Shown here piece by piece: positions 1 through 64,000 of a stretch of DNA of 64,000 nucleotides (position 1 is the first letter of the stretch; every line of letters begins with the position of its first letter). The stretch spans positions 11,858 to 75,857 of the forward strand of contig JBGSIC010000013.1 of NCBI GenBank assembly GCA_041751875.1. The letters run 5' to 3'. Source of the stretch: Bdellovibrionota bacterium (lineage in GTDB: Bacteria > Bdellovibrionota > FAC87 > UBA2466 > JACKAF01). Below the pieces are notes generated by a model. That model worked only from the letters and a program-made list of their open reading frames with translations, made no database searches and had not been told where the DNA came from. A program made the position numbers and the translations under genes.

Positions 1-75
1 CTGGAGCCCTTCCCCGACAAAATACCGTAGTGCCGAGCGCTTGGCTTCCCCGAAACCTCGTGATAGCAGTCGAGG

Positions 76-615
76 ATGATTTTATCAGGCAACCGCATCC
101 GAGAGGCCCAGGCCGCCGGACACCTCAAAATCGACCCCTTCCATCCTGAGCGGGTCGGCCCCAATAGCTACAACCTGGCTTTGCACCACGAACTGGCGAC
201 CTACGAAGAGACCGTGCTGGACATGAAAAAGCCCCTCACGCTCAATCGTTTTTCCATTCCTGAAGAAGGATTTGAACTCGTTCCCCAAAGGCTTTATCTC
301 GGACGCACCATTGAGTACACGGAAAGCGAACGTTTTGTTCCGATGCTGGAAGGGCGATCTTCGATTGGGCGCCTAGGCCTAAGCGTGCATATCACGGCGG
401 GTTTTGGTGACGTAGGATTTAGAGGCTTCTGGACGCTTGAAATCTTCGCGCTCCAACCCGTGCGCGTTTATGCAGGAGTAGAGATCTGCCAGATTTTCTA
501 TCACGAGATTTCAGGTCCTTACGAAAAGTATTCCAGCGAGAAGTACCAAGACAATCGCGATATGCAACCGAGCATGATCCACCGCGACTTTCTTCGTAAT
601 CAACCCACTCTTTAA
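76..615 (+). CDS. dcd: dCTP deaminase
   Basis: 179 aa. The N-terminus MILSGNRIREA and overall length match the Dcd/dUTPase-fold family. Confidence 0.85.
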   Translation: MILSGNRIREAQAAGHLKIDPFHPERVGPNSYNLALHHELATYEETVLDMKKPLTLNRFSIPEEGFELVPQRLYLGRTIEYTESERFVPMLEGRSSIGRLGLSVHITAGFGDVGFRGFWTLEIFALQPVRVYAGVEICQIFYHEISGPYEKYSSEKYQDNRDMQPSMIHRDFLRNQPTL

Positions 616-1922
616 CGGCGCGCTTGGGCGAGTTTCACTAGCTGGTAAGCGTTGAGAATTCCCCAGCCATAGCGAATGTCCATCTTCTTTTCGCTGGATT
701 GTAGAAGAAGCTTCTTAGCGTCAGCGACGGTAAGCTTATGGTTGGCGTGTAACATCAAAGCTAGCGCACCCGCAACGTGCGGCGTTGCCATCGAGGTTCC
801 TGACCACGCGGCGTACTTATTACCGGGCAACGACGCTGTCACGTCGACTCCTGGGGCAGACAGATCCGGTTTAAAAACCGTAAGGATCCAAGACCCCACC
901 TTCCAAAGATTGGGTCCAACGCTGGAAAATGGCGCCAGATCACTTTTGCTATCAATGGCTCCGACGGAAATGGGTTCTGGCAAGCCACCAGGCATACCAT
1001 TCGGGGTCGTTCCGGAGTTACCGGCGGCAAACACAGGAATGATCCCCCCGTTGATCCAGGCCTGAATCGCGAGTCTAAACGGTGCGTAGTTTTCGATCGT
1101 ATTTACTCCGTTGGCTAGCGCTGCTCCCCACGAGTTGCTCACGATGTGCGGATAGTCCGCGGTCGAAGGGTCGCCGTCGGGATCAAAAGCCCATTGCATC
1201 CCACGAATTAACGTGGAATCCGCGCTCGTTCCGTTAGCGGTAAATACCTTCCCCACCAACAACGAAGCATTGGGGGCAATTCCTACGTTGGCCCCCGCAA
1301 TAGTGCCAGCGACATGTGTGCCGTGTCCGTGATCATCGAAAGAGTTTTTTAGCTTGGCTACGAAATCGCGGAAGGTCACTTTCACGTAGGAAACCTTTCC
1401 TTCCGGGCTCACGCGACGAAACTCGGGGTGACGACTCTGGATACCTGTATCGAGAATACCGACCCTGATGCCTGTTCCATCCAGCGCAGGAAATTCTGCC
1501 CGGATCTTGTCAACGCCAATACGCTGCAGGCCCCACGGCATTTGCGCAGGGGGATCTTCCGGTTCCGCAGGACCGGCCGGGATCACAAATTGCCGAACCT
1601 GATCGGCTAAAACATGTCCGACCCAAGGTTGTTTCTTAAGCGTTTCTGCGTCTGTCTTTTCGAGATCCAAGCGCGCCCCTCGAACTAACCAAAGGTCTTC
1701 CACATTTCCGCTAATCCGATGCGTCCCCATCCATTTCTCAAGCTCTTTGAGATCTTTTTGGTTCGTGCTTTTTAAAAGATTTTGGTAGCCCTCGTGTCCG
1801 AGCGAGGAAATTGCAATTTCATTTTGATGAAATAAAACGAGATAACTGTCAGCGGAAAACGCCGTATACGAAAAGAAAGCGAGAAAGGTGCCTCCCAGGC
1901 GAAGCCAAAAAGACCAGTTCAT
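612..1922 (-). CDS. Secreted subtilisin-like serine protease (peptidase S8)
   Basis: Catalytic motifs HGTHVAGTIAG (His) and GTSMATPHVAG (Ser) are present. An N-terminal signal-like hydrophobic segment is present. Confidence 0.85.
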   Translation of the reverse strand: MNWSFWLRLGGTFLAFFSYTAFSADSYLVLFHQNEIAISSLGHEGYQNLLKSTNQKDLKELEKWMGTHRISGNVEDLWLVRGARLDLEKTDAETLKKQPWVGHVLADQVRQFVIPAGPAEPEDPPAQMPWGLQRIGVDKIRAEFPALDGTGIRVGILDTGIQSRHPEFRRVSPEGKVSYVKVTFRDFVAKLKNSFDDHGHGTHVAGTIAGANVGIAPNASLLVGKVFTANGTSADSTLIRGMQWAFDPDGDPSTADYPHIVSNSWGAALANGVNTIENYAPFRLAIQAWINGGIIPVFAAGNSGTTPNGMPGGLPEPISVGAIDSKSDLAPFSSVGPNLWKVGSWILTVFKPDLSAPGVDVTASLPGNKYAAWSGTSMATPHVAGALALMLHANHKLTVADAKKLLLQSSEKKMDIRYGWGILNAYQLVKLAQARR

Positions 1923-1931
1923 AGAGCCCCC

Positions 1932-2801
1932 TTATTTTCGATGCAAAAACTGATTGAGTTCGCGCGAGCTGACTTCTTTCACCTTAAAACCAATCGCTTT
2001 GACGGTGTTAAGAGTGTGAATGCCAACCGGTAGACGTACTGCTTGCGTCACACCATGAAGTTTAATTCCCACGGGTCCCGAAAAGCCCGAAGGAAAGTTT
2101 GTCTCCACAAACTCCACGAAGCTCTTGCGGCTCGCTTCGGAAACAGTGACCTGCAAACCATTCTGAGCAAGGTTGGTTTGGAAGGACAATGCTTCAAGCG
2201 GCGTCCAAGTTTTATCGCCTAAATGAATGCCTTCTATTTGGTAGTGCAGATGGCCGGTTCGACTCCACCGGGCCGCGCGAAGTAATTGCCAACGCAGTTC
2301 GAGCAGGTTCCCTTTCCGAAGCGTCGGAGGCTGGGGCTGAGGTCTGGGTTCCGGTTGTGGCACTGGGGCCGGCGCAAAAATACTCTCTTCACTTAGGTTG
2401 CGGCTATCAACTTCGTCCACGGAAAGTTCGCTATCGAGAAGAAGAGCGACTTTACTTCCCGTGGGAATTTGAATTTCTTTCTTCTTTGGATAAACGAGCA
2501 TCTCGACCTGCGCTCCGAGATACTGGCGTTCCGTGCGATAGAGCGAGCCATCGGCGTTGGTGCGCACGTTGGAAGTAAAGGTCAATGCGTTGGGATAAGC
2601 CAAAGTGAGAATCTGTGAGATTCCCTTTCCCGTTTCCCCGTTATCGTAGCGAGCCTCGTAAACGTAGAGCCCTTCATCCGTAACAAACTCGACATCGATT
2701 TTTGAAACACCACTTGTTTTTATTCCTGGCTGGCCTGGATAGGTAACCAAACCGCAACCGACCAAGCAAAGGACTAACCCCAAACTTAGGACACAACGCA
2801 T
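1932..2801 (-). CDS. Hypothetical lipoprotein
   Basis: Signal peptide with lipobox LVGCG. It has a Pro-rich internal linker (PQPEPRPQPQPP). No recognisable catalytic motif. Confidence 0.5.
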   Translation of the reverse strand: MRCVLSLGLVLCLVGCGLVTYPGQPGIKTSGVSKIDVEFVTDEGLYVYEARYDNGETGKGISQILTLAYPNALTFTSNVRTNADGSLYRTERQYLGAQVEMLVYPKKKEIQIPTGSKVALLLDSELSVDEVDSRNLSEESIFAPAPVPQPEPRPQPQPPTLRKGNLLELRWQLLRAARWSRTGHLHYQIEGIHLGDKTWTPLEALSFQTNLAQNGLQVTVSEASRKSFVEFVETNFPSGFSGPVGIKLHGVTQAVRLPVGIHTLNTVKAIGFKVKEVSSRELNQFLHRK

Positions 2802-2882
2802 GGCTTCTCCCGATAAGATCTTGTTTTCACATTAAATCATTGAACGACGAAGACAGTTATCCGCGACATGTCATGGGGAGAG

Positions 2883-3545
2883 CTAGCTAAAGAGAGTTGC
2901 GTAGAGATCCCAAGTTCCATCATAAATATCTCGGGCGCCCCCCAGCGCACCATCCTTCCATCCGCCTGATCGAAAAGCGATCGCCTCAAGGCCTGCACCA
3001 GCGGCTGACTCAATATCGTAGGGTGTGTCGCCAAGCATCACGACTTCCTTGGCCGGAAGTTTCATCCCTTTTAACGCAGAAATAACGATGTCAGGATCAG
3101 GTTTCGAGTTTTCTGCATCATCCGACGAGGTTTTGGTGGTAAAAAGGTCCGTCACTTCGGCGATATCCAACAAAGTTTTCAGATCCGCTTCAGAAGCAGA
3201 AGTAGCGATACCGAGCTCATAACCAATGTCTTTTAGCCTAAGCACCAGTGACCGCGTTTTTGGAAAAGGTTTCACTTGGCGCAGAAAGACTCGCTTAAAG
3301 ACCTCACCTTTCTTTTTATCGAGTTTTTCTATCTCGGCTTTCGAGACATCTCTACCCAAAGCGAGAGGGATCAACTTATCGCCTCCCATCCCTATTAAGG
3401 GGCGAATCGACTCGTAGGAAACCGCCTCATCAAAAATGCGGAAAGCCTCCACGAAGGCCAGTGCATGTTGATCATTGCTATCAACCAAAGTGCCGTCGAC
3501 ATCAAAAATCAACCCGCGGAAAGGTAGAGGAGAAAGTGGTTTCAT
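2883..3545 (-). CDS. HAD-superfamily hydrolase (phosphatase / beta-phosphoglucomutase-like)
   Basis: HAD motif I FDVDGTLVDS at the N-terminus. The C-terminal GDTPYD-type motif is present. About 220 aa. Confidence 0.7.
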   Translation of the reverse strand: MKPLSPLPFRGLIFDVDGTLVDSNDQHALAFVEAFRIFDEAVSYESIRPLIGMGGDKLIPLALGRDVSKAEIEKLDKKKGEVFKRVFLRQVKPFPKTRSLVLRLKDIGYELGIATSASEADLKTLLDIAEVTDLFTTKTSSDDAENSKPDPDIVISALKGMKLPAKEVVMLGDTPYDIESAAGAGLEAIAFRSGGWKDGALGGARDIYDGTWDLYATLFS

Positions 3546-3587
3546 TAACCACTAGCGAATGCAAATCTGGGACCGAACTAAATCGCC

Positions 3588-4397
3588 CTAAAGCATGAGG
3601 TTGATGCTGAGCATATGCTCAAGTGGCGCACTCCCTTGATTGGGAATTTCCAACGCATAGTGGATCCCCATTCGCCCGCTATCCACGCCCACACCGGCTG
3701 ACCAGAAGGAAAGACTCTCATCGAGAAGCGCTCTAAAACCAACCCGCAACAGAAAGTTATAGGGAGAAAGATATTCAGCACCGACTCCAATTTGGTACGG
3801 GTTGAATCCTTCAAGTTTGGTGTTGGCAGCGACTGAGAGAAAAAGGGTCTGCTCATAGTTGATGCGCCCGCCCACTACGACTTCTCTATCCTGGTTCAAA
3901 TAGCCCGGACGCCCACCCAAAATGTTGCGGAAAAAGCCACCAAACTGGACAGTCGGAACGCTGTAGATCACTCCCACATCCAAATCTTTTAAATTTTGCT
4001 TCTGATTACTTTCGTCGGTGCCCCACAATAATTTACCCGCAACTCCCCAGCCGAGCGATTCGGTAATTCGCCCTAAAACGGAAATCTTCATCCCTTGATT
4101 CAGATTGTCCGTGCCTTTGACGGGAAAACGGTAATAACCAATTCCCCCTCCCAGGCTTGAGGTTTGCGTATCTAATATAGAGGCGGAGAACGCTCCCGAG
4201 CCGTAGTAAGAGCCCTCTATACTATAGAGTTCACTGAAGGCGGAACCTGCGGGATTGGAATACAGACTGTCGTTGTTGAGGTCAGCCCCTGCAAGCGATT
4301 GCCCCATTGCTTTCTCCGCGATGGGAACGATCTCAGCGGCACCAAAGGTCGTCCACCCGTAGAGTGCAGCAAAAAGAAAAAGTATTCCACGTTTCAT
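3588..4397 (-). CDS. Hypothetical outer-membrane beta-barrel protein
   Basis: Signal peptide MKRGILFLFAALYGWTTFGAA. The sequence shows alternating amphipathic Gly/aromatic-rich segments and ends in a C-terminal aromatic residue. The start was refined to the internal Met. Confidence 0.5.
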   Translation of the reverse strand: MKRGILFLFAALYGWTTFGAAEIVPIAEKAMGQSLAGADLNNDSLYSNPAGSAFSELYSIEGSYYGSGAFSASILDTQTSSLGGGIGYYRFPVKGTDNLNQGMKISVLGRITESLGWGVAGKLLWGTDESNQKQNLKDLDVGVIYSVPTVQFGGFFRNILGGRPGYLNQDREVVVGGRINYEQTLFLSVAANTKLEGFNPYQIGVGAEYLSPYNFLLRVGFRALLDESLSFWSAGVGVDSGRMGIHYALEIPNQGSAPLEHMLSINLML

Positions 4398-4692
4398 AGT
4401 TCTCGCTCCTGGAGACGCGCGCGTAGGGCCCATTTGTGACACCGCTCGTCTGTAACCATACTGTACAAGCTATACCCGCAAAAATAAAGGCGTTGTAGGC
4501 AGCCCGATTGCACTCAAAAGGAGTACAGCAAAATGGTCGCCTTCAGAATACGCGCGAGTCTTCAAACTTCGTGAGAGAACCGAAAGTGTATTCCGTGGCA
4601 CAGGGCTTGCTTTATTCGACCATGGAGTGAGGGCACAGTGTTTTGTTGTTGCGCCCCGGCCTCACAAAAAGCGCATTGCGGAGTGGATACCG

Positions 4693-5505
4693 ATGAAGTG
4701 GAAGCTTTGGATATTAAGTTTTAGTTTTTTAGCGGTGGCGAGCACGCCCGCTTTGGCCGAATATACGTACAATGGTTACAACCAGTACGACGCCTACTCG
4801 GGCGCCTACACACTGGGTGGAAATAGCCTGTACAACATCGCCGGACTCGGAGGGAATCTCTCCAACTACTACGGCAACAGTTACTCGCCCTACTCGTCTT
4901 CCTCGAGCTACCCTTACTCGTCAGGTTACGGCAGCTGTTCTTCTATTTACTACAGCAGCTGTGGCGCTTCGAACAATTTAGGCATGAGCGGTTACTATAA
5001 CCCTTACTCAATGGGTAGCTACGGTAACGGTTACAACATGTACGGTAGTTCTTACGGAAGCGGATACGGTTCGACCTATCCTTCCAGCTCGTACAACGGT
5101 TATTCGCCCTACACTTCTTCGTACTACGGTAGCAGCAACTACAATTCCTACTACTCGTACTACACGCCTGGAACGGGCTACGATTACTACTACATTCCTG
5201 GAAGCAGCTACTACAACAACCAGAGCTCTGGTTACGGCGGCTACAGCCCGTATGTTTCCAATTACAATTATTCTCCCGTCAATGTCACCATCAACTACAC
5301 AGGTGGCACGACCACCACGAGTTTAGGTGGTTGCAACGGGGTAACGATTCCTTGTGGAACCGATGTTATCGGAACGCCGACGATTACACCGATTCCTCCG
5401 GTGTTGGTGCCTCCGACGACGACGACGCCGTCGCAGAACACAATCCCGACCAACCCGAGTCGGACTCGCGTCCCGCGCGGTGCGGATGCCTTGGTCCACC
5501 GATAG
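4693..5505 (+). CDS. Secreted Tyr/Ser/Gly/Asn-rich low-complexity protein with a Thr/Pro-rich C-terminus
   Basis: Signal peptide MKWKLWILSFSFLAVASTPALA. It is followed by roughly 200 aa dominated by Y, S, G and N (SYY, GYG, SSY repeats), then a TTTT/PP-rich tail. The ATG start lies at 4693. Confidence 0.6.
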   Translation: MKWKLWILSFSFLAVASTPALAEYTYNGYNQYDAYSGAYTLGGNSLYNIAGLGGNLSNYYGNSYSPYSSSSSYPYSSGYGSCSSIYYSSCGASNNLGMSGYYNPYSMGSYGNGYNMYGSSYGSGYGSTYPSSSYNGYSPYTSSYYGSSNYNSYYSYYTPGTGYDYYYIPGSSYYNNQSSGYGGYSPYVSNYNYSPVNVTINYTGGTTTTSLGGCNGVTIPCGTDVIGTPTITPIPPVLVPPTTTTPSQNTIPTNPSRTRVPRGADALVHR

Positions 5506-5519
5506 CCAAAGCTTGATCG

Positions 5520-5563
5520 CAGATCGAGTCCCCGTACGAAAAGGGGAGAATCCACTCGATCTG
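5520..5563 (+). terminator. Extended stem-loop downstream of the Tyr-rich gene; possible terminator or RNA structural element
   Basis: CAGATCGAGT pairs with ACTCGATCTG as a 10-bp outer stem. An inner CCCC...GGGG hairpin sits inside it. No clear U-tract follows. Confidence 0.3.
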
Positions 5564-5795
5564 TTGTAGCGGTAAAGGGTGACTTTCTGAGGACTTGCCT
5601 CCTCCCCCTTATGTGGCCCCGAAACACATACTGTTCTTGGGAAGTCACCTTTACCTCCTCCCCCAAAAAACCAGTGCATAATCAGCCGTTTACAGCTCAG
5701 TGGGGGGTCTTTGATTGACTTTTTGTCCGGATTCGCTACAAATAACGATTCTGCTCAATCCTGAGCAGCCCAAGGTTCTTTTAGGAGTTCTAGAC

Positions 5796-6185
5796 ATGAA
5801 AAAGTCGGACCTGAATAAGTTCAAGAAGATGTTAGAGCTGAAACTGCATAGCTTGCAGCAGGACTTTGGCGTGGAAGTAAACCAGTCGCCTGGTGAATCA
5901 CTTGCTGATGTGAATGATCAGGCCAGTCTGGAAACGGAAAGAAGCTTTGGTCTGCGCATTCGCGACCGCGAGCGTAAACTTATTTCCAAGGTGCAGTCCG
6001 TTCTTCGCAAGATTGGGGACGGAACCTACGGTATCTGTGAATCGTGCGATGAACCCATCGGCATAAAGCGCCTCACGGCTCGTCCGGAAACCACCTATTG
6101 CATCAATTGCAAGGCGGAGATGGAAGAAGAAGAGCGCCGCGAAGAAATTAATCTCAAAAATACCCAAAGTGAGCAGCGCATCTAG
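5796..6185 (+). CDS. dksA: RNA polymerase-binding transcription factor DksA (C4 zinc finger)
   Basis: GTYGICESCDEPIGIKRLTARPETTYCINCK matches the DksA/TraR CxxC-x17-CxxC finger. A coiled-coil N-terminus is present. An AGGAG RBS lies 8 nt upstream of the ATG at 5796. Confidence 0.75.
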   Translation: MKKSDLNKFKKMLELKLHSLQQDFGVEVNQSPGESLADVNDQASLETERSFGLRIRDRERKLISKVQSVLRKIGDGTYGICESCDEPIGIKRLTARPETTYCINCKAEMEEEERREEINLKNTQSEQRI

Positions 6186-6382
6186 GGTCAACCCGCGCTT
6201 TCGTTCTCCTTGAATTCGCGGATGCTGTGCGCGCGTTTTCAAGAATCGCTTTCTAAATGCCTCTCTTGAAAGCACGTCCACACCGTGTGTGCATTCTTCC
6301 CGATCGAGGGGACGAGCTTATTTGGCGTGGGTATACACTGTATACCCCGTTAAGCCCCAATGACGTGAAACGTCACCGGTGA

Positions 6383-7564
6383 ATGTATTCTCGTCGTCGG
6401 CTAAATCAAAAAATCCAATCGTTTCAATCGAGTTTACCGTCGCTCCTGGCACAAGGCCTGCTCTTACTATGCCGCAGAGGAGCATACGTGTCCCAACGTT
6501 CATTCTTATCGTGGCTACTGCTTGCCTGTTTAGTGATAAACGGCTGCGCCCAGTACAATGTAAGCGGTCCGATCCGTATGCAGGTCTTCGCCCCTATTCA
6601 GGGCTCACACTGCGGATATCAAGCTCGCCCCCAGGTTCTGGAGACAGTAACGAACGTGCGCAACCTGCGCGGCTCTATCGGCCAGGTCGTCACCCACTCA
6701 GGCACTCTCACTGGGGAAGATATCACCAACGGCAACTACCGAGCTGTTCACACTCAGTTTTCACAGACGGGTAACACCTACTATCCGCTCGATTTAGGCT
6801 CTCTGTGGGCGGGAAGTTTTTACTACGCGCTAGAAACCGCCTACCGAATGTTTCGCGACCTCGAACCCACCATTTCCGATATGCGCATAGTCGCACTCGC
6901 CAACGGTGACCGCTTAGAAAATAGCCTTATTTTTCAAGAAGTAGAGATAGAAGACGGCGAAGACATTTTGGTCGATAACGCCGCTTTCGTTTATTTCGGC
7001 AACTCCGTAAACACCTTTATCAACGCTCCCATCCGAGAGCACTCTGATATCCCCATGGTTTTCAACATGGGCATCATGGTTCACGAGTATACGCACATGG
7101 TGATGAACTATCTCGTGAAAACCCCTCTCGCCAATTCGCTTTCGGAAGATTCTGTGGGCGATCGCGCTATTGGTGCGATGGACGAAGGGATTGCCGACTA
7201 CTTTGGTTTTCTCACAAACCGCGATCCGAAATACTTTCTGTGCACCGTTCCTGAGAGGACCTACCGGGATCTCTCGAAAGTGAAGTCTTACACCCAAGCG
7301 TATAAGGAAGCGATGCGAACCGGTTCCGGCTACCAAGCCCACTTGTTCGGCGCCTTCTTTGCCAGCGCACAATACTTCATGGGCGAACGCCTGAAGGATC
7401 ACCCTCGGCACGCAAAAACTTTAATTCAGCTAATGAAACGCCTGGGCTCAGGAAGTTGTGGTTCAGCCAACTCCTTGGACTACAGCGCAATCGCACGCTG
7501 TCACGAAGGCGTCACTGGCGCGCACTCAGAGATTAGTTACGTGTACCGGCAGTTAGGATTTTAA
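6383..7564 (+). CDS. Thermolysin-like (gluzincin, M4-like) secreted zinc metalloprotease
   Basis: HExxH motif (VHEYTHMV) with a downstream GAMDEGIADYFG resembling the thermolysin GAINEAISDIFG Glu-ligand segment. The N-terminal hydrophobic signal may be a lipoprotein signal. The exact start is uncertain; an in-frame GTG at 6488 is an alternative. Confidence 0.6.
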   Translation: MYSRRRLNQKIQSFQSSLPSLLAQGLLLLCRRGAYVSQRSFLSWLLLACLVINGCAQYNVSGPIRMQVFAPIQGSHCGYQARPQVLETVTNVRNLRGSIGQVVTHSGTLTGEDITNGNYRAVHTQFSQTGNTYYPLDLGSLWAGSFYYALETAYRMFRDLEPTISDMRIVALANGDRLENSLIFQEVEIEDGEDILVDNAAFVYFGNSVNTFINAPIREHSDIPMVFNMGIMVHEYTHMVMNYLVKTPLANSLSEDSVGDRAIGAMDEGIADYFGFLTNRDPKYFLCTVPERTYRDLSKVKSYTQAYKEAMRTGSGYQAHLFGAFFASAQYFMGERLKDHPRHAKTLIQLMKRLGSGSCGSANSLDYSAIARCHEGVTGAHSEISYVYRQLGF

Positions 7565-7565
7565 C

Positions 7566-8246
7566 GTGAAGTTTTGGATTTCCATTTTAGTCTTTATGTT
7601 GCTGCAAGCGGGCGGACCTGCGTTTGCAAAGTCCAAAAAGCGCCGCCTGCATATTCCTCTCATGTCTCAAAAGAAAATTTCTTACGTGGCACCGAAACGT
7701 TCCACGGCTCGTGCCTACTCGCGCGTTCAGAGCCGCTATCGTCACCAGCCGATCAAACGAGCGATGAGCTTGGCTGTTCAATTCGGCATCATCAGTCAGC
7801 GTTCTAGTTCGCCAGGATCTTTGCTGGGCATTAACGCCCACATGGGTCTCCGCTTTCTTCTAGCGATGCCCATCAGCCGCAATTTCACCTTGGAACCGGT
7901 GGCAGGTTATTATTTCGACCGTTCAAGCCTGGCCTCGGTATCGCTGACACATCACTGGCTTGAGACGGGCGCCAACGCCCTTTATATCATCCGCGCTTCG
8001 CACAAAACGCAGTACCGTTTAGGTGCGGCCGGGCGCTTTGATATGCGCTGGAATCGTGTGAGCGCACCGGAGAACTCTGACGGCAGTTCGCTTCAGATGG
8101 GAGTCAGAATGGGACCCACCGTAGGTCTTAGCACCATGCTCAATCGAAAGACGCAGCTCATCACCAACGCCGAAGTGACGTGGGACATCACCCGCGGGTG
8201 GAACATCCACCCAGCCCTCTATATCGGCCTCGCTTTTCCCTTATAG
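7566..8246 (+). CDS. Hypothetical outer-membrane protein
   Basis: Signal peptide MKFWISILVFMLLQAGGPAFA. The amphipathic beta-strand pattern ends in a C-terminal aromatic residue. Confidence 0.45.
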   Translation: MKFWISILVFMLLQAGGPAFAKSKKRRLHIPLMSQKKISYVAPKRSTARAYSRVQSRYRHQPIKRAMSLAVQFGIISQRSSSPGSLLGINAHMGLRFLLAMPISRNFTLEPVAGYYFDRSSLASVSLTHHWLETGANALYIIRASHKTQYRLGAAGRFDMRWNRVSAPENSDGSSLQMGVRMGPTVGLSTMLNRKTQLITNAEVTWDITRGWNIHPALYIGLAFPL

Positions 8247-8309
8247 AATTTGAGATCCTTCGGGCTAAAGCCCTCTGGATAAAATGTGTCGAGCTTCACT
8301 CGACCCATT

Positions 8310-8582
8310 TTAGCTAAGTAAGGATTTGAACTCTTTACCCGCACGGAACTTAGGTACCCAGTGCGCTTTAATGCGAATCTCTTCCCCCGTCTGAGGGTTT
8401 CTGCCTTTACGAGCAGAGCGTTTGCTCTTCAAAAATGTTCCGAAACCAACCAATCGAATCGGGTTTCCCTTCTTCACATTTTTTCTCAAGATATCAATCG
8501 CGGCGTCTAAAACGCGTTGGCAATCTGCTTTTGTGAGTTTTGTTTGTTCTGCAACGTTGTTCACCAAGTCGTTCTTATTCAT
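8310..8582 (-). CDS. hup: Histone-like DNA-binding protein HU
   Basis: 90 aa. MNKNDLVNNVAEQTKLTKADCQRVLDA...GFGTFLKSKRSARKGRNPQTGEEIRI is a canonical HU/IHF fold sequence. Confidence 0.85.
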   Translation of the reverse strand: MNKNDLVNNVAEQTKLTKADCQRVLDAAIDILRKNVKKGNPIRLVGFGTFLKSKRSARKGRNPQTGEEIRIKAHWVPKFRAGKEFKSLLS

Positions 8583-8764
8583 GTTGTCTCCACAATAAAC
8601 TGGCTTGCGACGAATCGATGGGGAAGCACCACTTGTATCCCCGTCAGTCGCACAAGAAGTTAGAAAATATAAGGAAAAAACGATCGAGCGGCAAGTCTGT
8701 TTTACACAGAATCACTTTAGTTTGCAGCGTTTACTCCCGCGACTCTTTCAAGCAGTATAAGAGA

Positions 8765-9565
8765 ATGGAATATTTTCATCAGCCGAATATCGATCCCGTG
8801 TTGTTTCATCTTTGGGGGCCCCTTCAAATCAGGTGGTACTCGCTACTGTACGTTGGCGGCTTCCTCGTGGGATGTATGGTGCTACGGCGACTTTCCAAGG
8901 AACCACGGTTTGGCTACACCTCGGAACACATCGATCAATTCACCATGTGGGTACTGCTGGGTGGGGTAATTGGAGCGCGCATCTTCTACTGTGTGGTTTA
9001 CGACCCACGTGCACTAATACAAAATCCCCTTTTTCTCTTTCAGATTTATCGGGGCGGGTTGTCGTTCCATGGCGGCTTTATCGGCACCATGGTGGCAGGG
9101 ATTCTTTTTTGCCGTAAAAATAATATCAAAATTTGGAATTTTCTCGATGCCATGTGCATCGCCGCTCCGCTGGGACTCGCCATGGGCCGCATGGGAAATT
9201 TTATCAACGGGGAACTCTACGGCCGAGTGTCTTATGTCCCCTGGGCGGTCATCTTTCGTACAGGAGGCCCGCAACCCCGGCATCCCTCTCAACTTTACGA
9301 ACTTTTGCTTGAGGGGGTGATTCTCTTCACCGGTCTTTGGTTAGCACGGAAAAAGCTAAATAAGCCGGGCCAGATCAGTGTGGCTTTTATCTTAGGTTAC
9401 AGCGCATGCCGATTTATCGTCGAGAGCTTCCGTGAACCCGATGCACATCTTGGTTATTTGGCGCTGGGACTCACTATGGGGCAAATTCTCTCGCTCGTGA
9501 TGGCGAGTTCAGGATTGGCTTTATGGGCGGTCCTTCGACCCCGTTGGAAGAAAATGGCGGCTTAG
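8765..9565 (+). CDS. lgt: Prolipoprotein diacylglyceryl transferase
   Basis: MEYFHQPNIDPVLFHLWGPLQIRWYSLLYVGGF is the Lgt N-terminus. Polytopic membrane protein. The ATG is at 8765, so the track ORF is over-extended upstream. Confidence 0.85.
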   Translation: MEYFHQPNIDPVLFHLWGPLQIRWYSLLYVGGFLVGCMVLRRLSKEPRFGYTSEHIDQFTMWVLLGGVIGARIFYCVVYDPRALIQNPLFLFQIYRGGLSFHGGFIGTMVAGILFCRKNNIKIWNFLDAMCIAAPLGLAMGRMGNFINGELYGRVSYVPWAVIFRTGGPQPRHPSQLYELLLEGVILFTGLWLARKKLNKPGQISVAFILGYSACRFIVESFREPDAHLGYLALGLTMGQILSLVMASSGLALWAVLRPRWKKMAA

Positions 9566-9819
9566 GAGCTCTTTCGCCATTCGGAAGTAATCAGGCGCAG
9601 GCGGCGCTTGATGGTCTGCTTTTCTAACAGCAATTTGTTCCCAATTTTACGTTCCAGTTTCTTCTTAGAGCGCGAAAGCTGGTCCACGAGCTTGCGTATG
9701 TCAATCGAGTGGTGCGAACCGAATTGGGAACGCCGTTCGCCTTCTTTTTTCAAATGCTTGAGGACGCCTTCCAAATCTTCGTAAACGCGCAGAAGCTGAT
9801 CCATCTTGGGTGATTTCAT
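9562..9819 (-). CDS. Hypothetical small basic coiled-coil protein
   Basis: 85-aa ORF that is Lys/Arg/Glu/Leu-rich. It overlaps the lgt stop by 4 nt. No motif recognised. Confidence 0.3.
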   Translation of the reverse strand: MKSPKMDQLLRVYEDLEGVLKHLKKEGERRSQFGSHHSIDIRKLVDQLSRSKKKLERKIGNKLLLEKQTIKRRLRLITSEWRKSS

Positions 9820-9905
9820 GGCTCGTCGTATTTTTGGGTTAAACCTGTAACGGATACCCTAGCGGAAAATAAGGTCGAGTCCAAGAAGCGACTAGTCGAA
9901 GCGGA

Positions 9906-10649
9906 TCAGCCTGTCGCGGGGAGGAAAAGGGTCAGGCCAACCGTGGTGGAGAAAAAGCTACGAAAGTGGTCTTTGTTGTAGGTCCGAGCACGAACCGTTG
10001 CGTTACGTAAATCGAAGGTCAACGCGAGGGATCGGTTGAAGTAGAACCGGAAACCTACGCCCAGATTAAATCCTGGGTTCCATTTCGTAAGGGTAATCGT
10101 TTCTGAAGGCATGGTCGTTGCACCAGTAGACTTGTAATTGACTGTTCGTGTCTGGCCAAAAGCCACGCCGGCAACGGCGTAGAAATCAAATGTCACCACC
10201 CAGGAGCCGGCGAGACGAATCTTGCCGTAAAACGGCGTGATGATGAGGTTAGAGCTTCCGACCATCAACGGGTGCGCGTTGTCCAAGCCGTAATTGCTGC
10301 CATCACCAATGTGATCCGCCGCCTCGCTCTGCAAGGTATTGATCAAAAAACTGCCCACGCTAGGAAAGTGATACTGAAAATCGCCAATCTCCCACCCAAT
10401 GCTATCAGTAAAGTGGTAACTCGCACGGCCCCCGACCATATAGGTTTTCACGACGGATTCGTACGGAAGCAGACCTCCGTTTACGCCGATCTCAAAACTT
10501 CCCGCACGAAAGTAAGTTTTATTGCGAACAACCGCTGAAATTTCTCGCTCGTATTCGTTCTTGGGGGTAAGCGCCTTTTCTGCCTCTGCGGCAAAACTTT
10601 GCGAAGAATAAACACCCAGAAGTAAACACAACGCTGCGAAGAGTTTCAT
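9906..10649 (-). CDS. Hypothetical outer-membrane beta-barrel protein
   Basis: Signal peptide MKLFAALCLLLGVYSSQSFA (internal Met chosen). The C-terminal ...LTLFLPATG and alternating Gly/aromatic segments fit a beta-barrel pattern. Confidence 0.5.
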   Translation of the reverse strand: MKLFAALCLLLGVYSSQSFAAEAEKALTPKNEYEREISAVVRNKTYFRAGSFEIGVNGGLLPYESVVKTYMVGGRASYHFTDSIGWEIGDFQYHFPSVGSFLINTLQSEAADHIGDGSNYGLDNAHPLMVGSSNLIITPFYGKIRLAGSWVVTFDFYAVAGVAFGQTRTVNYKSTGATTMPSETITLTKWNPGFNLGVGFRFYFNRSLALTFDLRNATVRARTYNKDHFRSFFSTTVGLTLFLPATG

Positions 10650-10741
10650 ATTTAACCTATTATGCAGGAATTTTCGCCATTTGGCCATGAGGCGATATAA
10701 CGTGACTTCCCTCGAAGAGTTGCCAGAATAAGAGGACAAAC

Positions 10742-11386
10742 ATGGATGATCCTCGCCTTCAACGCATCGCGCTTCTAGTGCCCATCTTCCTGCTGTCGCT
10801 TTGCATTCATGAATTCGCGCATGGATGGGTGGCGTATCTGCGCGGAGATGACACAGCGAAGCAATCTGGCAGGCTCACACTCAACCCCATCGCGCACGCG
10901 GATCTCTTCGGCACGCTGATCATTCCGCTATTCTGTCTCTACTATAATTTGTTTTTTATCGGGTGGGCAAAACCGGTACCCGTAGATCCCAGAAACATGA
11001 AGTACGGCATTAAAGATATGTCTCTAGTCGCCGCGGCCGGTCCTATTTCGAACATTTTAATAGCGCTTCTTGCGACCGGCGCTTTGGCGTTGAGTTTTCA
11101 TCTTCCCTTGAGTGTGGATACTTTGCGGTTGGTGCAATTGATCGGTGTGACGACCATTCAAATCAATCTTATGCTTGCCGTATTTAATTTAATCCCTTGC
11201 CCGCCGCTCGACGGCTTTCGGATTATCCAGGCTTTTTTGCCCTTAGGTTTCTTGATTCGTTTTCAGCGCATGGAGAATGCAATTGGCGTTGCGTTCATGC
11301 TACTGATTTATTTCCTACCGGGTGGTTTTCAGATCATTTCGGTTCCCGTGCAATACGCTTTTCGCACGATGATTTCTTGGATTTAG
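10742..11386 (+). CDS. Membrane zinc metalloprotease, site-2 protease (peptidase M50) family
   Basis: HEFAHG HExxH motif embedded in the first transmembrane segment. Multiple transmembrane helices. About 214 aa. Confidence 0.65.
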   Translation: MDDPRLQRIALLVPIFLLSLCIHEFAHGWVAYLRGDDTAKQSGRLTLNPIAHADLFGTLIIPLFCLYYNLFFIGWAKPVPVDPRNMKYGIKDMSLVAAAGPISNILIALLATGALALSFHLPLSVDTLRLVQLIGVTTIQINLMLAVFNLIPCPPLDGFRIIQAFLPLGFLIRFQRMENAIGVAFMLLIYFLPGGFQIISVPVQYAFRTMISWI

Positions 11387-11453
11387 AGATTGCTTCGTCC
11401 CGCCACGCTGCGCTCGCGGTCCTCGCAATGACATACTCAGTTCGTTAATCTCA

Positions 11454-13481
11454 CTAAGATAAATGGATGGGATCGATGTCGGCAGACATTTGGACGGGCG
11501 TCTTTTGCTTCTCGAAGAAAGCATACGCAAGCGCAACGGCCTGCTGCACTTCTTTCACCGTGCGCGCTTTCATCAAACACTGCCACCGATAGAGATTTTT
11601 CACACGCGAGAGCGGCGCTTCCGATGGCCCCAAGAGCTGTACTTTTCCTGGTTCCGTCTTCTGCAAAATTTCCATGGTTACCTGGTGTGCAAACGTTCTC
11701 ACAACGTCACGATTACGGTGCTGAAAGCGCAACAGAGCCAAACGCACGGCGGGTGGATAGCCACAGTTTTGTCTCGCCGCAAGTTCTTGATCGTAAAACT
11801 TCTCGGGCTGGTTTTCCGCCGCTGTCCGCAGCGCAAAATGATCCGGATTAAGTGTTTGAATGACCACTTCCCCCGCAATGTTAGCTCGTCCCGCTCGACC
11901 TGCGACTTGAGTCACCACCTGGAAGGTGCGCTCGTGCGCACGAAAGTCCGGTAAACTGAGAGAAGCGTCCGCTAGCAAAATTCCCACGAGGCCAATGCCT
12001 GGAAAATCATGCCCTTTGGTGATCATCTGCGTGCCGATCACAATGTCCCAATCGCCCGCCGCAATCCCTTTTAAAAGTTTCTCAAGGGCTTTTCGGGTCT
12101 TTACCACACTACGGTCCATGCGGGTGATTCTTGCCGTCGGTAAAAGTTCCGCTAGCTTCTTTTCCAGTTGCTCAGTACCTACCCCCATGGGCTCAAAGTG
12201 GACCCCGGCGCATTTGGCGCAGCTATTGGGGGGTGGAGTGTGCGCCCCACAATAGTGGCACTTGAGAACGGGAGGGCGCTGATAAAACGTCAGCGAAACA
12301 TCGCAGTTTTTGCACTGGGGAGTGTATCCACAATCACGGCAGTACAAGAAGTGCGCATAACCAAGCCGGTTCAGATAAAGCAGTGCTTGCTGTTTATTCG
12401 CAAGACTCGCCTCCAACTTTCGAAGCATCGTACGACTCAGCCAGGGCGTATCGGTAGAAACAAACTCATCCTTATTCTTAAGGTCGACAAAAATCGGCTT
12501 GGGCATGGGCCGATTCATAATACGTTCCGGCAAGCGCACCAGTTGATACTTTCCACTCTGCGCGTTGGCATAACTTTCCAGAGAAGGCGTCGCCGAACCC
12601 AAAATCACACGCGCGCCCATCATCTTGGCGCGTACCACGGCGACATCGCGCGCGTGATAGCGCAGAGAATCTTCTTGCTTGAACGAAGCTTCTTGCTCTT
12701 CGTCGACGACGATAAGCCCGAGATTCTTGACGGGCGCAAAGATGGCCGAGCGCGCACCGATGACGACACGAGCTTCCCCCTTAAAAATGCGCTGCCACTG
12801 ATGGTGGCGCTCCTTCGGCGTCAAATCACTGTGCAAGACCGCAGTCTGAGTCGGAAAGCGCGAAGAAAAACGCCCCAGAAGTTGTGGGGTCAGTGCAATT
12901 TCTGGCGCAAGCACAATGGCGCTTCGCCCCTCTTCTAAAGTTTTCTCCAGAACCCGCATATAAACTTCCGTTTTTCCGCTACCGGTCACGCCGTAAAGTA
13001 GGGTTGGCTTACCGTCCTCCCCGGCTAGGATCGCTTCGAGCGCCTGGCTCTGCAGAGGCATCAGCTCAGGAACAGCAATGTCGTGGGGCAAAAGTCCCAT
13101 GGGTTCTGAAGGTGCCAGACCATCGGGAGTGCTTTCGTCCTTCTTCTTTTTCGCAGGTTTGTGGTTCCACGCGTCCTTGGGAATGGCCGCCGTCAACACC
13201 TCACCGATTGGGCAGCAATAGTATTCGGCCACCCAACGCAAAAACCGCAGCATTGGCTCATCAAACAAGGGTTCTTCAAACAGAATGCTCTGAATCGCTT
13301 TGAGTCGTTTCGGATCGATATCCGTCCCATCAGGAAGTCCCACCACAAAAGCGTGCGTGGGTTTATTGCGAAAGGAAACTTGCACAAGAGAGCCAGGAGC
13401 CAGATTTTCTTTAAGGCTGTCTTCAGCGAGGTAGTGAAAGGTACGCGAGACCCGGTAGGGGACCGCAACGTCGACAATCAT
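11454..13481 (-). CDS. priA: Primosomal protein N' (replication restart helicase PriA)
   Basis: Walker A GVTGSGKTEVY, DEEQ (DEXH) box and the Cys-rich zinc-binding insert CRDCGYTPQCKNCDVSLTFYQRPPVLKCHYCG. 675 aa. Confidence 0.9.
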   Translation of the reverse strand: MIVDVAVPYRVSRTFHYLAEDSLKENLAPGSLVQVSFRNKPTHAFVVGLPDGTDIDPKRLKAIQSILFEEPLFDEPMLRFLRWVAEYYCCPIGEVLTAAIPKDAWNHKPAKKKKDESTPDGLAPSEPMGLLPHDIAVPELMPLQSQALEAILAGEDGKPTLLYGVTGSGKTEVYMRVLEKTLEEGRSAIVLAPEIALTPQLLGRFSSRFPTQTAVLHSDLTPKERHHQWQRIFKGEARVVIGARSAIFAPVKNLGLIVVDEEQEASFKQEDSLRYHARDVAVVRAKMMGARVILGSATPSLESYANAQSGKYQLVRLPERIMNRPMPKPIFVDLKNKDEFVSTDTPWLSRTMLRKLEASLANKQQALLYLNRLGYAHFLYCRDCGYTPQCKNCDVSLTFYQRPPVLKCHYCGAHTPPPNSCAKCAGVHFEPMGVGTEQLEKKLAELLPTARITRMDRSVVKTRKALEKLLKGIAAGDWDIVIGTQMITKGHDFPGIGLVGILLADASLSLPDFRAHERTFQVVTQVAGRAGRANIAGEVVIQTLNPDHFALRTAAENQPEKFYDQELAARQNCGYPPAVRLALLRFQHRNRDVVRTFAHQVTMEILQKTEPGKVQLLGPSEAPLSRVKNLYRWQCLMKARTVKEVQQAVALAYAFFEKQKTPVQMSADIDPIHLS

Positions 13482-14320
13482 CGAAACCTAAGTAGCAAAG
13501 CGAGGTTCGATTTCACTGGAGAGGAAAGACGATTGCCGTCCTGGCGGCTTAGCGACTGACGCAATTTATCCCACTGTTCTTTGGAAAGATTGCGAACCGC
13601 CACCACCTCAGAGCGAATCACTTCCGCTCCGCCTTGAGTCAACGACAAACGGCGCGGGTACACTCCGCCGGAGGGCATCTTCTGAAAGTTCTCAAAATTC
13701 CAAGCGGTGGAACGGCCTTCTTCCTGCCACTCTAGACGGCGAATCCCTTGTACGTTTTTCTCAAAATAAACAATGCGCTTGTCGAGTCCTTCGTTCAAAC
13801 CCACAACAGCGATGGCGGTATCGCCATTTTCAAGCCGCTTAATCGCAATGTCGTCGTGTTTCACGTAGAATTTCTTGGGGTCATAGGTTTTCGGAGAACC
13901 TTCCGGTGTGTATCCCGAGCGGAACTCGTTCATTTGGTCCCGGTTTACAAAACGTTCCTCGCGCAAGCTGGAGGAAAAATAATTGGGATCTTTCAACAAA
14001 AAGTACTGGAGAAACAACTTCGAACTGCGCGCGAATCGACCGCCACTCCCAAAGTCGTATACATCCTTATCTACGCTGGCAACGCTGCGGCTGGAACGGT
14101 CTCCTTCGACTTCCCACTCAATAAAGATACGGTTGTCCCCGTAGTAAATATTTTCTCGCAAGATGCGGTTGCTCTCCCCCAGGTTGTGGCGAAGAACGAT
14201 CTCAACCGGGGTATTTTCTTTGCGTCCCGAAAAAATTTCTTCCACCATGGACGGTACGGAATACACGTACGCCTGCGCTGAGAAGCTAAGGAACAAAAGT
14301 AGGTAAACCGCTTTTTGCAT
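13478..14320 (-). CDS. Hypothetical secreted protein
   Basis: Signal peptide MQKAVYLLLFLSFSAQA (internal Met chosen). No recognisable domain. Confidence 0.45.
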   Translation of the reverse strand: MQKAVYLLLFLSFSAQAYVYSVPSMVEEIFSGRKENTPVEIVLRHNLGESNRILRENIYYGDNRIFIEWEVEGDRSSRSVASVDKDVYDFGSGGRFARSSKLFLQYFLLKDPNYFSSSLREERFVNRDQMNEFRSGYTPEGSPKTYDPKKFYVKHDDIAIKRLENGDTAIAVVGLNEGLDKRIVYFEKNVQGIRRLEWQEEGRSTAWNFENFQKMPSGGVYPRRLSLTQGGAEVIRSEVVAVRNLSKEQWDKLRQSLSRQDGNRLSSPVKSNLALLLRFR

Positions 14321-14339
14321 AGTCCTCTTATATAAGCTG

Positions 14340-15230
14340 TTAGGCCAATCCCCGCAAATAGGATCGCAAGGGCCCTTCGAGCTCGGTGCGCCGTAGCGCC
14401 TCTTGAATTTGTGCCTGCAAAAAACCCATCGGGCTCCCCATATCAAACCGGTTGTTACTTATCTCGGTGGCGTAGAGCGCTCCGTCCTTGGCCATCGCAG
14501 CCATCGCGTCGGTCAGCTGGTACTCGCCCCCGACTCCCGGCTTCACTGCCTCTAGGTAATCAAACAGACTCGGATCAAAGACGTACCTTCCCACGATAGC
14601 GTAACGGCTGGGGGCATCGGCGGGCTTGGGTTTTTCTACGGTATTTTTTACCTTTACTGGCTCCGCTCCTACTTTTTTGCCACCAGCATCGATAACGCCG
14701 TACTTCTGCGTAGCGTCGGCTGAAACCTCCATCACCCCGACAACGGACTTCTCCAGTTGGGCCGCCGACTGAATCAAGGTCTTTAAAGGGGCTTTCTTCC
14801 CATCCCAGGATGGGAAAATTTCATCTCCCAGGCTCACCGCAAACATTTCTTTGCCTACGGCGGAGCGGGCGCACAAAACCGCGTGCCCTAAGCCCAAAGG
14901 CTGCTTTTGCCGGACGGAAACGACTTCACACATTTTTTCGAGCTGGCTCATTTTTTCCGCAAGCTCGTGCTTGCCGCGCTTCTCAAGCCAAAGAGTGAGG
15001 GACGGAGCGACATCGAAGTAGTCCTCTAAAGCGGATTTGCCCGCGCTGGTCACAAAAATAATTTCTTCTGCCCCGCCCTCGAGAGCCTCTTCGACAACGT
15101 AATGAATAGTGGGTTTGTCGATAATGGGAAGGAGTTCCTTCGGAACCACCTTAGAAAAAGGTAAACTGCGCGTTCCCAGACCTGCCACCGGGATGACTAC
15201 TTTTTTTGCCTGCGTCCTAGGTGTGCTCAC
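14340..15230 (-). CDS. galU: UTP--glucose-1-phosphate uridylyltransferase
   Basis: VIPVAGLGTRSLPFSKVVPKELLPIIDKPTIHYVVEEA is the GalU nucleotidyltransferase N-terminus. VEKP motif present. Confidence 0.85.
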   Translation of the reverse strand: MSTPRTQAKKVVIPVAGLGTRSLPFSKVVPKELLPIIDKPTIHYVVEEALEGGAEEIIFVTSAGKSALEDYFDVAPSLTLWLEKRGKHELAEKMSQLEKMCEVVSVRQKQPLGLGHAVLCARSAVGKEMFAVSLGDEIFPSWDGKKAPLKTLIQSAAQLEKSVVGVMEVSADATQKYGVIDAGGKKVGAEPVKVKNTVEKPKPADAPSRYAIVGRYVFDPSLFDYLEAVKPGVGGEYQLTDAMAAMAKDGALYATEISNNRFDMGSPMGFLQAQIQEALRRTELEGPLRSYLRGLA

Positions 15231-15338
15231 GGTGTCTCCCTCAAAAGAACTAGCCTATCGCAAATCACCGACGCTGACGAGCTTGCGCTCCGCGATGTCC
15301 CTTTGTCTTTCTCGGTTTCTTTGGTAAGTCTGAGATTA

Positions 15339-16340
15339 ATGGCCATTCCCGACTATTTGAGCACCCCTTTCGGGTACCGCGTTCAAAAGACAATTTCAGC
15401 CCCCATCACGTTCACGGGCATCGGTCTGCACTGCGGAAAAAACACGAAAATTCAGCTACTTCCTGCGGAACCGAACGAAGGCATCTACTTTTTCAGGGTC
15501 GACCTGAAGAACGCCCGTCGCATTCCCGCCCATTTTGATTCGGTCGTCGCCACGGATCTTGCGACCACCTTGGGCGTGGCCGACCGGGAGGAAGAACGCG
15601 TAGGAACCGTAGAACACTTGCTCGCCTCTCTGTTTGCCATCGGAATCACCAACGTGCGCGTGGAAGTAGATGGCCCGGAAATCCCTATTCTGGATGGCAG
15701 CGCTTCTCCTTTTGTTGACGCGCTGGTGGATACCGGCGTTACCGTTCAGCCTTTTTCCACAGCGACCCTGAAAATTTATCGCCCCGTTCGTGTGGCAAAG
15801 AAAGGGGCCATCTGTGAGCTCTTGCCACGAGACCGTTTGCGTTTAACGACCTCCATTGAATTTGCCCATCCGGAGATTGGTTTGCAGACGTATGCAATGG
15901 ATCTCACCCCAGTGGGTTTTCAAAAGGAACTTTGCTCGGCGCGCACCTTTGGATTTTTGCAAGACTTGGAACTTTTGAAAAAACACAACCTTGCTCAGGG
16001 CGCCTCATTGGAGAACGTGCTGGCTTTCTCCGAGACAGGAACACTCAATCCTGAACTGCGACGCTACCGAGACGAATGTGTGCGGCACAAAGTTCTCGAT
16101 GCGGTGGGAGACTTGGCACTGTGCGGATGTTGGATAGAGGGCGAAATGCTCAGCTATCGGGGCGGTCACTCCATGCACCGCTTGCTGTTGCAAACGCTTG
16201 CACAGTACCCAGGACACTGGGAGCGCTTGCCTCCCGAGCCGCTTCCGGCGATGGTTTTTGAAAAGGCTCCTGGCGCGTTCCATCTTCCCTCGCAGGTGGA
16301 GCCCAACGCGTACGCCTCGGTACTTTCTCTGCGGCTTTAG
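15339..16340 (+). CDS. lpxC: UDP-3-O-acyl-N-acetylglucosamine deacetylase
   Basis: ITFTGIGLHCGKNTKIQL, TVEHLLASL and EIPILDGSASPFV closely parallel E. coli LpxC. Start set at ATG 15339. Confidence 0.9.
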   Translation: MAIPDYLSTPFGYRVQKTISAPITFTGIGLHCGKNTKIQLLPAEPNEGIYFFRVDLKNARRIPAHFDSVVATDLATTLGVADREEERVGTVEHLLASLFAIGITNVRVEVDGPEIPILDGSASPFVDALVDTGVTVQPFSTATLKIYRPVRVAKKGAICELLPRDRLRLTTSIEFAHPEIGLQTYAMDLTPVGFQKELCSARTFGFLQDLELLKKHNLAQGASLENVLAFSETGTLNPELRRYRDECVRHKVLDAVGDLALCGCWIEGEMLSYRGGHSMHRLLLQTLAQYPGHWERLPPEPLPAMVFEKAPGAFHLPSQVEPNAYASVLSLRL

Positions 16341-16345
16341 GAACC

Positions 16346-17242
16346 CTAGTAAACCAACAGGGTGAGAATTTTTCCCCACACCCATTTCAAGAAGGAAAAG
16401 ATTTGCGGGATCGCAAAGCGATTGCTGCAGTCATAGCCCGAGAGAGCCTGCGAGCACTGGTCTAAGATACCCGTGTCGTAGAGTCGGTCGGTATCAGCGA
16501 GAAAATCAAAATTATCCCAGCGATTTAGATCAATATAATAGGAGAGAATGCGATCCGCGTTCCAGCTTCCCGCGTGCGCAACGCCGACAACTTGGAGCGC
16601 ACCTTCGTCCGTCTCCCTAAACATGGGCCCACCCGAATCACCGAAACACGATCCCGCGCGATTGAGGGGACCCAAAATACCCCGCGCAACCACACTTGTG
16701 CGAGGGGTGTGCAATTCCACGTAATCGGTTAAGCGATAAACCTGGTTTGTTCCCGTGCGTTTGAGTCCCGCCCCCGTACGGTGTTCAATTTCATTGCAGC
16801 CATAGCCCACCAACCGAATGTGTTCGAGTTCAGCAGGACGTGCCCCTAAAAAAGTCACACCTTCGGCAGGAACTTTGTCTTCATCGAAAATGAGCACAGC
16901 CAAATCATTGGGATCGTTGGCGACACCAGGACCAAAGCTTTCCACTTGGTAGGTACGAAAAATTCCGTACTGCGAGACCACCGTGTACTGACCGGCGGTA
17001 AGGGTGCAATGAGCCGCCGTGAGAACTGCCCGCGGGCTAACGAATGTGCCGGTGCACAATCCAAACCCGCCGGGAGAGACCACTTTTACAACGGAGGGAT
17101 AGTCGGTAGTCGTTTCAATCCCTTGATCGCTCGGAGCGTCGATGCGTTCAAGGTTATAAGCGGAAGGATCGGCGCAATGGGGAAGCAATAGCAAACAAGC
17201 TGCTCCCACAAGAAAACTCAACATTGAATCAGATCGACTCAC
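16346..17242 (-). CDS. Secreted trypsin-like serine protease (peptidase S1)
   Basis: LTAAHC (His) and GDSGGP (Ser) motifs. A signal peptide is present. Confidence 0.8.
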   Translation of the reverse strand: MSRSDSMLSFLVGAACLLLLPHCADPSAYNLERIDAPSDQGIETTTDYPSVVKVVSPGGFGLCTGTFVSPRAVLTAAHCTLTAGQYTVVSQYGIFRTYQVESFGPGVANDPNDLAVLIFDEDKVPAEGVTFLGARPAELEHIRLVGYGCNEIEHRTGAGLKRTGTNQVYRLTDYVELHTPRTSVVARGILGPLNRAGSCFGDSGGPMFRETDEGALQVVGVAHAGSWNADRILSYYIDLNRWDNFDFLADTDRLYDTGILDQCSQALSGYDCSNRFAIPQIFSFLKWVWGKILTLLVY

Positions 17243-17272
17243 GTGCTCCCCAATCCCATTGCGAAAAACAGG

Positions 17273-17770
17273 CTAACGCGCTTTTCGTGACTTGGCCGAG
17301 ACAGGTTGGTCGGATGCGGGCGAGTTCTTCGCACCGCGCCCTTTTCGACCTGTTCCGGTCACCCACAGAAAAATAAACAGAAGGACTGCCACCACCAAGG
17401 AGGCCGTAGCGGAAATCAAGAAGCGTTCAAAACCATGAAGGTAGCTTTCCGCACGAATGCCTTCTTCTTTACAGCTTACCAAGGCATTAGATACCAAAAA
17501 TGGCTGAAATTTGTCGTCTGTGATGGTCTTATTCTTCAAGAATTCAATGTTGTTACGCAAAGACTGTGCTGTTTCCGAGAGTACGGCGAGATGCTTATCC
17601 CAGCGCCGAAGAGCGTAAGGAACCTGGGTCTCAAAGCGCGCCACGCGTGCGTCGAGTGCATCCACACAACTTACCAAAGCACTGAGATCGGCTGGATTCG
17701 AAACGGTGTTTGTTTCACCGTCGCCGAACGCGAGGGAAGAAAAAAGAGCGATGAAGAAAAGGCTCCTCAC
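17273..17770 (-). CDS. Hypothetical membrane-anchored protein
   Basis: N-terminal signal and a C-terminal transmembrane segment followed by a basic tail. Confidence 0.4.
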   Translation of the reverse strand: MRSLFFIALFSSLAFGDGETNTVSNPADLSALVSCVDALDARVARFETQVPYALRRWDKHLAVLSETAQSLRNNIEFLKNKTITDDKFQPFLVSNALVSCKEEGIRAESYLHGFERFLISATASLVVAVLLFIFLWVTGTGRKGRGAKNSPASDQPVSAKSRKAR

Positions 17771-18642
17771 GCGGCTCCCCCCTGGGCACGCACGCTACAC
17801 GCCATCCACTCACCCGATTCGTACAAGCGGGAGGGCTGAAACTCTGCGCGATCGAGTGATTCTTTAATCGCCTCTTTCTGCACACCCAAAAGCCCCGACA
17901 AAATTAAGGTGCCTCGCCGTTTCACGGCGGTCCGATAAGAAGCCATAAGATCCACGTGCGTGGCTAACAGAATGTTAGCGACAAGAAGATCAAACGGACC
18001 GGGGCACACATCAAGCGATCCGTGCACCAGTTCAATGCCTTCGCAGCCGTTGCGCTCAAAATTTTCTTTAGCAACGGTGAGTGCATCGGCGTCGACATCG
18101 GCAGCCCAGATACGCCGAATTCCCAACTTGTAGGCAACGATTGCAAGAATTCCGCTCCCCGTACCGAGATCTAAAAAACGAATGCTCCGGGCGGAGGTTT
18201 TCTCTAGTTCCTCTTCGAGTAGCTGCACGCACATCTGGGTACTGGCGTGAAGCCCGGTTCCAAACGCCATTCCTGGATCCATCAAAATAGGTGTGCGTCC
18301 CGGTGGAATGGGCTGATCACTCCACGTGGGTTGAAGATAGAACGTTCTTCCAAGAGGCTGCGGAAAGCAGTACTTCTTCCACGCGTCGGCCCAATCGGTA
18401 CGTTGCATTTTTTCAGATGTGAACGAAAAGGTTTTCTGACCGGGAAAGATCTGCGCAAGTTCAGCCGCGTAGACGTTGAGAGCCGCGGTAACGGCTGACA
18501 TTTTTTCTTCTGGGAAATAGCTAAGTACCTGACCTAGCTCCTCCATCTCGGTAACGCCTTCCGCCCCATTTTCCCAAACAAAATTAGTAACGGCTTCGCG
18601 AAAGCCGGTAGCGACAACAATTTTCAACTCAAACCAGCTCAT
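17767..18642 (-). CDS. prmA: Ribosomal protein L11 methyltransferase
   Basis: N-terminus MSWFELKIVV and SAM-binding motif DLGTGSGILAI match PrmA. About 291 aa. Confidence 0.8.
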   Translation of the reverse strand: MSWFELKIVVATGFREAVTNFVWENGAEGVTEMEELGQVLSYFPEEKMSAVTAALNVYAAELAQIFPGQKTFSFTSEKMQRTDWADAWKKYCFPQPLGRTFYLQPTWSDQPIPPGRTPILMDPGMAFGTGLHASTQMCVQLLEEELEKTSARSIRFLDLGTGSGILAIVAYKLGIRRIWAADVDADALTVAKENFERNGCEGIELVHGSLDVCPGPFDLLVANILLATHVDLMASYRTAVKRRGTLILSGLLGVQKEAIKESLDRAEFQPSRLYESGEWMACSVRAQGGAA

Positions 18643-18655
18643 TTCTGCCCTTTTC

Positions 18656-19951
18656 TTATTTCTGGCAAATGCCGCGAGCGCGTCGTTCGATAGAGGCCAA
18701 CTTACGAGTGGCCTTTCGAAGTTCCGTGGGGACCTTGATCAATTGGACAGCTCTAGCCCAGGATCGGCGCGCTTCACAAATTTTTCCTCGGCTCTCCATC
18801 AGCCAGGCGAACCACGCGTAGGTCAAGCCCTCACTGGGATCGGCTTGCATGGCTTTTTCGAAGTACTTTTGCGCTTCATCGAACAAGCTCATGTTCAAGT
18901 AGCAGATGCCTAGCTCTCGAAGTCCCAAAGGATCCTTCGGGAACAAATTCAAATAGGCCAACAACTCCCCGGCTGCTTTTTCAAACTCCCGCTTATACCG
19001 CAAGACAACGCCGCGGCGAAGAAAATTACGCTTATCGGTGTTTCCGACTTTAAGTGCGTTTTCCAAATACATTGCGGCTTTTGGATACTCTTCCTCTTCG
19101 ATCGCACGATCGATTAGTTCGCCGTAATACTTCCGCAGTTTCACCTTCGCAATCTCACTCTTTGTGTTGAGGTCGAGCGCCTTCTGCCAGTATTTAATGG
19201 CGTCTCCAAACTGGCTCTTCTTCTCAAATAGAATCCCGAGTTGCTCAAGGACTCCGGCATCGCTGCGGTCGAGTCGGTAACACTCCGCCAGCCAGCGTCC
19301 CGCTTCAACCAAATTTTCTTGATTTAGATACAGAACCGCCAGGTTAAATCGGCTCGCCATGTGCTGCGGCCAACGGATTGCTGTTTGGGTGAGATGCACT
19401 GTCGCTTTCGCGTTCTCTCGGCGATTAAGATGGTGACGCGCCAATCCCCAGTGAGCCCATCCATTCTTCGGTTGGTCGGCTACAAGTTGTTTGTAGATGA
19501 AGGCGGCCGTATCGATACGTCCCTGCTCTTCGTACATTTCCGCGAATAGCTGCTGCACGCGGCTACTGTATGGAGTGCCCTTGAACTCCCCTTCCAAACG
19601 ATTGAGAAGATCGCGAGCCTGGTTAAACCGCCGCTTTTTAATGTTGGCGTAAACGTTGAGGAGTTGAACTTCCTGGCTGTACTTCGAATCGGTCAGCTTA
19701 GCTCGAATAAGTTCGGCGGCATCCGATCGGCCCGTGCGGTAATAGACCCAGGCACAGTCAACCATGCCTTTCCCGTTCCCCCCATTGAGCACTTCGTACT
19801 GCCGGCAAATGGGAAGCGCCTCGGTGAGACGGTTTTGCGTTAATAATAGATGCACCACTTCTTCATCCGCCCAGGACGTTCCTGACAAAAGAAACCCGAC
19901 GGCGAGAAGGGTTTGTAGCGATTTGACGAAACGGTTCATCCGGCTAAGCAC
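18656..19951 (-). CDS. Secreted tetratricopeptide-repeat protein
   Basis: Signal peptide followed by multiple 34-aa TPR-like repeats (W/LG/Y/A/F/A/P pattern). Confidence 0.6.
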   Translation of the reverse strand: MLSRMNRFVKSLQTLLAVGFLLSGTSWADEEVVHLLLTQNRLTEALPICRQYEVLNGGNGKGMVDCAWVYYRTGRSDAAELIRAKLTDSKYSQEVQLLNVYANIKKRRFNQARDLLNRLEGEFKGTPYSSRVQQLFAEMYEEQGRIDTAAFIYKQLVADQPKNGWAHWGLARHHLNRRENAKATVHLTQTAIRWPQHMASRFNLAVLYLNQENLVEAGRWLAECYRLDRSDAGVLEQLGILFEKKSQFGDAIKYWQKALDLNTKSEIAKVKLRKYYGELIDRAIEEEEYPKAAMYLENALKVGNTDKRNFLRRGVVLRYKREFEKAAGELLAYLNLFPKDPLGLRELGICYLNMSLFDEAQKYFEKAMQADPSEGLTYAWFAWLMESRGKICEARRSWARAVQLIKVPTELRKATRKLASIERRARGICQK

Positions 19952-20393
19952 CTAAAATAACAACGAAACTAATTCGGCGGTCCCCCGCGCACGGCGGAGA
20001 CCCTACCTGTCACTGATCGTGAAAAATCGCGTGAAACTTAAACCCCGCAGCAAAATTGTAGGCTTTGTGTTTTCAAGGACTTACCTCTCCCTTGATTGGC
20101 TCCTCTCCTTCATCACCGCATCTCAGGCTGAATAGGCACGGCGCTGACAGGCTGAACCAACAAATTGTGCGAAACTCTCCTCATTTCCAGCATTTGGCGC
20201 CTTCTCGGGGTTGCTAAAATAAGGAGTGTCGGGGATTTGGGCAGGCTTAGTATTTGAGAGGATTAGGGGATCCCAATCGTGAAAAAACGTACGGCCAAAC
20301 TTTAGCCAACTATCCAAGACATTTACGACTGTGTAATCGCGGCACACTCCTTGCTGATCAATGGGGTGAGATCCTTTTCTTATTGGAGTACGT

Positions 20394-22184
20394 ATGCGCA
20401 AATCCTTTCTGTATGCCACTATTGTGCTAGCCCTTCTATCGGGCTGTGCTCAAAACGGCTCGTTTGCTCAGCGCGACGAAGTCTCAGAATGGGATCAGAT
20501 CTTCGCTTTCTCTGGTGAAAATGCGACTGCGGCGGTTAATCCTCCGACCGACATCATTTTTCTTCTCGATAATAGCGGCTCGATGCAGGACGAAACACTT
20601 CGTCTCAGAAACGCGCTCACCGAACTGACAGGATCGCTGGCAAACGAACAACACGTCGACTACCGCGTTTACGGCCTTAACCTGTGGAGCATGTGGGCAA
20701 ACTCACAAGGCGTGATGGAAGTTCAGAGCTACAATTTCGACTCATACTCCGACCGAAATAGTTTTAGCGTGTTCAACACTTTTATTTCTGATGAAAGTTA
20801 TTTTTCTCCCTTCATGGATTCGTACACGATTGAGAACGGAATCGCGCTGGCGGGAGGTGCTCTCCAAACGCACTATTTCCTGAAACCTGACCTCTCACGA
20901 CAAACCAAAAATATTGAGTTTGTGATGATGAGCGACGAAGACAACGACTTTCAGAAATATGTACACCCGCTGACCGGCGAAGTTCAGTACGCGGCCTATC
21001 GAGATTATCTGATGTCGGGCCCGAATATTTACAACTATCGTATGGGTTATGATTCCGGCCGAACGACGCTCACTGTGGCAAACCGCTGTATTGCCTCCCC
21101 GAATACCTATAACGCCATTCCTGGAGATAACAGCGGACGCTACTACTGCCGTACCAGTTCAAACGAAGGTAGATTCACGAGCTATACTGCTACTCACATC
21201 GCGGATGTGCCAAACAGCTATTTGTGCATGGTCACTTCAGACAACCACACGCAAGAAATGGAACGCTGGAGCTGGGGTCCTGAATGTCGCATCAATCCGA
21301 ACGCAACCTATAATCGCCAACTCACATCGCATATCTACAACTCAACCACGAAGACTTATGCCATGGCCCCGGGTGTAAACAATGCAGTCCCGGTAACTTG
21401 CACTGAGCAACAATACATCCCGACCGTGTACCTAAACGGAAAAACCAACTGGAACTATTCGAACGTGCCCATCACTAGCATCACCACCGCTGCGTGCAAG
21501 TCCGGTTTTGCTACCGCCTACGCTCAGTATGGTGGATCAAACTATAGTGTTTTGCTTGATCCCAGCTTCGTTGCCCCGCAAGGAGTCACGGTTGCCCCCT
21601 CCGCTCGGATACAAAATAATTTTTCATCCACTGAATATTATGCCACTGACGAGGAACTCATAGCGGCGTATCAGCTCATGGTTCCCAGCGCAAAAAACAT
21701 TACGGTAGAAAGCCGTCCGGAATCTGAAGGGGCAGAAACCTCACTCTACCTTTCCAATCCGCAAGACTTTAAACGCATGTTGAAAGAAAGATTTCCTCAT
21801 CTCAACGTCGCGTTTAATGCGATCGTTGCGCAGAAAGACGGTGCTTGCCGTGAGGGCGATCAGTCAAACAACGTGGAAGGTAAACGTTATAAGCTGATGG
21901 CTGAAATGACCAAAGGATTTGTCGGTGATATTTGCGACCTCGACTTTAAACCCCTCATGAAAAAATTGGCCAGAAACGTTTTATTTAACAGTCGTCCCCA
22001 ATATCCTTTAAAGGGCTACGCCAACCCGCACGCCGTTCTTGAGGTCATCGACCAGGATACGGGAGATCCCCTAACTAAAGACGTTCACTATGAAATCACA
22101 CCCGATCGCTTGCACATCCGATTTGTGGAAGGTGCGGTTGATTTATCACACAAGTTCAAAATCAATCAGATCCGGCCCAACTAA
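20394..22184 (+). CDS. Lipoprotein with N-terminal vWA-like MIDAS motif, paralog A
   Basis: Lipobox LLSGC. DIIFLLDNSGSMQDE is a DxSxS MIDAS motif. Cys-rich, 596 aa. About 60% identical to the downstream gene. Confidence 0.7.
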   Translation: MRKSFLYATIVLALLSGCAQNGSFAQRDEVSEWDQIFAFSGENATAAVNPPTDIIFLLDNSGSMQDETLRLRNALTELTGSLANEQHVDYRVYGLNLWSMWANSQGVMEVQSYNFDSYSDRNSFSVFNTFISDESYFSPFMDSYTIENGIALAGGALQTHYFLKPDLSRQTKNIEFVMMSDEDNDFQKYVHPLTGEVQYAAYRDYLMSGPNIYNYRMGYDSGRTTLTVANRCIASPNTYNAIPGDNSGRYYCRTSSNEGRFTSYTATHIADVPNSYLCMVTSDNHTQEMERWSWGPECRINPNATYNRQLTSHIYNSTTKTYAMAPGVNNAVPVTCTEQQYIPTVYLNGKTNWNYSNVPITSITTAACKSGFATAYAQYGGSNYSVLLDPSFVAPQGVTVAPSARIQNNFSSTEYYATDEELIAAYQLMVPSAKNITVESRPESEGAETSLYLSNPQDFKRMLKERFPHLNVAFNAIVAQKDGACREGDQSNNVEGKRYKLMAEMTKGFVGDICDLDFKPLMKKLARNVLFNSRPQYPLKGYANPHAVLEVIDQDTGDPLTKDVHYEITPDRLHIRFVEGAVDLSHKFKINQIRPN

Positions 22185-22206
22185 CGAAGAGATTTTTGGA
22201 GTACTT

Positions 22207-23955
22207 ATGCGCAAACACATCTTCTGTGCTCTGATTCTCGTTCTTCTATCCGCCTGTTCCCAAGCTGGTTTTTTCGCCCACCGCGACGATGTGTCGGAAT
22301 GGTCACAACCTTTTAGCTTCGCGGGAGACGGTGCGGCCGTCGCTATCAACCCTGCCACTGATATTATTTTCCTGTTGGACAACAGCGGTTCCATGCAAGA
22401 CGAAGTCGGAAGGTTGAGATCTGCTCTAACCGAATTGCAAGGATCTTTGGCCAACGAAAAACACGTGGACTACCGCGTCTACGGATTAAACTTTTGGAAC
22501 ATGTGGGCAACTAATGGGGTAATGGATGTCTCCTTTGATGGAGGTTACTCAGATCGAAACAGTTTTGCGCCCTTTGAAACCTTCCTAAATTCGGACTCCT
22601 TCGGATTTCATCCTCATATGGATTCGTACACAATCCACAATGGAATCGCTCTCGCGGGAGGAGCCCTTCGGGAACAATACCACCTTAATCCTGATGTCAC
22701 ACGGGTCACCAAAAACGTGGAGTTCGTTATGGTTAGCGACGAGGACAACGACCTTCAGAAATATGTTCACCCGCTCACCGGCGAGGTTGCCTACGAGAAC
22801 TATCGCGACTATCTGATGGTGGGACCGAATACATACAACTACCGAGTGAACTACGAAACGGGAAAAACTCGCTTGAATGTTTCCAATCGCTGCCTTGTTT
22901 CTCCCAATACTTACAACGCTGCGGCGGGAGAAAACTACCACCGCTACTACTGCAAAGCGAGTGGCGAAGAAGGCCAATTCTCGTATTCCACCTTCACCCA
23001 TATTGCCGATGTTCCGAGTAGCTATTTATGCATGATGACTTCTGATAATCACACGCAAGAGGTAGTGAGCTGGCAATATAGTACCGGCTGCCGCCTTAAT
23101 CCGAATGCCACTTATAGCCGCCGTCTCACAACTCAACCCACAGTGCCCGGCGTTACAAACGCTGTCCCCGTAACCTGCAGGGAACAATGGTACCAACCAA
23201 TCGTTATTTTTAACGGAAACGCCAACTACAATTACACCTCTCCCGTTTCCAGCATGACCATAGCTGCCTGCCGCTCGGGCTTCGCACCCACCACTGTGCA
23301 GAACAGCAACTCTAACTATCACGTCGATTTAGCGCCCTCTTTCGTTGCACCTAATGGCGTTACTGTCGGGCCTGCACCGCGGACTTCAACGAACTTCAAC
23401 TCGCAAGAGTTTTTCGCCACCGATGACGAAGTCATCGCCGCATATCGGGCTATAAACCCGAGCGCCCTTAACATTGCTGTCGAAAGCAGGCCCGAAACGG
23501 GACTTGTTCAAGAGAAACAGTACTATTCAACTCCGCAAGGTTTTGGCGCCATGCTGAGAGAAAAGTTTCCTCACTTAAAAGTGGCTTTCAACGCAATTAT
23601 AGCCAAAAAAGACGGGGCTTGCGTTGAAGGCGAACAAACCAACAACGTCGAGGGAAAACGTTACAAACTCGTTGCAGAAATGACCAAGGGTTTTATCGGT
23701 GATATCTGCGACGTCGACTTTAAGCCACTCATGAAAAAACTGGCAAGCAACGTGCTTTTTAATAGCCGCCCTCAATACGCCTTAGCCAGATTTGCTAACC
23801 CTGATGCGATTCTTGAAGTAGTCGATCTCAATCTCGACGAAAAATTGTTTGAAGGTGAGCACTACGAAATCACACCTGACCGACTGCATATTCGTTTTAT
23901 TGAAGGTGCTGTGGACATTACGCACAGATTCATGATCACGCAGATCCGTAAGTAA
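22207..23955 (+). CDS. Lipoprotein with N-terminal vWA-like MIDAS motif, paralog B
   Basis: Lipobox LLSAC and the same DIIFLLDNSGSMQDE motif. The identical RBS/start context TTGGAGTACNTATGCGCAAA is shared with paralog A. ATG at 22207, so the track ORF start is over-extended. Confidence 0.7.
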   Translation: MRKHIFCALILVLLSACSQAGFFAHRDDVSEWSQPFSFAGDGAAVAINPATDIIFLLDNSGSMQDEVGRLRSALTELQGSLANEKHVDYRVYGLNFWNMWATNGVMDVSFDGGYSDRNSFAPFETFLNSDSFGFHPHMDSYTIHNGIALAGGALREQYHLNPDVTRVTKNVEFVMVSDEDNDLQKYVHPLTGEVAYENYRDYLMVGPNTYNYRVNYETGKTRLNVSNRCLVSPNTYNAAAGENYHRYYCKASGEEGQFSYSTFTHIADVPSSYLCMMTSDNHTQEVVSWQYSTGCRLNPNATYSRRLTTQPTVPGVTNAVPVTCREQWYQPIVIFNGNANYNYTSPVSSMTIAACRSGFAPTTVQNSNSNYHVDLAPSFVAPNGVTVGPAPRTSTNFNSQEFFATDDEVIAAYRAINPSALNIAVESRPETGLVQEKQYYSTPQGFGAMLREKFPHLKVAFNAIIAKKDGACVEGEQTNNVEGKRYKLVAEMTKGFIGDICDVDFKPLMKKLASNVLFNSRPQYALARFANPDAILEVVDLNLDEKLFEGEHYEITPDRLHIRFIEGAVDITHRFMITQIRK

Positions 23956-23960
23956 ATCGC

Positions 23961-23977
23961 GAGCCTAGCTTAGGCTC
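23961..23977 (+). terminator. Hairpin downstream of vWA paralog B
   Basis: GAGCCTA-GCT-TAGGCTC is a perfect 7-bp stem with a 3-nt loop, 6 nt after the stop. No U-tract follows. Confidence 0.3.
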
Positions 23978-24033
23978 CCTCCGAGCGTGCCTTACTCCTT
24001 GTGCCAAGCACGAACCCGGAGTAAAACGGCCGT

Positions 24034-24396
24034 ATGTTTCGGCGATTTCAGCTTCCCTTCATTGCCCTAGGCCTCTTCGCGCTCGTCGGCGCATCCAGCC
24101 TGGGTGTTGCCCTTCACTACTGGTTAGTGCCTCATGGGTATTGCGCCCAATCAGGCGCAGTAGTCCACAAGAGCGAGTGCCACCACGCCCAAACCAGCGC
24201 TTTAAGCTCTCGGACCGACCACACTGATGAATGCCAGAGCGCTTTTTTAGGTCAACGCCGATTTCTGCGATCAGCGCCTCTAGAACAATTTTTGGTCAGT
24301 GTTCCAACGAGGTTCGCACCGCTCCCCTATATTTCGGTTTCTTTGAGTGTTGCTCGTTACGCATACGCCCCTAAGAACTCACCGCCTCAGATCTAG
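24034..24396 (+). CDS. Hypothetical membrane protein with His/Cys cluster
   Basis: N-terminal transmembrane segment. Contains KSECHHAQ and HTDEC. No family recognised. Confidence 0.3.
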   Translation: MFRRFQLPFIALGLFALVGASSLGVALHYWLVPHGYCAQSGAVVHKSECHHAQTSALSSRTDHTDECQSAFLGQRRFLRSAPLEQFLVSVPTRFAPLPYISVSLSVARYAYAPKNSPPQI

Positions 24397-24439
24397 AGTC
24401 CTTTTTTACTTTTTATTCCTATTCATTTTTGAGGTCTTT

Positions 24440-25114
24440 ATGAAATTTCTTATGTTTGCTTTTTTAACTGTTTTTCTTCTCGTCAGTTGCGAATCGAAAG
24501 TTACCAGCTCTTTTAATGACCTTGGCGAACGGGAGGGTTTGAAAATCCTGCAAAGTAGCAATTCGCTCAGTGACCCGCGCTCCAATAATCGCTTCCACGT
24601 TGAATTTACTCTTGATGACTTCGATAGCCGTTTCGAACTTGTGACCAATGCCAATGCTGATCTGAGTGAGGGCATCGTGATCTCCTTTAAACGCATGGGC
24701 GACGCACTCGCCTACTCAATCGCCGGGGGCGAAGACATTATTTGGGAGCACGGAAATGCCTTGAACAGACTCTCCTTCGATATCGAAGTATTGAATAATC
24801 ACGGCGGAACTTCGGCCATCGAGATTGATGGGGTGACAGAAGAAGAACAAGTGTTTCCCGCGTCAGTTGGTAAGGATCGGTTCTGGGGCGTGCGTGTACA
24901 GGGCGTGCAAAACTGGCTCGCCACGGTAGAAAAAAATATTGCGCATGACCACGGCCACCAGCACGATGACCATGATCATGGAGATGGTGATGGACACGAT
25001 CATGACCATGACGACCACAGAGAGGATTTTGAACCCACTGCCGTTCAGGGAGAATTTCGGATGCCCAAGGACTATCCACTGCGCACGGCGCCCGGACAAG
25101 AGCTCTACCCCTAG
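24440..25114 (+). CDS. Lipoprotein with C-terminal His/Asp-rich metal-binding tail
   Basis: Signal peptide MKFLMFAFLTVFLLVSC (lipobox). C-terminal HDHGHQHDDHDHGDGDGHDHDHDDH. GAGG RBS 6 nt upstream of the ATG. Confidence 0.55.
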   Translation: MKFLMFAFLTVFLLVSCESKVTSSFNDLGEREGLKILQSSNSLSDPRSNNRFHVEFTLDDFDSRFELVTNANADLSEGIVISFKRMGDALAYSIAGGEDIIWEHGNALNRLSFDIEVLNNHGGTSAIEIDGVTEEEQVFPASVGKDRFWGVRVQGVQNWLATVEKNIAHDHGHQHDDHDHGDGDGHDHDHDDHREDFEPTAVQGEFRMPKDYPLRTAPGQELYP

Positions 25115-25123
25115 GAGGTTGCC

Positions 25124-26191
25124 ATGCCGATACGCCACTTTTGCTTTGGGGTTCTGATCACGCTTGTCCTGGGATTTGGTATCTCTGCACGGGGGGAAAT
25201 CAACGGAACCGGTTTACAAATTGCCGCGACCGCTGACTTTGCCGGTGGCTTCGGCCTAACGCAGAACTCGGGCGGACCGGGTCGCTTTCAAATATTTCGC
25301 GAGGGAGAGATCATGGCGTTCTCCCCCGCGGACTATCTTTTTGATGGCCGACTGACTATCGCTGCCGAAAACGATGGCGGCATTATTGAGCTCGTTCTGC
25401 ACGAAGCGATTCTCAGCTCAAGCCGACTCATTCCACGGTCCCGCTTTCGACTTGGTCAGTTTTTCTTGAATGTCGGCAGGATCAATTCCCTACACCGACA
25501 TGATTGGCCGTTTACCAGTACCCCCAAAGCTCACGGCGAAATTTTTGAAGTGGGCGACATGGAGGGGGTGTCAGATTTGGGATTTGAATATAGCTATCTC
25601 CTTCCCATTCCGTTCTACCTGGATCTTACTCTCGGCGTCACTTCGGGGTGGACCTTCGGGCACGTCCATGGGACCGCGGGGGATCCGCCACAAGTTCCGA
25701 CTCACTACGGCCGGCTCATGACCTATTTTGATTTGCCGGGTGGGGGAGGCGCACAGGTCGGTACCAGTTACCTTGGTCGCAAGGACTTCTTCGGAACACC
25801 GACCTCCATCTTTGGAGTGGATGCGGTTCTTAAGTGGAGAGAAAATCAACGCATCGTCTGGCTTCTGCAAAGCGAGCTCTGGTACCGAAAGAAGTCGACC
25901 GTGGGAGTCACTGCGAGTGAGTCGTTCGGCGGCTATCTTTTTGCCCAGTACGGCTTAACCCAACGCGCTTACGCGGGAGTGCGTTTGGACTATTACAAGC
26001 AGCTCCTTAGCAAGGACTACACTTTAGGTGTGCTCCCGCAATTCACCTATCAACCCAGCGAGTTTACTACTTTCCGGGCGAGTTATAGAGTGGAAATGGA
26101 TTTTTCGAACGCGGTCTTCGACCGCACGAAACACTTCGTGGAACTGCAAGCTGTCTTTATATTAGGGAGTCACCCCGCGCATGAATTCTAA
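25124..26191 (+). CDS. Hypothetical outer-membrane protein
   Basis: A signal peptide is present. The segments are Gly/aromatic-rich and amphipathic. It sits in an operon-like arrangement between the His-rich lipoprotein and the metal ABC transporter. Confidence 0.45.
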   Translation: MPIRHFCFGVLITLVLGFGISARGEINGTGLQIAATADFAGGFGLTQNSGGPGRFQIFREGEIMAFSPADYLFDGRLTIAAENDGGIIELVLHEAILSSSRLIPRSRFRLGQFFLNVGRINSLHRHDWPFTSTPKAHGEIFEVGDMEGVSDLGFEYSYLLPIPFYLDLTLGVTSGWTFGHVHGTAGDPPQVPTHYGRLMTYFDLPGGGGAQVGTSYLGRKDFFGTPTSIFGVDAVLKWRENQRIVWLLQSELWYRKKSTVGVTASESFGGYLFAQYGLTQRAYAGVRLDYYKQLLSKDYTLGVLPQFTYQPSEFTTFRASYRVEMDFSNAVFDRTKHFVELQAVFILGSHPAHEF

Positions 26192-27107
26192 GTTTATTTT
26201 CCTTCTTCTCGTTCTCAGTTTTTCCCCGGCATGGGCCAAAGTGAGTGTTGTCACTACAACGACTGATCTCGCCTGGGCCGCACGACACGTAGGTGGAGAA
26301 TGGGTGGAAGTTCGCTCACTACTCACGGGAAAAGAGAACCCGCACTATCTCGACGCGTCTCCGCGTTTCATCCGCCAAGTTGCTGACGCGGACGTACTTT
26401 TTCTCATAGGCTTTGACCTGGAAGTCGGGTGGCTTCCCAAAGTTCTGGAGCGCTCGGGAAACGCGAAGGTGCAACGGGGTGGAGTCGGTTTCGGTGAAAC
26501 GGGAAGAGTGATCACCCCGCTCCAACGACCGGCCGTTGTGGTGGATAGGTCGATGGGAGATGTTCACGCCCTGGGAAATCCCCACTACTGGTTGAGCCCG
26601 ACCGCCTTTGGAGAAGTCGTGGCGTACATTGGGGAAACCCTGGGCCGCATCGATCCCGAACACGCCGCTGGGTACTTGGCTAACGCCACCAAGCTCAAGG
26701 AAAGTTTGGACGCACTTGTTAAAAGGAATCTGCCCAAACTCGCCCCATGGAAAGGCAAAGCACCGCTCGTGATCGAGTACCACCAAGAATTTATCTACCT
26801 CTTTAATCAGTATGGTGTGTTGTCTCTGGGAAGCATTGAGGAGAAACCCGGCGTGTTGCCTTCCGCAGGAAGGTTGGCGCGCATCGGGGCCACCGCAAAA
26901 AGCGCAGGGATAAAAGTCGCTTTCACCGCGCCCTATAACCCGCAGGATGTACTCGCCAAGTTTCACGAACTATCGGGCGTACCTGTCTTTACGGTACCGA
27001 CGTCTGTTCAATCCAGTGGGCCCTATTCCGACTACGAGGCTTTGCACCAACACATGGTAGATTCTCTGGTGAACTATCTCAGTGGAACCTCGAAAGGAAA
27101 CTCCTGA
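26181..27107 (+). CDS. znuA: Metal (Zn/Mn) ABC transporter substrate-binding protein, ZnuA/TroA family
   Basis: Signal peptide. Cluster A-I SBP-like sequence with HYLD/HYW metal-ligand regions. Followed by the cognate ATPase and permease. Confidence 0.7.
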   Translation: MNSKFIFLLLVLSFSPAWAKVSVVTTTTDLAWAARHVGGEWVEVRSLLTGKENPHYLDASPRFIRQVADADVLFLIGFDLEVGWLPKVLERSGNAKVQRGGVGFGETGRVITPLQRPAVVVDRSMGDVHALGNPHYWLSPTAFGEVVAYIGETLGRIDPEHAAGYLANATKLKESLDALVKRNLPKLAPWKGKAPLVIEYHQEFIYLFNQYGVLSLGSIEEKPGVLPSAGRLARIGATAKSAGIKVAFTAPYNPQDVLAKFHELSGVPVFTVPTSVQSSGPYSDYEALHQHMVDSLVNYLSGTSKGNS

Positions 27108-27109
27108 TT

Positions 27110-27712
27110 GTGGGTGCACCACTTCTCGAAGTACGCTCGTTAAGTTACGGCCATTTCGCTCACAAGCCCCTCGGTCGCAATCTTTCTTTTACGCTTGAGA
27201 ACGATTCGATCCTCTATATCGAAGGGCCAAACGGGTCGGGAAAATCTTCCCTACTCCGCGTCCTATTGGGACAACGCGCGCCCTTGGGCGGAACGGTTTT
27301 TTGGGGAATTGAAAAGAAACGAATTAGCTATATCCCGCAGCTGCAAAACACGGACTTCCATTTGCCGGTGACACTCGCAGACCTGCTGCGCGTTTCTTAC
27401 CCAGGTCACTGGGAAAATTCCAAAGCCCTCAAGTGGGGTCTTTTATCCGAAACTCAGTTGGATCTCGCATGGAACTCAGCCAGTGGCGGCGAGAGAAAGC
27501 GCACGCTTCTGACACGCGCGCTGTTAAACGATAGCGCCGTATTAGTGCTTGATGAACCGATGAACCACCTGGACCAAGAAAGTCGCCAATTGATTCAGTC
27601 TGCGCTTCAAAACTGCTCCGCCTCCATGATCGTCGTGAGCCACGACGAGCAAGAGACATTGCAATCCAAGAAGAAGGTGCAACGCCTCTTGTTGGGAGAA
27701 AATCATGAGTAG
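27110..27712 (+). CDS. znuC: Metal ABC transporter ATP-binding protein (ZnuC-like)
   Basis: Walker A GPNGSGKSSL, signature-like SGGERKR and Walker B VLVLDEP. Short at 200 aa. Confidence 0.7.
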   Translation: MGAPLLEVRSLSYGHFAHKPLGRNLSFTLENDSILYIEGPNGSGKSSLLRVLLGQRAPLGGTVFWGIEKKRISYIPQLQNTDFHLPVTLADLLRVSYPGHWENSKALKWGLLSETQLDLAWNSASGGERKRTLLTRALLNDSAVLVLDEPMNHLDQESRQLIQSALQNCSASMIVVSHDEQETLQSKKKVQRLLLGENHE

Positions 27713-28538
27713 TTTACTTGCGATCTACGCCTTACCGCTTGCCGCGGGTTCCTGTTTTGCAGTGGGCTTGTCGATCCTGGGAGGCCACTTAGCGGCGCGA
27801 GACAAAGCCATGCAAACGCTTTGCATTGGTCAAGCCGCCACGCTGGGTATTTTGTTCGGTATCGGGCTGATTCACGGTGTGATGGAAACGGAAAGTTCCC
27901 TGCATTACAGTCCTGTCGTGATCGGTTTTCTTTTTTCCCTAATGGCTTACTCTTTCGGGGAATGGACGGTACGCAAGGTTACCACCTCCCGAAATTCCTA
28001 CTTCGCTGCGATTTTTGTTTCCTTACTTGCCGCGACATCGCTCTTGAGTGTCGTATTGCCGGGCTTGGAAAATCATCTTTCTCAGGTTTTCTTTGGGGAT
28101 CTTGCGACTCTTTCTGACCGCGATAGCTTGGTTATGCTCGTGGCTTCTCTTCTGACTTTGGCGTTTCTGTTAATTTTTGCAAAAAAGTTTACCAACGGCT
28201 CGTTTGAAACCGCTATTTTTGGATACGAATCAGGAGGAGCGCGCGGATTTAACCTGTTTGCGCTTTTTGTGATTGCGCTCTCGGTTCAGTTTCTCGGATT
28301 TCTCTTTACTGCGTCCTGTCTATTTCTTCCGACAACCCTACTACGGGAAGGAACAGGCAAGGAACTCAATCGGCATTTTATCACGTGTGCGCTAATAGCT
28401 GGATCTAGTGCGGCTCTTGGGTTTTTGTTGTCATTGAATTGGGAGCGCTTACCCACGGTTCCCGTGATTGTCGCTGTGATGATAGTCTTGGGATCCCTGA
28501 GCGCATTTGTAGGAAAACGCGTCTACCGTCAAACTTAA
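27705..28538 (+). CDS. znuB: Metal ABC transporter permease (ZnuB-like)
   Basis: About 8 transmembrane helices. Overlaps the ATPase gene by 8 nt, which suggests translational coupling. Confidence 0.65.
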   Translation: MSSLLAIYALPLAAGSCFAVGLSILGGHLAARDKAMQTLCIGQAATLGILFGIGLIHGVMETESSLHYSPVVIGFLFSLMAYSFGEWTVRKVTTSRNSYFAAIFVSLLAATSLLSVVLPGLENHLSQVFFGDLATLSDRDSLVMLVASLLTLAFLLIFAKKFTNGSFETAIFGYESGGARGFNLFALFVIALSVQFLGFLFTASCLFLPTTLLREGTGKELNRHFITCALIAGSSAALGFLLSLNWERLPTVPVIVAVMIVLGSLSAFVGKRVYRQT

Positions 28539-28542
28539 TAAA

Positions 28543-28983
28543 CTAGAGACGCTCTTTTAATCGGTTCAACCACTTCGTAAAGGGTTCGTTCGATTTGTTG
28601 GCGACTCCGTCGCCACAGAGATCTTTCTTTTCTGCTTTTTCTTCTTTAAGCGTCACCGTTACCGAAAGAGGAACTTCGCAACCCTGCACTTGTTGTTCAG
28701 GCGACCCGCTCACCCAACCATGAAAATTATCATACATTTTGTAGAAGTTTACTTCGGAGACCATCATCGTTTTAGTGATGGTTTGATTCTCATAGGTTGA
28801 AATGAGATAAACAGGACTATTGTATTTGAAATGCTTCAGAAACAGGACGCCCTCGCCTTGCGGCGTTTTTAGGTCCACGCGCACTGATTGCGTTTGGCGT
28901 TCATAGAACGCTTTTTTTTCCCAAAAGGCGTGGCCTTTTTGACCAACAGCCAACAACGTTATAATGAGCAACCACTTCCACAT
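28543..28983 (-). CDS. Hypothetical secreted protein
   Basis: Signal peptide MWKWLLIITLLAVGQKGHA. No motif recognised. Confidence 0.4.
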   Translation of the reverse strand: MWKWLLIITLLAVGQKGHAFWEKKAFYERQTQSVRVDLKTPQGEGVLFLKHFKYNSPVYLISTYENQTITKTMMVSEVNFYKMYDNFHGWVSGSPEQQVQGCEVPLSVTVTLKEEKAEKKDLCGDGVANKSNEPFTKWLNRLKERL

Positions 28984-29249
28984 ATTTCACTTCCGCTGCC
29001 CCTCAAGAATGCAACGCCCGCGCCAAAACAGGGATTAAAGGACACCACACAATTCCAGGGTTTTTTGCTCTTTGGCGTCGATCAACTGCCTGTATGCTGC
29101 ACAGATACAGGCCGAAAATTGTCCCTTTCCCTTGTTCCCCTTACTTCTCAGATCTGAGATTTTTCCCAACTTCGAGACGCAATCTAGCGCAAATAGGCAC
29201 AAGAAGACTGGCACACGAAGTGTAATTCCTCCTTTATAAGGAGGTTGGG

Positions 29250-30011
29250 GTGCGGTGTGATGGACACATGAAACTCACGCGCGAGGCGATTCGCCGCGTG
29301 CAGCGGGATTGCCCTTACGTACGAGAACTCTGCGAGGCCCCGATGTTTCGTCAAGAAATAGAGGGCTGGACAAACGCGCGGCAGTCGAATTCGAGCGATC
29401 ACTATTCCGCCGTAGCACGCTACTTCTTACCTCCTGATGACACGGGCAACCTGCCCTTTGAAGTCATGGCGGTAGATATTTCACACGCGTGGACTCACAA
29501 CGCGTCTTCCGGTCAACGCTACCATTTCATGCGCGCGGGCAACGAGTCGCCGCTGGGGGCGTACCGCAACGCTTGTGATTTTATCTTGGGACAGATGAAC
29601 CGTTGGTTAACCCTGTTTGGTCAGACCTACCGGTGGCCAGAAATTCTTTCACGCGGACTTCGCACAACAGGATTTTTGGGATGCGCCATTCACTCGCTAC
29701 AGGACTCTTTCTCGCCCGGCCACACAACGCGGGGTTTTCACACCACACCAACCTTTGTATGGAATCCGAATCTTCCTCAGCCCATTCGCGAAATTCATAT
29801 CTACAGCCAGCAGGATCACGATCATCACGCACATGATGACTATCAATCCGGTTCGCTGGATACTTACGAAGGACAAATGGCAATTTTGGCTACTACGGAG
29901 CTGATCACCCTGGGCCTCAAGAACGTCTCGGAAAAAAGTGCCTCGTTAAAAGGCTGGGACCTTTTCCAGAATAAGTGGCTGGCACAGGTGGGACTCAGCG
30001 CCGCGCCTTAG
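29250..30011 (+). CDS. Zinc-dependent phospholipase C / S1-P1 nuclease-like protein with His-rich segment
   Basis: HSLQDSFSPGH matches the H-x3-D-x3-P-x-H zinc-binding signature of the Zn-PLC/P1 nuclease family. Also carries QQDHDHHAHDD. Confidence 0.5.
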   Translation: MRCDGHMKLTREAIRRVQRDCPYVRELCEAPMFRQEIEGWTNARQSNSSDHYSAVARYFLPPDDTGNLPFEVMAVDISHAWTHNASSGQRYHFMRAGNESPLGAYRNACDFILGQMNRWLTLFGQTYRWPEILSRGLRTTGFLGCAIHSLQDSFSPGHTTRGFHTTPTFVWNPNLPQPIREIHIYSQQDHDHHAHDDYQSGSLDTYEGQMAILATTELITLGLKNVSEKSASLKGWDLFQNKWLAQVGLSAAP

Positions 30012-30033
30012 CCGCACACATTTCAGGAGCAGC

Positions 30034-30324
30034 ATGTCGAAACTGAAAACTTTTTTTTGGCCACTCAACAAAGTTTCCGGGGCTCTTCTTTGGATCCTGC
30101 TCTGGTTTCCCGTCAGTGCGCTTTTTCCCAGTCACCCCGATTTCCCCTTCGCCAATTGGATGGCTCCCTTATCGGCGCTTCTTATCACGATGCGTTCTGG
30201 CTTTCCTCCAACAGCTGAGTATTGGTGGGCCGCGTTTCAGCTCTACTACGGGGCGGCATTGTTTTTTTGGGTGGGGTTGGCGTTGATCATCCGTTTCCTG
30301 CCGAGGTCTAGAAAAACAGTTTGA
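30034..30324 (+). CDS. Hypothetical small membrane protein
   Basis: Two or three hydrophobic helices. 96 aa. Confidence 0.35.
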   Translation: MSKLKTFFWPLNKVSGALLWILLWFPVSALFPSHPDFPFANWMAPLSALLITMRSGFPPTAEYWWAAFQLYYGAALFFWVGLALIIRFLPRSRKTV

Positions 30325-30867
30325 TCGGGAAGGCGCGTGCACAGCATCGCGGCGCTCGCAATCCCAGAGCACGAGCCGATTTGGCGGGCTGACTTAACAC
30401 CCCCTCCCGCAAAGTGTTTCCGTGATCCGAGAAAAACAGCAAGCCATCTGCGGAACCACACTTTTCGATCCGACGCGATCGACAGGGGGTGACCAAGATC
30501 GAATCTTCAGATAAAAAGATCGCCTTGGTGAAACGCGCTCGCAGCCTCGCTTTTCAGGCGAGTGGTAAAGCAGTTGACTAGCGTGCGCTCCTTACTCCCT
30601 TTGCACAAAACACACGGAAAACTTTTCCAAATTTTCAAAAATGCTATTGCCTTAGAAAAAGGTGGGCGCTACTTTCTTTAGTTACCGGTTGGGTTGGCCG
30701 AAAGATGTATGGTTTTGCCGATCCATCGAGGTGAGCGCAAAGCGCTCCACCGCTGGCAGCTTTAAACCAAACTATTCATTGGTAAGGATTCTCGGAAGAG
30801 AAGGAGCCTAGTGTGGGTACACCTACTCTTGAAGGGACAGCTGTATCAATTTTTTTGAGTGTGAGGG

Positions 30868-33273
30868 TTGGAAATGGAAATCATAGCTGAAACGCAGCAG
30901 GAATTGGGAAGACTCAGAGAATTTCCCAAGCACCGTATCATGCACGTCCGTAAGCGCGATGGGTCAATGAAACCCGTCGATGTGACAAAAATTATCGAGC
31001 GAGTTACCAGCTGCTGTCAGGGCCTCGACGAGGTCGACCCCTTACGCGTCGCCACCAAAGCCATCAGCGGTCTTTACGACGGAGCCACGACCAAGGAACT
31101 CGACGACCTTTGTATTCAAACCGCGGCGCATTTAATCGCGGAAGAACCCCAGTATTCCAAGCTCGCTGCCCGCCTGCTCAACCTCTATATAGAAGAGGAA
31201 GTCCGCACGCAGAAGCTTGATTCTTTTGCCGCCGCGATGCACGCTGGCTTGGAACTCGGCCTGGTTTCCGAGACCGCTGCGGCCTTTGTGGACGAAAATA
31301 AAGGGCAGCTGGCGGCTGCTATTGAGCCCTACCGCACGGATAAGTATGAATATTTCGGCCTGCGGACACTCTATGACCGCTATCTCCTTAAGCACCCCCA
31401 AACCCGGGACGTAATTGAGACGCCTCAGTATTTCATCATGCGTGTCGCCTGCGGCTTAGCCAGGAATGCCGAGGAAGCCATTGAGTTTTATCGCCTGGTT
31501 TCTTCCACCGATTACATGCCCAGCACACCGACGTTATTCAACTCCGCTACTCGTCGTGCGCAGATGTCTTCTTGCTACCTTTTAGATTCTCCCGATGATG
31601 ATTTGGCAGAGATTTATCGCAAGTACGCCGATATCGCACAGCTTTCGAAATTTGCCGGTGGCATCGGACTCGCCTATTCCCGCGTCCGTTCCCGTGGCTC
31701 ATTGATTCGCGGTACCAACGGCAAGTCCAACGGGATTGTGCCTTGGCTCAAAACGCTGGATTCCTCGGTTGCAGCCGTCAATCAGGGCGGCAAGCGCAAG
31801 GGCGCCTGCTGCGTGTACATCGAGACCTGGCACGCCGATATCGAGGAATTTTTAGAGTTGCGGGAAAACACGGGCGAAGAAGCCAAACGCACCTACAACC
31901 TGAACCTTGCGAACTGGATTCCTAACCTTTTCATGAAAAGAGTGAAGGAAGATGGTCAGTGGTCCTTGTTTGACCCCCGCCAGGTACCCCATTTTCCTGA
32001 CCTTTTTGGAGCGGCGTTTGAGACAGCTTTTGTCGAAGCAGAAGCCAAAGGCCTTTTCGTAAAGCAGGTAAAAGCGCGCGATCTTTATGGCCGCATGATG
32101 AAGAGCTTGGCCCAGACCGGCAATGGCTGGATGACCTTCAAAGACAGCTCTAACGAAAAAGGCAACCAGACCAAGGATCCAGCAAACGTCATTCATCTTT
32201 CCAACCTCTGCACGGAGATTTTGGAAGTGACGTCAGACAAGGAAACAGCCGTTTGCAATCTGGGCTCTTTAAACCTAGGGAACTACGTCGTTCAGAATGA
32301 CTTCGACTTCAAGAAGCTGGCCCGTGCGGTCCGCATCGCAGTGACCTATTTGGATCGCGTCATTGACCTGAACTTCTACCCCATTCCGTCGGCCGAAGTT
32401 TCCAACAAGCGTTGGCGCCCCATTGGGCTGGGTGTGATGGGCTTGCAGGATACTTTCTTTAAGTTGCGCCTTCCTTTCGACTGCGCACAGGCTAAAGAAC
32501 TTTCGCGTCGGATCGCCGAAGAAATTTACTATCACGCGGTTTCGACTTCCTGTGACCTCGCGGAAGCCGAAGGCCCGCACGTCTCTTTCAAAGAAACCCG
32601 CGCCTCGGATGGCCACCTGCAATTCGACCTTTGGGGAGTCAAACCCGAAAAGTCGCTGCGCTGGGATACATTGCGTGAGCGTGTTCAACGCATCGGGCTT
32701 CGCAACTCACTCATCATCGCTATTGCGCCCACAGCGACGATTGCGTCAATCGTAGGGGCGTATGAAGCGATTGAACCTCAGGTCTCAAACCTCTTTAAGC
32801 GCGAAACACTTTCTGGCGAGTTCTTACAAGTGAACCGCTACTTGGTCGAGGAGCTTAAAAAACTCGATTTATGGACCGATAGCGTCCGTAACAAGATCAA
32901 GCAAGGGGAAGGCTCCATTCAGCATATAGAGGAGATTCCGGCCGAAATTCGGGAAATCTACCGCACGGCCTGGGAAGTACCCATGCGCTCATTGATTGAC
33001 ATGGCGGCCGATCGCGGGCCCTATATTGATCAAAGCCAGTCGTTGAACCTATTTGTGGAAAATCCTTCAGTGGGTAAGCTTTCTTCCATGTACATGCACG
33101 CTTGGGAAAAGGGCTTAAAAACGACTTATTATTTACGTTCTCGTCCGGCGACTAAGATTTCGCAGACCACCACGGCGCCGACAGCCGCAGCGCCTGTCGT
33201 GGAGGAAGTCACCACTTCCGAGGCGATCGCTTGCTCGCTAGAAAATCCGGAATCTTGCGAGTCGTGCCAGTAA
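30868..33273 (+). CDS. nrdA: Ribonucleoside-diphosphate reductase class Ia alpha subunit
   Basis: N-terminal ATP-cone (VRKRDGSMKPVDVTKI). Active-site region ILEVTSDKETAVCNLGSLNL. C-terminal CxxC...CESC tail. 801 aa. Confidence 0.9.
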   Translation: MEMEIIAETQQELGRLREFPKHRIMHVRKRDGSMKPVDVTKIIERVTSCCQGLDEVDPLRVATKAISGLYDGATTKELDDLCIQTAAHLIAEEPQYSKLAARLLNLYIEEEVRTQKLDSFAAAMHAGLELGLVSETAAAFVDENKGQLAAAIEPYRTDKYEYFGLRTLYDRYLLKHPQTRDVIETPQYFIMRVACGLARNAEEAIEFYRLVSSTDYMPSTPTLFNSATRRAQMSSCYLLDSPDDDLAEIYRKYADIAQLSKFAGGIGLAYSRVRSRGSLIRGTNGKSNGIVPWLKTLDSSVAAVNQGGKRKGACCVYIETWHADIEEFLELRENTGEEAKRTYNLNLANWIPNLFMKRVKEDGQWSLFDPRQVPHFPDLFGAAFETAFVEAEAKGLFVKQVKARDLYGRMMKSLAQTGNGWMTFKDSSNEKGNQTKDPANVIHLSNLCTEILEVTSDKETAVCNLGSLNLGNYVVQNDFDFKKLARAVRIAVTYLDRVIDLNFYPIPSAEVSNKRWRPIGLGVMGLQDTFFKLRLPFDCAQAKELSRRIAEEIYYHAVSTSCDLAEAEGPHVSFKETRASDGHLQFDLWGVKPEKSLRWDTLRERVQRIGLRNSLIIAIAPTATIASIVGAYEAIEPQVSNLFKRETLSGEFLQVNRYLVEELKKLDLWTDSVRNKIKQGEGSIQHIEEIPAEIREIYRTAWEVPMRSLIDMAADRGPYIDQSQSLNLFVENPSVGKLSSMYMHAWEKGLKTTYYLRSRPATKISQTTTAPTAAAPVVEEVTTSEAIACSLENPESCESCQ

Positions 33274-33290
33274 GCCGGTAGGAAAAAGTT

Positions 33291-34289
33291 ATGCTCTTAA
33301 GCCCAGGTTTTAATCTTACGCTTCGCCCGATGAAGTATCCGGTCTTCTACGAAATGTATAAGAACGGTATCAAGAACACGTGGACCGTAGAAGAAGTCGA
33401 TTTCTCTCGCGACCTGGATCATCTGCAAAATCGCATGACTCCGGCGGAGAAACATTTGGTTAACCGCTTGGTTGCGTTTTTTGCCACCGGTGACTCCATT
33501 GTCGGCAACAACCTGGTCCTAAACCTTTACAAGCACATAAATTCACCGGAGGCGCGTTTGTATCTGTCGCGCCAGCTATTTGAAGAAGCACTCCATGTTC
33601 AGTTTTACCTGACGCTTCTGGATACCTACCTTCCTGACGTGGAACAACGCCAAGAAGCTTTCCGAGCAATCGAGACAATCCCTTCGATCAAGAAGAAAGC
33701 AGAATTTTGCTTTAAATGGATCGACTCCATCAACAAGTTGGAGCGTTTGGAGAGTGAAGGACACCGTCGCCAGTTCCTTCTCAACCTGATTTGTTTTGCT
33801 ACATGTATCGAAGGCCTCTTTTTCTTTGCCGCCTTTGCCTATGTTTACTTTTTGCGCTCCAAGGGCCTGCTCGACGGACTTGCGGCGGGTACCAACTGGG
33901 TTTTCCGAGATGAAAGCGCGCACATGACTTTTGCTTTCAAGGCCATTGAAATCGCGCGCCGAGAAGAGCCCGGCTTGTTTGATCAGCAGATGAAAAATTC
34001 CATCATTCAGATGATGGATGAAGCGATTGAGTGTGAGCTTGCGTTTGCTACTGACGTTCTTGAACACGGGGTCGCAGGACTGTCCATCAACGACATGCGA
34101 CAGTATCTGGAGTTTGTGGCCGATCAGCGCTTAGCGAGCCTGGAGATGCCCCCGCACTTCAACGCGAAGAATCCGTTCGAGTTTATGGCACTGCAAGATG
34201 TGCAGGAACTCGCCAACTTCTTTGAGCGACGCGTCTCTGCTTACCAGACCGGCATCACCGGTCGAGTGGCCTTCGACGAAGAATTCTAA
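33291..34289 (+). CDS. nrdB: Ribonucleoside-diphosphate reductase beta subunit
   Basis: Di-iron ligand motifs (EEALHVQFY and FFAAFAYVYF with the tyrosyl radical site). C-terminal FDEEF tail. Lies directly downstream of nrdA. Confidence 0.85.
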   Translation: MLLSPGFNLTLRPMKYPVFYEMYKNGIKNTWTVEEVDFSRDLDHLQNRMTPAEKHLVNRLVAFFATGDSIVGNNLVLNLYKHINSPEARLYLSRQLFEEALHVQFYLTLLDTYLPDVEQRQEAFRAIETIPSIKKKAEFCFKWIDSINKLERLESEGHRRQFLLNLICFATCIEGLFFFAAFAYVYFLRSKGLLDGLAAGTNWVFRDESAHMTFAFKAIEIARREEPGLFDQQMKNSIIQMMDEAIECELAFATDVLEHGVAGLSINDMRQYLEFVADQRLASLEMPPHFNAKNPFEFMALQDVQELANFFERRVSAYQTGITGRVAFDEEF

Positions 34290-34415
34290 GAGAGATTGCT
34301 TCGTCGCCGCTGGCTCCTCGCAATGACAGGCGCCACTTCCCCCAATGATAGACGTGACAAGGGCGAAGCAACTAGTGATTGCCCCGCCCCGTCTTACGTA
34401 CGCGCCCCCAAAAAG

Positions 34416-35222
34416 TTACAAACTCGCCTGAAGGGTCAGCTGTCCGACCCCTTTGCCCAAACCATCTGCCTTAAGAAGGTCATCGCTGTAGAAAGCGACC
34501 CCGACAGTAAGTTTAGGAGTCACCGCGTACAGCAACTCAGGGTAGGTCCACACCAGTAAACTCCAAGCATCGTTATTTTTAGCTCCGGCCTGGTAGTTCA
34601 AATGGCGAGTTTGGTGAAAAAACAAAGGCAAGGACAACGAGAGCTTATCCGTCAGGCTAATGTCCACAATTGCGTAGACACGGTTTTCGAAAACCGGATT
34701 GGCGGAAGCGTCTGTGCCCGATCCACTTCCCGTACGACTATAAGCGTGAAAAATGGGGATAATTGATCCCGTTACCGTTACAACAGAGGAAACTTTTTTC
34801 GATAGTGTGAAATAGTTTCGAACCGTCGTGATCATGCCCGCGTCTCGGCGCGCCTTGAAGGTAGGTGTAAAAACACGAGGCGCGTAAGTGAACGTGAGAC
34901 TCTCATCCGCGCTTTTCCAGATAGGAGCAAATCTCGCTCGAAAAAACCCGTCGAAGGCATAGAGATCCAACCCGGTGCCATCGCCCCGATGACGCGCAAT
35001 ATTTGTGTTGAAAGCCTGCAAGTAACTTACGTTGATATCTTCCGTAAGATTGATCCCGAGCTCAACCGAGTTCTCCGTATGGAAAGAATCGGCTCCGGAG
35101 GCCGCCATCGAGGGCCGCATGTCCAGCGCTCCCGACACGGTTCCAGGCGTCGCCGCCACTAGCCCCGCACTAAAAAGTCCCAACAACAACGACGAGAAAA
35201 TCCACAAGCTTCTGTTGCTCAT
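34416..35222 (-). CDS. Hypothetical outer-membrane protein
   Basis: Signal peptide MSNRSLWIFSSLLLGLFSAGLVAA (internal Met chosen). Beta-strand-like pattern ending in a C-terminal aromatic residue. Confidence 0.45.
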   Translation of the reverse strand: MSNRSLWIFSSLLLGLFSAGLVAATPGTVSGALDMRPSMAASGADSFHTENSVELGINLTEDINVSYLQAFNTNIARHRGDGTGLDLYAFDGFFRARFAPIWKSADESLTFTYAPRVFTPTFKARRDAGMITTVRNYFTLSKKVSSVVTVTGSIIPIFHAYSRTGSGSGTDASANPVFENRVYAIVDISLTDKLSLSLPLFFHQTRHLNYQAGAKNNDAWSLLVWTYPELLYAVTPKLTVGVAFYSDDLLKADGLGKGVGQLTLQASL

Positions 35223-35398
35223 AAATGGCCCCCTAAACTCTTTTCGAGTTCCCAAGTTTTAGTATAAACCCCCGTACTTCGGCATTCCGATTCCTCTATT
35301 AGCAAGACCCTTGCCATTCTTCCGTAGCCTGGACTGAGCGCGCTTTCTCCCAACCGGTATCTTTTTGACCCTGGTTTACCGAGCATTCTTTTCAAAAA

Positions 35399-35438
35399 GG
35401 TGCCAGGTCACTTTTCCGCCGAAAAGTGCACAGGCACC
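35399..35438. repeat. Imperfect palindromic element, copy 1 (GGTGCCAGGTCACTTTTCCG|CCGAAAAGTGCACAGGCACC)
   Basis: Self-complementary 40-mer. Its reverse complement recurs at 35779..35825. Confidence 0.5.
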
Positions 35439-35452
35439 TTTTTTCAAAGCAC

Positions 35453-35469
35453 CTGGCACCTTTTTGGCT
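35453..35469 (+). promoter_or_regulatory. Candidate sigma-54 -24/-12 promoter (CTGGCACC-TTTT-TGGCT)
   Basis: TGGCAC at 35454-35459 with GC exactly 12 nt downstream of the GG (35455 to 35467). One mismatch to the TTGC -12 consensus. Oriented toward the downstream Cys-rich/histone ORF. Confidence 0.3.
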
Positions 35470-35596
35470 CAGGGCCCCGGCACCTGGGGACTTCTTGGCA
35501 CTAGCGCGTCGCAGAACTAGGCTCGAAAAGTTTTGAGAGAGTTGGCACCCGACTTGCTTAAGCAATGGGTGAGAGGGAAGACGATGAGTAAGACAT

Positions 35597-36190
35597 TTGA
35601 AAAAGGTAACCAAACGTTCCTTAAACGAGTTTCTTGCCGCAAAGTTTTTCACAATGCCATTCGGATCGAGGAACCGATCCTGCTCCTGTCATAAATCTTC
35701 GAATCGCCGCCAAGCAAACTTTCCTGGGGGACCCGAATCCGGTCCCCCTTTCCTCTTGTGCCAGGCATTTTTTCGGAAGGTGCCTGTGCACTTTCCGGAC
35801 GAAGTACGGAAAGTGACCTGGCACCTCAGCGCATTATTGTGTAATCTAGCCCCGGTGGAAATCTGGAAAAAGTGCAGCACTTGTAAGAACCCTATCGCAT
35901 GTGGCGCGAAGTACTGGGCGTGTAATGTTTCGACCTGCAACACCCAGAAGATGGCCTTGGCATTCTGTACGGTGGAATGTTGGGACGCCCATATTCCCGT
36001 GCTGAACCATCGTAGTGCGTGGTCACTCGAAAAGACCGCGCCGCGCACACCGGGCGAACCGGCTTCCAAACCAGTTGCGCCCAAACCGAAACAGCAACCA
36101 CAAGCCTTTTCGGTACCACAAGTAAAAGTGCGCCCCGCTAGCAACGCGACTTTGCCTTCGGCCCCCAAAACATTTTCAGGAGCAAATACT
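35597..36190 (+). CDS. Upstream in-frame ORF: Cys-rich (zinc-ribbon-like) segment plus Lys/Pro/Ala-rich linker. It may be an N-terminal extension of the histone-fold protein, a separate gene, or non-coding.
   Basis: Open frame continuous with the histone ORF. Contains KCSTCKNPIACGAKYWACNVSTC...CTVECWDAH and then PASKPVAPKPKQQPQ. No convincing in-frame ATG/RBS; GTG at 35854 is possible. The 5' part overlaps the palindromic repeats. Confidence 0.3.
35779..35825. repeat. Imperfect palindromic element, copy 2 (inverted relative to copy 1)
   Basis: GGTGCCTGTGCACTTTCCGG...CGGAAAGTGACCTGGCACC. Shares the GTGACCTGGCACC and GGTGCCTGTGCAC arms with copy 1 in opposite order. Confidence 0.5.
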
Positions 36191-36382
36191 ATGAGTGAAT
36201 CATCAGACGATATTTTGATCATCGCCTCGCGCTTGAAGGCTTATATCCGCGACAAATCAGAAATGAACACCTCCGCTGACACGCTAGAAGCGCTCTCGCA
36301 GATGGTGCGACGAGCAGCAGACCAAGCCATTGAAAAAGCCAAACAAGCCGGCCGTAAAACCGTCATGGCCCGAGACTTTTAA
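36191..36382 (+). CDS. Bacterial histone-fold protein (Bdellovibrio Bd0055-like)
   Basis: 63 aa. DDILIIASRLKAYIRDKSEMNTSADTLEALSQMVRRAADQAIEKAKQAGRKTVMARDF matches the MNTSA...GRKTVMARD signature of the B. bacteriovorus histone Bd0055, as recalled from the literature. A strong AGGAG RBS lies 9 nt upstream of the ATG at 36191. Confidence 0.7.
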   Translation: MSESSDDILIIASRLKAYIRDKSEMNTSADTLEALSQMVRRAADQAIEKAKQAGRKTVMARDF

Positions 36383-37194
36383 TGAAATCTCAAGAAGGCA
36401 AGGTTGTCCTCATTACGGGCGCCTCTTCCGGCATCGGGCGGGCGGTCGCGGAAGCCTATCACCAGCTTGGCGCCTCAGTGGTATTGGTGGCGAGGCGTAA
36501 AGAACGCCTCGAAACACTCGCTGCTGACCTTTCCGCCCAAGGTGCTCCGGTATTAGCTTTAACGGGCGATGTCACCAGCGAAGAAAGTATGCGTTCGGTT
36601 GCTGAAGCCGCTCTCAAACGGTTCGGGCGACTCGATGTGCTTTTCGCTAACGCGGGATTTGGTGTAGTCGGAAACGTGGATAAGCTTAGTACCGCCGACT
36701 TTCAGCTTCAATTCGACACCAACGTATTTGGCGTCTTGCGCTCAATCTACGCCTTTCTTCCTGCGCTTAAGGAAAGTCGCGGGAGCATCGCCGTCACAGG
36801 AAGTGTGATGGGCTTTATTTCTCTGCCTGGCGGAGCACCGTACTCCATGAGTAAATTTGCCGTGCGAGCGCTTTGCGATTCTCTTTATGCAGAGCTGCGA
36901 CCCTTGGGCGTATCGGTCACCCACATCGCTCCGGGCTTTGTTGCTTCAGAAATCCGCAGTGTAAACAACCAAGGCGCGCAGGTGGAAAACTTCAAAGAAC
37001 CTGTCCCCGCTTGGCTTCTCATGCCCACCGACAAAGCGGCTCGGCAAATTGTCAGCGCTATTATTCACCGGAAACGCGAACAGGTGGTCACGGCACACGG
37101 AAAAGCCACGGTGTTTTTGCAAAAACATTTTTCCGCGTTGATTGCTTTTTTGGTCAGCCGATTTGGCGTGAAACACCGTACGCAAGCCAACTAA
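36382..37194 (+). CDS. Short-chain dehydrogenase/reductase (SDR) family oxidoreductase
   Basis: TGASSGIGRAVA Rossmann motif and catalytic YSMSK. The start overlaps the histone stop (TAATG). Confidence 0.8.
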   Translation: MKSQEGKVVLITGASSGIGRAVAEAYHQLGASVVLVARRKERLETLAADLSAQGAPVLALTGDVTSEESMRSVAEAALKRFGRLDVLFANAGFGVVGNVDKLSTADFQLQFDTNVFGVLRSIYAFLPALKESRGSIAVTGSVMGFISLPGGAPYSMSKFAVRALCDSLYAELRPLGVSVTHIAPGFVASEIRSVNNQGAQVENFKEPVPAWLLMPTDKAARQIVSAIIHRKREQVVTAHGKATVFLQKHFSALIAFLVSRFGVKHRTQAN

Positions 37195-38012
37195 AGCTGC
37201 GAAGAAAGTCCACTCGACGGGCGTGCGATAGGCAAAAGAATGTCCACGAAGAAGGTTCCCAAGGTCATCTTCTCAAAAAGTTCTGGCGCCGTGTATTTCT
37301 GCGCTTCTAGCACCTGAAACAAAATGGCCTTCCCCAACTGCTTGTCGATCGCCTCGAGCGCTTCGGGATCACCTGAAAGAGCGCGCTGCACTTCTTGCTC
37401 GGTTACATCCTGACCGGAGGCTACCAAAATCGGCCAGATACCCCCAATCGAGTCGTCTTTCAAACGTTGGCGTAAAACGGCGCCGAGTAAATGTAAGTCT
37501 TCCTCAAGTGCTGGAGTAAATCTTCCGGATTCATCGAGATAGCTCACGAGGCGATTATTTTGAACTGTTTGATAATTCGTGAGGTGCTTTTGGTCATACT
37601 CAACCGAATCCACGACTCGCACCCCTCCGTTAGGGAAGTAGTGTCCCGAACGCGAACGCACCAAACCGTTCCCAACGACGAGCGCGATGATTGCCATCGA
37701 GCAGGGAACAATAAGACGCTTCCTCCTCTTGTTCGCCCTGTATTCTTCGTCTTTCAATCGCTTGCGTTCGTCCCTGTCGGAATGCACTTCTCCCAAGGTC
37801 TCTTTAATGAGCTCTCGTAAGGACAGGTGATCGGTCTCTGCTGGGGTGTCGGGCCCAGGGGTAGGCGTCGCCGGTTCGAGAGGCGTTTCCGCACGTACGG
37901 ATGCGGCTAGAAGGCAGAAACACAGGGTGACGCAAAGGCTGATTCGCCCGAGCCTTTGAATCGCAAACTTTTGAGATAATCCCATCTCCCTTGCGTATCC
38001 GGTTGAAGGCAT
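37191..38012 (-). CDS. Hypothetical secreted protein
   Basis: A signal peptide is present. The sequence is charged and Lys/Arg/Glu-rich. No motif. Confidence 0.4.
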   Translation of the reverse strand: MPSTGYAREMGLSQKFAIQRLGRISLCVTLCFCLLAASVRAETPLEPATPTPGPDTPAETDHLSLRELIKETLGEVHSDRDERKRLKDEEYRANKRRKRLIVPCSMAIIALVVGNGLVRSRSGHYFPNGGVRVVDSVEYDQKHLTNYQTVQNNRLVSYLDESGRFTPALEEDLHLLGAVLRQRLKDDSIGGIWPILVASGQDVTEQEVQRALSGDPEALEAIDKQLGKAILFQVLEAQKYTAPELFEKMTLGTFFVDILLPIARPSSGLSSQL

Positions 38013-38095
38013 GAAAACAAGTTCCCCAAGCTCATTTATTGGGAACTTCTCGCCCTCTTTATCGAATTTTTAAGCAGGCTTGGTACCTATCCCTC

Positions 38096-39175
38096 ATGCC
38101 CATTAGACGTTTTTTTAGTCCCTTGGTGCTAGCTTCACTCGTTGCTTCGACGTCGCTAGTTGCCTCTGAGCTCGCGCTGACACTCGAAGTGGCTGGAAAA
38201 GGGGTCCAGGAGCAATACAACCAAAGTCGCTTTGTGGGCGCTTCTTTGATTGGCTCATTTACGACGGACGTCACCCCTTACTTGCAAGGCCATGTGAGAG
38301 CCAAAGTGAGACTGGACCAAGGGTCAAGCCGCTCTACCTTTTTTGATGCCTACGGTCCGCGGCAACAGCTCAGACTCGAAGAGGCTGCCCTCCTTTGGGA
38401 ACCCCAAGAAACGTTTCGCATACGTCTGGGAGCTCTTAACCAAGACCGCCTCGACGTCCCCTCGTTGATCGATAGCCAAACGTTCGTGGCAGCCATGGAA
38501 GAAGCTGATTTTGGCAAATATCTCACTTTGCGGGCTCAGCAAGCTCTTCCCAGCACACCGAATGGGCTTTTGCCGACGACAGGCACGGATTCCACCTTCC
38601 CCAGCTTTTTTTGGACGCAGTTAACCGTGCACGCGGAGGGCGCACTCCGACCTCGCCTTTGGGTGGCCCATTTTGCCTTTTTAGGCTTACCTGCAGAGGT
38701 AGCCCACCCCGGTCGGTTTATGGGGAATTCGGTTTCTGGTGGTGCCGCTGCGTTCAGTACGTTTGATTCGCGCTTTGAAGGCCTTGGGTTGGGGGGGTCT
38801 CTAGAATGGGCGGAAGGCTGGGGCTCGCCCTCGCTTTCCGCCTATGCCCTTTTTAATCCGCACGCCTCGGAAACAGGAGGCGCTCAAGTGGTCCGTCTCA
38901 CCAACACCTGGGTAGAACGCCCAGCCTGGCGCTTGCGCAGTGAGCTTTCCGCCTTTCGTGTCGAGGCCGACGCCACCCCCGCTTTTTACAATCGCCAAGA
39001 GTGGGGTCATTCCAATCGATTCGGTTTTGAGGCTGGCTTAATGGCTGAAATGATTAAAGAAAAGGTATCCTTGGGTGCCAGCTTCACCCACGCAACCCCC
39101 TTAAGGCAGACCCCTTTTCAGGACGAGTTTTTTTACTTGCAGCTCCTCTTCCAGAAGACATATGACTTTTTATAG
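38096..39175 (+). CDS. Hypothetical secreted/outer-membrane protein
   Basis: Signal peptide MPIRRFFSPLVLASLVASTSLVASE (internal start chosen). Ends with a C-terminal aromatic residue. Confidence 0.4.
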   Translation: MPIRRFFSPLVLASLVASTSLVASELALTLEVAGKGVQEQYNQSRFVGASLIGSFTTDVTPYLQGHVRAKVRLDQGSSRSTFFDAYGPRQQLRLEEAALLWEPQETFRIRLGALNQDRLDVPSLIDSQTFVAAMEEADFGKYLTLRAQQALPSTPNGLLPTTGTDSTFPSFFWTQLTVHAEGALRPRLWVAHFAFLGLPAEVAHPGRFMGNSVSGGAAAFSTFDSRFEGLGLGGSLEWAEGWGSPSLSAYALFNPHASETGGAQVVRLTNTWVERPAWRLRSELSAFRVEADATPAFYNRQEWGHSNRFGFEAGLMAEMIKEKVSLGASFTHATPLRQTPFQDEFFYLQLLFQKTYDFL

Positions 39176-40922
39176 ACCATTCAATTCTAGTTTACTGGGT
39201 AAGCAAGGATCATTGCGGGGGCAATTGTCTAAGTTACACGCTCTATTTCTCTATTCATTTCTGCTATTGGGCTGTCAGCCAAGCGGTAGTTACAACAACG
39301 CTGGTGTCGGCACCCTGACGGTAAGTTCGCTGACCGCGACGACCTCAGGGTCCCTGCCCGATGTGGATCGTTGGGGCACGCTCAACTTGACCGACACTTT
39401 CGATGTACAGCTGAACGCCCACATCACGCGGTTCGGGTGGCAGAACGAGGCCCTTTCGGAGTCCGAGCCACTTCTTCCTCATTCTAAAATTAAAGTGCGC
39501 ACTCTATTAGTAGTGCCGGATAAAAAGCAGTCGACAGGTTCATGGGCTCTGGATAGAGAAAATATCGAATGCGTCAGCGGTTGGGAAACCACAACCGAAG
39601 TAGGAGCGCATGGGGAAATTCAATTTCCCTTGGCTGCCCAGTATCTTTTTTCCGACGGTCCTCAGTTAGAAGGCCGAGCCTATCTCATTTTGGAAGTCGG
39701 TTTAAACGGGCAGACCGAGAGTGGCGTTGCGCCCACAACGCTCGCCGTACCTTTCACGGTTTTTGCCATGCAATCTTCTCTCACTCCCCGGTATTCAAAG
39801 GTTCCCTTTGAAGAGTGGAAAAACGCGTGCCCAGTGAAACTCTCGGAGGTTTCCCTGCCGGAGGCTGGACGCATCCAAAACTCAGGGCAACTGTTCGCCG
39901 CCAAAGGTAAACCGCTTCCCGAGGCAGTCGATTCGTTGAGTCTTTTCAAAGAAAAAAGTGGAATGCCGTCGTCTATTTTTACAAGTCGCTCTGCCCCTGC
40001 GAACTGGTCCTCCTCGCTGCGATCTGCTCTTGCCTTTTACACTGGCCAACTCAATGGCCATCGCGTCGATCCGCGCCGCGCACGCCAGATATTTTCCCCT
40101 CTCGCACGCGAGTTCTGTCCGCTTCTTAAGAAGGAAAGGAAGAACTGCGCCTCGGGTCTTCCTCTCGACTACATCGTTATCGAAGATTTTAATTTTTTGG
40201 CCGGCACACCAAAAGTACTCGCCCAAGATCATGCACGTGATTCTTTGCAACTCATCACCGCGTACATGGTCGAAACGGTTCAGTCGAGCAAGGTGGATCA
40301 CGGTCTAAGTAGTTCCGAACACAATTCTTCTGGCAATATCGGAAAGATTTTGGGGTTTGAAGCTTTCGGGAATGGTGGCGGGATTTTCAGCACCTGGACT
40401 CACGATGAGAATACCTATGTTGCCGTAGGCCTGTCGCGCGTCCAAGACGAGCGGGTCAGAAGCCGAAGCCGAGAGATGGGTGAACTTTCCGTCCAGGCTA
40501 AGATTCTGACTCTGGAAGCACCTGTGCGCCACTGCCTGCGTGTGCGGCCGGCGCGTGGCCACGACTGGGAGCCGTTCTTCTACTGCGAAGAAGCGAACAT
40601 TCAAGCCTTTGAACACACCTGGTACTATATCGACGACACAACGAACTTTAGTGGCTTTTTTAATAGCGCGAACGAAAATAGTCGCAACAATAAGTGGACT
40701 ACCCTCATGCGCGGCGAAGATAACTACGAACGTTTTCGGCTCTCATTGAATGATATGGTAATTGAGCTTCAGCAAATGCCTAAGCACTGGCAACGCACAC
40801 GCGATCTTTATCAGACGAAAACTAGCGCCAGCTCACGCACCCAATTCGCCGAAACCTTTCCTCAGGAATTAGGCATTTTCCCAGGCATGATCAGCTTCCA
40901 CTCAACCGAGCAAAGGCCCTAA
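39162..40922 (+). CDS. Hypothetical large lipoprotein
   Basis: Signal plus lipobox LLLGCQ. 586 aa with no recognisable catalytic motif. Confidence 0.45.
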   Translation: MTFYRPFNSSLLGKQGSLRGQLSKLHALFLYSFLLLGCQPSGSYNNAGVGTLTVSSLTATTSGSLPDVDRWGTLNLTDTFDVQLNAHITRFGWQNEALSESEPLLPHSKIKVRTLLVVPDKKQSTGSWALDRENIECVSGWETTTEVGAHGEIQFPLAAQYLFSDGPQLEGRAYLILEVGLNGQTESGVAPTTLAVPFTVFAMQSSLTPRYSKVPFEEWKNACPVKLSEVSLPEAGRIQNSGQLFAAKGKPLPEAVDSLSLFKEKSGMPSSIFTSRSAPANWSSSLRSALAFYTGQLNGHRVDPRRARQIFSPLAREFCPLLKKERKNCASGLPLDYIVIEDFNFLAGTPKVLAQDHARDSLQLITAYMVETVQSSKVDHGLSSSEHNSSGNIGKILGFEAFGNGGGIFSTWTHDENTYVAVGLSRVQDERVRSRSREMGELSVQAKILTLEAPVRHCLRVRPARGHDWEPFFYCEEANIQAFEHTWYYIDDTTNFSGFFNSANENSRNNKWTTLMRGEDNYERFRLSLNDMVIELQQMPKHWQRTRDLYQTKTSASSRTQFAETFPQELGIFPGMISFHSTEQRP

Positions 40923-42497
40923 AAAAACATCTACTCCCGAGATTGCAATGACTCCCGAGCGAGGAACGGCTGAACCGCCTGCGGGCCAATGACTGGTTAA
41001 ATGATCGGCCGACAAAACCCCGGGGTGTTGAACAGAAAGGAAAAGGGTTTTGCCATCGGGGCAAAACGTCGGGCCGGTAAATTCGGCATCGACGGGCGCA
41101 GAGGCTACCTGGAGGGCCCGCCCCGCGTGCTTTCCTTGCAAAGGAATCACAAACAGTCCGTTGTGGCTGATCTTTCCCATCGGTGTAACGAGATCAGTGG
41201 TCATCCACAAATTTCCCAGTTTATCAAAAACAAGATTGTCAGGATGCGCGAAACCGCTTCGGTCTCCGCCCACTATAAATTCAGTGGCTTTGAACTCGAG
41301 CGAGAGTGGGTCTGCCCCTTTTTCTTCAATTTTTAGAATCGCCCCCCGGTTACCTGCATCGTCGCCGGTTAGAGCGATAAAAACACTTTGGTTTTGCGGA
41401 TCAATCGCTATTCCTTCTGGGCGCGGATACCGTGTTGCTTTGAGAAGGTGTGCTGCTTCGCGCGTATAGATAAGAACGTCTAAAGGCGAGGCAAATGCGG
41501 TTTTGAGTACGGGTTGCTTGTTCCAATCCAAAGATAGCCATCGTCCGGCTTTGCTATCGGCGACAAACAACTCGCCCGCCTCCAATGATCCCGCCTTTGC
41601 AGAAATAAATTTATAGAGGCACTGGTTGTCTCCGTCGTCCCCCGAATAAACGACACAGCGCCCGTCCTTTGCTTTTGTGACCGTCGCCCCTTCCCGACAA
41701 TAGCGTCCCAACGCCACCCGCTTATAGGCCTTACGGGTTTTGGGATCAAACTCCACCACCCAACCATAGTGTTCCGGGGGAAAAGCCAGCTTTGCTTCCC
41801 AGTTGTATTTACTGGGACCCGCTTCCGATTTCTTCCCTTTGGAATCACGGTCACCCACGTAGTGAGGATAATTTTCCTCGCAGGTGAGAATCGTGCCCCA
41901 CGGCGTAACGCCACCCGCACAGTTTGCCATTGTCCCCACGGCTTTTTCCTGCCCTTGAATCTTAACAAGCGGTGAAAAAGGAATGACTGTCTTTCCACTC
42001 AAACGATAGTTCCCGTTGTTCTTGAAATCCACCTTCCACGCACCCGCTTTTCGGACGAGCTTAATCAGAGAGCCGCCCACGATGTCTCTTGCCTCCTCAA
42101 CGGAAAGCGGAGCCGAACCCGGCGCCCGCGCATGAACGGGCGATTCATGGTTTACCCATAGCCACCCCTCGTCCTTGGAGAGGGGAAGAAAGGCTGTAAA
42201 ATCGTTGTCGTTCCCGAAGCGTTCTCCTCGGGAATTAATCACATCGCCAAACGTGCACAAAATTTCGGCCTTTAGGCCTGGTGCCAGGACAACCTCATCC
42301 TTTTGGGAGGGGAAGGACCCGAGCTGAAGCATTGGCGCCTTTGAGGCACGGGCGAAAGCGGGAAGTGGAAGAGAGGCTACCGCAGCGGTGCGTCCCATAA
42401 AGGTGAGAAACTCTCGGCGCGAAAACAAATCCAATTTTTCCTCAGAAACTAGTGGGTGACGGGCTTGGAAGGATCTTTCTCTTCCTTCGACTCCCAA
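40902..42497 (-). CDS. Tat-secreted PhoX-like alkaline phosphatase (beta-propeller phosphatase family); inferred
   Basis: Twin-arginine motif SRREFLTF followed by a hydrophobic region and AxA. Located at the distal end of the phoB-phoR-pstSCAB-phoU operon. The start is uncertain: the TTG at 42497 overlaps phoU by 49 nt, and the alternative ATG at 42398 loses the RR motif. Confidence 0.5.
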   Translation of the reverse strand: MGVEGRERSFQARHPLVSEEKLDLFSRREFLTFMGRTAAVASLPLPAFARASKAPMLQLGSFPSQKDEVVLAPGLKAEILCTFGDVINSRGERFGNDNDFTAFLPLSKDEGWLWVNHESPVHARAPGSAPLSVEEARDIVGGSLIKLVRKAGAWKVDFKNNGNYRLSGKTVIPFSPLVKIQGQEKAVGTMANCAGGVTPWGTILTCEENYPHYVGDRDSKGKKSEAGPSKYNWEAKLAFPPEHYGWVVEFDPKTRKAYKRVALGRYCREGATVTKAKDGRCVVYSGDDGDNQCLYKFISAKAGSLEAGELFVADSKAGRWLSLDWNKQPVLKTAFASPLDVLIYTREAAHLLKATRYPRPEGIAIDPQNQSVFIALTGDDAGNRGAILKIEEKGADPLSLEFKATEFIVGGDRSGFAHPDNLVFDKLGNLWMTTDLVTPMGKISHNGLFVIPLQGKHAGRALQVASAPVDAEFTGPTFCPDGKTLFLSVQHPGVLSADHLTSHWPAGGSAVPRSGVIAISGVDVFLGPLLG

Positions 42498-43147
42498 TCG
42501 GAGTGACGAATAATTTCTCCGTCCACCATGTACACAACGTCTTCCGCTATGTTTGTTACGTGGTCGGCGATACGCTCAAGATTGCGTGAGCACCAAAGAA
42601 AATGAATATAGAGCTCAATACTTTCGGGCTTCTTCTTCATCAGCTCTACGACAGAATCGATAATCTCACGGTGAAATCCATCTACTTCGTCGTCGGCGAT
42701 ACACACCTTCTTAGATAAAATAGAATCGCGATCCACAAAGGCTTTCAAGCTATCGCGTAGCATACGAGCCGTCGCATCTGCCATTGAAACCATCAGTTCC
42801 GGAAGCGGAAGCGCCGGTGCTTTGGCGAGTTTTTTCGCCCGCCGAGCAATATTCACGGAAAGGTCAGCGATACGCTCCAAATCGTTGTTGATCTTCATGA
42901 CCGTACTGACAAAACGCAAGTCTTCGGCCACGGGCTGATAAAGCGCGAGAACTTTGAGACAGTCCTCTTCGATTTTCACTTCTAAACGGTCAATCAGATC
43001 GTCTTCGTGAATTACCTTGCGCGCTTCTTCCACGTTACGTTCTCGTAGTGCGCGGATGGAGCGTGCGATGGTGGCTTCCACCATGGCGCCCATGGTGAGA
43101 AGCTCTTTTTTCAGCGCATCTGCGCTTAACTGAAAATGTTTGTTCAT
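42449..43147 (-). CDS. phoU: Phosphate signalling complex protein PhoU
   Basis: Two PhoU repeats with the conserved DxxxD-containing helices (ERIAD, ERIADH). 232 aa. Confidence 0.85.
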   Translation of the reverse strand: MNKHFQLSADALKKELLTMGAMVEATIARSIRALRERNVEEARKVIHEDDLIDRLEVKIEEDCLKVLALYQPVAEDLRFVSTVMKINNDLERIADLSVNIARRAKKLAKAPALPLPELMVSMADATARMLRDSLKAFVDRDSILSKKVCIADDEVDGFHREIIDSVVELMKKKPESIELYIHFLWCSRNLERIADHVTNIAEDVVYMVDGEIIRHSDWESKEEKDPSKPVTH

Positions 43148-43917
43148 CAGCCGAACTTTCCTGTTACGTAATCTTCCGTTTCCCTATTTTTCGGCGTGGT
43201 AAAGATGGTTTTGGTCTCACCGAACTCAATCAGCTTTCCCTGGAACAAAAAGGCCGTCAAGTCGGAGATGCGGGCCGCCTGTTGCATATTATGCGTCACA
43301 ATGAGAATCGTATACTTCTCCCGAAGTTCAAGTAAGAGCTCTTCCACCCGCGCAGTGGAAGCAGGATCCAACGCGGAGCAGGGTTCATCGAGTAAAATGA
43401 CTTCGGGATCCATGGCAATGGCGCGAGCTATGCATAAACGTTGCTGCTGACCACCCGACAATGCCAACCCACTGTCATTGAGCTTGTCTTTCACTTCGTC
43501 CCAAAGCGCCGCCTTGCGCAGACACCGTTCTACTAATTCCGGGAGATCACCGCGGTACCCGTTGATGGAAGGTCCCCAAGATACGTTCTTAAAAATTGAG
43601 CCTGGGAAAGGGTTGGGCTTTTGGAAGACCATACCGACTTTGCGGCGGATTTCCACCGGGTCACTGCCCTTTTTGTAGATATCGCGACCGTGGTAGAGCA
43701 CCTTGCCACGAATGCGCACACCAAAAACAAGATCATTCATGCGGTTAAAAGTGCGCAAAAGCGTGCTCTTCCCACAACCCGAAGGACCAATCATCGCAGT
43801 GATTTGGTTCTGTGAAATGCGCACGTTCACATTCTTAACAGCGGGTGCGCTGCCGTATGCGACCGTAAGGTTTTCGGTCTCCAGAATGGGTTCTGCAATG
43901 GTTTGCGCTTCTACCAT
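43147..43917 (-). CDS. pstB: Phosphate ABC transporter ATP-binding protein
   Basis: Walker [10 protein letters not shown], signature LSGGQQQR and Walker B ILLDEP. Typical PstB length of 256 aa. Confidence 0.9.
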
Positions 43918-44888
43918 TTAAGTCTCCGTTGGTAGCGATCCCGAATGAAAATGGCGGCCGCGTTCATGGTTAAAAGGAATATGAGAAGGACAAGAATACC
44001 GGCAGCGGCGAGCTCATGAAAACTTTCCTGCGGACGCGATGACCAGTCAAAAATTTGGATGGGCAAGACAGTGAAAGCGCTCGATGGGCCCTCTGGAACA
44101 AAGGCCACGTAGGCTACGGCTCCCACAAGAATCAATGGAGCGGTTTCTCCAATAGCGCGGGAAAGCGAAAGAATAATACCGGTCAGGATGCCAGGGAGTG
44201 CGGCGGGAACGACGTGGGCACTGATCGCCTGCCAACGTGTCGCTCCCAAAGCATAAGCGGCTTCGCGAATGGTATTGGGCACCCCCCGCAAGGCTTCGCG
44301 TGATGCCACAATAATCACCGGTAGAATCAAGAGGCTCATGGTCAGCGCACCGGAAGTCACGCTACGGCCCAGCGCCATGGCGCGCACAAATACAACTAAC
44401 CCCAAAAGACCGTAAATAATGGAGGGGACACCAGCCAAATTCGAAATGTTGATCTCAATCAGGTTTCCGAGTCGGCTACGCTTGGCATACTCCTCCAGAT
44501 AAACAGCAGCTCCCACTCCCACGGGAATGGAAAAGATCGCGGTAAAAGTAATCACCCAAAGGGAACCCCAGATCGCAGACCAAATTCCTGCCTTAGCCGG
44601 GAAGCGAGAGGGAAAGCTCGTTATAAAATTCCAGTTCAGCCACCCCGCGCCTTGGCGAATGATTTCATAAAGAAGAATAAGAAGCATCATCACCGCAAGC
44701 GTCACGGTGCCAATGAGAACGACGCGAAAAGCATTGGCCTTGAAGCGGCGCCAGCGCAAATTCACGCTGAAATCGGATTCCTTTTCCGCGATGTCTTTTG
44801 AGTTCTGCACCGGTCTTGATATTCCCGTTAAACTTAACACCCTAACCATCCCCTTCATCAGGTTTGACTGCGCGTTGGTTGTTTCCAC
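43911..44888 (-). CDS. pstA: Phosphate ABC transporter permease PstA
   Basis: Polytopic permease with an EAA-like loop ([12 protein letters not shown]). Lies directly upstream of pstB. Confidence 0.85.
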
Positions 44889-44889
44889 T

Positions 44890-45801
44890 TTACTGGCTCT
44901 TGTATTTCCTAAACCGTCGGACCACCCAGAAGGCCGACAGGTTCATCACTAAAGTGATGAGAAACAATAAAAGCCCAACAGCAAAAATCGTTTGGTACTC
45001 GATGGACCCGGCAACCACATCTCCCATGCTGATCTGGACCATAAAGGCCGTCATGGTTTGGATGCTCTCAAGCGGATTCAACGTCAGCACCGGATTCGCG
45101 CCAGCGGCTAAGGTTACCGCCATGGTTTCGCCAATCGCCCGCGAAAGAGCAAGCACAAAGGAGGCAAAGATACCCGAGGCCGCGCCTGGCACCACAATCC
45201 GCGTCGAAACTTCCAATTTTGTCGCCCCCAGGGCATAGCCCGCTTGGCGCACACTGATGGGAACAGTTCTCAAGGCGTCATCGCAAAGAGAGGCAATCAT
45301 AGGGAGAATCATGATACCGACCACAATCGCCGCACTGGCAGCGTTGAATACCTCGGTTTCAGGAAAGAGAACGGTCAAAACGGGGGTCACCGTCGTGATA
45401 GCGAAATACCCGTAAACCACTGTCGGGATACCAGCCAAAATCTCCAAGATGGGCTTGAGGACTCCGCGCAAACCATCCGAAGCGTACTCACTCAGAAAAA
45501 TCCCACAGCCCAGACCCAGTGGAATACCGACCACGCCCGCACCAAAAGCTATCTGCAACGTGCCTGCAAAAAGCGGAAGCACACCAAACTGCTTCGGCTC
45601 AATCATCGGGGTCCAGACCTTGCCAAAAAGAAACTCAATGGGGGAAACACTCTGAAAGAAGGTCAGACCTTCCGTCACAAGTACGTAGACAATGCCGCAG
45701 GTCGTGACCACAGAAACCATGGCACAAAGGAGAAGCAATAATTTTACTGCTTCTTCTTTGAACTGCCTGCTTCGTGCCGAACTCGCCGCGTAGAGTGACA
45801 T
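44890..45801 (-). CDS. pstC: Phosphate ABC transporter permease PstC
   Basis: Polytopic permease with EAA-like motif RQAGYALGATKLE. Lies between pstS and pstA. Confidence 0.85.
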   Translation of the reverse strand: MSLYAASSARSRQFKEEAVKLLLLLCAMVSVVTTCGIVYVLVTEGLTFFQSVSPIEFLFGKVWTPMIEPKQFGVLPLFAGTLQIAFGAGVVGIPLGLGCGIFLSEYASDGLRGVLKPILEILAGIPTVVYGYFAITTVTPVLTVLFPETEVFNAASAAIVVGIMILPMIASLCDDALRTVPISVRQAGYALGATKLEVSTRIVVPGAASGIFASFVLALSRAIGETMAVTLAAGANPVLTLNPLESIQTMTAFMVQISMGDVVAGSIEYQTIFAVGLLLFLITLVMNLSAFWVVRRFRKYKSQ

Positions 45802-45814
45802 AATTTATTTCGGG

Positions 45815-46762
45815 TCAGGATTTGGGAGACGCAGCGTTGGGGGCTACTTTCTTCACAAACGCCTCGAAGGTCGCCGAAGCTTCCTTATACTTTGCTTCGG
45901 GCATCGGAACATAGCGAACCGACTCCACGATCTCACGCGCGTTCTTCAAATAGTAACGAACAAAAGCCTGTACCTCTGGGCGCTGAGCCGCCTTCGCGCT
46001 GACGTAAATATAGACAGGACGCGAAAGAGGGTAGGTTCCGTTCTCAATTGTTTGGATTGAAGGGGTTACTCCGTCGATCGCAAGGGCTTTGAGTTTTGAA
46101 GCGTTCTCAGCAAAATAGGCAAAACCAAAATACGCCATCGCGTTAGGGCTCGCCGCCACCCCTTTGACCAGAGCATTATCATCTTCGCTGGTGACAACAC
46201 TTTCCGTGCGGATCACGCCCGACTTTCCATTTACGTGCTCACTGAAATAATCGAAGGTACCGGAATCGTGTCCTGCACCGTAAAGCTTCAAGGGTTCAGC
46301 AGGCCAAGCGGGATTGAGATCGCTCCACTTTTTAATCTTGCTACCAGGTTCCCAAATCTTTTTGAGTTCGGCCATCGACAACTTTTTCGCGAAGGGATTA
46401 CTGGTACTAACCACAACCGAAAGGCCGTCAAACGCCACCGGAAGTTCAACATAGTCTAGGCGACTCTCCTTAGCGCACTTAATTTCCTCAGCTTTGATTT
46501 TGCGAGACGCATCGTTGATGTCCATCTCGCCTTTGCACCACTTTTTAAAACCACCGCCCGTGCCCGAGTAGGCAACGGTCACGCGAACTTTTTGATTCTC
46601 TTTTTCGCGTTGAAACTCTTCGGCTACGGCTGCCGAAATGGGATACACCGTGCTCGATCCATCAATTCGCACCGAGCCTTCTAGTGCGTTCGCCGCACTA
46701 GGAAATAAGAAAGAAACCACCACCCCCACAAAACCCGCTATCCGCACGAAAGAGCACTTCAT
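45815..46762 (-). CDS. pstS: Phosphate ABC transporter substrate-binding protein
   Basis: Signal peptide. The SGTGGG motif (YSGTGGGFKK) is typical of the PstS phosphate-binding site. Confidence 0.85.
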   Translation of the reverse strand: MKCSFVRIAGFVGVVVSFLFPSAANALEGSVRIDGSSTVYPISAAVAEEFQREKENQKVRVTVAYSGTGGGFKKWCKGEMDINDASRKIKAEEIKCAKESRLDYVELPVAFDGLSVVVSTSNPFAKKLSMAELKKIWEPGSKIKKWSDLNPAWPAEPLKLYGAGHDSGTFDYFSEHVNGKSGVIRTESVVTSEDDNALVKGVAASPNAMAYFGFAYFAENASKLKALAIDGVTPSIQTIENGTYPLSRPVYIYVSAKAAQRPEVQAFVRYYLKNAREIVESVRYVPMPEAKYKEASATFEAFVKKVAPNAASPKS

Positions 46763-46885
46763 AGGAACTTCCTTTGTATCAGGGCACTATAGATTCTTCG
46801 CCTTTCTACGCTTCAATTTTAAAGATTCCTTAAAGACGCCAACAAGCGCCCTTAAAGCTAAAACAGGGAATAAACGAATGAAATA

Positions 46886-48250
46886 TCAATTACTTAATGG
46901 GAGATTCACCGTAAAGCGGCTGCCCTTATCGGGCTGGCTGGCTACCGAAATGGTACCGTGAAGCGATTGCACCAGATGCTTAACAATAGAGAGGCCCAGG
47001 CCGGTGCCGCTGATTTCGCTGGAACGGGCTTTATCCACTCGGTAAAAGCGCTCGAAAATCCGCTCATGCTCTTGCCGAGGAATCCCCACGCCATCGTCTT
47101 CGACTTCAATCTGGGCGCTTTCGCTGTCTTTCTTCACACGCAAGACAATGGTGCCGGGAGCGGGAGTGTACTTGATCGCATTATCAATCAGGTTATGTGT
47201 CACCTGACGAATCGCTTTCTCATCTCCCCAAACGAAAACGCTTTCGGGAAAAAGTTGGCGTTGCAACTCAAGTCCCTTTCCTTTGATCGCCAGTTCATGA
47301 TCCTGCACGCTTTCGCTCACAATGCGATTTAAGTCGACGGCAGATAAAGGAAGTGAATCCTTATTCGCTTCGATGCGCGCCAGAGTGAGAAGATCTTGCA
47401 CTTGCTCAACCAGCTGGTCGACTTTCCCTTCAATTTTCCTTAAGAAACGAACGTTATTTTTTTCGTCGAAAAGTGCCCCACCGATGAGCGTCTCGACGTA
47501 TCCTTTTATGGCGGTCAAAGGAGTTTTAAGTTCGTGCGATACGTTGGCAACGAACTCTTTGCGCACGCCTTCTAAGCGCCGTAGTTCAGTAATGTCGTGG
47601 AACACAACGACCACGCCTTGATCACTGTCGCCCGAAAGAGGCGTGGCTTGTACTTCCAACATCAGCTCTTCTTTCACGCCGCGGACCGAAATTTCTCCCT
47701 TAATCGAACTACCTTGCGTGCGGGTGGTTTCGACGATTTCCTTAATGGGCAGAAGCTGCACAAACTCCCACAACCGTTGAGCAGTGTGGCCTAAGGCAGA
47801 TTCGCCCAGCAGAAGGCGGGCGGCGTCGTTACAGAAAAGAATTTTGTCCTCTTGATCTACAGCGATCACACCTTCCACCATGCTGGCTAGCATCGCGCGA
47901 AACTGCGCGCGCTCATGTGACAGAGATCCCACTCGGGCTTCCAGATCTTTTCCCAACGCTTTCAACGTACGATCCAGTTCACCGAAGCTGCCCGACGACA
48001 GTTTTCCCTTGGCCGAGTAACGTCCCTCTCGCAGGCCCTCGACAAATTTTTGAATCGAATCCAAGGGAGCGAACATTTTACTTAAGGCGCGATGAGAAAG
48101 AATGAGGGAAACGATAACCGCGAGCAGCATACCGAACAGAACTGCCCAGCCACTCACCGAGGTCGCCGAAAAAAAGACAGGGGTCACCCCTACCAAAAAA
48201 CTGATCAAACCAATGCTGAAGAACTTCCAATAGTATGGATGTTTGAACAC
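46886..48250 (-). CDS. phoR: Phosphate regulon sensor histidine kinase
   Basis: Two N-terminal transmembrane segments, a HAMP/PAS region, an H-box SHELKTPLT, and HATPase N/G boxes (DNAIKYT, GTGLGLSIV). Confidence 0.8.
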   Translation of the reverse strand: MFKHPYYWKFFSIGLISFLVGVTPVFFSATSVSGWAVLFGMLLAVIVSLILSHRALSKMFAPLDSIQKFVEGLREGRYSAKGKLSSGSFGELDRTLKALGKDLEARVGSLSHERAQFRAMLASMVEGVIAVDQEDKILFCNDAARLLLGESALGHTAQRLWEFVQLLPIKEIVETTRTQGSSIKGEISVRGVKEELMLEVQATPLSGDSDQGVVVVFHDITELRRLEGVRKEFVANVSHELKTPLTAIKGYVETLIGGALFDEKNNVRFLRKIEGKVDQLVEQVQDLLTLARIEANKDSLPLSAVDLNRIVSESVQDHELAIKGKGLELQRQLFPESVFVWGDEKAIRQVTHNLIDNAIKYTPAPGTIVLRVKKDSESAQIEVEDDGVGIPRQEHERIFERFYRVDKARSSEISGTGLGLSIVKHLVQSLHGTISVASQPDKGSRFTVNLPLSN

Positions 48251-48987
48251 TATAACTCTTTAAACTTGTACCCCACACCGCGCACAGTGGTAATCAAATC
48301 GCCCGCTTCATCACCCAGTTTGCGTCGGATAGCACCGATATGCACATCGACATTGCGCTCGACTACGATGGATTCTCCACCGGTGACTTTTTCAATCAGT
48401 TGCTGACGGGTAAAAACCCGCCCCGGTTTTGCCGCCAGTGTCTTAAGCAACCGAAACTCCGCTGCTGTCACTTCAACCAGTTCATCGCTCAAACGGACTT
48501 CGTGGCGTTCGGAATCTATTTTAAGAGGACCCACTTCAATTTCAGGAGCCGTAGCAACATTGGGAGTGCCCGTGCGACGCAAAATCGCTCGCATGCGAGC
48601 AATCAGTTCACGAGGGCTAAAGGGTTTGGTCAGATAATCATCCGCACCAAGTTCCAAACCAATCACCTTGTCTGCTTCTTCACCCTTGGCGGTTAGCATG
48701 ATCAAAGGAATCCCACGCGTTTCCGGATTTTCTTTGAGCATCCGGCAAACTTCGAGACCGCTCATTCCCGGTAGCATGAGATCCAACAGGATCAGGGCCG
48801 GCTTGCGCGAAACCGCTTCCTGATAACCGCTGTGTCCCTCGCGTGCGGTGTAGACTCGAAAGCCTTCCCGCTCGAGGTTATAAACAAGGATTTCAACGAT
48901 ATCCGGTTCGTCTTCTACAACTAAGATTTTCTTGTTTTCGACCGCCATAGGAGCCCCCTCATACCCTAATCGTGGTAACGGGATCAA
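48250..48987 (-). CDS. phoB: Phosphate regulon response regulator
   Basis: Receiver domain (DEPDIVEIL...LDLMLPG) plus an OmpR/PhoB winged-helix C-terminus (RGVGYKF). Confidence 0.85.
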   Translation of the reverse strand: MIPLPRLGYEGAPMAVENKKILVVEDEPDIVEILVYNLEREGFRVYTAREGHSGYQEAVSRKPALILLDLMLPGMSGLEVCRMLKENPETRGIPLIMLTAKGEEADKVIGLELGADDYLTKPFSPRELIARMRAILRRTGTPNVATAPEIEVGPLKIDSERHEVRLSDELVEVTAAEFRLLKTLAAKPGRVFTRQQLIEKVTGGESIVVERNVDVHIGAIRRKLGDEAGDLITTVRGVGYKFKEL

Positions 48988-49087
48988 TACGCCTACCCTA
49001 CTAGAATTGCATTAATTTCTCGCAAAGATCCGACTAAGGGCTGGATAAAAAAGAGTTTTACCAGATCTGAAGGGGAAAAAAGCCCCC

Positions 49088-50311
49088 TTAATCAGGCTGG
49101 ATGAGGGTGCGTTTACCGACCTGCTCCGCCAGAAATTCCATGGGGCGGGTGAGCTTTTTGAAGGGGGGTAGGCCCAGCGTACGTTCCGAAACCGAACGGC
49201 CTCGTCGAAAGAGGTTTAACACCGCCACCTCGGCTTCACTCAAAAACTCGGTCGTATCCACCGTTTCGCCTTTGGTGCGGCAGAAAAGATCCACACGAAA
49301 TGGCTTGTGCGCGTTGGCCCGACTTTCCGCATCGTCACGCGGGTTTTTTTCTATTTTCACACGAGGACTCAACCGTAACCGCTCCGGAACTTTCCTCAGT
49401 TGGCGATAGCGGCGACGGACGGTGCCCAAAAGTTCTTTCAACGGAACTTCTTCCGCATCGTAGTCCAGATCTTCTGGATCAATTTGGTCTCGGTGCTTGG
49501 CAGGAATTAACTTGTCCATGGCCTTGTCGAAAGTAACGGCTTCCAAAATCGGTGAGCTACTTGCTATTTCCCAAAGTTTGTCACGGTTGTCGGCGACTGA
49601 TTGGCCACAGCGTTGCAACAAGGCACGCTCTTTCCCGTAGTGGCGTCCCCAGAGATGCTTGCGCGCGCGCTTGCTCCAGCATTTTGTCACCGGATCGGCG
49701 ACACTCTTCATGTCAGGAGCAAGCTCATCCATCCGCTTGTAGTACGCTTTCGTATCAAAGCCATTTTCATTAAGAGCCCATTGACCGAGGGCTGATTCCA
49801 TCTGGCTCACCAATTCTTCAATGGCCAACCAGAAGTGACTTCCTTTATTGCCGTGGTCATGAATACAAAAAAAGGTCGAACAAACAGCATTACGAAACGC
49901 ATGAACATTACAAAAACCGTTCGCGGGATTGAGGTTGGGACAACGCACTTGCGCCTCCCCAAATCCCGACTCACCCAAACCAATTAAATAGTCTGCCCAC
50001 TGCTGAGGGGTACGCTGCATCCCTTCAGGCAGGACCCACCCTTCGCCTATCAGCTTGTCGACCGCCGCGGCGGAAGTAGGCTGACGCAGAGCAAGGCCCA
50101 GTAAAAAATTGGGCATAATGGGATGGTAGCTGCAGCAACGATACACCGGGTCATAACCTTCGAACTTCGCCTGGGGACAATCGTCGCAAGTGGACTGTCT
50201 TTCCTGCGGGATGTCATAGGCATGAACTTCTTTGGGAAGCAGATAACGCCAAATCCCAGGCTTCACTTGCCCGTTAAATACGTAGGGGAGCTCAATGGGA
50301 TCGACTGGCAT
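49088..50311 (-). CDS. Hypothetical Cys-rich protein (possible Fe-S/Zn-binding, UPF0153-like)
   Basis: CDDCPQ...RCCSYHP and CPNLNPANGFCNVHAFRNAVCSTFFC clusters. 407 aa. Lies upstream of phoB on the same strand. Confidence 0.4.
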   Translation of the reverse strand: MPVDPIELPYVFNGQVKPGIWRYLLPKEVHAYDIPQERQSTCDDCPQAKFEGYDPVYRCCSYHPIMPNFLLGLALRQPTSAAAVDKLIGEGWVLPEGMQRTPQQWADYLIGLGESGFGEAQVRCPNLNPANGFCNVHAFRNAVCSTFFCIHDHGNKGSHFWLAIEELVSQMESALGQWALNENGFDTKAYYKRMDELAPDMKSVADPVTKCWSKRARKHLWGRHYGKERALLQRCGQSVADNRDKLWEIASSSPILEAVTFDKAMDKLIPAKHRDQIDPEDLDYDAEEVPLKELLGTVRRRYRQLRKVPERLRLSPRVKIEKNPRDDAESRANAHKPFRVDLFCRTKGETVDTTEFLSEAEVAVLNLFRRGRSVSERTLGLPPFKKLTRPMEFLAEQVGKRTLIQPD

Positions 50312-50497
50312 TCTTCTCTCTGGCGTCTGTTAAGTGAAAGGGTTAACGCGCCAGACAATAGTGAAAAAGCGGATCGGAAGCAACCCTTTGCGTGGATTCT
50401 GTGACACTTCGTGCTAGGTGCCAGTCGACTTTTGGTACTTCGTCCCAAAAGGGTCGACAGGCACCCTAGCATCAACATGGTAAAATAGAGGTCTACC

Positions 50498-51556
50498 ATG
50501 AGCCATCCTTCAAGATGGTCGGGCTTAGACGGCGCTAAATTTCTCTGCATTTTGTTCATGGTCTTTATCCACGCCACCTTCTGGTTGGTGACGGACCAGG
50601 ACGAAGTCATGAATACACGCTCGTTTCTTTATCCGATCATAAATCACACCACGTTTCTGGGCCTCTTTCCCTTAAGCCTACCGATCACGGCGGGCTGTGG
50701 TCTGCGTTTCTACTTAGAAAAAATTCGCACACACACCGATTGGGAGAGTTTTCGTCTCCTGCCTCTCCTTAAGATCTCAATTGGCATTATGCTGTTGGGC
50801 TATGTGATGACGCTACTCACGTGGGGTGGTGGCCACGCCTTTGAGTGGGACGTGTTGCACTTTGTTGGTTTGAGTTACTTGGTCATCGCGCTAGCTCTGA
50901 AGGTGACGACGGTCCCGGTATTCGCCGTACTCGGTTTCTTCAGTTTTCTCCTCACCGATATTGTGCGACAGCTTGTTGGTGCCAATCCCGGCTTCCTGGG
51001 TGCCGTACTGGTAGGCGACCAATCGGGAGACTTTTTCTGGCCGTTCTTTCCTTGGTTCTCCACCGTGGTCTTTGGTTTTGTACTCGCTCATTGTTACATA
51101 CGTTTCGGCAAATCAAGCCGCTTTCAGTGGGGCTTAGGGCTTATCGCTTTACTGGGACTCGGGTTTGCGTACACCAACCAAGACTTAGCGCTGGTGTTGG
51201 ATCCACAATTTGTCTGGGGCCCGGGCGTGTTTCAGCCACCTCTGGGTTTTATCGTCGGCCTCATGGGGTTCTTCTCACTCCTGCTTCTTATCTTCGATGG
51301 GCTTAATGCATACTGGCCTCCTTCTCCCAACGGCGTCGTGCGTTCCTTCAGCCAAGGAATTCTGTGGATTTACCTCGCGCACATCATTGTGGGAGCCAGA
51401 CTGGCCCAACTTTATGTGAAATGGATTCCACTCTCTCTTTGGACTGTACTTCTCTTTGCTTTCCTCATGATTCTTTTCTCTTGGTTTGTCGGCAGGCTAA
51501 GTGTCCGCCTTGCGGAGAAACAACTTCGAATCACTTTGGTAAAGGTGAAAAATTGA
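50498..51556 (+). CDS. Integral membrane protein, acyltransferase-3 (OatA/NolL-like) family; tentative
   Basis: RWSGLDGAKFLCILFMVFIHA resembles the R-x-x-LD-x-x-R/K...H N-terminal motif of acyltransferase-3 membrane proteins. About 10 transmembrane segments. Confidence 0.4.
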   Translation: MSHPSRWSGLDGAKFLCILFMVFIHATFWLVTDQDEVMNTRSFLYPIINHTTFLGLFPLSLPITAGCGLRFYLEKIRTHTDWESFRLLPLLKISIGIMLLGYVMTLLTWGGGHAFEWDVLHFVGLSYLVIALALKVTTVPVFAVLGFFSFLLTDIVRQLVGANPGFLGAVLVGDQSGDFFWPFFPWFSTVVFGFVLAHCYIRFGKSSRFQWGLGLIALLGLGFAYTNQDLALVLDPQFVWGPGVFQPPLGFIVGLMGFFSLLLLIFDGLNAYWPPSPNGVVRSFSQGILWIYLAHIIVGARLAQLYVKWIPLSLWTVLLFAFLMILFSWFVGRLSVRLAEKQLRITLVKVKN

Positions 51557-53673
51557 GCGATTCCAGACGCCCCTCACCGCAGCCGGCTACGCCCCCTCGT
51601 CCGGCACCTTCCTACAAAAACGATGACGTATGCATCGTGGGAGTGGGTTGCGTGCTACCTGAGGCGTCGGATACTCAGGCCTTCTGGAACAATCTGTTGC
51701 AAGCCCGTTGCTCAATCGCTCCCATGCCTTCCACCCGTTGGGACGCAAATCTTTACGTGTCGCCTGATCCCAAAGCGGAAGACATGACTTACTCATCCAA
51801 AGCAGCATTCGTTCGAGATGAGCAAATGGAAACGATTACTAAAAAAAGAAAATGGAGCGGCCGTGGCTACAATCGCCTCCAAGCGATGACCCTCGAGGCG
51901 TCACTACAAGCACTAGAGAACATAAGTGCCGAGGACCGATCCAAAAACCTTTGCGGCGTTTTCCTCGGTTGTATGGGAGCGGATGAAGAACTTTCGGTGC
52001 AAAAGCTACTGGAAGAAGAGCAAAGCGTGCTTTCTTACCTTGAACAAGAAGCCGGTCCCCACCTGGAAGACTTGCGTTCCGCAACAGCTCAAACATTTCA
52101 GCACCTGCGCAAGAACCGAACCTCGCGGAAAGAAGCTGTCCTAGCGACTTCCGTTTTGGCGACGGTAAAAAAGGAACTGGGGCTAAGGGGCGAAGCGTGC
52201 CTGGTAGATGCGGCTTGCGCCTCTTCCCTCGCTGCGCTGGATCTAGCGATTGGCCACTTACGCGCAGGAAACTGTCATATCGCCCTGGCGGGGGGCATCG
52301 AAGGACAGCTGGCCCCTGAAAACTTTGTGGTCTTTAGCCAAGTGGGCCTACTGGCGCAAGACCTTCCCCACCCTTTAGACGAAAGTGCCGACGGTCTTTG
52401 CCAAGGCGAAGGTGCCGTGGTGTTTGCTTTGCAACGCCTTTCGGACGCGCGCGCAGAGGGCCGCAAGATCCTGGGTGTCCTTCGCGCTTCGGGTGGCTCA
52501 AGTAACGGCAAAGCATCTAGTCTCTTTTCCCCCACCGTAAATGGACAGACGACTGCTATCTCCCGTTCACGCCAGAAATCCAGCTCCGCGCTATTCGACT
52601 ACATCGAGTGCCACGGCACGGGAACTCGCACAGGGGATCGTACTGAACTTCGTGCCCTGAATGAAATGCAAAAAGGAGCAAAAGAAAAAACGCCTGTAGG
52701 ATCCGTAAAGGCTCTCATCGGACACACCAAAGGCGCCGCAGGCGCAGCCGGCCTTTTAAAGTGCTTGTTGAGCCTACAAAACAAAACGGTTCCCCCGTCA
52801 CCTTATTTCACGCGATTCGCGGAATCCGATAGCCTCTCCCAACTTACGGTGAACACACAGCCCCTATCGCTTGCCGACAGACCTAGTCCCCTTTGCCTTG
52901 GCGTAAGCTCCGCGGGGTTTGGCGGCGCCAACTACCATATGCTTTTGGAGGAATACCTACCGCAAGCTCCTGCGGTTTCCGGTTTACCTCTGCTCACCAC
53001 CCGGATCGCTTTAATCGCCCAAACTCAGGTTAATGATCCCCATGTCGCCGAGGCTTTGGCTTCCTACAAATTCAAACTGCCACCGAAGAACCTAGCGCAA
53101 ATCGATACGCTTCAATTGCAAGCCATCGTAGCGGTGGCCCACGCGCTGCGAGACTTTCATCTTCCTCTAAACAGTTTTGACCGTACAAAAGTATCGGTGT
53201 TTTCCTGCGGATGCACCGGCATCGAAGCTTCCTACCAATTTTCAAAACGCGTTCGACACAAAGAGTTTCATCGCTTCGCTTCCGGAGAAAAAGCAGCTGT
53301 CCTAGAAAAACACAAAGCAAAGTTTCCCGCAGTCACTGAAGACACGGGGCCCGGAATTTTGAACAACGTCATCGCCGGACGTGTCTGCAACGTTTTTGAT
53401 TTTATGGGAAAGAACTTTAATCTCGATGCCGACATGGCATCCCTAGGTTGCGCCTTCGAAATGGCGTCCATTGAACTACGTTCGCGAAGTAGCGATCTGG
53501 TGATTGTTTTACAGGCGGAAGAAACGTTTAACGAGAACGAATGCGAGATCTCGCGACAAGGCATCCGTTGCTACTTTCTTACGCTGTTGGATTCAGCGCG
53601 ACGCGACAACCGCACCATTTTAAGTTTGCTAAACGACGTTCACTACGAAGAAACATGGCCGGTCCAAGCCTAA
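51553..53673 (+). CDS. Polyketide/PUFA-synthase-type beta-ketoacyl synthase (KS) with a C-terminal degenerate KS-like remnant
   Basis: KS motifs are present: DVCIVGVGCVLPEASDTQAFW, DAACASSLAALDLAIGHLRAGN (active Cys), ECHGTGTRTGD and GHTKGAAGAAGL. The C-terminal NVIAGRVCNVFDFMGKNFNLDADMASLG...SSDLVIV resembles a second KS in which Cys is replaced by Met. The start (TTG 51553) is uncertain. Confidence 0.75.
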   Translation: MSDSRRPSPQPATPPRPAPSYKNDDVCIVGVGCVLPEASDTQAFWNNLLQARCSIAPMPSTRWDANLYVSPDPKAEDMTYSSKAAFVRDEQMETITKKRKWSGRGYNRLQAMTLEASLQALENISAEDRSKNLCGVFLGCMGADEELSVQKLLEEEQSVLSYLEQEAGPHLEDLRSATAQTFQHLRKNRTSRKEAVLATSVLATVKKELGLRGEACLVDAACASSLAALDLAIGHLRAGNCHIALAGGIEGQLAPENFVVFSQVGLLAQDLPHPLDESADGLCQGEGAVVFALQRLSDARAEGRKILGVLRASGGSSNGKASSLFSPTVNGQTTAISRSRQKSSSALFDYIECHGTGTRTGDRTELRALNEMQKGAKEKTPVGSVKALIGHTKGAAGAAGLLKCLLSLQNKTVPPSPYFTRFAESDSLSQLTVNTQPLSLADRPSPLCLGVSSAGFGGANYHMLLEEYLPQAPAVSGLPLLTTRIALIAQTQVNDPHVAEALASYKFKLPPKNLAQIDTLQLQAIVAVAHALRDFHLPLNSFDRTKVSVFSCGCTGIEASYQFSKRVRHKEFHRFASGEKAAVLEKHKAKFPAVTEDTGPGILNNVIAGRVCNVFDFMGKNFNLDADMASLGCAFEMASIELRSRSSDLVIVLQAEETFNENECEISRQGIRCYFLTLLDSARRDNRTILSLLNDVHYEETWPVQA

Positions 53674-56600
53674 AATCGTCCGCCCCGCTTTCCGCCAAAG
53701 GAATCTTTGGCGGCGGCTATCAGGTCGGATTCACGCCTTTCGCGGAACCGTTGCGCTCCTATTCCTCCGTGTGTTTTGTTTTTGCGGGCCAGGGAGCGAT
53801 TTACCCCGGCATGTTCGCCCACCTCTATCAACAGTTTGAAAGCGTACGCCAAGTTTTTGTAAAAGCGGATGCAGAGGCGACTCGCCTGGGCCTTCCTTCC
53901 GTGTCCGCTTTCGTGGTCAATCCGCAAAGTCTAACCGATACCCAGAAACACCAGGTACAAAACCTTTGCCTCTTTGCCGGTGAACTAGCCATCGCGGAGC
54001 TGCTACTTAACGCCAAGATTTATCCTAAGGCGCTTACGGCCCACAGTTTCGGCGAGTATGCAGCGCTGGTATGCGCGGGTATTGTGCCCTTCGAACAGAT
54101 GTTCGAACTCGTCGCGTTTCGCGAAGTACAATCACCGCCGAAAAACGAAAAAGGCTATCTGGTCGCGATTCACGCCGATGAAGCGTTTACCAAACAACTT
54201 CTAAAATCTTTTCCGTGCCCGATTTCTAACTTAAACAGCGCTTCCCAAACGGTTGTTGCCTGCCCCCCGGAGAAACTGAGCGCTTTGGATGAGTTTCTCA
54301 CTAAGGAAGGTGTGCGCCACAAGGTGCTGCCCACACCCCAACCCTATCACTCTTCCTTTTTGTCAGAGATGCCCCCCAAAATGCGCGCCTGGTTGGGAGC
54401 ACACAAACTCACGCTTCATTCGGCAACTCTTCCCGTTTTCTCATCGGTAACACATGCGTGGGTCGAGGAACCCTCGCGGGATGTTCCTTTTATCATCGAG
54501 AACCAAATGACCGAGCGAGTGGATTTCATCGATCAAATCCATTCGATTTCGCGATACGGTTGCGACCAGTTCATTGAAATTGGGCCGGCAATGGTACTCA
54601 CACCGTTAATTGAAACCATTACCGGTCTCCCTCGCCACCGTTTGGCCTTGGCCGACGATTACTTCGAAGACTACAAGAAACACGCGGCCGTCCGAGAAGA
54701 ACGACGTTCCCCCAACAGCAATAAGCTTTTAGAAAGTATCAACCGCATTATCAGCTCGGTGACGGGATACCGAATTGAAGACATTTCCGTGGAAGATAAG
54801 TTTCAAGAAGACTTGGGAATCGATTCCATCAAAAAAACGGAAATTGTTTTTTCGGTGTTTGATGAGGTCCGCAAGGAAGGTTTGACCGGCATTAACACCG
54901 CGGGAATTCACCAAGTAGGTGACCTGCTTCAGGTACTGGAGAACGCGCAGCAGAACCCCATCGTACCCGCGCACACTCAACCGGCAGCGTTTGCTAGATT
55001 TCAAAAAACGTGGACGGCTTGCGAACTTGTCGTTGATATTCCTTCCCCCCTTCCCACTCTCTACATCGACATTGATTTTTCGACTTCCCGTCCCCTGGAT
55101 CGGGCGACCTGGAGAAAGCTGCGCCGCCTGTCCAAAGAGGGCCGTTTCAACTGCGTCCTCATGTATCCACCATCGGCGATTGACTGGGATTTTTTGGCAC
55201 CCGACGCGCTTCGCAAAGTAATCGAAGGAAAAATTCTTCCACTGATGAAGGTAGTACAAAAGTTTATTCGTTCTCACCAAAGTGCCTTTGAAGGGACTCT
55301 CGCTCTGGTCAGCCAGGGAAAGAAAGATCCCCTGGCGCAAGGTTTCGCTGCTTTCCTCAAAAGTGTAAGGAAGGAGAATCCCAAAAGCTTTGTAAAGCAC
55401 GTCCACTTCGAAACACCTCTCCCGCCCGAAGCATTGGGTGCGCAACTTTTTAAAGAGCTCCAGGACGTCACCAGTCCGGAAGTCGTCTACCGCCGAGGAG
55501 AACGCTATCTCGCATCACTCGAAGCATTGGATGAAGAAGATGGGCTTCCCCACGACGGTCAACCGCGCGTGGTTATCGCCCTGGGGGGAGCGAAGGGAAT
55601 CACTCGCTCACTAGTGGAATCGCTCTCATCCCGTTTCCCGATTCGCCTCTACCTTCTGGGCCGCTCGCCGCAAGCCAGCATTCAATCCTCTCTGCAAAGC
55701 CTCGAGGGCAAGGTCAGCGACTTGAGCTACACAGTGTGTGATGCAACCGACTTCGCGAAGCTAGAACAGACCATTGGTCGCATCTTAGCAAGAGAGAGAA
55801 AGATCGATTTTATTCTCAACGGTGCAGGTATCGAAATCAGCCAGGGCCTGGGTCAGAAGACGGGCTTGGAAATGCGCAAAGAAATTTTTAACAAGGTGCT
55901 GCCCGCGTTCTATCTGACTTGTCTCTGCCGTTCGCTTCCTCAAACTAAGCTTATTCAATTCTCTTCGGTCGTTTCCGAGTTCGGAAACGCTGGGCAAACG
56001 GTTTACGCGTGGGCCAATCAGTTCATCAATACTCTCGGCGAAGTTTGCCAGGGCCAAACCCTTTCCATCGCCTGGCCGCCTTGGGACGGCGTCGGGATGA
56101 CGGCACCCCTAGCGATTCAACAAGGTCTCAAGCGTTTGGGTGTGGGTTTACTTACGCCCGAAAGTGCCGCTGAACTCTTTGAACAAGATCTGGGCCCCGC
56201 CCACGATCGATTGCGAACCGTTTATTACTACGATCCAGCCGACTACCCGGCGTATGGGCTCGCCTTGAGAAAGCTTGCACCGTACGCTCCTTTATTGGGA
56301 ACGCCCCTACTCGTAGGGGGAAAGGCCGCATTCAGTCGATTGTATGCACCGTCCTCCGATCCTTTTCTCCAAGATCACCGAGTAGGCGGACGCGCTTACC
56401 TGCCCGGAGCAGTCGGTGCCGCTCTCTTGCTGGGCCTTGGGCGCGCTTCGCTTGGTTACTACCCTCGTCTGGAAAGCTTGAAGTTCACTCAACCGATTAT
56501 TTTTCCGGAAAAGAAAACGGCCCTGACCAGCGTTTACAACCCCCGTACGCATACCGGCGAGGTGGGGTTGGGTTCACCCGCCTTTATCGCCCATTTCCGC

Positions 56601-57071
56601 TCGCCTCGAAGAGCGCCATCCGTTTTGCGACTCCCCGCGGAAACCAGCCCCCTTCCCACTGAAAATTTTTACGGGCCGCAAGGGATGTTTCATGGCCCGA
56701 GCTTTCAGCTCGTCGATAAAGCGTGGAAGCACGGAACGCATCATGTAAGAGTGCTGCTCAAACACGGATTAGCTCCCATTTTGGATAATGGTTTGGGTGG
56801 CAAACTCTCCCAGTGGATTGACGGGGCCTTTCAGTCCCTCGCCCTCTTCCCCCTAACAGAAGAGAAAGCTCTTTTCCTTCCCGTGGAAGTAGGTGAACTC
56901 GAAGTTTTCTTGGCCTCCTCGCCTCTGGAGGCTCACTGGATCTATGTAGAACGCACGGGGCAAAGTTCTTCTCATGTGGAGGGCAGCGCTCAGGTTCTTA
57001 ACGAAAAGCTGGAGTGCCTCGTCTCTCTCACGGGCGTTCAGTGTCAGCTTGCGATGCCGTCAAAAACCTAA
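53655..57071 (+). CDS. PfaA-like multidomain PKS protein: acyltransferase - acyl carrier protein - ketoreductase - dehydratase
   Basis: AT: FVFAGQGAIYPGM and AHSFGEYAA (GHSxG). ACP: DLGIDSIKKTEI. KR: VVIALGGAKGITRSL Rossmann motif and SSVVSEFGNAGQTVYAWANQ. DH: HRVGGRAYLPGA (HxxxGxxxxP) and DGAFQS. The ATG at 53655 overlaps the KS stop by 19 nt. Confidence 0.8.
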   Translation: MAGPSLKSSAPLSAKGIFGGGYQVGFTPFAEPLRSYSSVCFVFAGQGAIYPGMFAHLYQQFESVRQVFVKADAEATRLGLPSVSAFVVNPQSLTDTQKHQVQNLCLFAGELAIAELLLNAKIYPKALTAHSFGEYAALVCAGIVPFEQMFELVAFREVQSPPKNEKGYLVAIHADEAFTKQLLKSFPCPISNLNSASQTVVACPPEKLSALDEFLTKEGVRHKVLPTPQPYHSSFLSEMPPKMRAWLGAHKLTLHSATLPVFSSVTHAWVEEPSRDVPFIIENQMTERVDFIDQIHSISRYGCDQFIEIGPAMVLTPLIETITGLPRHRLALADDYFEDYKKHAAVREERRSPNSNKLLESINRIISSVTGYRIEDISVEDKFQEDLGIDSIKKTEIVFSVFDEVRKEGLTGINTAGIHQVGDLLQVLENAQQNPIVPAHTQPAAFARFQKTWTACELVVDIPSPLPTLYIDIDFSTSRPLDRATWRKLRRLSKEGRFNCVLMYPPSAIDWDFLAPDALRKVIEGKILPLMKVVQKFIRSHQSAFEGTLALVSQGKKDPLAQGFAAFLKSVRKENPKSFVKHVHFETPLPPEALGAQLFKELQDVTSPEVVYRRGERYLASLEALDEEDGLPHDGQPRVVIALGGAKGITRSLVESLSSRFPIRLYLLGRSPQASIQSSLQSLEGKVSDLSYTVCDATDFAKLEQTIGRILARERKIDFILNGAGIEISQGLGQKTGLEMRKEIFNKVLPAFYLTCLCRSLPQTKLIQFSSVVSEFGNAGQTVYAWANQFINTLGEVCQGQTLSIAWPPWDGVGMTAPLAIQQGLKRLGVGLLTPESAAELFEQDLGPAHDRLRTVYYYDPADYPAYGLALRKLAPYAPLLGTPLLVGGKAAFSRLYAPSSDPFLQDHRVGGRAYLPGAVGAALLLGLGRASLGYYPRLESLKFTQPIIFPEKKTALTSVYNPRTHTGEVGLGSPAFIAHFRSPRRAPSVLRLPAETSPLPTENFYGPQGMFHGPSFQLVDKAWKHGTHHVRVLLKHGLAPILDNGLGGKLSQWIDGAFQSLALFPLTEEKALFLPVEVGELEVFLASSPLEAHWIYVERTGQSSSHVEGSAQVLNEKLECLVSLTGVQCQLAMPSKT

Positions 57072-57088
57072 AAAGGAAAGGAGCTCAC

Positions 57089-58135
57089 TTGGCTGGTCAA
57101 AAGCAGTTACGAGTCTTAGTACTCGCTCACCAAGAATTGCTCCCCCCAGAAGGCGCACTCACTCATCAGTCCAAGGGCGCCGACTGGAAGACCGAGTTTG
57201 ATGTTCTAAAAGCACTCAAAGCGCTGGGCTACGAGGTTCGCATTCTTGGGTTGGAAAATGACCTAGGGCCCGTTCGCGGAGCAATTTACGAATTTCAGCC
57301 AAACCTGGTTTTCAATTTGATGGAAGATTTTCACAACGTGCCGATCTTTGACGGCAATATTGTGAGCTATCTCGAGCTCCTCAAAATTCCCTACACCGGT
57401 TGCAATCCGCGTGGCCTGATGATGGCGAAAGACAAGGGCATCAGTAAAAAAATATTTCACTACCACGGAATTCGTACGCCCGATTTTGCGATATTTCCGC
57501 GCAACCAACGCGTTAGGGTTCCCAAGGAACTCAAGTACCCTCTCATCGTAAAATCACTGACCGAAGAAGCTTCTTTTGGTATCTCCCAGTCATCAATTGT
57601 TTACGACGAGCAGAAACTGCGAGAGCGCATTCAGTTTGTCCATGAGAATACAATCACCGATGCGCTTGTGGAGTCCTACATTTCAGGCCGCGAGCTTTAT
57701 GTCGGCATGATCGGCAATCAGCGCACGGAAGTCTTCCCGATTTGGGAACTTCTGTTCCGCAAGCCCACGGATCAAATTGAACGCATCGCCTCACGACGCG
57801 CTAAGTGGAGCCCTAGCTATCGAAAGAAATATGGCATTACTTCGGGTTTGGCTCGCTCGCTTTCCGACGCCCAGCGTGGGGAACTCGAAGCAACTTGCAA
57901 GCTTGCCTACCGTGCTCTCGGCTTGAATGGTTATGCGCGACTCGACTTCCGTTTGGCGCAAGACGGCACACCTTTTCTCCTCGAGGTAAACCCCAACCCA
58001 CATCTTGGAAACGGCGAGGACTTCGCTGAATCAGCTTCCAGAAAGGGTTTGCGGTACACTGATCTCATCCAAAAAATTGTTAGCCTGGGACTTAGCTGGC
58101 AGCCAGAAGGCCCGTCCGTTTGGGTCTCCGCTTAA
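57089..58135 (+). CDS. ATP-grasp ligase, D-alanine--D-alanine ligase-like
   Basis: YPLIVKSLTEEASFGIS (ATP-grasp K-loop) and ARLDFRLAQDGTPFLLEVNPNPHL (Mg-binding E-x-N). TTG start at 57089 with a GGAAAGGAG RBS. Confidence 0.7.
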   Translation: MAGQKQLRVLVLAHQELLPPEGALTHQSKGADWKTEFDVLKALKALGYEVRILGLENDLGPVRGAIYEFQPNLVFNLMEDFHNVPIFDGNIVSYLELLKIPYTGCNPRGLMMAKDKGISKKIFHYHGIRTPDFAIFPRNQRVRVPKELKYPLIVKSLTEEASFGISQSSIVYDEQKLRERIQFVHENTITDALVESYISGRELYVGMIGNQRTEVFPIWELLFRKPTDQIERIASRRAKWSPSYRKKYGITSGLARSLSDAQRGELEATCKLAYRALGLNGYARLDFRLAQDGTPFLLEVNPNPHLGNGEDFAESASRKGLRYTDLIQKIVSLGLSWQPEGPSVWVSA

Positions 58136-58141
58136 AAGGTG

Positions 58142-58211
58142 CCCATCTACTTCCCGGCCGGAAAGGTCGCGGGTGATTACCTGGCACTTTTACGGCCGGG
58201 AAGTAGGTGGG
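58142..58211. repeat. Long inverted repeat (19-bp arms) enclosing an ACCTGGCAC-containing loop
   Basis: CCCATCTACTTCCCGGCCG ... CGGCCGGGAAGTAGGTGGG (1 mismatch). A 32-nt loop contains TTACCTGGCACTTTTAC. Located between the ATP-grasp gene and the next lipoprotein gene. Confidence 0.45.
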
Positions 58212-58324
58212 TTCCCTCGCAGGGGGAGTAGGCACCTTTTCTGCGAGCTAGTCATCCGAGAATTTTTCTTGTAGTCTTTAAAGCCATCGACTTTCAATAG
58301 GGCAAATTTCATCAGGAGAGAGAC

Positions 58325-58738
58325 ATGAAACGGCTTCTTACTTTTTTCATCATTATCGGTTGGGTGGTCGGTTGTTCCTCTGGGCCCAAAGCCAAAGAGA
58401 CCGACACGGCGGTAGCCAATGCCGAAGCGACTCAGCAAGAAGCCACAGCAAAAGCTGACGCGACCGTGAAAGCGGGAGAACAGAATGCCGCGGCAACCAC
58501 CGCAGCAGCGACAGCGAACGCCACAGCTCCGGCTCAAGGCGAAATCAAATGCACCTACGGAAGCGAAGAACGGGCTATTTCGATCACACCGCAAAACGGC
58601 GGCTGCGAAGTAAACTATGTCCGCAACGGCGAATCCCGAGTCATTGGTAACGCGAACAACGAAGTCGCGCACTGCCAGCAGATTGCTGACCGCGTGGTAA
58701 GCAACCTGAAGAACAACGGTTTCACCTGCACTCCCTAG
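58325..58738 (+). CDS. Small lipoprotein with Ala/Thr-rich linker and 4-Cys C-terminal domain
   Basis: Lipobox VVGCSS. An Ala/Thr-rich linker (AAATTAAATANATA) is followed by a C-terminal domain with 4 Cys (positions as given in the call). Confidence 0.5.
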   Translation: MKRLLTFFIIIGWVVGCSSGPKAKETDTAVANAEATQQEATAKADATVKAGEQNAAATTAAATANATAPAQGEIKCTYGSEERAISITPQNGGCEVNYVRNGESRVIGNANNEVAHCQQIADRVVSNLKNNGFTCTP

Positions 58739-58767
58739 CTAGGGAATCTAGGAAATTAACTGGAAAA

Positions 58768-59472
58768 TTAGAATTCAGCGGAACCGATCTGGTTTCCGTT
58801 GAATTCCCGTGTGGATTTGGGAATAAGCGGGTAGCTCCCGATTACCGCAAAAAGTTTGTCGGCTTTTTGCAGACGAGAAGTCCAAAATCCATTGATCGGA
58901 CTTAAACGCGTTTCGGCAAACTGGTATATTTCTTCTATCTTCTCCGCGGGCACTTTCGGCAAAACCAAGTTCACTGAGCTCCCATCCACAAACTGAACCC
59001 GAACAGTCAAAATAAGAGAACTGGTCTCGCGCAGAGTGTGGGCCTCTAGACCAGCTGGGGCCGGGTTGGGTGCCGGAAACTTTGCATTAAATAAACTCGC
59101 CCCCTGCCCCACCCCGATGCTACGAATTTTATCCCAGAACAAGTCTCTGATGCTCGCAGCAACGAGTTTGCCTTTCTTGTGCGCCAGAAAAAACTGATGC
59201 GCTCGAGAGTTGGGGCTAAAATCAGATGCACGAAACTTCCCCGTCGCCAGCGCATAGAGTTGGCCTGATATCCAGCGCTGCCCCGTCTTACGGGCAATCT
59301 CACTTACTGCTTCGGAATAGTTTGAGCGTTGTGCGGAGTTAAAGCCCAAATGGCGATTCCCTTCAGCGGCTGCTGAGGGAGTCAGAAGCAAGAACAATCC
59401 CGAAAGGGACCAGAGAACAAGAACGTTGCGTTGACGCGCCCCGCCCTGAATGGAAACGAATTGAGAAAGCAT
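58768..59472 (-). CDS. Hypothetical secreted protein
   Basis: A signal peptide is present. No motif recognised. Confidence 0.4.
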   Translation of the reverse strand: MLSQFVSIQGGARQRNVLVLWSLSGLFLLLTPSAAAEGNRHLGFNSAQRSNYSEAVSEIARKTGQRWISGQLYALATGKFRASDFSPNSRAHQFFLAHKKGKLVAASIRDLFWDKIRSIGVGQGASLFNAKFPAPNPAPAGLEAHTLRETSSLILTVRVQFVDGSSVNLVLPKVPAEKIEEIYQFAETRLSPINGFWTSRLQKADKLFAVIGSYPLIPKSTREFNGNQIGSAEF

Positions 59473-59612
59473 AAGTGACTATTTTGCCAGAAACGACCAA
59501 AAATGTATGCTCGCATGTCCGTTCTCAATCAACTGGCGCAAGCGGCGCAGCGTGCCACGTCACCCGTCATTTCTCATTTGTCGACGGCGTGTGGTAAAAT
59601 TTCACTCTATCC

Positions 59613-60392
59613 ATGGCAATCTCACGCATTGTTTGTAATTTTTTCTGGCACCGCGGCCCGCTCAACTGGGTTGCCCTAGCCAGCTTAAAGTCCTTTCTCT
59701 CCTACCGAGAGAACGAGGTAGTCGTTTATTCGTATGATCCCAGCACCGCTCCTAAGATAAAGGGCTTAAGTTGGCTGCCCGCTGATGAAATTATGCCCTA
59801 CGAGATTGCTGAGAGTTATCTTCTGAAAATGAAATCGTTTGCGGCCGTATCTCATCTTTTTCGCTACCAGCTTCTCCTCCAAAAAGGCGGTTGGTTTTTT
59901 GATACCGACTGCATCTTGCACCGCTCGTTGAACGGACTCAATGCTCTTCCCATTGTCTTTGGGTACCAATCTCGCCACTCAGCCAATGTATCTGTCCTGA
60001 AATTTCCGGCGGGCCTAAAACTTTTCCGAGAAATGTACGACGAAGCGAAAGAACTCCCTCCCGAGTTTTACCAGTGGGGGATGACCGGTGCTCAACTGTT
60101 CCAAAAATATGTTGAGAAATACCAGCTCAGAAATTATGGCCTAAGCGCCAACTATTTCTATCCGGTAAAATTTTCCGAAATTTGTGCTTTCACCACAAAG
60201 CTTAGTATTCCGTCCAACACCGTGATTGTGCATATGTGGAACGAAACACTCACCAAACACAACTTCAAGCGCTACCAAATTCACAATAGTGTGTTGGGAG
60301 AGGTGTCGGAGCCCGCGATCTGGAAACTGCTGCGAATACGCGATAAAGCCGTTTGGCATCTACAGAATTTTCTCAAGCCCCGCACAGCCTAA
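59613..60392 (+). CDS. Putative glycosyltransferase (GT32-like, DxD motif)
   Basis: FRYQLLLQKGGWFFDTDCI resembles the GT32 SDLLRYxxLYxxGGIYLDTD sugar-binding/DxD motif. Confidence 0.5.
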   Translation: MAISRIVCNFFWHRGPLNWVALASLKSFLSYRENEVVVYSYDPSTAPKIKGLSWLPADEIMPYEIAESYLLKMKSFAAVSHLFRYQLLLQKGGWFFDTDCILHRSLNGLNALPIVFGYQSRHSANVSVLKFPAGLKLFREMYDEAKELPPEFYQWGMTGAQLFQKYVEKYQLRNYGLSANYFYPVKFSEICAFTTKLSIPSNTVIVHMWNETLTKHNFKRYQIHNSVLGEVSEPAIWKLLRIRDKAVWHLQNFLKPRTA

Positions 60393-60416
60393 CGCCGAGC
60401 GAGCCAATCGACTTCT

Positions 60417-61418
60417 TTGATTGTTTCTTTGGCCAATTTGAGTAAGTTGGCCTCCATGCTCCTTTCCGCTACAGACTGGAACCGCTTGCAGGACCTTCGT
60501 TCGGTTTTTCTCGAAGGCAAGCAAACCTCTAAAGACTACTGGGAAGACCAGCGTCTTTTGGAGATCTATGACCTTACGTTCGGTCAACGAATAGCGTGGA
60601 AATGGAACGCGATTCTTGATGAACTTCGCGATCGCGGTTGGAAGCCAAGTTCCCCGCAGACCGTTGATTGGGGGTGCGGAACGGCCGTTGCGTCTCGCGC
60701 TTTCGTAGAACGCTGGCCTCAAGAACAAATTAAGGTGTGGGATCGCTCACCGATGGCTCAAAATTTTGCCATAAAAAAGCTTGGAGCCGATCGCGCTAGC
60801 GCTCTGATTGCGGGAGAAAATTTTGTGGGAACCGTCCTTCTCAGCCATATACTGGGAGAGTTAAAGGATGATGTCTTAAGAAGGCTCCTCGGATCTCTGG
60901 CCCAGGCCGACACTATCATCTGGGTGGAACCTGGAACAAAAGTGATGGGACAACGATTAGTGGAGATTAGAGAGGGCCTCCGCTCGCATTTCCACCTCTT
61001 AGCACCCTGCCCTCACCAAGAACGTTGCGGTTTATTGCAACAGGGGCATGAGAATGATTGGTGCCACCATTTTGCTCCCCCTCCAACTTTCATTTTTCAC
61101 GATCGCCACTGGAGTGAATTTAATCGCCGTATGAAAATCGATTTACGTGCGTTGCCGCTCAGCTACTTGGTGCTGGAAAAAAAGGGGGATTCACTTGGCC
61201 TGCCCTCGCTTCCTTGCCGTTTGATTGGGCGTCCCCGTTTTGAAAAAGCGCTCGTCCACTGGCAGGAATGCAGCGAAACCGGAGTGGCAGAGCGCCGTCT
61301 GTTGAAGAAGGAATCTCCCCCCCTGTTCAAAAAGATGGCGAAAGATCTCCCCTTCGGTTTGGCCTACGATTCCGTAGAATCCCTCAAGAACTCAGTTCCC
61401 GCGCCCACCTTGGATTAG
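60417..61418 (+). CDS. SAM-dependent methyltransferase, Rsm22-like (with Cys/His cluster)
   Basis: VDWGCGTAVAS (motif I). Downstream CPHQERCG...WCHHF Cys/His cluster as in the Rsm22/COG5459 family. Confidence 0.5.
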   Translation: MIVSLANLSKLASMLLSATDWNRLQDLRSVFLEGKQTSKDYWEDQRLLEIYDLTFGQRIAWKWNAILDELRDRGWKPSSPQTVDWGCGTAVASRAFVERWPQEQIKVWDRSPMAQNFAIKKLGADRASALIAGENFVGTVLLSHILGELKDDVLRRLLGSLAQADTIIWVEPGTKVMGQRLVEIREGLRSHFHLLAPCPHQERCGLLQQGHENDWCHHFAPPPTFIFHDRHWSEFNRRMKIDLRALPLSYLVLEKKGDSLGLPSLPCRLIGRPRFEKALVHWQECSETGVAERRLLKKESPPLFKKMAKDLPFGLAYDSVESLKNSVPAPTLD

Positions 61419-61578
61419 GGCTGGGCCAGGCTCAAAATTTACATAGTATTAATACTTTCGACTACTTAACAACCCGCACCAGATTTCCTTGCTTGCCCGC
61501 GGCAGCTCTTATAATCTCTGGACCTTTCAACCCCCTTTTTTCTAGGCTTTTTGAGAAAGCGGCGCTTGGGAGAACCAT

Positions 61579-63126
61579 TTGAGATTTGTGTTTAAACAAC
61601 TCGGCGGAGCTGTAGGCAGATTACTTTTTTCTGCTTTGCTTCTTTGCGCGGTACTGCCCGCTGCAAGCGACGAGGACACAGACGTTTGGTGCCTCAGCGA
61701 ACTTGCCGAACAAGCAGAAAACTCACTCAATGATACCGGGCCCATGCCCGTTATCCACACCGCGAATTCTGGAACAAAAACATTTTTGGTACTCAATGGT
61801 ATTAGCTCCGGCACGCTGATCGCCCCCGAACTCAGAAGTCGAGGCCATCGCGTTTATCATGCTTGGGGAAAAAAACCCACAGCCCGCCAACTCGCCGCCT
61901 TTAAAGCCAGCGACTACGACTACGTGTTTCCTGAGTTTCTAGCAGGGGATCAAGAAAGCTTGTCCCGACACATTAAAGAGATGGGAATTTTTGCTGCTAT
62001 CCCCGGCGCGGACGGCGGTGTGCGAGATGCCGAAACGCTGTCGTTTATGAACGATCTCCCTTCCAACGAGCCGGCAACTCTCGGCGCACGCACCAACAAA
62101 TTCGAACAATACCAAGCCATGGGCGAGACGGCCGCGCATTTTACCGATGCCGAAGAAGCGCTCCGGTATCTCCGCAAAGAATGGGGTGGTTGGCGGAACG
62201 TGGGATCGGTGATTCTGAAGCCAGAGGAATCCTCTGGAAGCGACCTCATCGGACGCGTCCACAACGACCGAAGCTTTCGAAAGCATTTTCTCAAGATCAA
62301 AAATAATCCCAACCAGTACGGCCAAGCCAATGACTTCGTTCTGATGATGCCTTTCGTGGAAGGTATTTCTACCGACCCCGAGATTGGATCGGAGTATGCG
62401 ATTAACGGCGTCGTCATGCTTTATGAAGGCGAGCTATACGTTCGTTTTACGGATGTTTGGCGCTACAACAAACGCATTGTTCAGGGTCGTCCCCCTTTGT
62501 ATTGGAGCGAGGATCTTTTAGCCTACTCGGAAATCCCTCCCGAAATTCTCACCGAGGTCTTGGCTGACTTAGAACGTTGTGGGTACCAAAACAGCGCCTT
62601 CCATGCCGAATCCATATTGGGTGCGGATGGGAAGGTCCATAAGATGGAAATTTCGCCGCGTCTCTACGGAGATTTTGGTCCGGCTCTGGCCAGAGAAGCC
62701 ATTGATTACGATCAGGTCACAGCGTTAGCCGACATCTATGATAACCCGCAGCGGTTCATGGCCATGGCGGGCAAGCCTTACTACCGGCGCAAAATGGCAA
62801 AAATGGTGAACATCAACAACCCCGTTTCCGCTCGGCCCCTCGCCGTTAGCTGGACCCATTGGGACAACGAACTTGCGCCCCAACTCCAGAGCTTGTACCA
62901 ACCGATTATTAAACACGCTCCGGAAGGCGCGCTGGTAAAAGGCACGAATGGGCTAACAGATACTCTCGCTCGCATTGAATTACTCACCGATGACGACAGG
63001 ATTTTGAGCCGAGATTACGAACTCGTCCGCCAAGCGGATCTCGAACGCCGGTTCTGGGTAGTGCGCGTGGCTTCTGCACAAGAGCAACTCAATCAATGGA
63101 TGAATTTCCTTCGCCACTTTTTCTAA
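61579..63126 (+). CDS. ATP-grasp family protein with N-terminal hydrophobic (signal/anchor) segment
   Basis: VILKPEESSGSDLIGRV (K-loop, compare RimK VVLKPLDGSGGRGV) and FHAESILGADGKVHKMEISPRLYG (E-x-(N/S)-x-x-P). N-terminal LLFSALLLCAVLPAAS. Confidence 0.5.
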   Translation: MRFVFKQLGGAVGRLLFSALLLCAVLPAASDEDTDVWCLSELAEQAENSLNDTGPMPVIHTANSGTKTFLVLNGISSGTLIAPELRSRGHRVYHAWGKKPTARQLAAFKASDYDYVFPEFLAGDQESLSRHIKEMGIFAAIPGADGGVRDAETLSFMNDLPSNEPATLGARTNKFEQYQAMGETAAHFTDAEEALRYLRKEWGGWRNVGSVILKPEESSGSDLIGRVHNDRSFRKHFLKIKNNPNQYGQANDFVLMMPFVEGISTDPEIGSEYAINGVVMLYEGELYVRFTDVWRYNKRIVQGRPPLYWSEDLLAYSEIPPEILTEVLADLERCGYQNSAFHAESILGADGKVHKMEISPRLYGDFGPALAREAIDYDQVTALADIYDNPQRFMAMAGKPYYRRKMAKMVNINNPVSARPLAVSWTHWDNELAPQLQSLYQPIIKHAPEGALVKGTNGLTDTLARIELLTDDDRILSRDYELVRQADLERRFWVVRVASAQEQLNQWMNFLRHFF

Positions 63127-63677
63127 TTCATGCGTATGCCGAGGGGTTCTTCCCCATGGCAGATCCGAACACAAACGAGCTTCTTTGGTTTCGCCCCGAT
63201 CCCCGAGCCATTTTGCCACTTGATCATTTCCACGCTTCCCGATCTCTACTCAAAACCGTCCGCCAAAATGTGTACACCGTGACCTTTAACAAAGCCTTTA
63301 CTCAGGTGATGCGCGGGTGCTCTGAGCGGAAGGAGACCTGGATCTCCGAAGACTTTCTTCGCGTTTACACCGAACTTCACAAAACCCGCTACGCGCACTC
63401 AGTAGAAGTTTGGAAGGGTGAGGACTTAGTCGGAGGGGTTTACGGGGTGGCCATCGGAGCCGCCTTTTTTGCTGAGTCAAAGTTTCACCGTACTCGAGAC
63501 GCTTCGAAGGTAGCTCTCTACCATCTGGTTCAGAGACTTAAGGCCCGGGAATTCCAGCTGTTAGAAGTCCAGTTTCTCACGCCTCACCTTCAGAAATTCG
63601 GTGCCGTTGAAATTAGCCATACCAAGTACCAGCAACTCCTTAAAAAAGCTCTTAAAAGAGAAGCCCAATTCGTTTGA
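63096..63677 (+). CDS. aat: Leucyl/phenylalanyl-tRNA--protein transferase
   Basis: LFLIHAYAEGFFPMADP, WISEDF and GGVYGVAIGAAFFAESKFH match the Aat family (GNAT-like fold). 193 aa. Confidence 0.8.
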   Translation: MDEFPSPLFLIHAYAEGFFPMADPNTNELLWFRPDPRAILPLDHFHASRSLLKTVRQNVYTVTFNKAFTQVMRGCSERKETWISEDFLRVYTELHKTRYAHSVEVWKGEDLVGGVYGVAIGAAFFAESKFHRTRDASKVALYHLVQRLKAREFQLLEVQFLTPHLQKFGAVEISHTKYQQLLKKALKREAQFV

Positions 63678-63732
63678 CGACCGAGCCGAGCGAGGTGTAC
63701 GGGGAAGATTGGAGGATCCGACGGGGTAAACC

Positions 63733-64000
63733 ATGGCGCACTTACGACTCATACAAGGCGGACTTTCTCTCCCCCATCCACCTGAACCAGTAGCCCTGCC
63801 TCAGTTTGCCGTTGGCGATCTGATTCACCACCGCCTTTACAACTATCGCGGCGTGATCGTCGCCGTGGATCCCATCTTCCAGGGTAGCGAGGAATGGTAC
63901 GAGAACGTGGCGCGCAGTCACCCTCCCAAGAATCATCCCTGGTATGAAGTGTTGGTGGATGAGGGAACACACTCCACGTACGTCGCCGAACGCCACCTAG
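63733..64000 (+). CDS. hspQ: HspQ/YccV-like (hemimethylated-DNA-binding domain) protein, 3' partial
   Basis: FAVGDLIHHRLYNYRGVIVAVDP is the YccV-like core motif. The ORF runs off the window end. Confidence 0.6.
   Translation, partial: MAHLRLIQGGLSLPHPPEPVALPQFAVGDLIHHRLYNYRGVIVAVDPIFQGSEEWYENVARSHPPKNHPWYEVLVDEGTHSTYVAERHL

Follow-up and report, generated by a model that had tools for sequence, protein, structure and literature searches.

A family of predicted exported, aromatic-rich low-complexity proteins encoded beside a PorV/PorQ-like barrel gene in Bdellovibrio-like bacteria

The stretch of DNA analysed here (64,000 nucleotides from a Bdellovibrionota bacterium; hereafter, the window) contains an open reading frame whose translation is dominated by Tyr, Ser, Gly and Asn. 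Does such a frame encode a genuine protein and, if so, where would that protein go and what might it do there? The sequence-only reading had proposed a secreted product akin to the low-complexity (LC) domains of FUS, which could serve as an adhesive or matrix fibre, an amyloid-like coat or a substrate for oxidative tyrosine cross-linking. The features of the locus are collected in Table 1.

Table 1. Features of the LC locus and its surroundings (window coordinates)
Feature	Position	Strand	Basis
Outer-membrane beta-barrel gene, 269 aa, 14 strands	3588..4397	-	AF2, Foldseek, NCBIfam
Intergenic cis element TGTACAAGCTATACCCGCAAAAATAAAGGC	4461..4491		conserved in orthologous loci
Predicted sigma-54 (-24/-12) promoter TGGCACAGGGCTTGCT, oriented toward the LC gene	4596..4611	+	exact consensus TGGCAC-N5-TTGCW
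Shine-Dalgarno GGAG	4680..4683	+	direct sequence reading
LC exported protein CDS, 270 aa, stop codon included	4693..5505	+	ORF listing, sequence
Predicted Sec (SPase I) signal peptide, residues 1-22, cut at ALA↓EY	4693..4758	+	sequence; sole helix in AF2 model
Tyr/Ser/Gly/Asn low-complexity core, hypervariable among orthologues	4759..5265	+	composition, alignment, AF2
N-terminal motif, residues 35-53 (YSGAYTLGGNSLYNIAGLG)	4795..4851	+	orthologue alignment
First Cys pair C82…C90, putative disulfide loop	4936..4962	+	sequence; alignment
Amphipathic strand-like motif NYSPVNVTINY, residues 192-202	5266..5298	+	orthologue alignment
GGC-x6-C loop (GGCNGVTIPCG), residues 212-222	5326..5358	+	orthologue alignment
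Thr/Pro/Val-rich extended tail	5359..5454	+	composition, alignment
C-terminal motif P-x-R-x-x-[IV]-P-R-[GAST]-x(1-5)-H (PSRTRVPRGADALVHR)	5455..5502	+	orthologue alignment
dksA-family gene, downstream of the LC gene	5796..6185	+	Pfam DksA_N + zf-dskA_traR
Second sigma-54-like site TGGCACAAGGCCTGCT, 5' of the HExxH lipoprotein gene	6447..6462	+	consensus match
Thermolysin-like HExxH lipoprotein gene	6488..7564	+	HEYTH motif, lipobox

We placed the start of the LC gene at ATG 4693. A longer version beginning at a GTG at 4627 is unlikely, because the orthologues begin at a conserved MKWK, because the GGAG sits 9 nt before ATG 4693, and because the sigma-54 promoter would leave the GTG without a leader. 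A second short-read assembly, made independently from this strain, breaks within the LC gene (L002 starts at window position 5384), and its 3' end of the gene is identical to that of the window. Past the stop codon, a hairpin at 5519-5564 was no more stable than shuffled sequences (z -1.18) and lacked a T-run, and an Rfam search over the whole window gave no match.

The mature protein (248 aa) consists of 19.0% Tyr, 18.1% Ser, 14.5% Gly, 9.7% Asn, 9.7% Thr and 8.1% Pro; for comparison, the Pfam-supported genes of the window contain 2.7% Tyr, 6.8% Ser, 7.2% Gly and 3.1% Asn, and no other ORF in the window comes close to it in YSGN content. It carries just four Lys plus Arg, five Asp plus Glu, and four Cys (positions 82, 90, 214 and 221). 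The previously described stretch of some 200 residues dominated by Tyr, Ser, Gly and Asn was borne out, since residues 23-222 are 73% Y+S+G+N (Tyr about 24%), as was the Thr/Pro-rich tail (Thr 23% and Pro 21% in the C-terminal 48 residues). The term 'prion-like', taken in its Q/N sense, does not suit a protein with 1% Gln.

This compositional bias is not made by DNA repeats, because TRF found no tandem repeats in the gene, the direct repeats are only three, short and two-copy, and all six Ser codons are in use; the repetition attributed to the gene on first reading was not recovered as tandem repeats. Arg-rich ORFs at 5295-5666(-), 5323-5679(-) and 5354-5569(+) overlie the ACG/CCG-rich tail of the LC gene. 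As had been suspected for those in antisense, they are read-frame artefacts, because the sense frame is conserved and under purifying selection.

At its N-terminus the protein bears a signal peptide (MKWKLWILSFSFLAVASTPALA, followed by EY, and read as MKWK-LWILSFSFLAVAS-TPALA↓EY) with an n-h-c layout, an A-x-A site and no lipobox Cys; in the orthologue alignment the A-x-A↓E cleavage site is kept in most members. From this signal peptide the protein is predicted to be exported by Sec and processed by SPase I, in agreement with the earlier assignment of a secreted product. In some orthologues (L011, L016 and L018) the start codons and signal peptides are possibly lipoprotein-like, and the anchoring mode may therefore differ among lineages.

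Several short motifs are conserved around the variable core. Among ten orthologues, the N-terminal motif follows the pattern G-x-Y-x-x-GG-x-x-L-Y, with G42 and G43 invariant and G37, Y39 and L46 at least 90% conserved, and C82 of the first Cys pair also reaches at least 90%. Y193 and N197 of the strand-like motif are invariant, similar (I/V)N(I/V)N motifs being found in all orthologues, while C214 and C221 of the second loop are invariant in ten sequences out of ten. The presence of two conserved Cys pairs fits an oxidising, extracytoplasmic location. In the C-terminal motif, P255, R257, P261 and R262 are invariant and H269 is at least 90% conserved. We considered a furin-like RxxR processing site in this motif and dropped it, only about every second orthologue having Arg at P4; sorting of the PEP-CTERM, MYXO-CTERM or LPXTG type was likewise dropped, there being neither a C-terminal transmembrane segment nor a model match. 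An AF2 model built on a two-sequence alignment gave a pLDDT of 29.6 (22-33 across the low-complexity core) and no secondary structure past the signal peptide, so that the LC protein is predicted to be intrinsically disordered.

By homology search the protein looks like an orphan. Pfam and NCBIfam gave zero matches for it and nine orthologues, a HMMER/phmmer search of 1.84 billion representatives found just one homologue (P0002; two clusters in all), and word-indexed searches with the protein and with a two-sequence profile returned nothing beyond itself and P0002, all in keeping with the first impression that it belongs to no recognisable family. A third phmmer match, P0003, was spurious, being a Cys/Arg/Phe-rich repeat protein. 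Metagenome contig scans with the barrel profile and with the LC profile gave no matches. A genome contig scan with the single barrel sequence also returned nothing; with the barrel alignment, the same kind of scan retrieved related loci. Eleven loci, drawn from MAGs and metagenomes of Bdellovibrionota type, made up the comparison set; the relatives carry Bdellovibrionota, Bdellovibrionales or Bdellovibrionaceae labels.

In all 11 loci, a gene of the LC architecture lies between a divergently oriented 14-strand barrel gene and dksA, which is downstream of it throughout. The shared architecture, again 11/11, comprises a signal peptide, GxYxxGGxxLY, a low-complexity core, GGC-x6-C, a Pro/Thr tail and PxRxx[IV]PR…H. 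Across the family the core is hypervariable, aromatic-rich and almost uncharged; its composition drifts, and aliphatic hydrophobics are absent. Aromatic residues account for 12-25% of every member, Asp plus Glu number 5-13, and Lys plus Arg number 2-4 in all members except L013 (called with 11, from a start that was later revised). Tyr itself makes up 19-24% in the window lineage, L003, L007 and L008, 13-17% in L010, L015 and L018, 8-9% in the positional orthologues L013 and L016, and still less in L011. The cores of L011, L013 and L016 are Pro/Asn-rich (Pro 17-21%), that of L009 is Leu/Ser/Gly-rich, and L018 contains 25% Ser, 17% Tyr and 17% Gly.

Between the close orthologues L003 and L007, the LC gene has a dN/dS of 0.065, compared with 0.026-0.081 for neighbouring genes; the window protein is 49% identical to its orthologue, and the neighbours range from 25% to 76%. 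Loss of conservation or decay into a pseudogene, which had been named as findings that would undo the first reading, are contradicted by these data and by the constant position and architecture. Judging from these alignments, the LC gene is real, conserved and under purifying selection, and the LC genes appear to be an undescribed envelope protein family of Bdellovibrio-like bacteria.

The family motifs and Cys loops were absent from the sequence-only reading, as were the promoter and the pairing with a barrel gene, to which we now turn. Upstream of the LC start codon, at a distance of 60-132 nt, TGGCA[CT]-N5-TTGCT is present in 11 of the 11 loci, within flanks that have diverged. The exact consensus occurs twice in the window against an expectation of 0.11. 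A relaxed pattern matched 17 times over about 190 kb, to which L018 adds one, and 11 of these 18 matches precede an LC gene; by our own calculation, about 1.5 would be expected by chance over those 190 kb. Transcription of the LC gene is thus predicted to start at a conserved sigma-54 promoter, which would therefore require an ATP-dependent activator and make expression conditional, not constitutive. The 64-kb window holds no rpoN or bEBP gene; Bdellovibrio has an RpoN-like sigma factor, bd0843 (PMC3464611).

A further conserved element, T(T/G)TACA…AAAAATAAAGGC, is found in all loci, 80-118 nt 5' of the -24 box, and occurs only once in the window. It could be a candidate activator (UAS) site or else the promoter or operator of the barrel gene. 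A sigma-28 promoter within it was considered and dropped, the -10-like part not being kept in the orthologues. A second sigma-54-like site precedes the gene for the HExxH lipoprotein, homologues of which occur in L003, L007, L008, L009, L013 and L016, and an equivalent site precedes the homologue in L008 and L009; the lipoprotein is possibly in the same sigma-54 regulon as the LC gene.

The divergent barrel gene adjoins the LC gene at each of the 11 loci. Its AF2 model (86 sequences) reached a pLDDT of 91.7 with 14 strands, and the first two Foldseek matches were 8gl6_F and 6h3i_F (TMq 0.73 and 0.71; E 2e-9 and 1.4e-8), with FadL/TodX next and FapF among the weaker fold matches (TMq 0.44). [quoted passage not shown]

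The window barrel matched the NCBIfam PorV/PorQ model NF033709 over its C-terminal 73 residues only, with 35.2 bits (E 1e-8) and hence below the cut-off of 90 bits. In the barrel family, 49 of 86 sequences matched the PorV/PorQ model at E<=1e-3, the best being the window barrel, and 11 of 86 matched the PorP/SprF model; the barrel scores under all curated cut-offs for PorV, PorQ and PorP. When the barrel profile was run against the sequences of the PDB, no relevant match emerged. On its modelled structure, the barrel is distantly related to PorV/PorQ/PorP, with a FadL-type fold closest to PorV. As for its position, lgt, HU and priA are likewise syntenic at these loci, beside dksA, and the adjacency of the LC and barrel genes could mirror a conserved core-genome block instead of a functional pair.

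How might these elements work together? Our favoured reading, held tentatively and at somewhat less than even confidence, is that a disordered protein, made in response to a signal and exported, docks to the PorV/PorQ-like barrel and serves as a layer of the envelope with adhesive or cohesive properties. The sigma-54 promoter and an ATP-dependent activator would switch the gene on conditionally, after which Sec would export the product and SPase I remove its signal peptide. The conserved termini would then dock onto the divergent barrel, in parallel with the T9SS barrels of the PorV/PorQ/PorP type, which serve soluble partners as carriers or anchors on the cell surface. With its 'sticker-spacer' sequence, the Tyr-rich core could adhere non-specifically and in a multivalent way, or associate with itself, at the cell surface or envelope; it might, for instance, attach the cell to prey or substrata or form a cohesive coat. 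Processing of the LC protein may be the task of an S8 protease or of the HExxH lipoprotein, which is encoded nearby and linked to sigma-54.

A close parallel is with the T9SS, where a 14-strand FadL-type barrel (PorV, PorQ or PorP/SprF) also goes together with an exported protein whose C-terminus bears a conserved signature; the PorP/SprF-like genes of Flavobacterium, too, adjoin the genes for their cognate cargo. However, the window barrel is about 100 residues shorter than the T9SS barrels, and the LC protein has no Ig-like C-terminal domain of about 80-100 aa as T9SS cargo does, only a motif of about 15 residues after the Pro/Thr tail. No Pfam or NCBIfam match to a T9SS CTD (TIGR04183/TIGR04131-type) was found in the window protein or its nine orthologues, and no T9SS core gene (SprA/Sov, GldK-N/PorK-N) lies within the 64-kb window. 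The T9SS is described as Bacteroidota-specific (PMC7463736), while the LC host is a member of the Bdellovibrionota. A bolder version of our reading, in which barrel and LC protein would form a T9SS-independent carrier/anchor and cargo module, evolutionarily linked to Bacteroidota PorV/PorQ/PorP, with a FUS-like surface protein building an adhesive or condensate-like coat that sigma-54 switches on, for instance to attach to prey or surfaces, seems to us unlikely.

A likeness to FUS-family LC domains was proposed at the outset. Both are uncharged, Ser/Tyr/Gly-rich sequences with [GS]Y[GS] motifs, disordered (by prediction in the LC protein), and L018 is strikingly FUS-like by composition. Nevertheless, the window protein has only eight such motifs in its 248 residues (13 in L010), its Gln is scarce and its Asn about 10%, and its Tyr density is roughly twice that of FUS. 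It also differs from FUS in being bacterial and exported by a signal peptide, in lacking RNA-binding modules, and in having putative disulfide loops and a Pro/Thr tail. The resemblance is compositional only, with no homology.

Aromatic-rich adhesives such as mussel foot proteins and the loop of 57 aa in Vibrio cholerae Bap1 make non-specific surface adhesion plausible for the LC protein, which shares with them a Tyr/Gly/Ser/Asn-rich, disordered and, putatively, extracellular character. Those adhesives, however, pair their aromatics with many Lys/Arg residues, in contrast to the 4 in 248 found here, and no DOPA-forming enzyme is encoded near the LC gene.

The rival that survives best, though we rate it as rather unlikely, is that the disordered LC protein is exported by Sec and never passes the outer membrane, staying in the periplasm or associated with the inner leaflet. 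There it could act as a spacer, a gel or a chaperone-like filler, or it could plug or regulate the FadL/PorV-like channel encoded next to it. The Sec signal peptide is compatible with this location, the Cys pairs suit the periplasm equally well, and FadL-family barrels are otherwise small-molecule channels; moreover, neither a signal nor a system for secretion over the outer membrane could be identified, and the protein may therefore stay periplasmic. Set against this, the barrel is structurally nearest to the T9SS carrier PorV and not to FadL transporters, and an extended Pro/Thr stalk together with an adhesive aromatic composition is typical of surface-displayed proteins.

Covalent coupling of tyrosines into an insoluble, dityrosine-cross-linked matrix or coat would recall the Bacillus spore-coat proteins CotC/CotU/CotG, resilin and plant glycine-rich wall proteins, which are likewise extracytoplasmic, of low complexity, and high in Tyr and Gly/Ser. 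The extracytoplasmic location and the Tyr contents at the upper end of the family (19-24% and 13-17% in the members listed above) favour such a role. The LC family, however, bears no sequence relationship to these proteins, and the Bacillus Cot proteins are rich in Lys/Asp whereas the LC protein is almost uncharged. Furthermore, the Tyr-rich core gives way to a Pro/Asn-rich one in L011, L013 and L016 and to a Leu/Ser/Gly-rich one in L009, and the conserved neighbours include no tyrosinase, laccase or haem peroxidase, the only recurring redox genes being AhpC/TSA-type redoxins. Since the family as a whole does not keep its richness in Tyr, both this role and the amyloid role, as suggested from the sequence, are weakened, and we consider cross-linking quite improbable.

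Still less probable is a functional amyloid or fibre subunit, secreted through the barrel or nucleated at it in the manner of curli (CsgA/CsgG) or Fap (FapC/FapF), systems that also place an exported Gly/Ser/Asn-rich protein beside an outer-membrane protein gene. Segments rich in Asn, Ser, Gly and Tyr do resemble steric-zipper or LARKS-type peptides, CsgA has in N22 a conserved N-terminal segment right after its signal peptide, as has the LC protein, and the conserved (I/V)N(I/V)N motifs are short and strand-like. Unlike those subunits, however, the LC protein contains no imperfect repeats, and its AF2 model shows neither a beta-solenoid nor strands; the core sequence is not conserved, the Pro content of some orthologues is incompatible with an amyloid core, and no csg or fap accessory genes were found among the Pfam-annotated neighbours. 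The barrel, for its part, is PorV/FadL-like and not CsgG-like, the FapF match being weak. Finally, a non-functional ORF, pseudogene or low-complexity assembly artefact, to which the assembly break inside the gene and the single detectable homologue might have pointed, is effectively refuted by the conservation data, namely the intact ORF, motifs, promoter and ribosome-binding site in 11 loci, the low dN/dS and the identical 3' end in the independent assembly.

A search of the literature on tyrosine-rich, PorV or low-complexity proteins of Bdellovibrio found nothing relevant, and practically no exported low-complexity protein with the composition of FUS has been described from Gram-negative bacteria. 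By HMMER the gene passes for an orphan; synteny alone reveals that it belongs to a module shared across the lineage, in which it is conserved, under selection and predicted to be regulated. If the pairing with the barrel is functional, the carrier/anchor principle known from T9SS barrels would hold beyond Bacteroidota, and the locus would offer a tractable bacterial system for aromatic-rich disordered proteins outside the cytoplasm, with testable roles in adhesion, in a cohesive coat or in a permeability layer, possibly as part of a predatory lifestyle. The sigma-54 promoter gives a direct handle on the inducing signal. Should the LC protein indeed be displayed at the surface, it would represent a bacterial, extracellular use of the physics of sticker-spacer low-complexity proteins.

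The low-complexity (LC) gene is an intact 270-codon ORF. A longer version starting at GTG 4627 is unlikely, because GGAG sits 9 nt 5' of ATG 4693, because the orthologues begin with a conserved MKWK, and because the sigma-54 promoter at 4596-4611 would leave GTG 4627 without a leader. The product opens with an SPase-I type signal peptide, MKWKLWILSFSFLAVASTPALA, with cleavage before EY. In the mature protein (248 residues) we counted Y 19.0%, S 18.1%, G 14.5%, N 9.7%, T 9.7% and P 8.1%, as compared with Y 2.7%, S 6.8%, G 7.2% and N 3.1% in the Pfam-supported genes of the window, where no other ORF has a similar composition. Charged residues are few (K+R = 4, D+E = 5) and there are four cysteines (82, 90, 214 and 221). 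Y, S, G and N make up 73% of residues 23-222, and the last 48 residues are rich in Thr, Pro and Val. Tandem Repeats Finder reported no arrays in the gene, the only direct repeats were three short, two-copy ones, and all six serine codons are in use; DNA slippage does not explain the composition bias.

No Pfam or NCBIfam model matched the LC protein, and a word-indexed search of 5.8 billion clusters returned only the protein itself. An exhaustive phmmer search of 1.84 billion representatives gave one spurious match and one true homologue, P0002 (250 aa, E = 5e-20, 49% identity across the full length). It is encoded in a MAG labelled Bdellovibrionota bacterium, at a locus (contig L003) that is syntenic with the window: S8 peptidase … barrel gene (-) / LC gene (+), dksA, HExxH protein, 236-aa protein, HU, lgt, priA. 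Since neighbouring proteins of the two loci range from 25 to 76% identity, the LC protein is not unusually divergent. Using a closer relative (L005/L007, 249 aa), we estimated dN/dS at 0.065 (dN 0.043, dS 0.66), and hence clear purifying selection; the barrel gene gave 0.026 and the 236-aa gene 0.081. The same strain has been assembled independently from short reads (Logan SRR28170465; short contigs L001 and L002), and that assembly reproduced the 3' end of the gene exactly. One of its contigs starts inside the gene, at window position 5384, where the assembly breaks, implying that assemblies fragment at such low-complexity genes, which will be under-represented in protein catalogues. The Arg-rich ORFs in other frames, over the ACG/CCG-rich tail of the gene, are artefacts, in agreement with the sequence-only reading. 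That the LC gene itself is a pseudogene or artefact is effectively excluded; it is kept at 11 loci.

These loci were found with the divergent barrel gene as a handle, by adding the contigs of eight diverse barrel family members to loci from a genome scan. They represent about nine independent lineages (L005/L007 are identical, as are L016/L017). At all 11, a 219-303-aa protein is encoded between the barrel gene and dksA. HMMER did not connect these positional orthologues to the query LC protein. All share one architecture: a signal peptide; the N-motif G-x-Y-x-x-G-G-x-x-L-Y-x-[FL]-G (invariant G42, G43); a first Cys pair; the low-complexity core; one or two strand-like (I/V)N(I/V)N motifs (invariant Y193, N197); a GGC-x6-C loop (invariant C214, C221); a Pro/Thr/Val tail; and a C-terminal P-x-R-x-x-[IV]-P-R-[GAST]-x(1-5)-H (invariant P255, R257, P261, R262). 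Core composition differs by lineage: Y/S/G/N in that of the window (Y as high as 24% in L008), G/Y/S in L010 and L015, S 25%, Y 17% and G 17% in L018, L/S/G/W in L009, and P/N with NPF/NPY repeats in L011, L013 and L016 (Y 8-9% or lower; only 10 Tyr in the L011 protein). Constant throughout are an aromatic content of 12-25%, a scarcity of charged residues and a near absence of aliphatic hydrophobics. In the AlphaFold2 model of the LC protein, mean pLDDT was 29.6 and the signal-peptide helix was the sole secondary structure; this fits an intrinsically disordered protein, although only two sequences were aligned. Taken together, the data strongly support a family defined by conserved short modules flanking a hypervariable, aromatic-rich disordered core. 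Searches of ten members against Pfam and NCBIfam gave a single match, to a compositional Pro-repeat; our literature search found no published description, and the family appears to be undescribed within the libraries and literature searched. In three members, the hydrophobic stretch of the signal peptide leads into a Cys (L011 4053-4712, …SGASAC; L016 3857-4693, …ITFGC; L018 2810-3688, …SYATC), so that these forms may be lipoproteins instead of being processed by SPase-I.

Upstream of the LC gene lies an exact sigma-54 -24/-12 consensus, of which the window holds two matches (0.11 expected). TGGCA[CT]-N5-TTGCT occurs 60-132 nt upstream of the LC start codon at 11 of 11 loci, kept while its intergenic flanks diverged. 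For a relaxed pattern we calculated ~1.5 chance matches on both strands of the ~190 kb of DNA fetched; 17 were observed there and one in L018, and of these 18, 11 precede the LC gene and three more the HExxH lipoprotein gene (window, L008, L009). A conserved, predicted sigma-54 promoter for the LC gene is thus strongly supported. An RpoN-like sigma factor gene, bd0843, has been reported in Bdellovibrio bacteriovorus (PMC3464611); the 64-kb window contains neither rpoN nor an enhancer-binding protein gene. A second element of ~30 nt, between the barrel and LC genes, occurs only once in the window and is nearly identical at all the loci (window, L003, L007-L011, L013, L015, L016 and L018), 80-118 nt upstream of the -24 box. 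It fits no known consensus; its distance is right for an activator site of the sigma-54 promoter, but it could equally be the promoter or operator of the barrel gene. We found no convincing terminator 3' of the LC gene. Further sigma-54-like sites in the window sit directly 5' of exported, lipoprotein or OMP-like genes of unknown function, and together suggest a sigma-54 envelope regulon.

Features of the window (window numbering)
Position	Strand	Feature
612-1922	-	Secreted S8 subtilase
2883-3545		HAD hydrolase gene
3588-4397	-	Barrel gene (269 aa)
4461-4491		Element T(T/G)TACA…AAAAATAAAGGC
4596-4611		Sigma-54 consensus TGGCACAGGGCTTGCT
4693-5505	+	LC gene
6447-6462		Sigma-54-like site, before HExxH lipoprotein 6488-7564
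6488-8246		Thermolysin-like HExxH lipoprotein (HEYTH…DEGIADYF), then 226-aa probable small outer-membrane protein
16346-17242	-	Trypsin-like protease
20340-20355		Sigma-54-like site, before lipoprotein 20394-22184
20394-22184 and about 22207-23955		Two tandem paralogous lipoproteins, ~580-596 aa
26181-28538		znuABC
29010-29025	-	Sigma-54-like site, before 146-aa secreted protein 28543-28983
30868-34289		Class I ribonucleotide reductase
35301-35316	-	Sigma-54-like site, before 279-aa OMP-like protein 34416-35255
35543-35558		Sigma-54-like site, before ORF 35597-36382 (no obvious signal peptide)
40902-48987		pst-phoU-phoRB-phoX phosphate cluster
51364-57071		Large PKS/PUFA-synthase-like genes (KS; AT-KR-DH)

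The HExxH lipoprotein and 226-aa protein, neither with a Pfam family, also adjoin the LC/dksA pair in L003, L007, L008, L009, L013 and L016. L003, L008 and L016 likewise have the S8 gene close by, and an Arg-specific protease would find a fitting target in the invariant …[IV]-P-R / G at the LC C-terminus. The tandem lipoproteins carry an N-terminal vWA/MIDAS-like motif, IIFLLDNSGSMQDE, and have no Pfam match. In L003 (MAG GCA_041391485.1), a frameshift splits dksA into two overlapping ORFs (11036-11436), either an assembly error or a pseudogene. Most relatives have a DUF1207 gene directly 3' of the barrel gene (L003, L009-L011, L013, L015, L016); the window has the HAD hydrolase gene there instead. 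The PKS/PUFA-synthase-like, phosphate, znuABC and ribonucleotide reductase genes are ordinary chromosomal context.

At least 86 proteins, at 36-57% identity, make up the barrel family; all are unnamed and lack Pfam domains. The family consensus has Leu-Phe at its C-terminus, as is usual for outer-membrane proteins. The model built from 86 sequences (mean pLDDT 91.7, pTM 0.84) has a conserved N-terminal segment of ~35 residues with short helices, then a 14-strand barrel. Its top Foldseek matches in the PDB were chain F of the T9SS translocon complexes 8gl6 (TMq 0.73, E 2e-9) and 6h3i (TMq 0.71), followed by FadL, TodX and CymD (TMq 0.63-0.69) and then OmpG (TMq ~0.5). Judging by its size and barrel fold, chain F is probably PorV; 6H3I is called the 'PorV complex', and PMC10994853 describes PorV as the Type A substrate carrier. 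The NCBIfam PorV/PorQ model matched the window protein (E 1e-8) and 49 of the 86 relatives, and PorP/SprF 11 of the 86, all below curated cut-offs, in weak agreement with a putative PorV-like fold. The partner barrel is a distant, sub-threshold relative of PorV/PorQ/PorP, and its gene is invariably paired with the LC gene in this Bdellovibrionota-type lineage.

The T9SS barrels PorV, PorQ and PorP/SprF serve as carriers or anchors of soluble partners, and genes of the PorP type adjoin those of their cargo. By this parallel, the conserved LC termini would dock onto the barrel. The core may make the envelope or surface adhesive or cohesive through multivalent contacts. We favor this composite model of an exported, sigma-54-controlled protein tentatively, with slightly less than even confidence. 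The main rival, that the protein acts in the periplasm, is rather unlikely in our estimation, and draws on the lack of an evident route across the outer membrane. The dityrosine cross-linking envisaged by the sequence-only reading seems improbable, and its amyloid alternative still more so, because some positional orthologues are no longer Tyr-rich, Pro makes up as much as 21% of some, the LC protein lacks repeats and predicted beta structure, and no oxidase or csg/fap genes lie nearby.

The LC protein resembles known systems in one respect each only: it is not T9SS cargo, having no CTD and belonging to an unsuited phylum, it is a subunit of neither curli nor Fap, and it shares no homology with FUS-type domains. 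That the LC gene is real, is under purifying selection and has an exported product is strongly supported, and we view this product as a low-complexity protein of the envelope, exported and with a putative cognate barrel in the outer membrane.

Follow-up and report, generated by a model that had tools for sequence, protein, structure and literature searches.

The window (the whole stretch of DNA that was analysed, 64 kb in length) contains a gene for a ZZ-type zinc finger fused to a histone fold. This type of protein belongs to the "ZZ histone" family described in PMC11390915. We found 466 full-length homologues of the ZZ histone, in which the C4 and C2H2 residues are invariant. The upstream neighbour is a divergent OMP-like gene with a signal peptide. 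Going from the OMP-like gene to the ZZ-histone gene, the spacer between them contains a sigma-54 promoter directed towards the OMP-like gene, a central block, a first palindrome (E1), a group of upstream motifs, a sigma-54 promoter directed towards the ZZ-histone gene, a predicted small RNA (sRNA) with two hairpins (H1 and H2) and a second palindrome (E2). Coordinates are collected in Table 1, together with those of two relatives of the palindromes found elsewhere in the window (E3 and E4).

The loci of the nearest homologues (L014/L015, L016/L017, L098 and L099-L101) were fetched for comparison. They are distant relatives of the locus studied here, their ZZ histones being 47-58% identical to that of the window. 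Synteny is kept in L014 (NrdA-NrdB-...-OMP-like(-)-spacer-ZZ histone-SDR), and the OMP-like(-)-spacer-ZZ histone-SDR portion of this order is kept in L098, which is a short contig. The OMP-like genes are orthologous (50% identity, E=3e-87).

Table 1. Features of the spacer between the OMP-like and ZZ-histone genes, and relatives of the palindromes in the rest of the window
Feature	Position	Strand	Description
OMP-like gene with signal peptide	34416..35222	-	upstream divergent neighbour
Second sigma-54 promoter	35316-35301	-	TGGCAAGGGTCTTGCT, 1 mismatch; upstream of OMP-like gene
Central block	35354..35369		CCGGTATCTTTTTGAC, conserved, between the divergent promoters; counterparts CCGGTGTCCTTTTGTC in L014 and GCGGTGTCGTTTTGTC in L098
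E1	35399..35438	+	REP-like imperfect palindrome, GGTGCCAGGTCACTTTTCCG then CCGAAAAGTGCACAGGCACC
Extra right-arm half-site of E1	35446..35469	+	AAAGCACCTGGCACCTTTTTGG, ~22 nt from right arm
Upstream GGCACC...TGGCACT motifs	35479..35502	+	align with TGGCACC-N14/15-GGTGCR-N4-TGGCACT in L014, L098, L016 and L099
Perfect sigma-54 -24/-12 promoter	35543..35558	+	TGGCACCCGACTTGCT, conserved in all orthologous units
Predicted sigma-54-dependent sRNA	35569..35757	+	~190 nt; start inferred from the -12 element; C/U-rich tail
36-aa ORF inside the RNA	35584..35694	+	no Pfam match
Hairpin H1	35663-35680	+	GGAUCG-AGGMAC-CGRUCC
Hairpin H2	35726-35748	+	GGGGGACY-loop-RGUCCCCC
Extra half-site of E2	35758..35774	-	GTGCCAGGCATTTTTTC, mirror of the E1 extra half-site
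E2	35779..35825	-	E1-type REP-like element in opposite orientation, GGTGCCTGTGCACTTTCCGG..CGGAAAGTGACCTGGCACC
ZZ histone gene (ZZ-type zinc finger + histone fold fusion)	35855..36382	+	downstream neighbour
E4	50417..50465	+	third clean copy; CM R2 52.6 bits, E=1.9e-12
E3	58136..58240	+	composite relative; termini AAAAGGTGCC...GGCACCTTTT, internal ACCTGGCAC half-site

The structure of the two palindromes was analyzed. A first-pass annotation of this DNA had described E1 and E2 as self-complementary elements, each nearly the reverse complement of the other. Their letters and positions were confirmed, as were both properties. Each element is an inverted repeat of hairpin type with 83% complementarity between its arms, and the outer 17 nt are 100% complementary between E1 and E2; beyond these 17 nt the arms of the two elements are only about 80% alike. 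E1 is made of an A-type arm (GGTGCCAGGTCAC..), a loop and a B-type arm (..GTGCACAGGCACC), and E2 is E1 reversed, the left A-type and right B-type arms of E1 being swapped. As E1 and E2 have their internal mismatches in common, they were more probably copied from a single template than selected independently for pairing. The similarity is far above chance: with <=3 mismatches allowed, the 20-mer arm is matched 2 times versus 0.00 expected, and the 9-mer ACCTGGCAC occurs 5 times versus 0.26 expected. The inverted similarity also extends inwards (35414-35459 versus 35758-35803) by one extra half-site per side (35446-35466 and 35758-35774), about 22 nt inside each element, a feature absent from the first-pass annotation, and E1 together with its extra half-site forms a "1.5-palindrome". 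E1 is bordered by an A-run and a T-run (35393-35444). The 8-mer TTTTCAAA is present in direct orientation on both flanks of E1, and of E1 only; it may be a target duplication. Both elements fold strongly, with energies of -28 to -31 kcal/mol for E1 on either strand and about -28 kcal/mol for the E2 hairpin, and with z-scores of -3.8 to -6.6 when folded as RNA and -5 to -7 as DNA.

Relatives of E1 and E2 in the window were searched for with a half-site scan and with a covariance model built from members of the palindrome family (CM R2). The model recognizes E1 (58.8 bits, E=3.5e-14) and E2 (66.2 bits, minus strand, E=3e-16), and with E4 it finds three copies at E<=2e-12. E4 occupies an unrelated intergenic site 15 kb off, between two unrelated divergent genes. 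Its loop, TACTTCGT, is the reverse complement of the E2 loop, its termini are also identical to those of E2, and its stem shows compensatory base differences relative to E2. An A·A mismatch at stem position 7 is common to E4 and E2, and the same mismatch is carried by E1. The scan of the window for sigma-54 sites gave no match near E4. The composite relative E3 starts 1 nt past the stop codon of gene 57014..58135, a placement which fits that of an intrinsic terminator. It folds at -76 kcal/mol (z=-8.1), and CM R2 matches it marginally (58132-58194, E=0.19). The ACCTGGCAC motif that had been reported inside the inverted repeat at 58142..58211 is indeed present, at 58179. Three of the four window copies (E1, E2 and E4) lie in 5' or promoter-side spacers and not at 3' ends. 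The copy number of the family is based on these 3-4 copies in 64 kb and on the copies in other genomes.

The distribution of the palindrome in other genomes was examined with a strict pattern. The collection comprised 596 Gb, with each species represented by a single genome, and did not include the source genome of the window. The pattern identified 12 loci in it, of which Bdellovibrionota MAGs account for 8. A near-identical palindrome of 51 bp recurs in the MAG of Bdellovibrionaceae SI075_bin85, with 12 CM hits in the 38 kb fetched. These copies occur in both orientations, as judged from the asymmetric loop, and the conservation of their surroundings is limited to A-runs and T-runs. Several copies in other genomes are located 2-4 nt past stop codons, one of these copies lying between convergent genes. 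The "1.5-palindrome" arrangement, in which a palindrome is accompanied by a duplicated arm, is also found in SI075_bin85, at L009:6959/6983 and L013:153/177. The family consensus can be written GGTGCCAG-stem-loop-stem-C(A/T)GGCACC, and it is often bordered by an A-run at one end and by a T-run at the opposite end. Double compensatory changes affect 8 of the 19 stem pairs across the family, and the fold z-scores of the hairpin copies range from -5 to -8. The GTAG and CGTC tags are absent from the family, the ends of which (GGTGCC/GGCACC) are fully paired. A search for transposases beside the copies, which took in the ORFs of the repeat-dense locus L009, gave neither a RAYT nor any other. The literature on Bdellovibrio REP/RAYT elements or sigma-54 sRNAs yielded nothing relevant, and the palindrome family is apparently undescribed and uncatalogued.

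Sigma-54 sites of the locus were then considered. The sigma-54-like site flagged by the first-pass annotation (TGGCACCTTTTTGGCT, 35454-35469) does have the GG/GC spacing claimed for it, with 1 mismatch to TGGCAC-N5-TTGCW. As a promoter it is not conserved in the orthologues, and it falls in the extra half-site of E1 and the T-run that follows, i.e. it is part of the repeat. The wider proposal of a sigma-54 control region stands for the region and not for the site that was named: judged by agreement with TGGCAC-N5-TTGCW, spacing, direction and conservation, two other sites are sigma-54 promoters, namely 35543-35558 (plus strand) and 35316-35301 (minus strand). Both had been overlooked, as had E4. 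Perfect sigma-54 sites number 2 in the window versus 0.13 expected, and the plus-strand promoter is one of them; its counterparts are TGGCACTTCCCTTGCT in L014, TGGCACCGACCTTGCT in L016, TGGCACCACACTTGCT in L098 and TGGCACTCCCCTTGCT in L099. In the alignment of the loci, perfect sites of L014 (TGGCACAAAGCTTGCT) and L098 (TGGCACATGCCTTGCT) correspond to the minus-strand site, and this promoter is kept in the loci having an OMP-like neighbour. The conserved motifs upstream of the plus-strand promoter correspond in the window to 35479-35484 and 35496-35502, and they are candidate sites for an enhancer-binding protein. An RpoN box or a GAFTGA motif was searched for in the six frames of the window, and Pfam was run on the large ORFs; neither search gave an RpoN or an activator.

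Of the 37 TGGCAC hexamers of the window, 6 are within 35400-35824, and GGCACC/TGGCAC motifs are enriched 24-fold at the locus. The right arm of E2 has a GG-N9-GC spacing, so that the sigma-54 spacing (GG-N10-GC) is not reached. The TGGCAC found in the palindrome ends is most likely part of the repeat consensus and not a working -24 box.

The plus-strand promoter precedes the predicted sRNA, and promoter and RNA form a unit that occurs once in the window. Hairpins H1 and H2 are kept in the orthologues with wobble and compensatory changes. A covariance model of the 3' domain of the RNA (CM R1) matches only the window, L014/15, L016/17, L098 and L099/101; applied to about 90 more distant ZZ-histone loci, it gave no matches. 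A scan of positions 34000-37500 against Rfam 15 at E<=1 returned only chance-level matches (E 0.15 and 0.63). The RNA is a candidate for an undescribed sigma-54-dependent sRNA, which on the evidence of the model matches is restricted to a small Bdellovibrionota clade. As a separate observation, a different sigma-54-driven C-rich RNA was seen at two distant ZZ-histone loci, L018 and L055.

The coding content of the predicted ~190-nt sRNA is variable. The 36-aa ORF of the window is probably not the conserved feature. A different ORF, 64 aa long and preceded by a strong SD, is present in L014 and L098. The frame used in the window lacks a start codon in L016, and a possible ORF common to L016 and L099 is read in another frame. 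This inconsistency of the ORFs inside the transcript indicates conservation at the nucleotide or RNA level. The possibility that the conserved GGATCGAGG block encodes a protein was considered and rejected: the candidate ORFs of the window, L014 and L098 do not use the frame of those of L016 and L099, the start codon is missing in L016 as said above, and conservation extends to every codon position. In L099/L101, upstream motifs, promoter and RNA together have the opposite orientation with respect to the ZZ-histone gene, and they therefore make up a self-contained transcription unit. The segment bracketed by the palindromes had been called a histone-locus leader, a designation that we abandon for this reason.

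The palindromes themselves are not part of the conserved organization of the locus. No E1/E2-type GGTGCC...GGCACC palindrome was found in L014, L016, L098 and L099, nor in 80 further ZZ-histone loci from metagenomes; the ZZ-histone loci without it number about 91. Despite this absence, L014, L098, L016 and L099 keep the plus-strand promoter and the RNA. E1 separates the central block from the upstream motifs, at a place occupied by unrelated sequence in the orthologues, and E2 is located between hairpin H2 and the start codon of the ZZ-histone gene; the two positions can be seen as spacers tolerant of insertion. The first-pass annotation had listed a REP-like element among its possible readings and had itself proposed dispersal as the test. 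Copies do exist elsewhere in the 64 kb (E4 and the composite E3) and in other Bdellovibrionota genomes, with none at the orthologous loci, and the REP-like reading is the one that we retain.

We consider that E1 and E2 are dispersed REP-like hairpin repeats flanking an older sigma-54 sRNA gene, with a probability of about 0.75. The following scenario is proposed. A REP-like repeat would have spread through the intergenic DNA of this genome and of some related Bdellovibrionota genomes, and two copies would have landed, or been duplicated, in permissive spacers around an older conserved unit. In the older unit, the promoter at 35543-35558 and the TGGCACC/TGGCACT motifs would drive a structured sRNA of about 190 nt, the unit being placed between a presumed sigma-54-dependent OMP-like gene and the ZZ-histone gene. 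The transcriptional logic of the locus would then reside in the two conserved sigma-54 promoters with their own upstream motifs, to which an activator ATPase presumably binds. Where a copy adjoins the end of a gene, as at 58136-58240, it probably works as an RNA hairpin, either a terminator or a 3' stabiliser. E1 is probably functionally neutral at this locus, and the contribution of E2 would at most be a stable hairpin separating the sRNA from the start of the ZZ histone.

Three other explanations were weighed against this one. E1, perhaps with E2, could be a UAS or operator where a dimeric enhancer-binding protein, bound to GGTGCC/GGCACC half-sites, controls both divergent promoters. The distance from the centre of E1 to the -24 element (~125 bp for the plus-strand promoter, ~102 bp for the minus-strand one) is compatible with such a role, as are the local enrichment in GGCACC/TGGCAC and the conservation of a related TGGCACC..GGTGC..TGGCACT upstream of the promoter in the orthologues; the half-sites also resemble the GCACC/GGTGC of NtrC. 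However, the orthologous units all lack E1 and E2 and yet keep their own upstream motifs. When a dyad conserved with the promoter is looked for 80-150 bp upstream, E1 has the right distance but not the conservation, which is found at 35479-35502 instead. Moreover, E2 is downstream of the RNA with no correctly spaced sigma-54 site after it (GG-N9-GC), E4 and the foreign copies are not beside sigma-54 promoters and often follow stop codons, and arms of 20 nt exceed the typical site of an activator dimer. The dual operator of the first-pass annotation was given up on the absence of E1 and E2 from the orthologous units and of a sigma-54 match near E4, and we hold control of both promoters through E1 to be unlikely. 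E1 may nevertheless have been co-opted as a binding site, as its GGCACC ends resemble the conserved upstream motif and its distance is typical of an enhancer.

The palindromes could also have evolved locally as intrinsic terminators or insulators isolating the sRNA unit, E1 and E2 being alike merely as G+C-rich hairpins. The AAAAA and TTTTTT flanking E1, its stability on either strand and the position of family members after stop codons elsewhere would agree with this. On the other hand, E1, placed between divergent promoters, has no obvious transcript to end, and E2 has no U-tract on either strand and was not called by a terminator scan. At a distance of 15 kb, E4 has the asymmetric arms, the loop and the A·A mismatch as well, a likeness indicative of common descent and not of convergence. 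We therefore see local evolution as quite improbable. A last explanation makes E1 and E2 the arms of an invertible cassette, which would flip the sigma-54 promoter and the sRNA towards either the ZZ-histone or the OMP-like gene as a phase switch; if true, two copies of a genomic repeat would have turned a conserved sRNA gene into a switch. It finds some appeal in the fact that inverted repeats of ~40-68 bp bracket a promoter-bearing segment of 340 bp, and that the homologous unit is oppositely oriented to the ZZ histone in L099/L101 versus L016. But the arms come from a dispersed family and, past the outer 17 nt, agree only to about 80%, no recombinase was seen in the vicinity, L099 is without flanking inverted repeats, and the sole other contig of the organism (Logan, 1.8 kb), which starts in the E2 loop, is colinear with the window. 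This contig came from a look-up of the SDR; the OMP-like protein and the 36-aa ORF, looked up in turn, gave no match. An inversion is, to our judgement, very improbable.

The palindromes are in themselves of little import: they add a tagless REP-like family common to several Bdellovibrionota genomes. They also carry a warning, since the TGGCAC at their ends can pass for a sigma-54 -24 box. A more useful outcome is the divergent pair of sigma-54 promoters with an undescribed structured sRNA beside a ZZ-histone gene. It gives a testable handle on sigma-54 regulation and sRNAs in a phylum whose bacterial histones are under active study, any functional relation of the sRNA to the histone gene being putative.

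Several known systems can be compared with the locus. Invertons of the fimS/hin type likewise have inverted repeats around a promoter segment of a few hundred bp between two genes; here no adjacent recombinase was noticed, and the repeats are imperfect and come from a dispersed family. With bidirectional intrinsic terminators, E1 and many family members elsewhere share the succession of A-run, G+C-rich stem and T-run. They differ from them in forming a family conserved in sequence, in the lack of U-tracts in E2 and E4 and in the position of E1, E2 and E4 in promoter-side spacers. A MITE-like insertion, which the first-pass annotation had also considered, does not correspond to what is found: the element is not repeated as a whole, and its interior is single-copy, ancestral at the locus and present without the repeats in relatives.

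Sigma-54-dependent sRNAs with upstream activator sites include Qrr (LuxO), GlmY-GlmZ (GlrR), CrcZ (CbrB) and Pxr of Myxococcus. The unit described here resembles them by its canonical -24/-12 element, by repeated conserved motifs located 50-100 bp upstream and, as far as sequence prediction goes, by a short structured non-coding transcript with a 3' stem-loop. In contrast to them, it has no match in Rfam 15, belongs to a small Bdellovibrionota clade only, and has some members with a small ORF.

A close parallel for the palindromes is with REP and REPIN elements, the extragenic palindromes of Proteobacteria that RAYT (IS200-like Y1) transposases mobilise. Classical REP superfamilies are defined by GTAG/CGTC tags (PMC3733652). 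The family of the window differs from them by having no such unpaired tag, by longer stems (~18-20 bp), and by the frequent A-run and T-run flanks. No RAYT was found near its copies, and its mobility is putative. Compared with a REPIN, E1 and E2 do not form a doublet: they are 340 bp apart with a conserved sRNA gene between them, and this arrangement is single in the window. Other features are shared with REP elements. The palindromes are short, imperfect and intergenic, and are found at multiple unrelated sites, in both orientations and, by extrapolation from the copies seen, in many copies per genome; compensatory changes preserve their stems; some copies are grouped as dimers or clusters; many copies are just past stop codons; and the distribution among related genomes is patchy, down to the absence of the palindrome from the sites orthologous to E1 and E2.

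The spacer upstream of the ZZ-histone gene, which encodes a fusion of a ZZ zinc finger and a histone fold, contains a candidate new small RNA (sRNA) dependent on sigma-54. Two conserved and covarying hairpins (H1, H2) and a C/U-rich tail characterize this RNA, for which comparison with Rfam gave no family match. Its distribution is limited to a small clade of Bdellovibrionota, where a ZZ-histone gene adjoins it in every case, in either orientation. In one relative the entire unit and its upstream motifs are flipped relative to the gene (L099:2653-2950 compared with L016:5640-5931). An AT-rich palindrome (TTAATCTTGAGGTTAACC...) adjoins the L099 unit.

The 5' segment AGAGGGAAG of the sRNA (35572-35580) is able to pair with the 3' segment CUUUCCUCU (35749-35757), directly past H2, and this helix is present in the minimum free energy (MFE) structure. 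Similar GGAGG/CCUCC pairs are found at two related loci, L014 and L016. The helix is predicted to be either a closing helix of Shine-Dalgarno/anti-Shine-Dalgarno type or a seed region. At ZZ-histone loci further removed from this one there is another type of RNA-like unit, likewise driven by a sigma-54 promoter; it is rich in C and carries a strong terminator, and its start lies 174 nt upstream of the gene.

Features in the window and at related loci (window coordinates unless a locus is named)
Feature	Coordinates	Strand	Remarks
Candidate sRNA with promoter	35543-35757		RNA ~190 nt
Intergenic sigma-54-type promoters (3)	4596-4611, 20340-20355, 35543-35558		2 perfect, 1 near-perfect
Sigma-54 promoter of OMP-like gene	35301-35316	-	gene 34416-35222 (-)
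Different RNA-like unit, sigma-54 promoter	L018:2827-2960, L055:118-250		~100 nt; distant ZZ-histone loci
E4, third clean palindrome copy	50417-50465		spacer of divergent genes
E3, composite hairpin with family termini	58136-58240		starts 1 nt past stop codon
Two long ORFs	51364-57071		769 and 1176 aa; after E4's neighbour gene
Palindromes with tandem arm duplicate	L009:284-357, L009:6923-6997, L013:117-191		MAG SI075_bin85

The OMP-like gene has its own conserved sigma-54 promoter, perfect in the orthologues at L014 and L098, so that two sigma-54 promoters, divergent and separated by about 226 bp, share the spacer. A similar motif, ATGG(G/A)GTGAG, lies ~10 nt downstream of each of the three intergenic promoters; it may be a common 5' leader element or a chance occurrence. 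Within the ZZ-histone ORF (35855-36382), a strong internal Shine-Dalgarno sequence (AGGAG) precedes ATG 36192, and one public gene call predicts the 63-aa histone part alone; on these sequence grounds the gene might give rise to a short histone isoform as well as to the fusion.

E1, one of the two REP-like palindromes bracketing the sRNA unit, is flanked on either side by the direct 8-mer TTTTCAAA (35389-35396 and 35441-35448), which may be a target-site duplication left by insertion. Around E4 the pairing extends into TGCTA/TAGCA flanks, and no sigma-54 site was found nearby. In the first of the two long ORFs beyond it, the N-terminal sequence (DDVCIVGVGCVLPEA...) resembles that of a ketosynthase, suggestive of a polyketide or fatty-acid synthase cluster. 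The very stable E3 hairpin (-76 kcal/mol, z=-8) has the appearance of a member of the palindrome family that encloses a second palindrome. In MAG SI075_bin85, one palindrome arm and its flank are often duplicated in tandem with a period of 23-24 nt, a pattern hinting at the way these elements could grow or insert.

Follow-up and report, generated by a model that had tools for sequence, protein, structure and literature searches.

A conserved, nucleophile-free half-ketosynthase fused to an active ketosynthase in a Bdellovibrionota bacterium: a candidate chain-length-factor-like partner domain

The pair formed by a ketosynthase (KS) and a chain-length factor (CLF) is the classical setter of chain length in polyketide and PUFA synthases. 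In a stretch of 64,000 nucleotides from a Bdellovibrionota bacterium (contig JBGSIC010000013.1, hereafter the window), a gene encoding an active KS extends into a C-terminal tail with KS-like features and overlaps a second gene, which encodes an AT-ACP-KR-DH subunit. The original prediction for this DNA described the tail as a decayed second KS or CLF-like domain whose remnants bridge both genes. The question raised by this locus is whether such a tail is the debris of a broken gene or a maintained part of the synthase. The reading favored here, with a probability of roughly 0.65, is that the protein combines an active KS with a conserved, catalytically dead half-KS that is CLF-like and packed on the KS.

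The synthase genes and their cassette

The cassette opens with a membrane acyltransferase gene, followed by the KS–half-KS gene and the AT-ACP-KR-DH gene (Table 1). The likely start of the KS–half-KS gene is TTG 51553, which is preceded immediately 5' by AAAGGTGA and overlaps the stop of the upstream gene (TGA 51554-56) in the sequence TTGA, while the family consensus begins 9 aa ahead of DICIVG. In the public annotation, the start of this gene seems to be placed too far downstream. The KS domain itself is well preserved, with matches to PF00109 (E = 4.4e-59) and PF02801 (E = 1.9e-26) and with C206, H338, and H375 showing no variation across a 60-sequence alignment. Among solved structures, the KS of PfaC (6riw) provides its best full-length alignment (277.7 bits).

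In the AT-ACP-KR-DH subunit, the motifs AHSFGE, GIDS, YAWAN, and HRVGGRAYLP can be read from the translation. As had been noticed originally, its start codon lies in another frame and overlaps the KS stop, by 19 nt. This start generates a 38-aa leader before CFVFAGQG, compared with 33-38 aa in homologs, whose N-termini share the motif KGYYFGxY...CFVFPGQG. The leader sequence GIFGGGYQVGF, formerly likened to the C-terminal end of a KS, is a version of this motif, and PF02801, the KS C-terminal family, was not found in the AT-ACP-KR-DH protein at E ≤ 1.

A scan of the gene junctions revealed no promoter-like or terminator-like site on the + strand, and the 19-nt overlap is likely to reflect translational coupling of the KS and AT-ACP-KR-DH genes. 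Together with the TTGA overlap, it would couple translation along an operon comprising the membrane acyltransferase, the KS–half-KS protein, and the AT-ACP-KR-DH subunit. Both synthase genes would form an iterative PfaA/PKSE-like module devoid of ER and TE, whose acyl product is probably passed to the membrane acyltransferase.

Table 1. Features of the cassette, all on the + strand, in window coordinates.
Feature	Position	Strand	Basis
Membrane acyltransferase gene (Acyl_transf_3 / HGSNAT_cat family), first gene of the cassette	50498..51556	+	PF07786 E=7e-07, PF01757
KS–half-KS gene (likely start)	51553..53673	+	ORF list; longest ORF from GTG 51364
Active ketosynthase domain	51622..52968	+	Cys-His-His intact: DAACASS, ECHGTGT, IGHTKGAAG
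Half-ketosynthase (putatively CLF-like) pseudo-domain	53005..53631	+	PF00109 E=2e-11; thiolase-fold N-half, no C-half
Dead active-site motif D-A-D-M-A-S, replacing D-T-A-C-S-S	53425..53442	+	Alignments
19-nt KS/AT gene overlap	53655..53673	+	ATG 53655-53657, TAA 53671-53673, different frames
AT-ACP-KR-DH subunit	53655..57071	+	PF00698, PF00550, PF08659, PF21089, PF14765
GIFGGGYQVGF, version of the AT-subunit N-terminal leader motif (KGYYFGxY)	53700..53732	+	Homolog leaders
AT domain	~53775-54605	+	Pfam
ACP domain	~54717-54950	+	Pfam; NCBIfam ACP models match residues 355-432
KR domain	~55569-56087	+	Pfam
DH domain	~56289-57047	+	Pfam

Homology, predicted structure, and possible role of the tail

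The C-terminal ~220 aa of this protein are homologous to KS N-terminal domains, as judged from several sequence comparisons. When the C-terminal 210 aa (53041-53670) were scanned alone, PF00109, the KS N-terminal domain, was matched at positions 74-205 of its 252, and the PfaA model TIGR02813 at positions 79-229 (E = 4e-14), in agreement with the KS-like repeat proposed originally. PF00109 was likewise matched by all 27 homologous tails (best E = 1.2e-19), in which no other family appeared at E ≤ 0.01 and the KS C-half PF02801 was absent throughout. Moreover, hhalign aligned the tail profile with the family's own KS profile (98.3%, E = 1.6e-13), tail positions 1-229 corresponding to KS positions 56-307. 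The tail thus lacks a loop of ~23 aa relative to this KS and ends at position ~307, the boundary between KS_N and KS_C. The tail, first described as a set of KS landmarks in compressed form, is not confined to 53380-53673; it holds a nearly complete KS N-half that extends from ~53005 to ~53631.

The landmarks themselves fared differently. NVIAGRVCNVFDFMGKNFNLDADMASLG of the tail aligns with the active-site stretch of the Pks13 KS, which places a Met (codon 53434-53436) at the position of the nucleophilic Cys and bears out the replacement noted previously; SSDLVIV, also recognized at that time, aligns with the strand that follows this stretch. VSVFSCGCTG, by contrast, is not the IAIVGMxCRFPG strand but the second strand of the tail fold, aligned with VGVYIGSS of Pks13, while the first strand of the model corresponds approximately to RIALIAQTQ. 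Across the tail family, the nucleophile position is occupied by M, T, F, L, Q, Y, K, E, I, or S, while the preceding Asp is kept in at least 90% of the sequences. In both the tail and the CLF of 6riw, the dead nucleophile position is followed by 'NS'.

The AlphaFold2 model of the whole protein reached a pLDDT of 94.8 and a pTM of 0.95, and the tail modelled alone reached 87.4 and 0.85, respectively, with the order strand-helix-strand-helix-strand-helix-strand-strand and ketosynthases as its only Foldseek matches. For the whole model, the top PDB match is the PfaC KS-CLF didomain 6riw (TMq 0.80), whereas the remaining KS and KS-AT structures among the matches listed cover the KS part only, with TMq values of 0.50-0.56. 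The high pTM and the match to 6riw imply a CLF-like placement of the tail, as judged from a single AlphaFold model and its global TM-score. The tail is thus predicted to pack on the KS as the CLF of PfaC does, generating an intramolecular pseudo-heterodimer of 1.5 thiolase folds. In such an arrangement, the half-domain would occupy the KS dimer interface, stabilize the KS, and help to close or shape the acyl pocket in a CLF-like role. In fused orthologs the half-domain immediately precedes the AT, so that it may also stand in for the usual KS-AT linker and, where the AT-ACP-KR-DH subunit is encoded separately, contribute to the docking of that subunit.

The most likely origin of the family is a KS-CLF(-AT) ancestor of the PfaC/ORF-B type from which the C-half of the CLF was lost. 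In sequence, the tail is no nearer to CLFs than to true KS domains, and its strongest short PDB matches are the KS domains of Pks13, PikA, and CTB1; descent from a CLF is thus deduced from position and geometry and not from phylogeny.

A rather unlikely alternative is that the half-domain serves mainly to scaffold or dock the AT, in the manner of the KS' of PfaB, with little or no influence on the pocket or on chain length. This would fit the position of the tail directly before the AT in fused orthologs, the conserved leader motif of the AT subunit, which could dock on the tail, and the structural scaffold function proposed for the KS' of PfaB (PMC12895367). However, the CLF-like geometry of the model suggests more than a passive linker. 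Scaffolding of the AT and a CLF-like role are not mutually exclusive. It would be more surprising still if the half-domains of two chains paired into a full five-layer thiolase-like fold, making the tail a dimerization element. A lone N-terminal thiolase half should expose the face usually covered by the C-terminal half, but the monomer was modelled as compact and with confidence (pTM 0.95), and the isolated tail with confidence as well (pTM 0.85). Finally, it is highly improbable that the tail represents an ordinary linker between KS and AT without KS homology, the outcome that the original prediction had named as its own refutation: PF16197 matches residues 493-557 of the 769-aa ORF below threshold (25.6 bits vs 33) and upstream of nearly all the tail, whereas every homologous tail matches PF00109, the profiles of tail and KS align, and the structural matches of the tail are ketosynthases only. 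A linker of the PF16197 type, an alpha/beta domain of ~100 aa, was rejected on account of this sub-threshold match and the KS_N-like character of the tail.

Conservation of the tail and organization of the gene junction

Proteins of ~690 aa with the same tail are found in Bdellovibrionota, Patescibacteria, and DPANN archaea, with 95-100% query coverage and 33-51% identity, and the tail, used as query in an exhaustive phmmer search, retrieved 258 representatives at E ≤ 1e-10. Current names of these proteins are limited to 'beta-ketoacyl synthase N-terminal-like domain-containing protein' or 'hypothetical', and no publication describing a KS–half-KS family was found in the literature searched. 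In the family alignment, the tail scores 0.5-0.68 in conservation per block, comparable to the KS core. In the one pair of relatives compared (L006 and L007, 85% identical), pN is 0.074 in the tail and 0.109 in the KS part, at a saturated pS of 0.78-0.88. The tail of this ~690-aa protein family is therefore kept by purifying selection.

In 26 of the 27 related loci, the KS gene ends 0-32 codons past the tail and is succeeded by an AT gene, whose frame relative to it takes all three possible values; the remaining locus (L028) encodes a fused single ORF, as do the orthologs P0123, P0145, P0146, P0162, and P0183. Separate KS and AT-ACP-KR-DH genes are thus the normal state in the family, and fusions are rare. 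A Pfam scan of five fused proteins yielded the order KS-tail-AT-(ACP)-KR-DH, in which this half-domain immediately precedes the AT and no further KS sequence is present; consequently, no indel at this junction could restore a full second KS.

These observations bear on the decay that had been postulated, in which a single PfaA-like gene or a complete second KS would have been disrupted recently by a frameshift or deletion, leaving remnants on both sides of the junction. Overlapping genes in different frames and the existence of fused orthologs speak for such an event. Nevertheless, it carries very little probability, since the tail has an identical length and endpoint in hundreds of proteins across phyla and is under purifying selection, the genes are split in nearly all loci in all frame relations, the fused forms contain no additional KS, and the next gene has no homology to a KS C-terminus. 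Nothing KS-like bridges the two ORFs. From the original prediction, then, a KS-like, nucleophile-free domain that is CLF-equivalent in position and predicted geometry stands, while its decay and the frameshift in a once-single PfaA-like gene do not. A pseudogene or frameshift remnant was rejected in view of the low pN at saturated pS, the conserved endpoint, and the fusions without extra KS. A programmed -1 ribosomal frameshift producing a fused KS–half-KS-AT-ACP-KR-DH protein can hardly be credited either: the AT gene does lie at -1 with respect to the KS gene, in a frame open from 53541, but no canonical slippery heptamer was read in 53600-53673, and homolog junctions occur in all three frames, some of them adjacent and non-overlapping with intervening stops.

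The conservation extends to the cassette. A membrane acyltransferase homolog adjoins the KS gene in four loci (L001, L002, L004, and L005) and was detected by tblastn within most related loci, a PPTase gene lies directly downstream in many homologous loci, and the synteny is common to Patescibacteria, Nanoarchaeota, Xenobiia, and Bdellovibrionota. Few synthases of the polyketide or fatty-acid type have been seen in contigs of Patescibacteria and DPANN, and the cassette is one of them. Since both groups are commonly regarded as relying on their hosts for lipids, the product of the cassette and its role are of interest. A wider proposal is offered tentatively, as a possibility below even odds: half a CLF would constitute an undescribed module, in which a type I KS forms an intramolecular pseudo-dimer that recruits AT-ACP-KR-DH, and the cassette, often including a PPTase, would be a horizontally shared pathway for acyl or polyene lipids, possibly of the cell surface, characteristic of small-celled predatory or episymbiotic Bdellovibrionota, Patescibacteria, and DPANN.

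Comparison with known systems

The closest parallel to the favored CLF-like reading is the KS-CLF of PfaC from Moritella marina (6riw), where an active KS is likewise followed in one chain by a nucleophile-free thiolase-type domain. The tail is colinear with the N-half of this CLF (residues 538-694 of 6riw), without the ~50-aa segment that follows its first strand, as read from the alignment. Related KS-CLF-AT proteins include the thraustochytrid ORF-B/PfaB and the myxobacterial Pfa2/3 type, and the order KS-(CLF)-AT also occurs in Myxococcus P0112 and in the fused orthologs. The KS protein thus shares with KS-CLF didomains an active KS and a second, Cys-free domain of the thiolase fold; however, this fold is not complete (~400 aa), as the second domain comprises only an N-half of ~210 aa compared with ~420 aa for the second domain in PUFA synthases. 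Moreover, unlike PUFA synthases, the system contains no DH-DH, ER, or tandem ACPs, and a single AT-ACP-KR-DH protein serves as the partner.

PfaA and the enediyne PKSE are iterative synthases of the order KS-AT-ACP(n)-KR-DH, with a PPTase in PKSE. The two genes together encode a comparable KS-AT-ACP-KR-DH set, but the enzyme is split over two or three genes and an extra half-KS lies between KS and AT. TIGR02813 is the top NCBIfam match of the KS protein (244.4 bits) and the second-best of the AT-ACP-KR-DH protein (128.3 bits), both far from its cut-off of 1010.1; together with the single ACP and the split genes, this sets the synthase apart from PfaA equivalogs.

Gammaproteobacterial PfaB consists of a KS' pseudo-domain and an AT, and its KS', a shortened, non-catalytic, and poorly conserved domain without Cys-His-His, has been proposed as a structural scaffold (PMC12895367). 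Compared by description, this KS' and the tail of the fused orthologs are alike in being inactive, shortened KS-like domains directly before an AT. However, no active KS stands upstream in PfaB, whereas the half-domain described here is fused to an active KS and strongly conserved; moreover, KS' and AT share one chain in PfaB, while the AT usually, and in the window, belongs to a separate polypeptide.

No precedent for half a thiolase fold as a structural pseudo-domain was found in the literature searched. The pseudo-KR and pseudo-methyltransferase of animal FAS/PKS are catalytic folds trimmed to conserved, non-catalytic structural pieces, and the half-KS resembles them as a cut-down structural piece, although the fold differs. 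If true, a conserved half-thiolase CLF would indicate what portion of the partner domain is indispensable and provide a minimal scaffold for engineering. On the best reading, this half-size, CLF-like domain is a variation on the known KS-CLF theme, in which only the N-half of the partner is present, dead and conserved.

A ketosynthase-like half-domain without a nucleophile

The ketosynthase (KS) domain of the KS protein is intact (Pfam PF00109, E=4.4e-59; PF02801, E=1.9e-26), and its catalytic Cys and both His residues are invariant in the family alignment. In the C-terminal tail of about 210–220 aa, the original prediction had seen a second KS-like domain, which proves to be real. The last 210 aa alone match the KS N-terminal family PF00109 (E=2e-11, profile positions 74–205 of 252) as well as the KS portion of the PfaA model TIGR02813 (E=4e-14), and profile–profile alignment places tail positions 1–229 on positions 56–307 of the family's own KS with a probability of 98.3% (E=1.6e-13). 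PF00109 is also matched by all 27 homologous tails extracted (best E=1.2e-19), with no other family at E≤0.01. This homology is visible by profile methods only: the tail has no significant BLASTP alignment to the protein's own KS, and the single tail has no phmmer match in the PDB. In alignments to true ketosynthases, the tail stretch NVIAGRVCNVFDFMGKNFNLDADMASLG falls on their active-site segment, with Met at the nucleophile position, so that the proposed Cys-to-Met replacement stands. However, the domain is larger than was first described, and VSVFSCGCTG, previously likened to the IAIVGM strand, is actually strand two of the fold (VGVYIGSS in Pks13).

In the AlphaFold2 model built with the family alignment, the whole protein is a single, very confidently predicted body (pLDDT 94.8, pTM 0.95), and the tail modelled on its own also folds (pLDDT 87.4, pTM 0.85). 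Its modelled strand-helix-strand-helix-strand-helix-strand-strand order is that of the N-terminal half of the thiolase fold, and, in both the model and the profile alignment, the tail ends where the C-terminal half would start. Foldseek with the tail alone retrieves ketosynthases only (FabF, FabB, the AntDE type II KS complex, and Pks13). Among solved structures, the whole model is matched best by 6riw, the PfaC didomain of Moritella marina comprising a KS and a chain-length factor (CLF), with a TM score of 0.80 normalised to the query, whereas the other listed matches, KS alone or in larger synthases, reach 0.50–0.56, roughly what the KS part could contribute by itself. By implication, the tail is superposed on the CLF while the KS is superposed on the KS, so that the model places the tail on the KS in a CLF-like geometry. 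The best full-length sequence alignment to the KS part is also that of 6riw (277.7 bits), and the tail aligns to CLF residues 538–694 of this structure, 'NS' after the dead nucleophile position being common to both. By its profile alone, the tail is no nearer to CLFs than to true KS domains.

Conservation of the tail and the gene junction

The whole-protein search recovers a large family of proteins of ~690 aa, with 33–51% identity over 95–100% of the query, from sources named as Bdellovibrionota, Patescibacteria, Nanoarchaeota, and Candidatus Xenobiia. With the tail as query, exhaustive phmmer searching yields 1742 representatives at E≤1e-3, the weaker matches including ordinary KS domains, and 258 at E≤1e-10. 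Across 60 aligned sequences, the tail equals the catalytic core in conservation and carries the signature motifs FKIPPxSLxQID and TEDTGPGxLNNVIAGRVCNxFDFxGKNFNVDxDxNS; the lost-Cys position is variable, and the preceding Asp is kept in at least 90% of sequences. Between the related loci L006 and L007 (85% protein identity), synonymous sites are saturated (pS 0.78–0.88), with nonsynonymous differences of 0.074 for the tail against 0.109 for the KS part; thus, the tail is under strong purifying selection. Together with the family-wide conservation, this contradicts the idea of a decayed domain.

A frameshifted single gene, proposed as an alternative, fares no better. Loci were scanned with a 7-sequence tail alignment, and five of them (L033–L037), ordinary first-KS matches in other PKS architectures, were left out of the family counts. 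The KS gene stops 0–32 codons past the tail in 26 of the 27 family loci from species-representative genomes, and the AT start, where a motif search located one, occurs in all three relative frames, with the genes overlapping, abutting, or a short distance apart. Fused forms are found at locus L028 and in several database proteins of 1780–1950 aa. The five fused proteins scanned with Pfam (P0123, P0145, P0146, P0162, and P0183) read KS-tail-AT-(ACP)-KR-DH; their tail is of unchanged length, and no additional KS sequence lies ahead of the AT. Thus, both fusion and fission have happened while the half-domain remained constant. Since the fused forms keep the same half-domain and no extra KS, a full second KS could not be recovered through any indel in the window. 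On the diversity of junctions across loci, programmed frameshifting and a recent indel are rejected as well.

The predicted gene overlap is real, the ATG at 53655–57 and the KS stop TAA at 53671–73 lying in different frames, but KS remnants do not bridge it: no KS C-terminal homology is detectable in the next protein. The segment GIFGGGYQVGF, taken as a KS C-terminal piece, is very short, has no detectable homology to the GFGG strand, and contains a Gly run that is not kept in homologs. The AT subunit carries an N-terminal leader, 33–38 aa before CFVFxGQG, with a conserved KGYYFGxY motif (in full, KGYYFGxY...Y.G.DFS.rCFVFPGQG), and GIFGGGYQVGF is the window's version of this motif. A possible function of this leader is docking to the half-KS domain. 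In L028, the one fused ortholog whose sequence was inspected for it, KGYYFGxY is not obvious.

The locus and its cassette

The plus-strand genes of the locus form an overlapping or abutting series.

Coordinates of genes and sequence features at the locus
Feature	Position	Strand
PAS histidine kinase and OmpR-type response regulator	46886-48987	-
Membrane acyltransferase (HGSNAT_cat / Acyl_transf_3)	50498-51556	+
Ketosynthase protein, longest ORF	51364-53673	+
TTGA overlap (acyltransferase stop, most likely KS start)	51553-56	+
Half-domain	~53005 to ~53631	+
Met at nucleophile position	53434-53436	+
Overlap of KS and AT-ACP-KR-DH genes, 19 nt	53655-73	+
AT-ACP-KR-DH protein, from ATG 53655	53655-57071	+
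GIFGGGYQVGF	53700-53732	+
D-Ala-D-Ala-ligase-like ATP-grasp gene	57014-58135	+

For the KS gene, the most likely start codon is TTG 51553, which overlaps the TGA stop of the acyltransferase gene and has AAAGGTGA immediately 5' of it. P0001, a public protein of 673 aa identical to the KS gene product, begins at GTG 51649 and thereby loses the conserved first strand DDVCIVGVGC. The kinase and regulator genes lie ~1.5 kb from the cassette on its upstream side. A search of the window for tRNA genes was negative, and an operon promoter and terminator scan gave sites no more numerous than in shuffled sequence, with no plus-strand promoter-like or terminator-like site at the gene junctions. The ATP-grasp gene, its longest ORF overlapping the synthase gene end, stands where many relatives carry a PPTase gene; a tblastn search with the PPTase of the related locus L001 found no homolog in the whole 64-kb window.

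In most loci, the membrane acyltransferase gene lies beside the KS/AT pair, and a PPTase gene follows downstream in many CPR and DPANN loci. The cassette (50498–57071 in the window; L001, L002, and L004–L032) is found mainly in small-celled lineages with a predatory or episymbiotic lifestyle, namely Bdellovibrionota, Patescibacteria, Woesearchaeota, and Nanoarchaeota, a distribution that suggests horizontal spread. One cassette contig has adjoining archaeal TBP, MCM, and RNase P p30 genes. A complete cassette also occurs on an 8-kb contig (L016, CAZOOV010000018.1) binned as 'uncultured Methanosarcinales archaeon', where, because the contig is so short, misbinning seems no less likely than a true archaeal host.

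Proposed role and relation to known systems

The KS protein is best explained as a conserved KS-half-CLF didomain, a reading that joins the demonstrated KS homology, nucleophile loss, truncation at a domain boundary, conservation, and gene split as the normal state with the predicted CLF-like packing of the tail on the KS. The half-domain probably sits at the KS dimer interface, where it would stabilise the KS and help close or shape the acyl pocket. Moreover, since it directly precedes the AT in fused forms, it may replace the usual KS-AT linker and aid docking of the AT-ACP-KR-DH subunit. The two overlaps, TTGA and 19 nt, fit translational coupling in one operon. The KS-half-KS and AT-ACP-KR-DH genes would together encode one iterative PfaA/PKSE-like module that lacks ER and TE, with the conserved membrane acyltransferase as a plausible acceptor-side partner.

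The KS protein passes no NCBIfam model (PfaA model TIGR02813, 244 bits versus a cut-off of 1010). In open-access text, no description was found of a truncated CLF or KS or a half CLF, nor of this cassette in Bdellovibrio, CPR, or DPANN. Of the known systems, the nearest is the KS-CLF didomain found in PUFA synthases and in related KS-CLF-AT proteins, a type exemplified by the Myxococcus protein P0112 (KS-KS-AT). Unlike these, the window's protein lacks a complete second thiolase fold, a defining feature there, and is therefore regarded as a variant rather than a member of the KS-CLF didomain family. Conceptually, a second relative is the inactive, shortened KS' found ahead of the AT in PfaB and proposed as a scaffold (PMC12895367).
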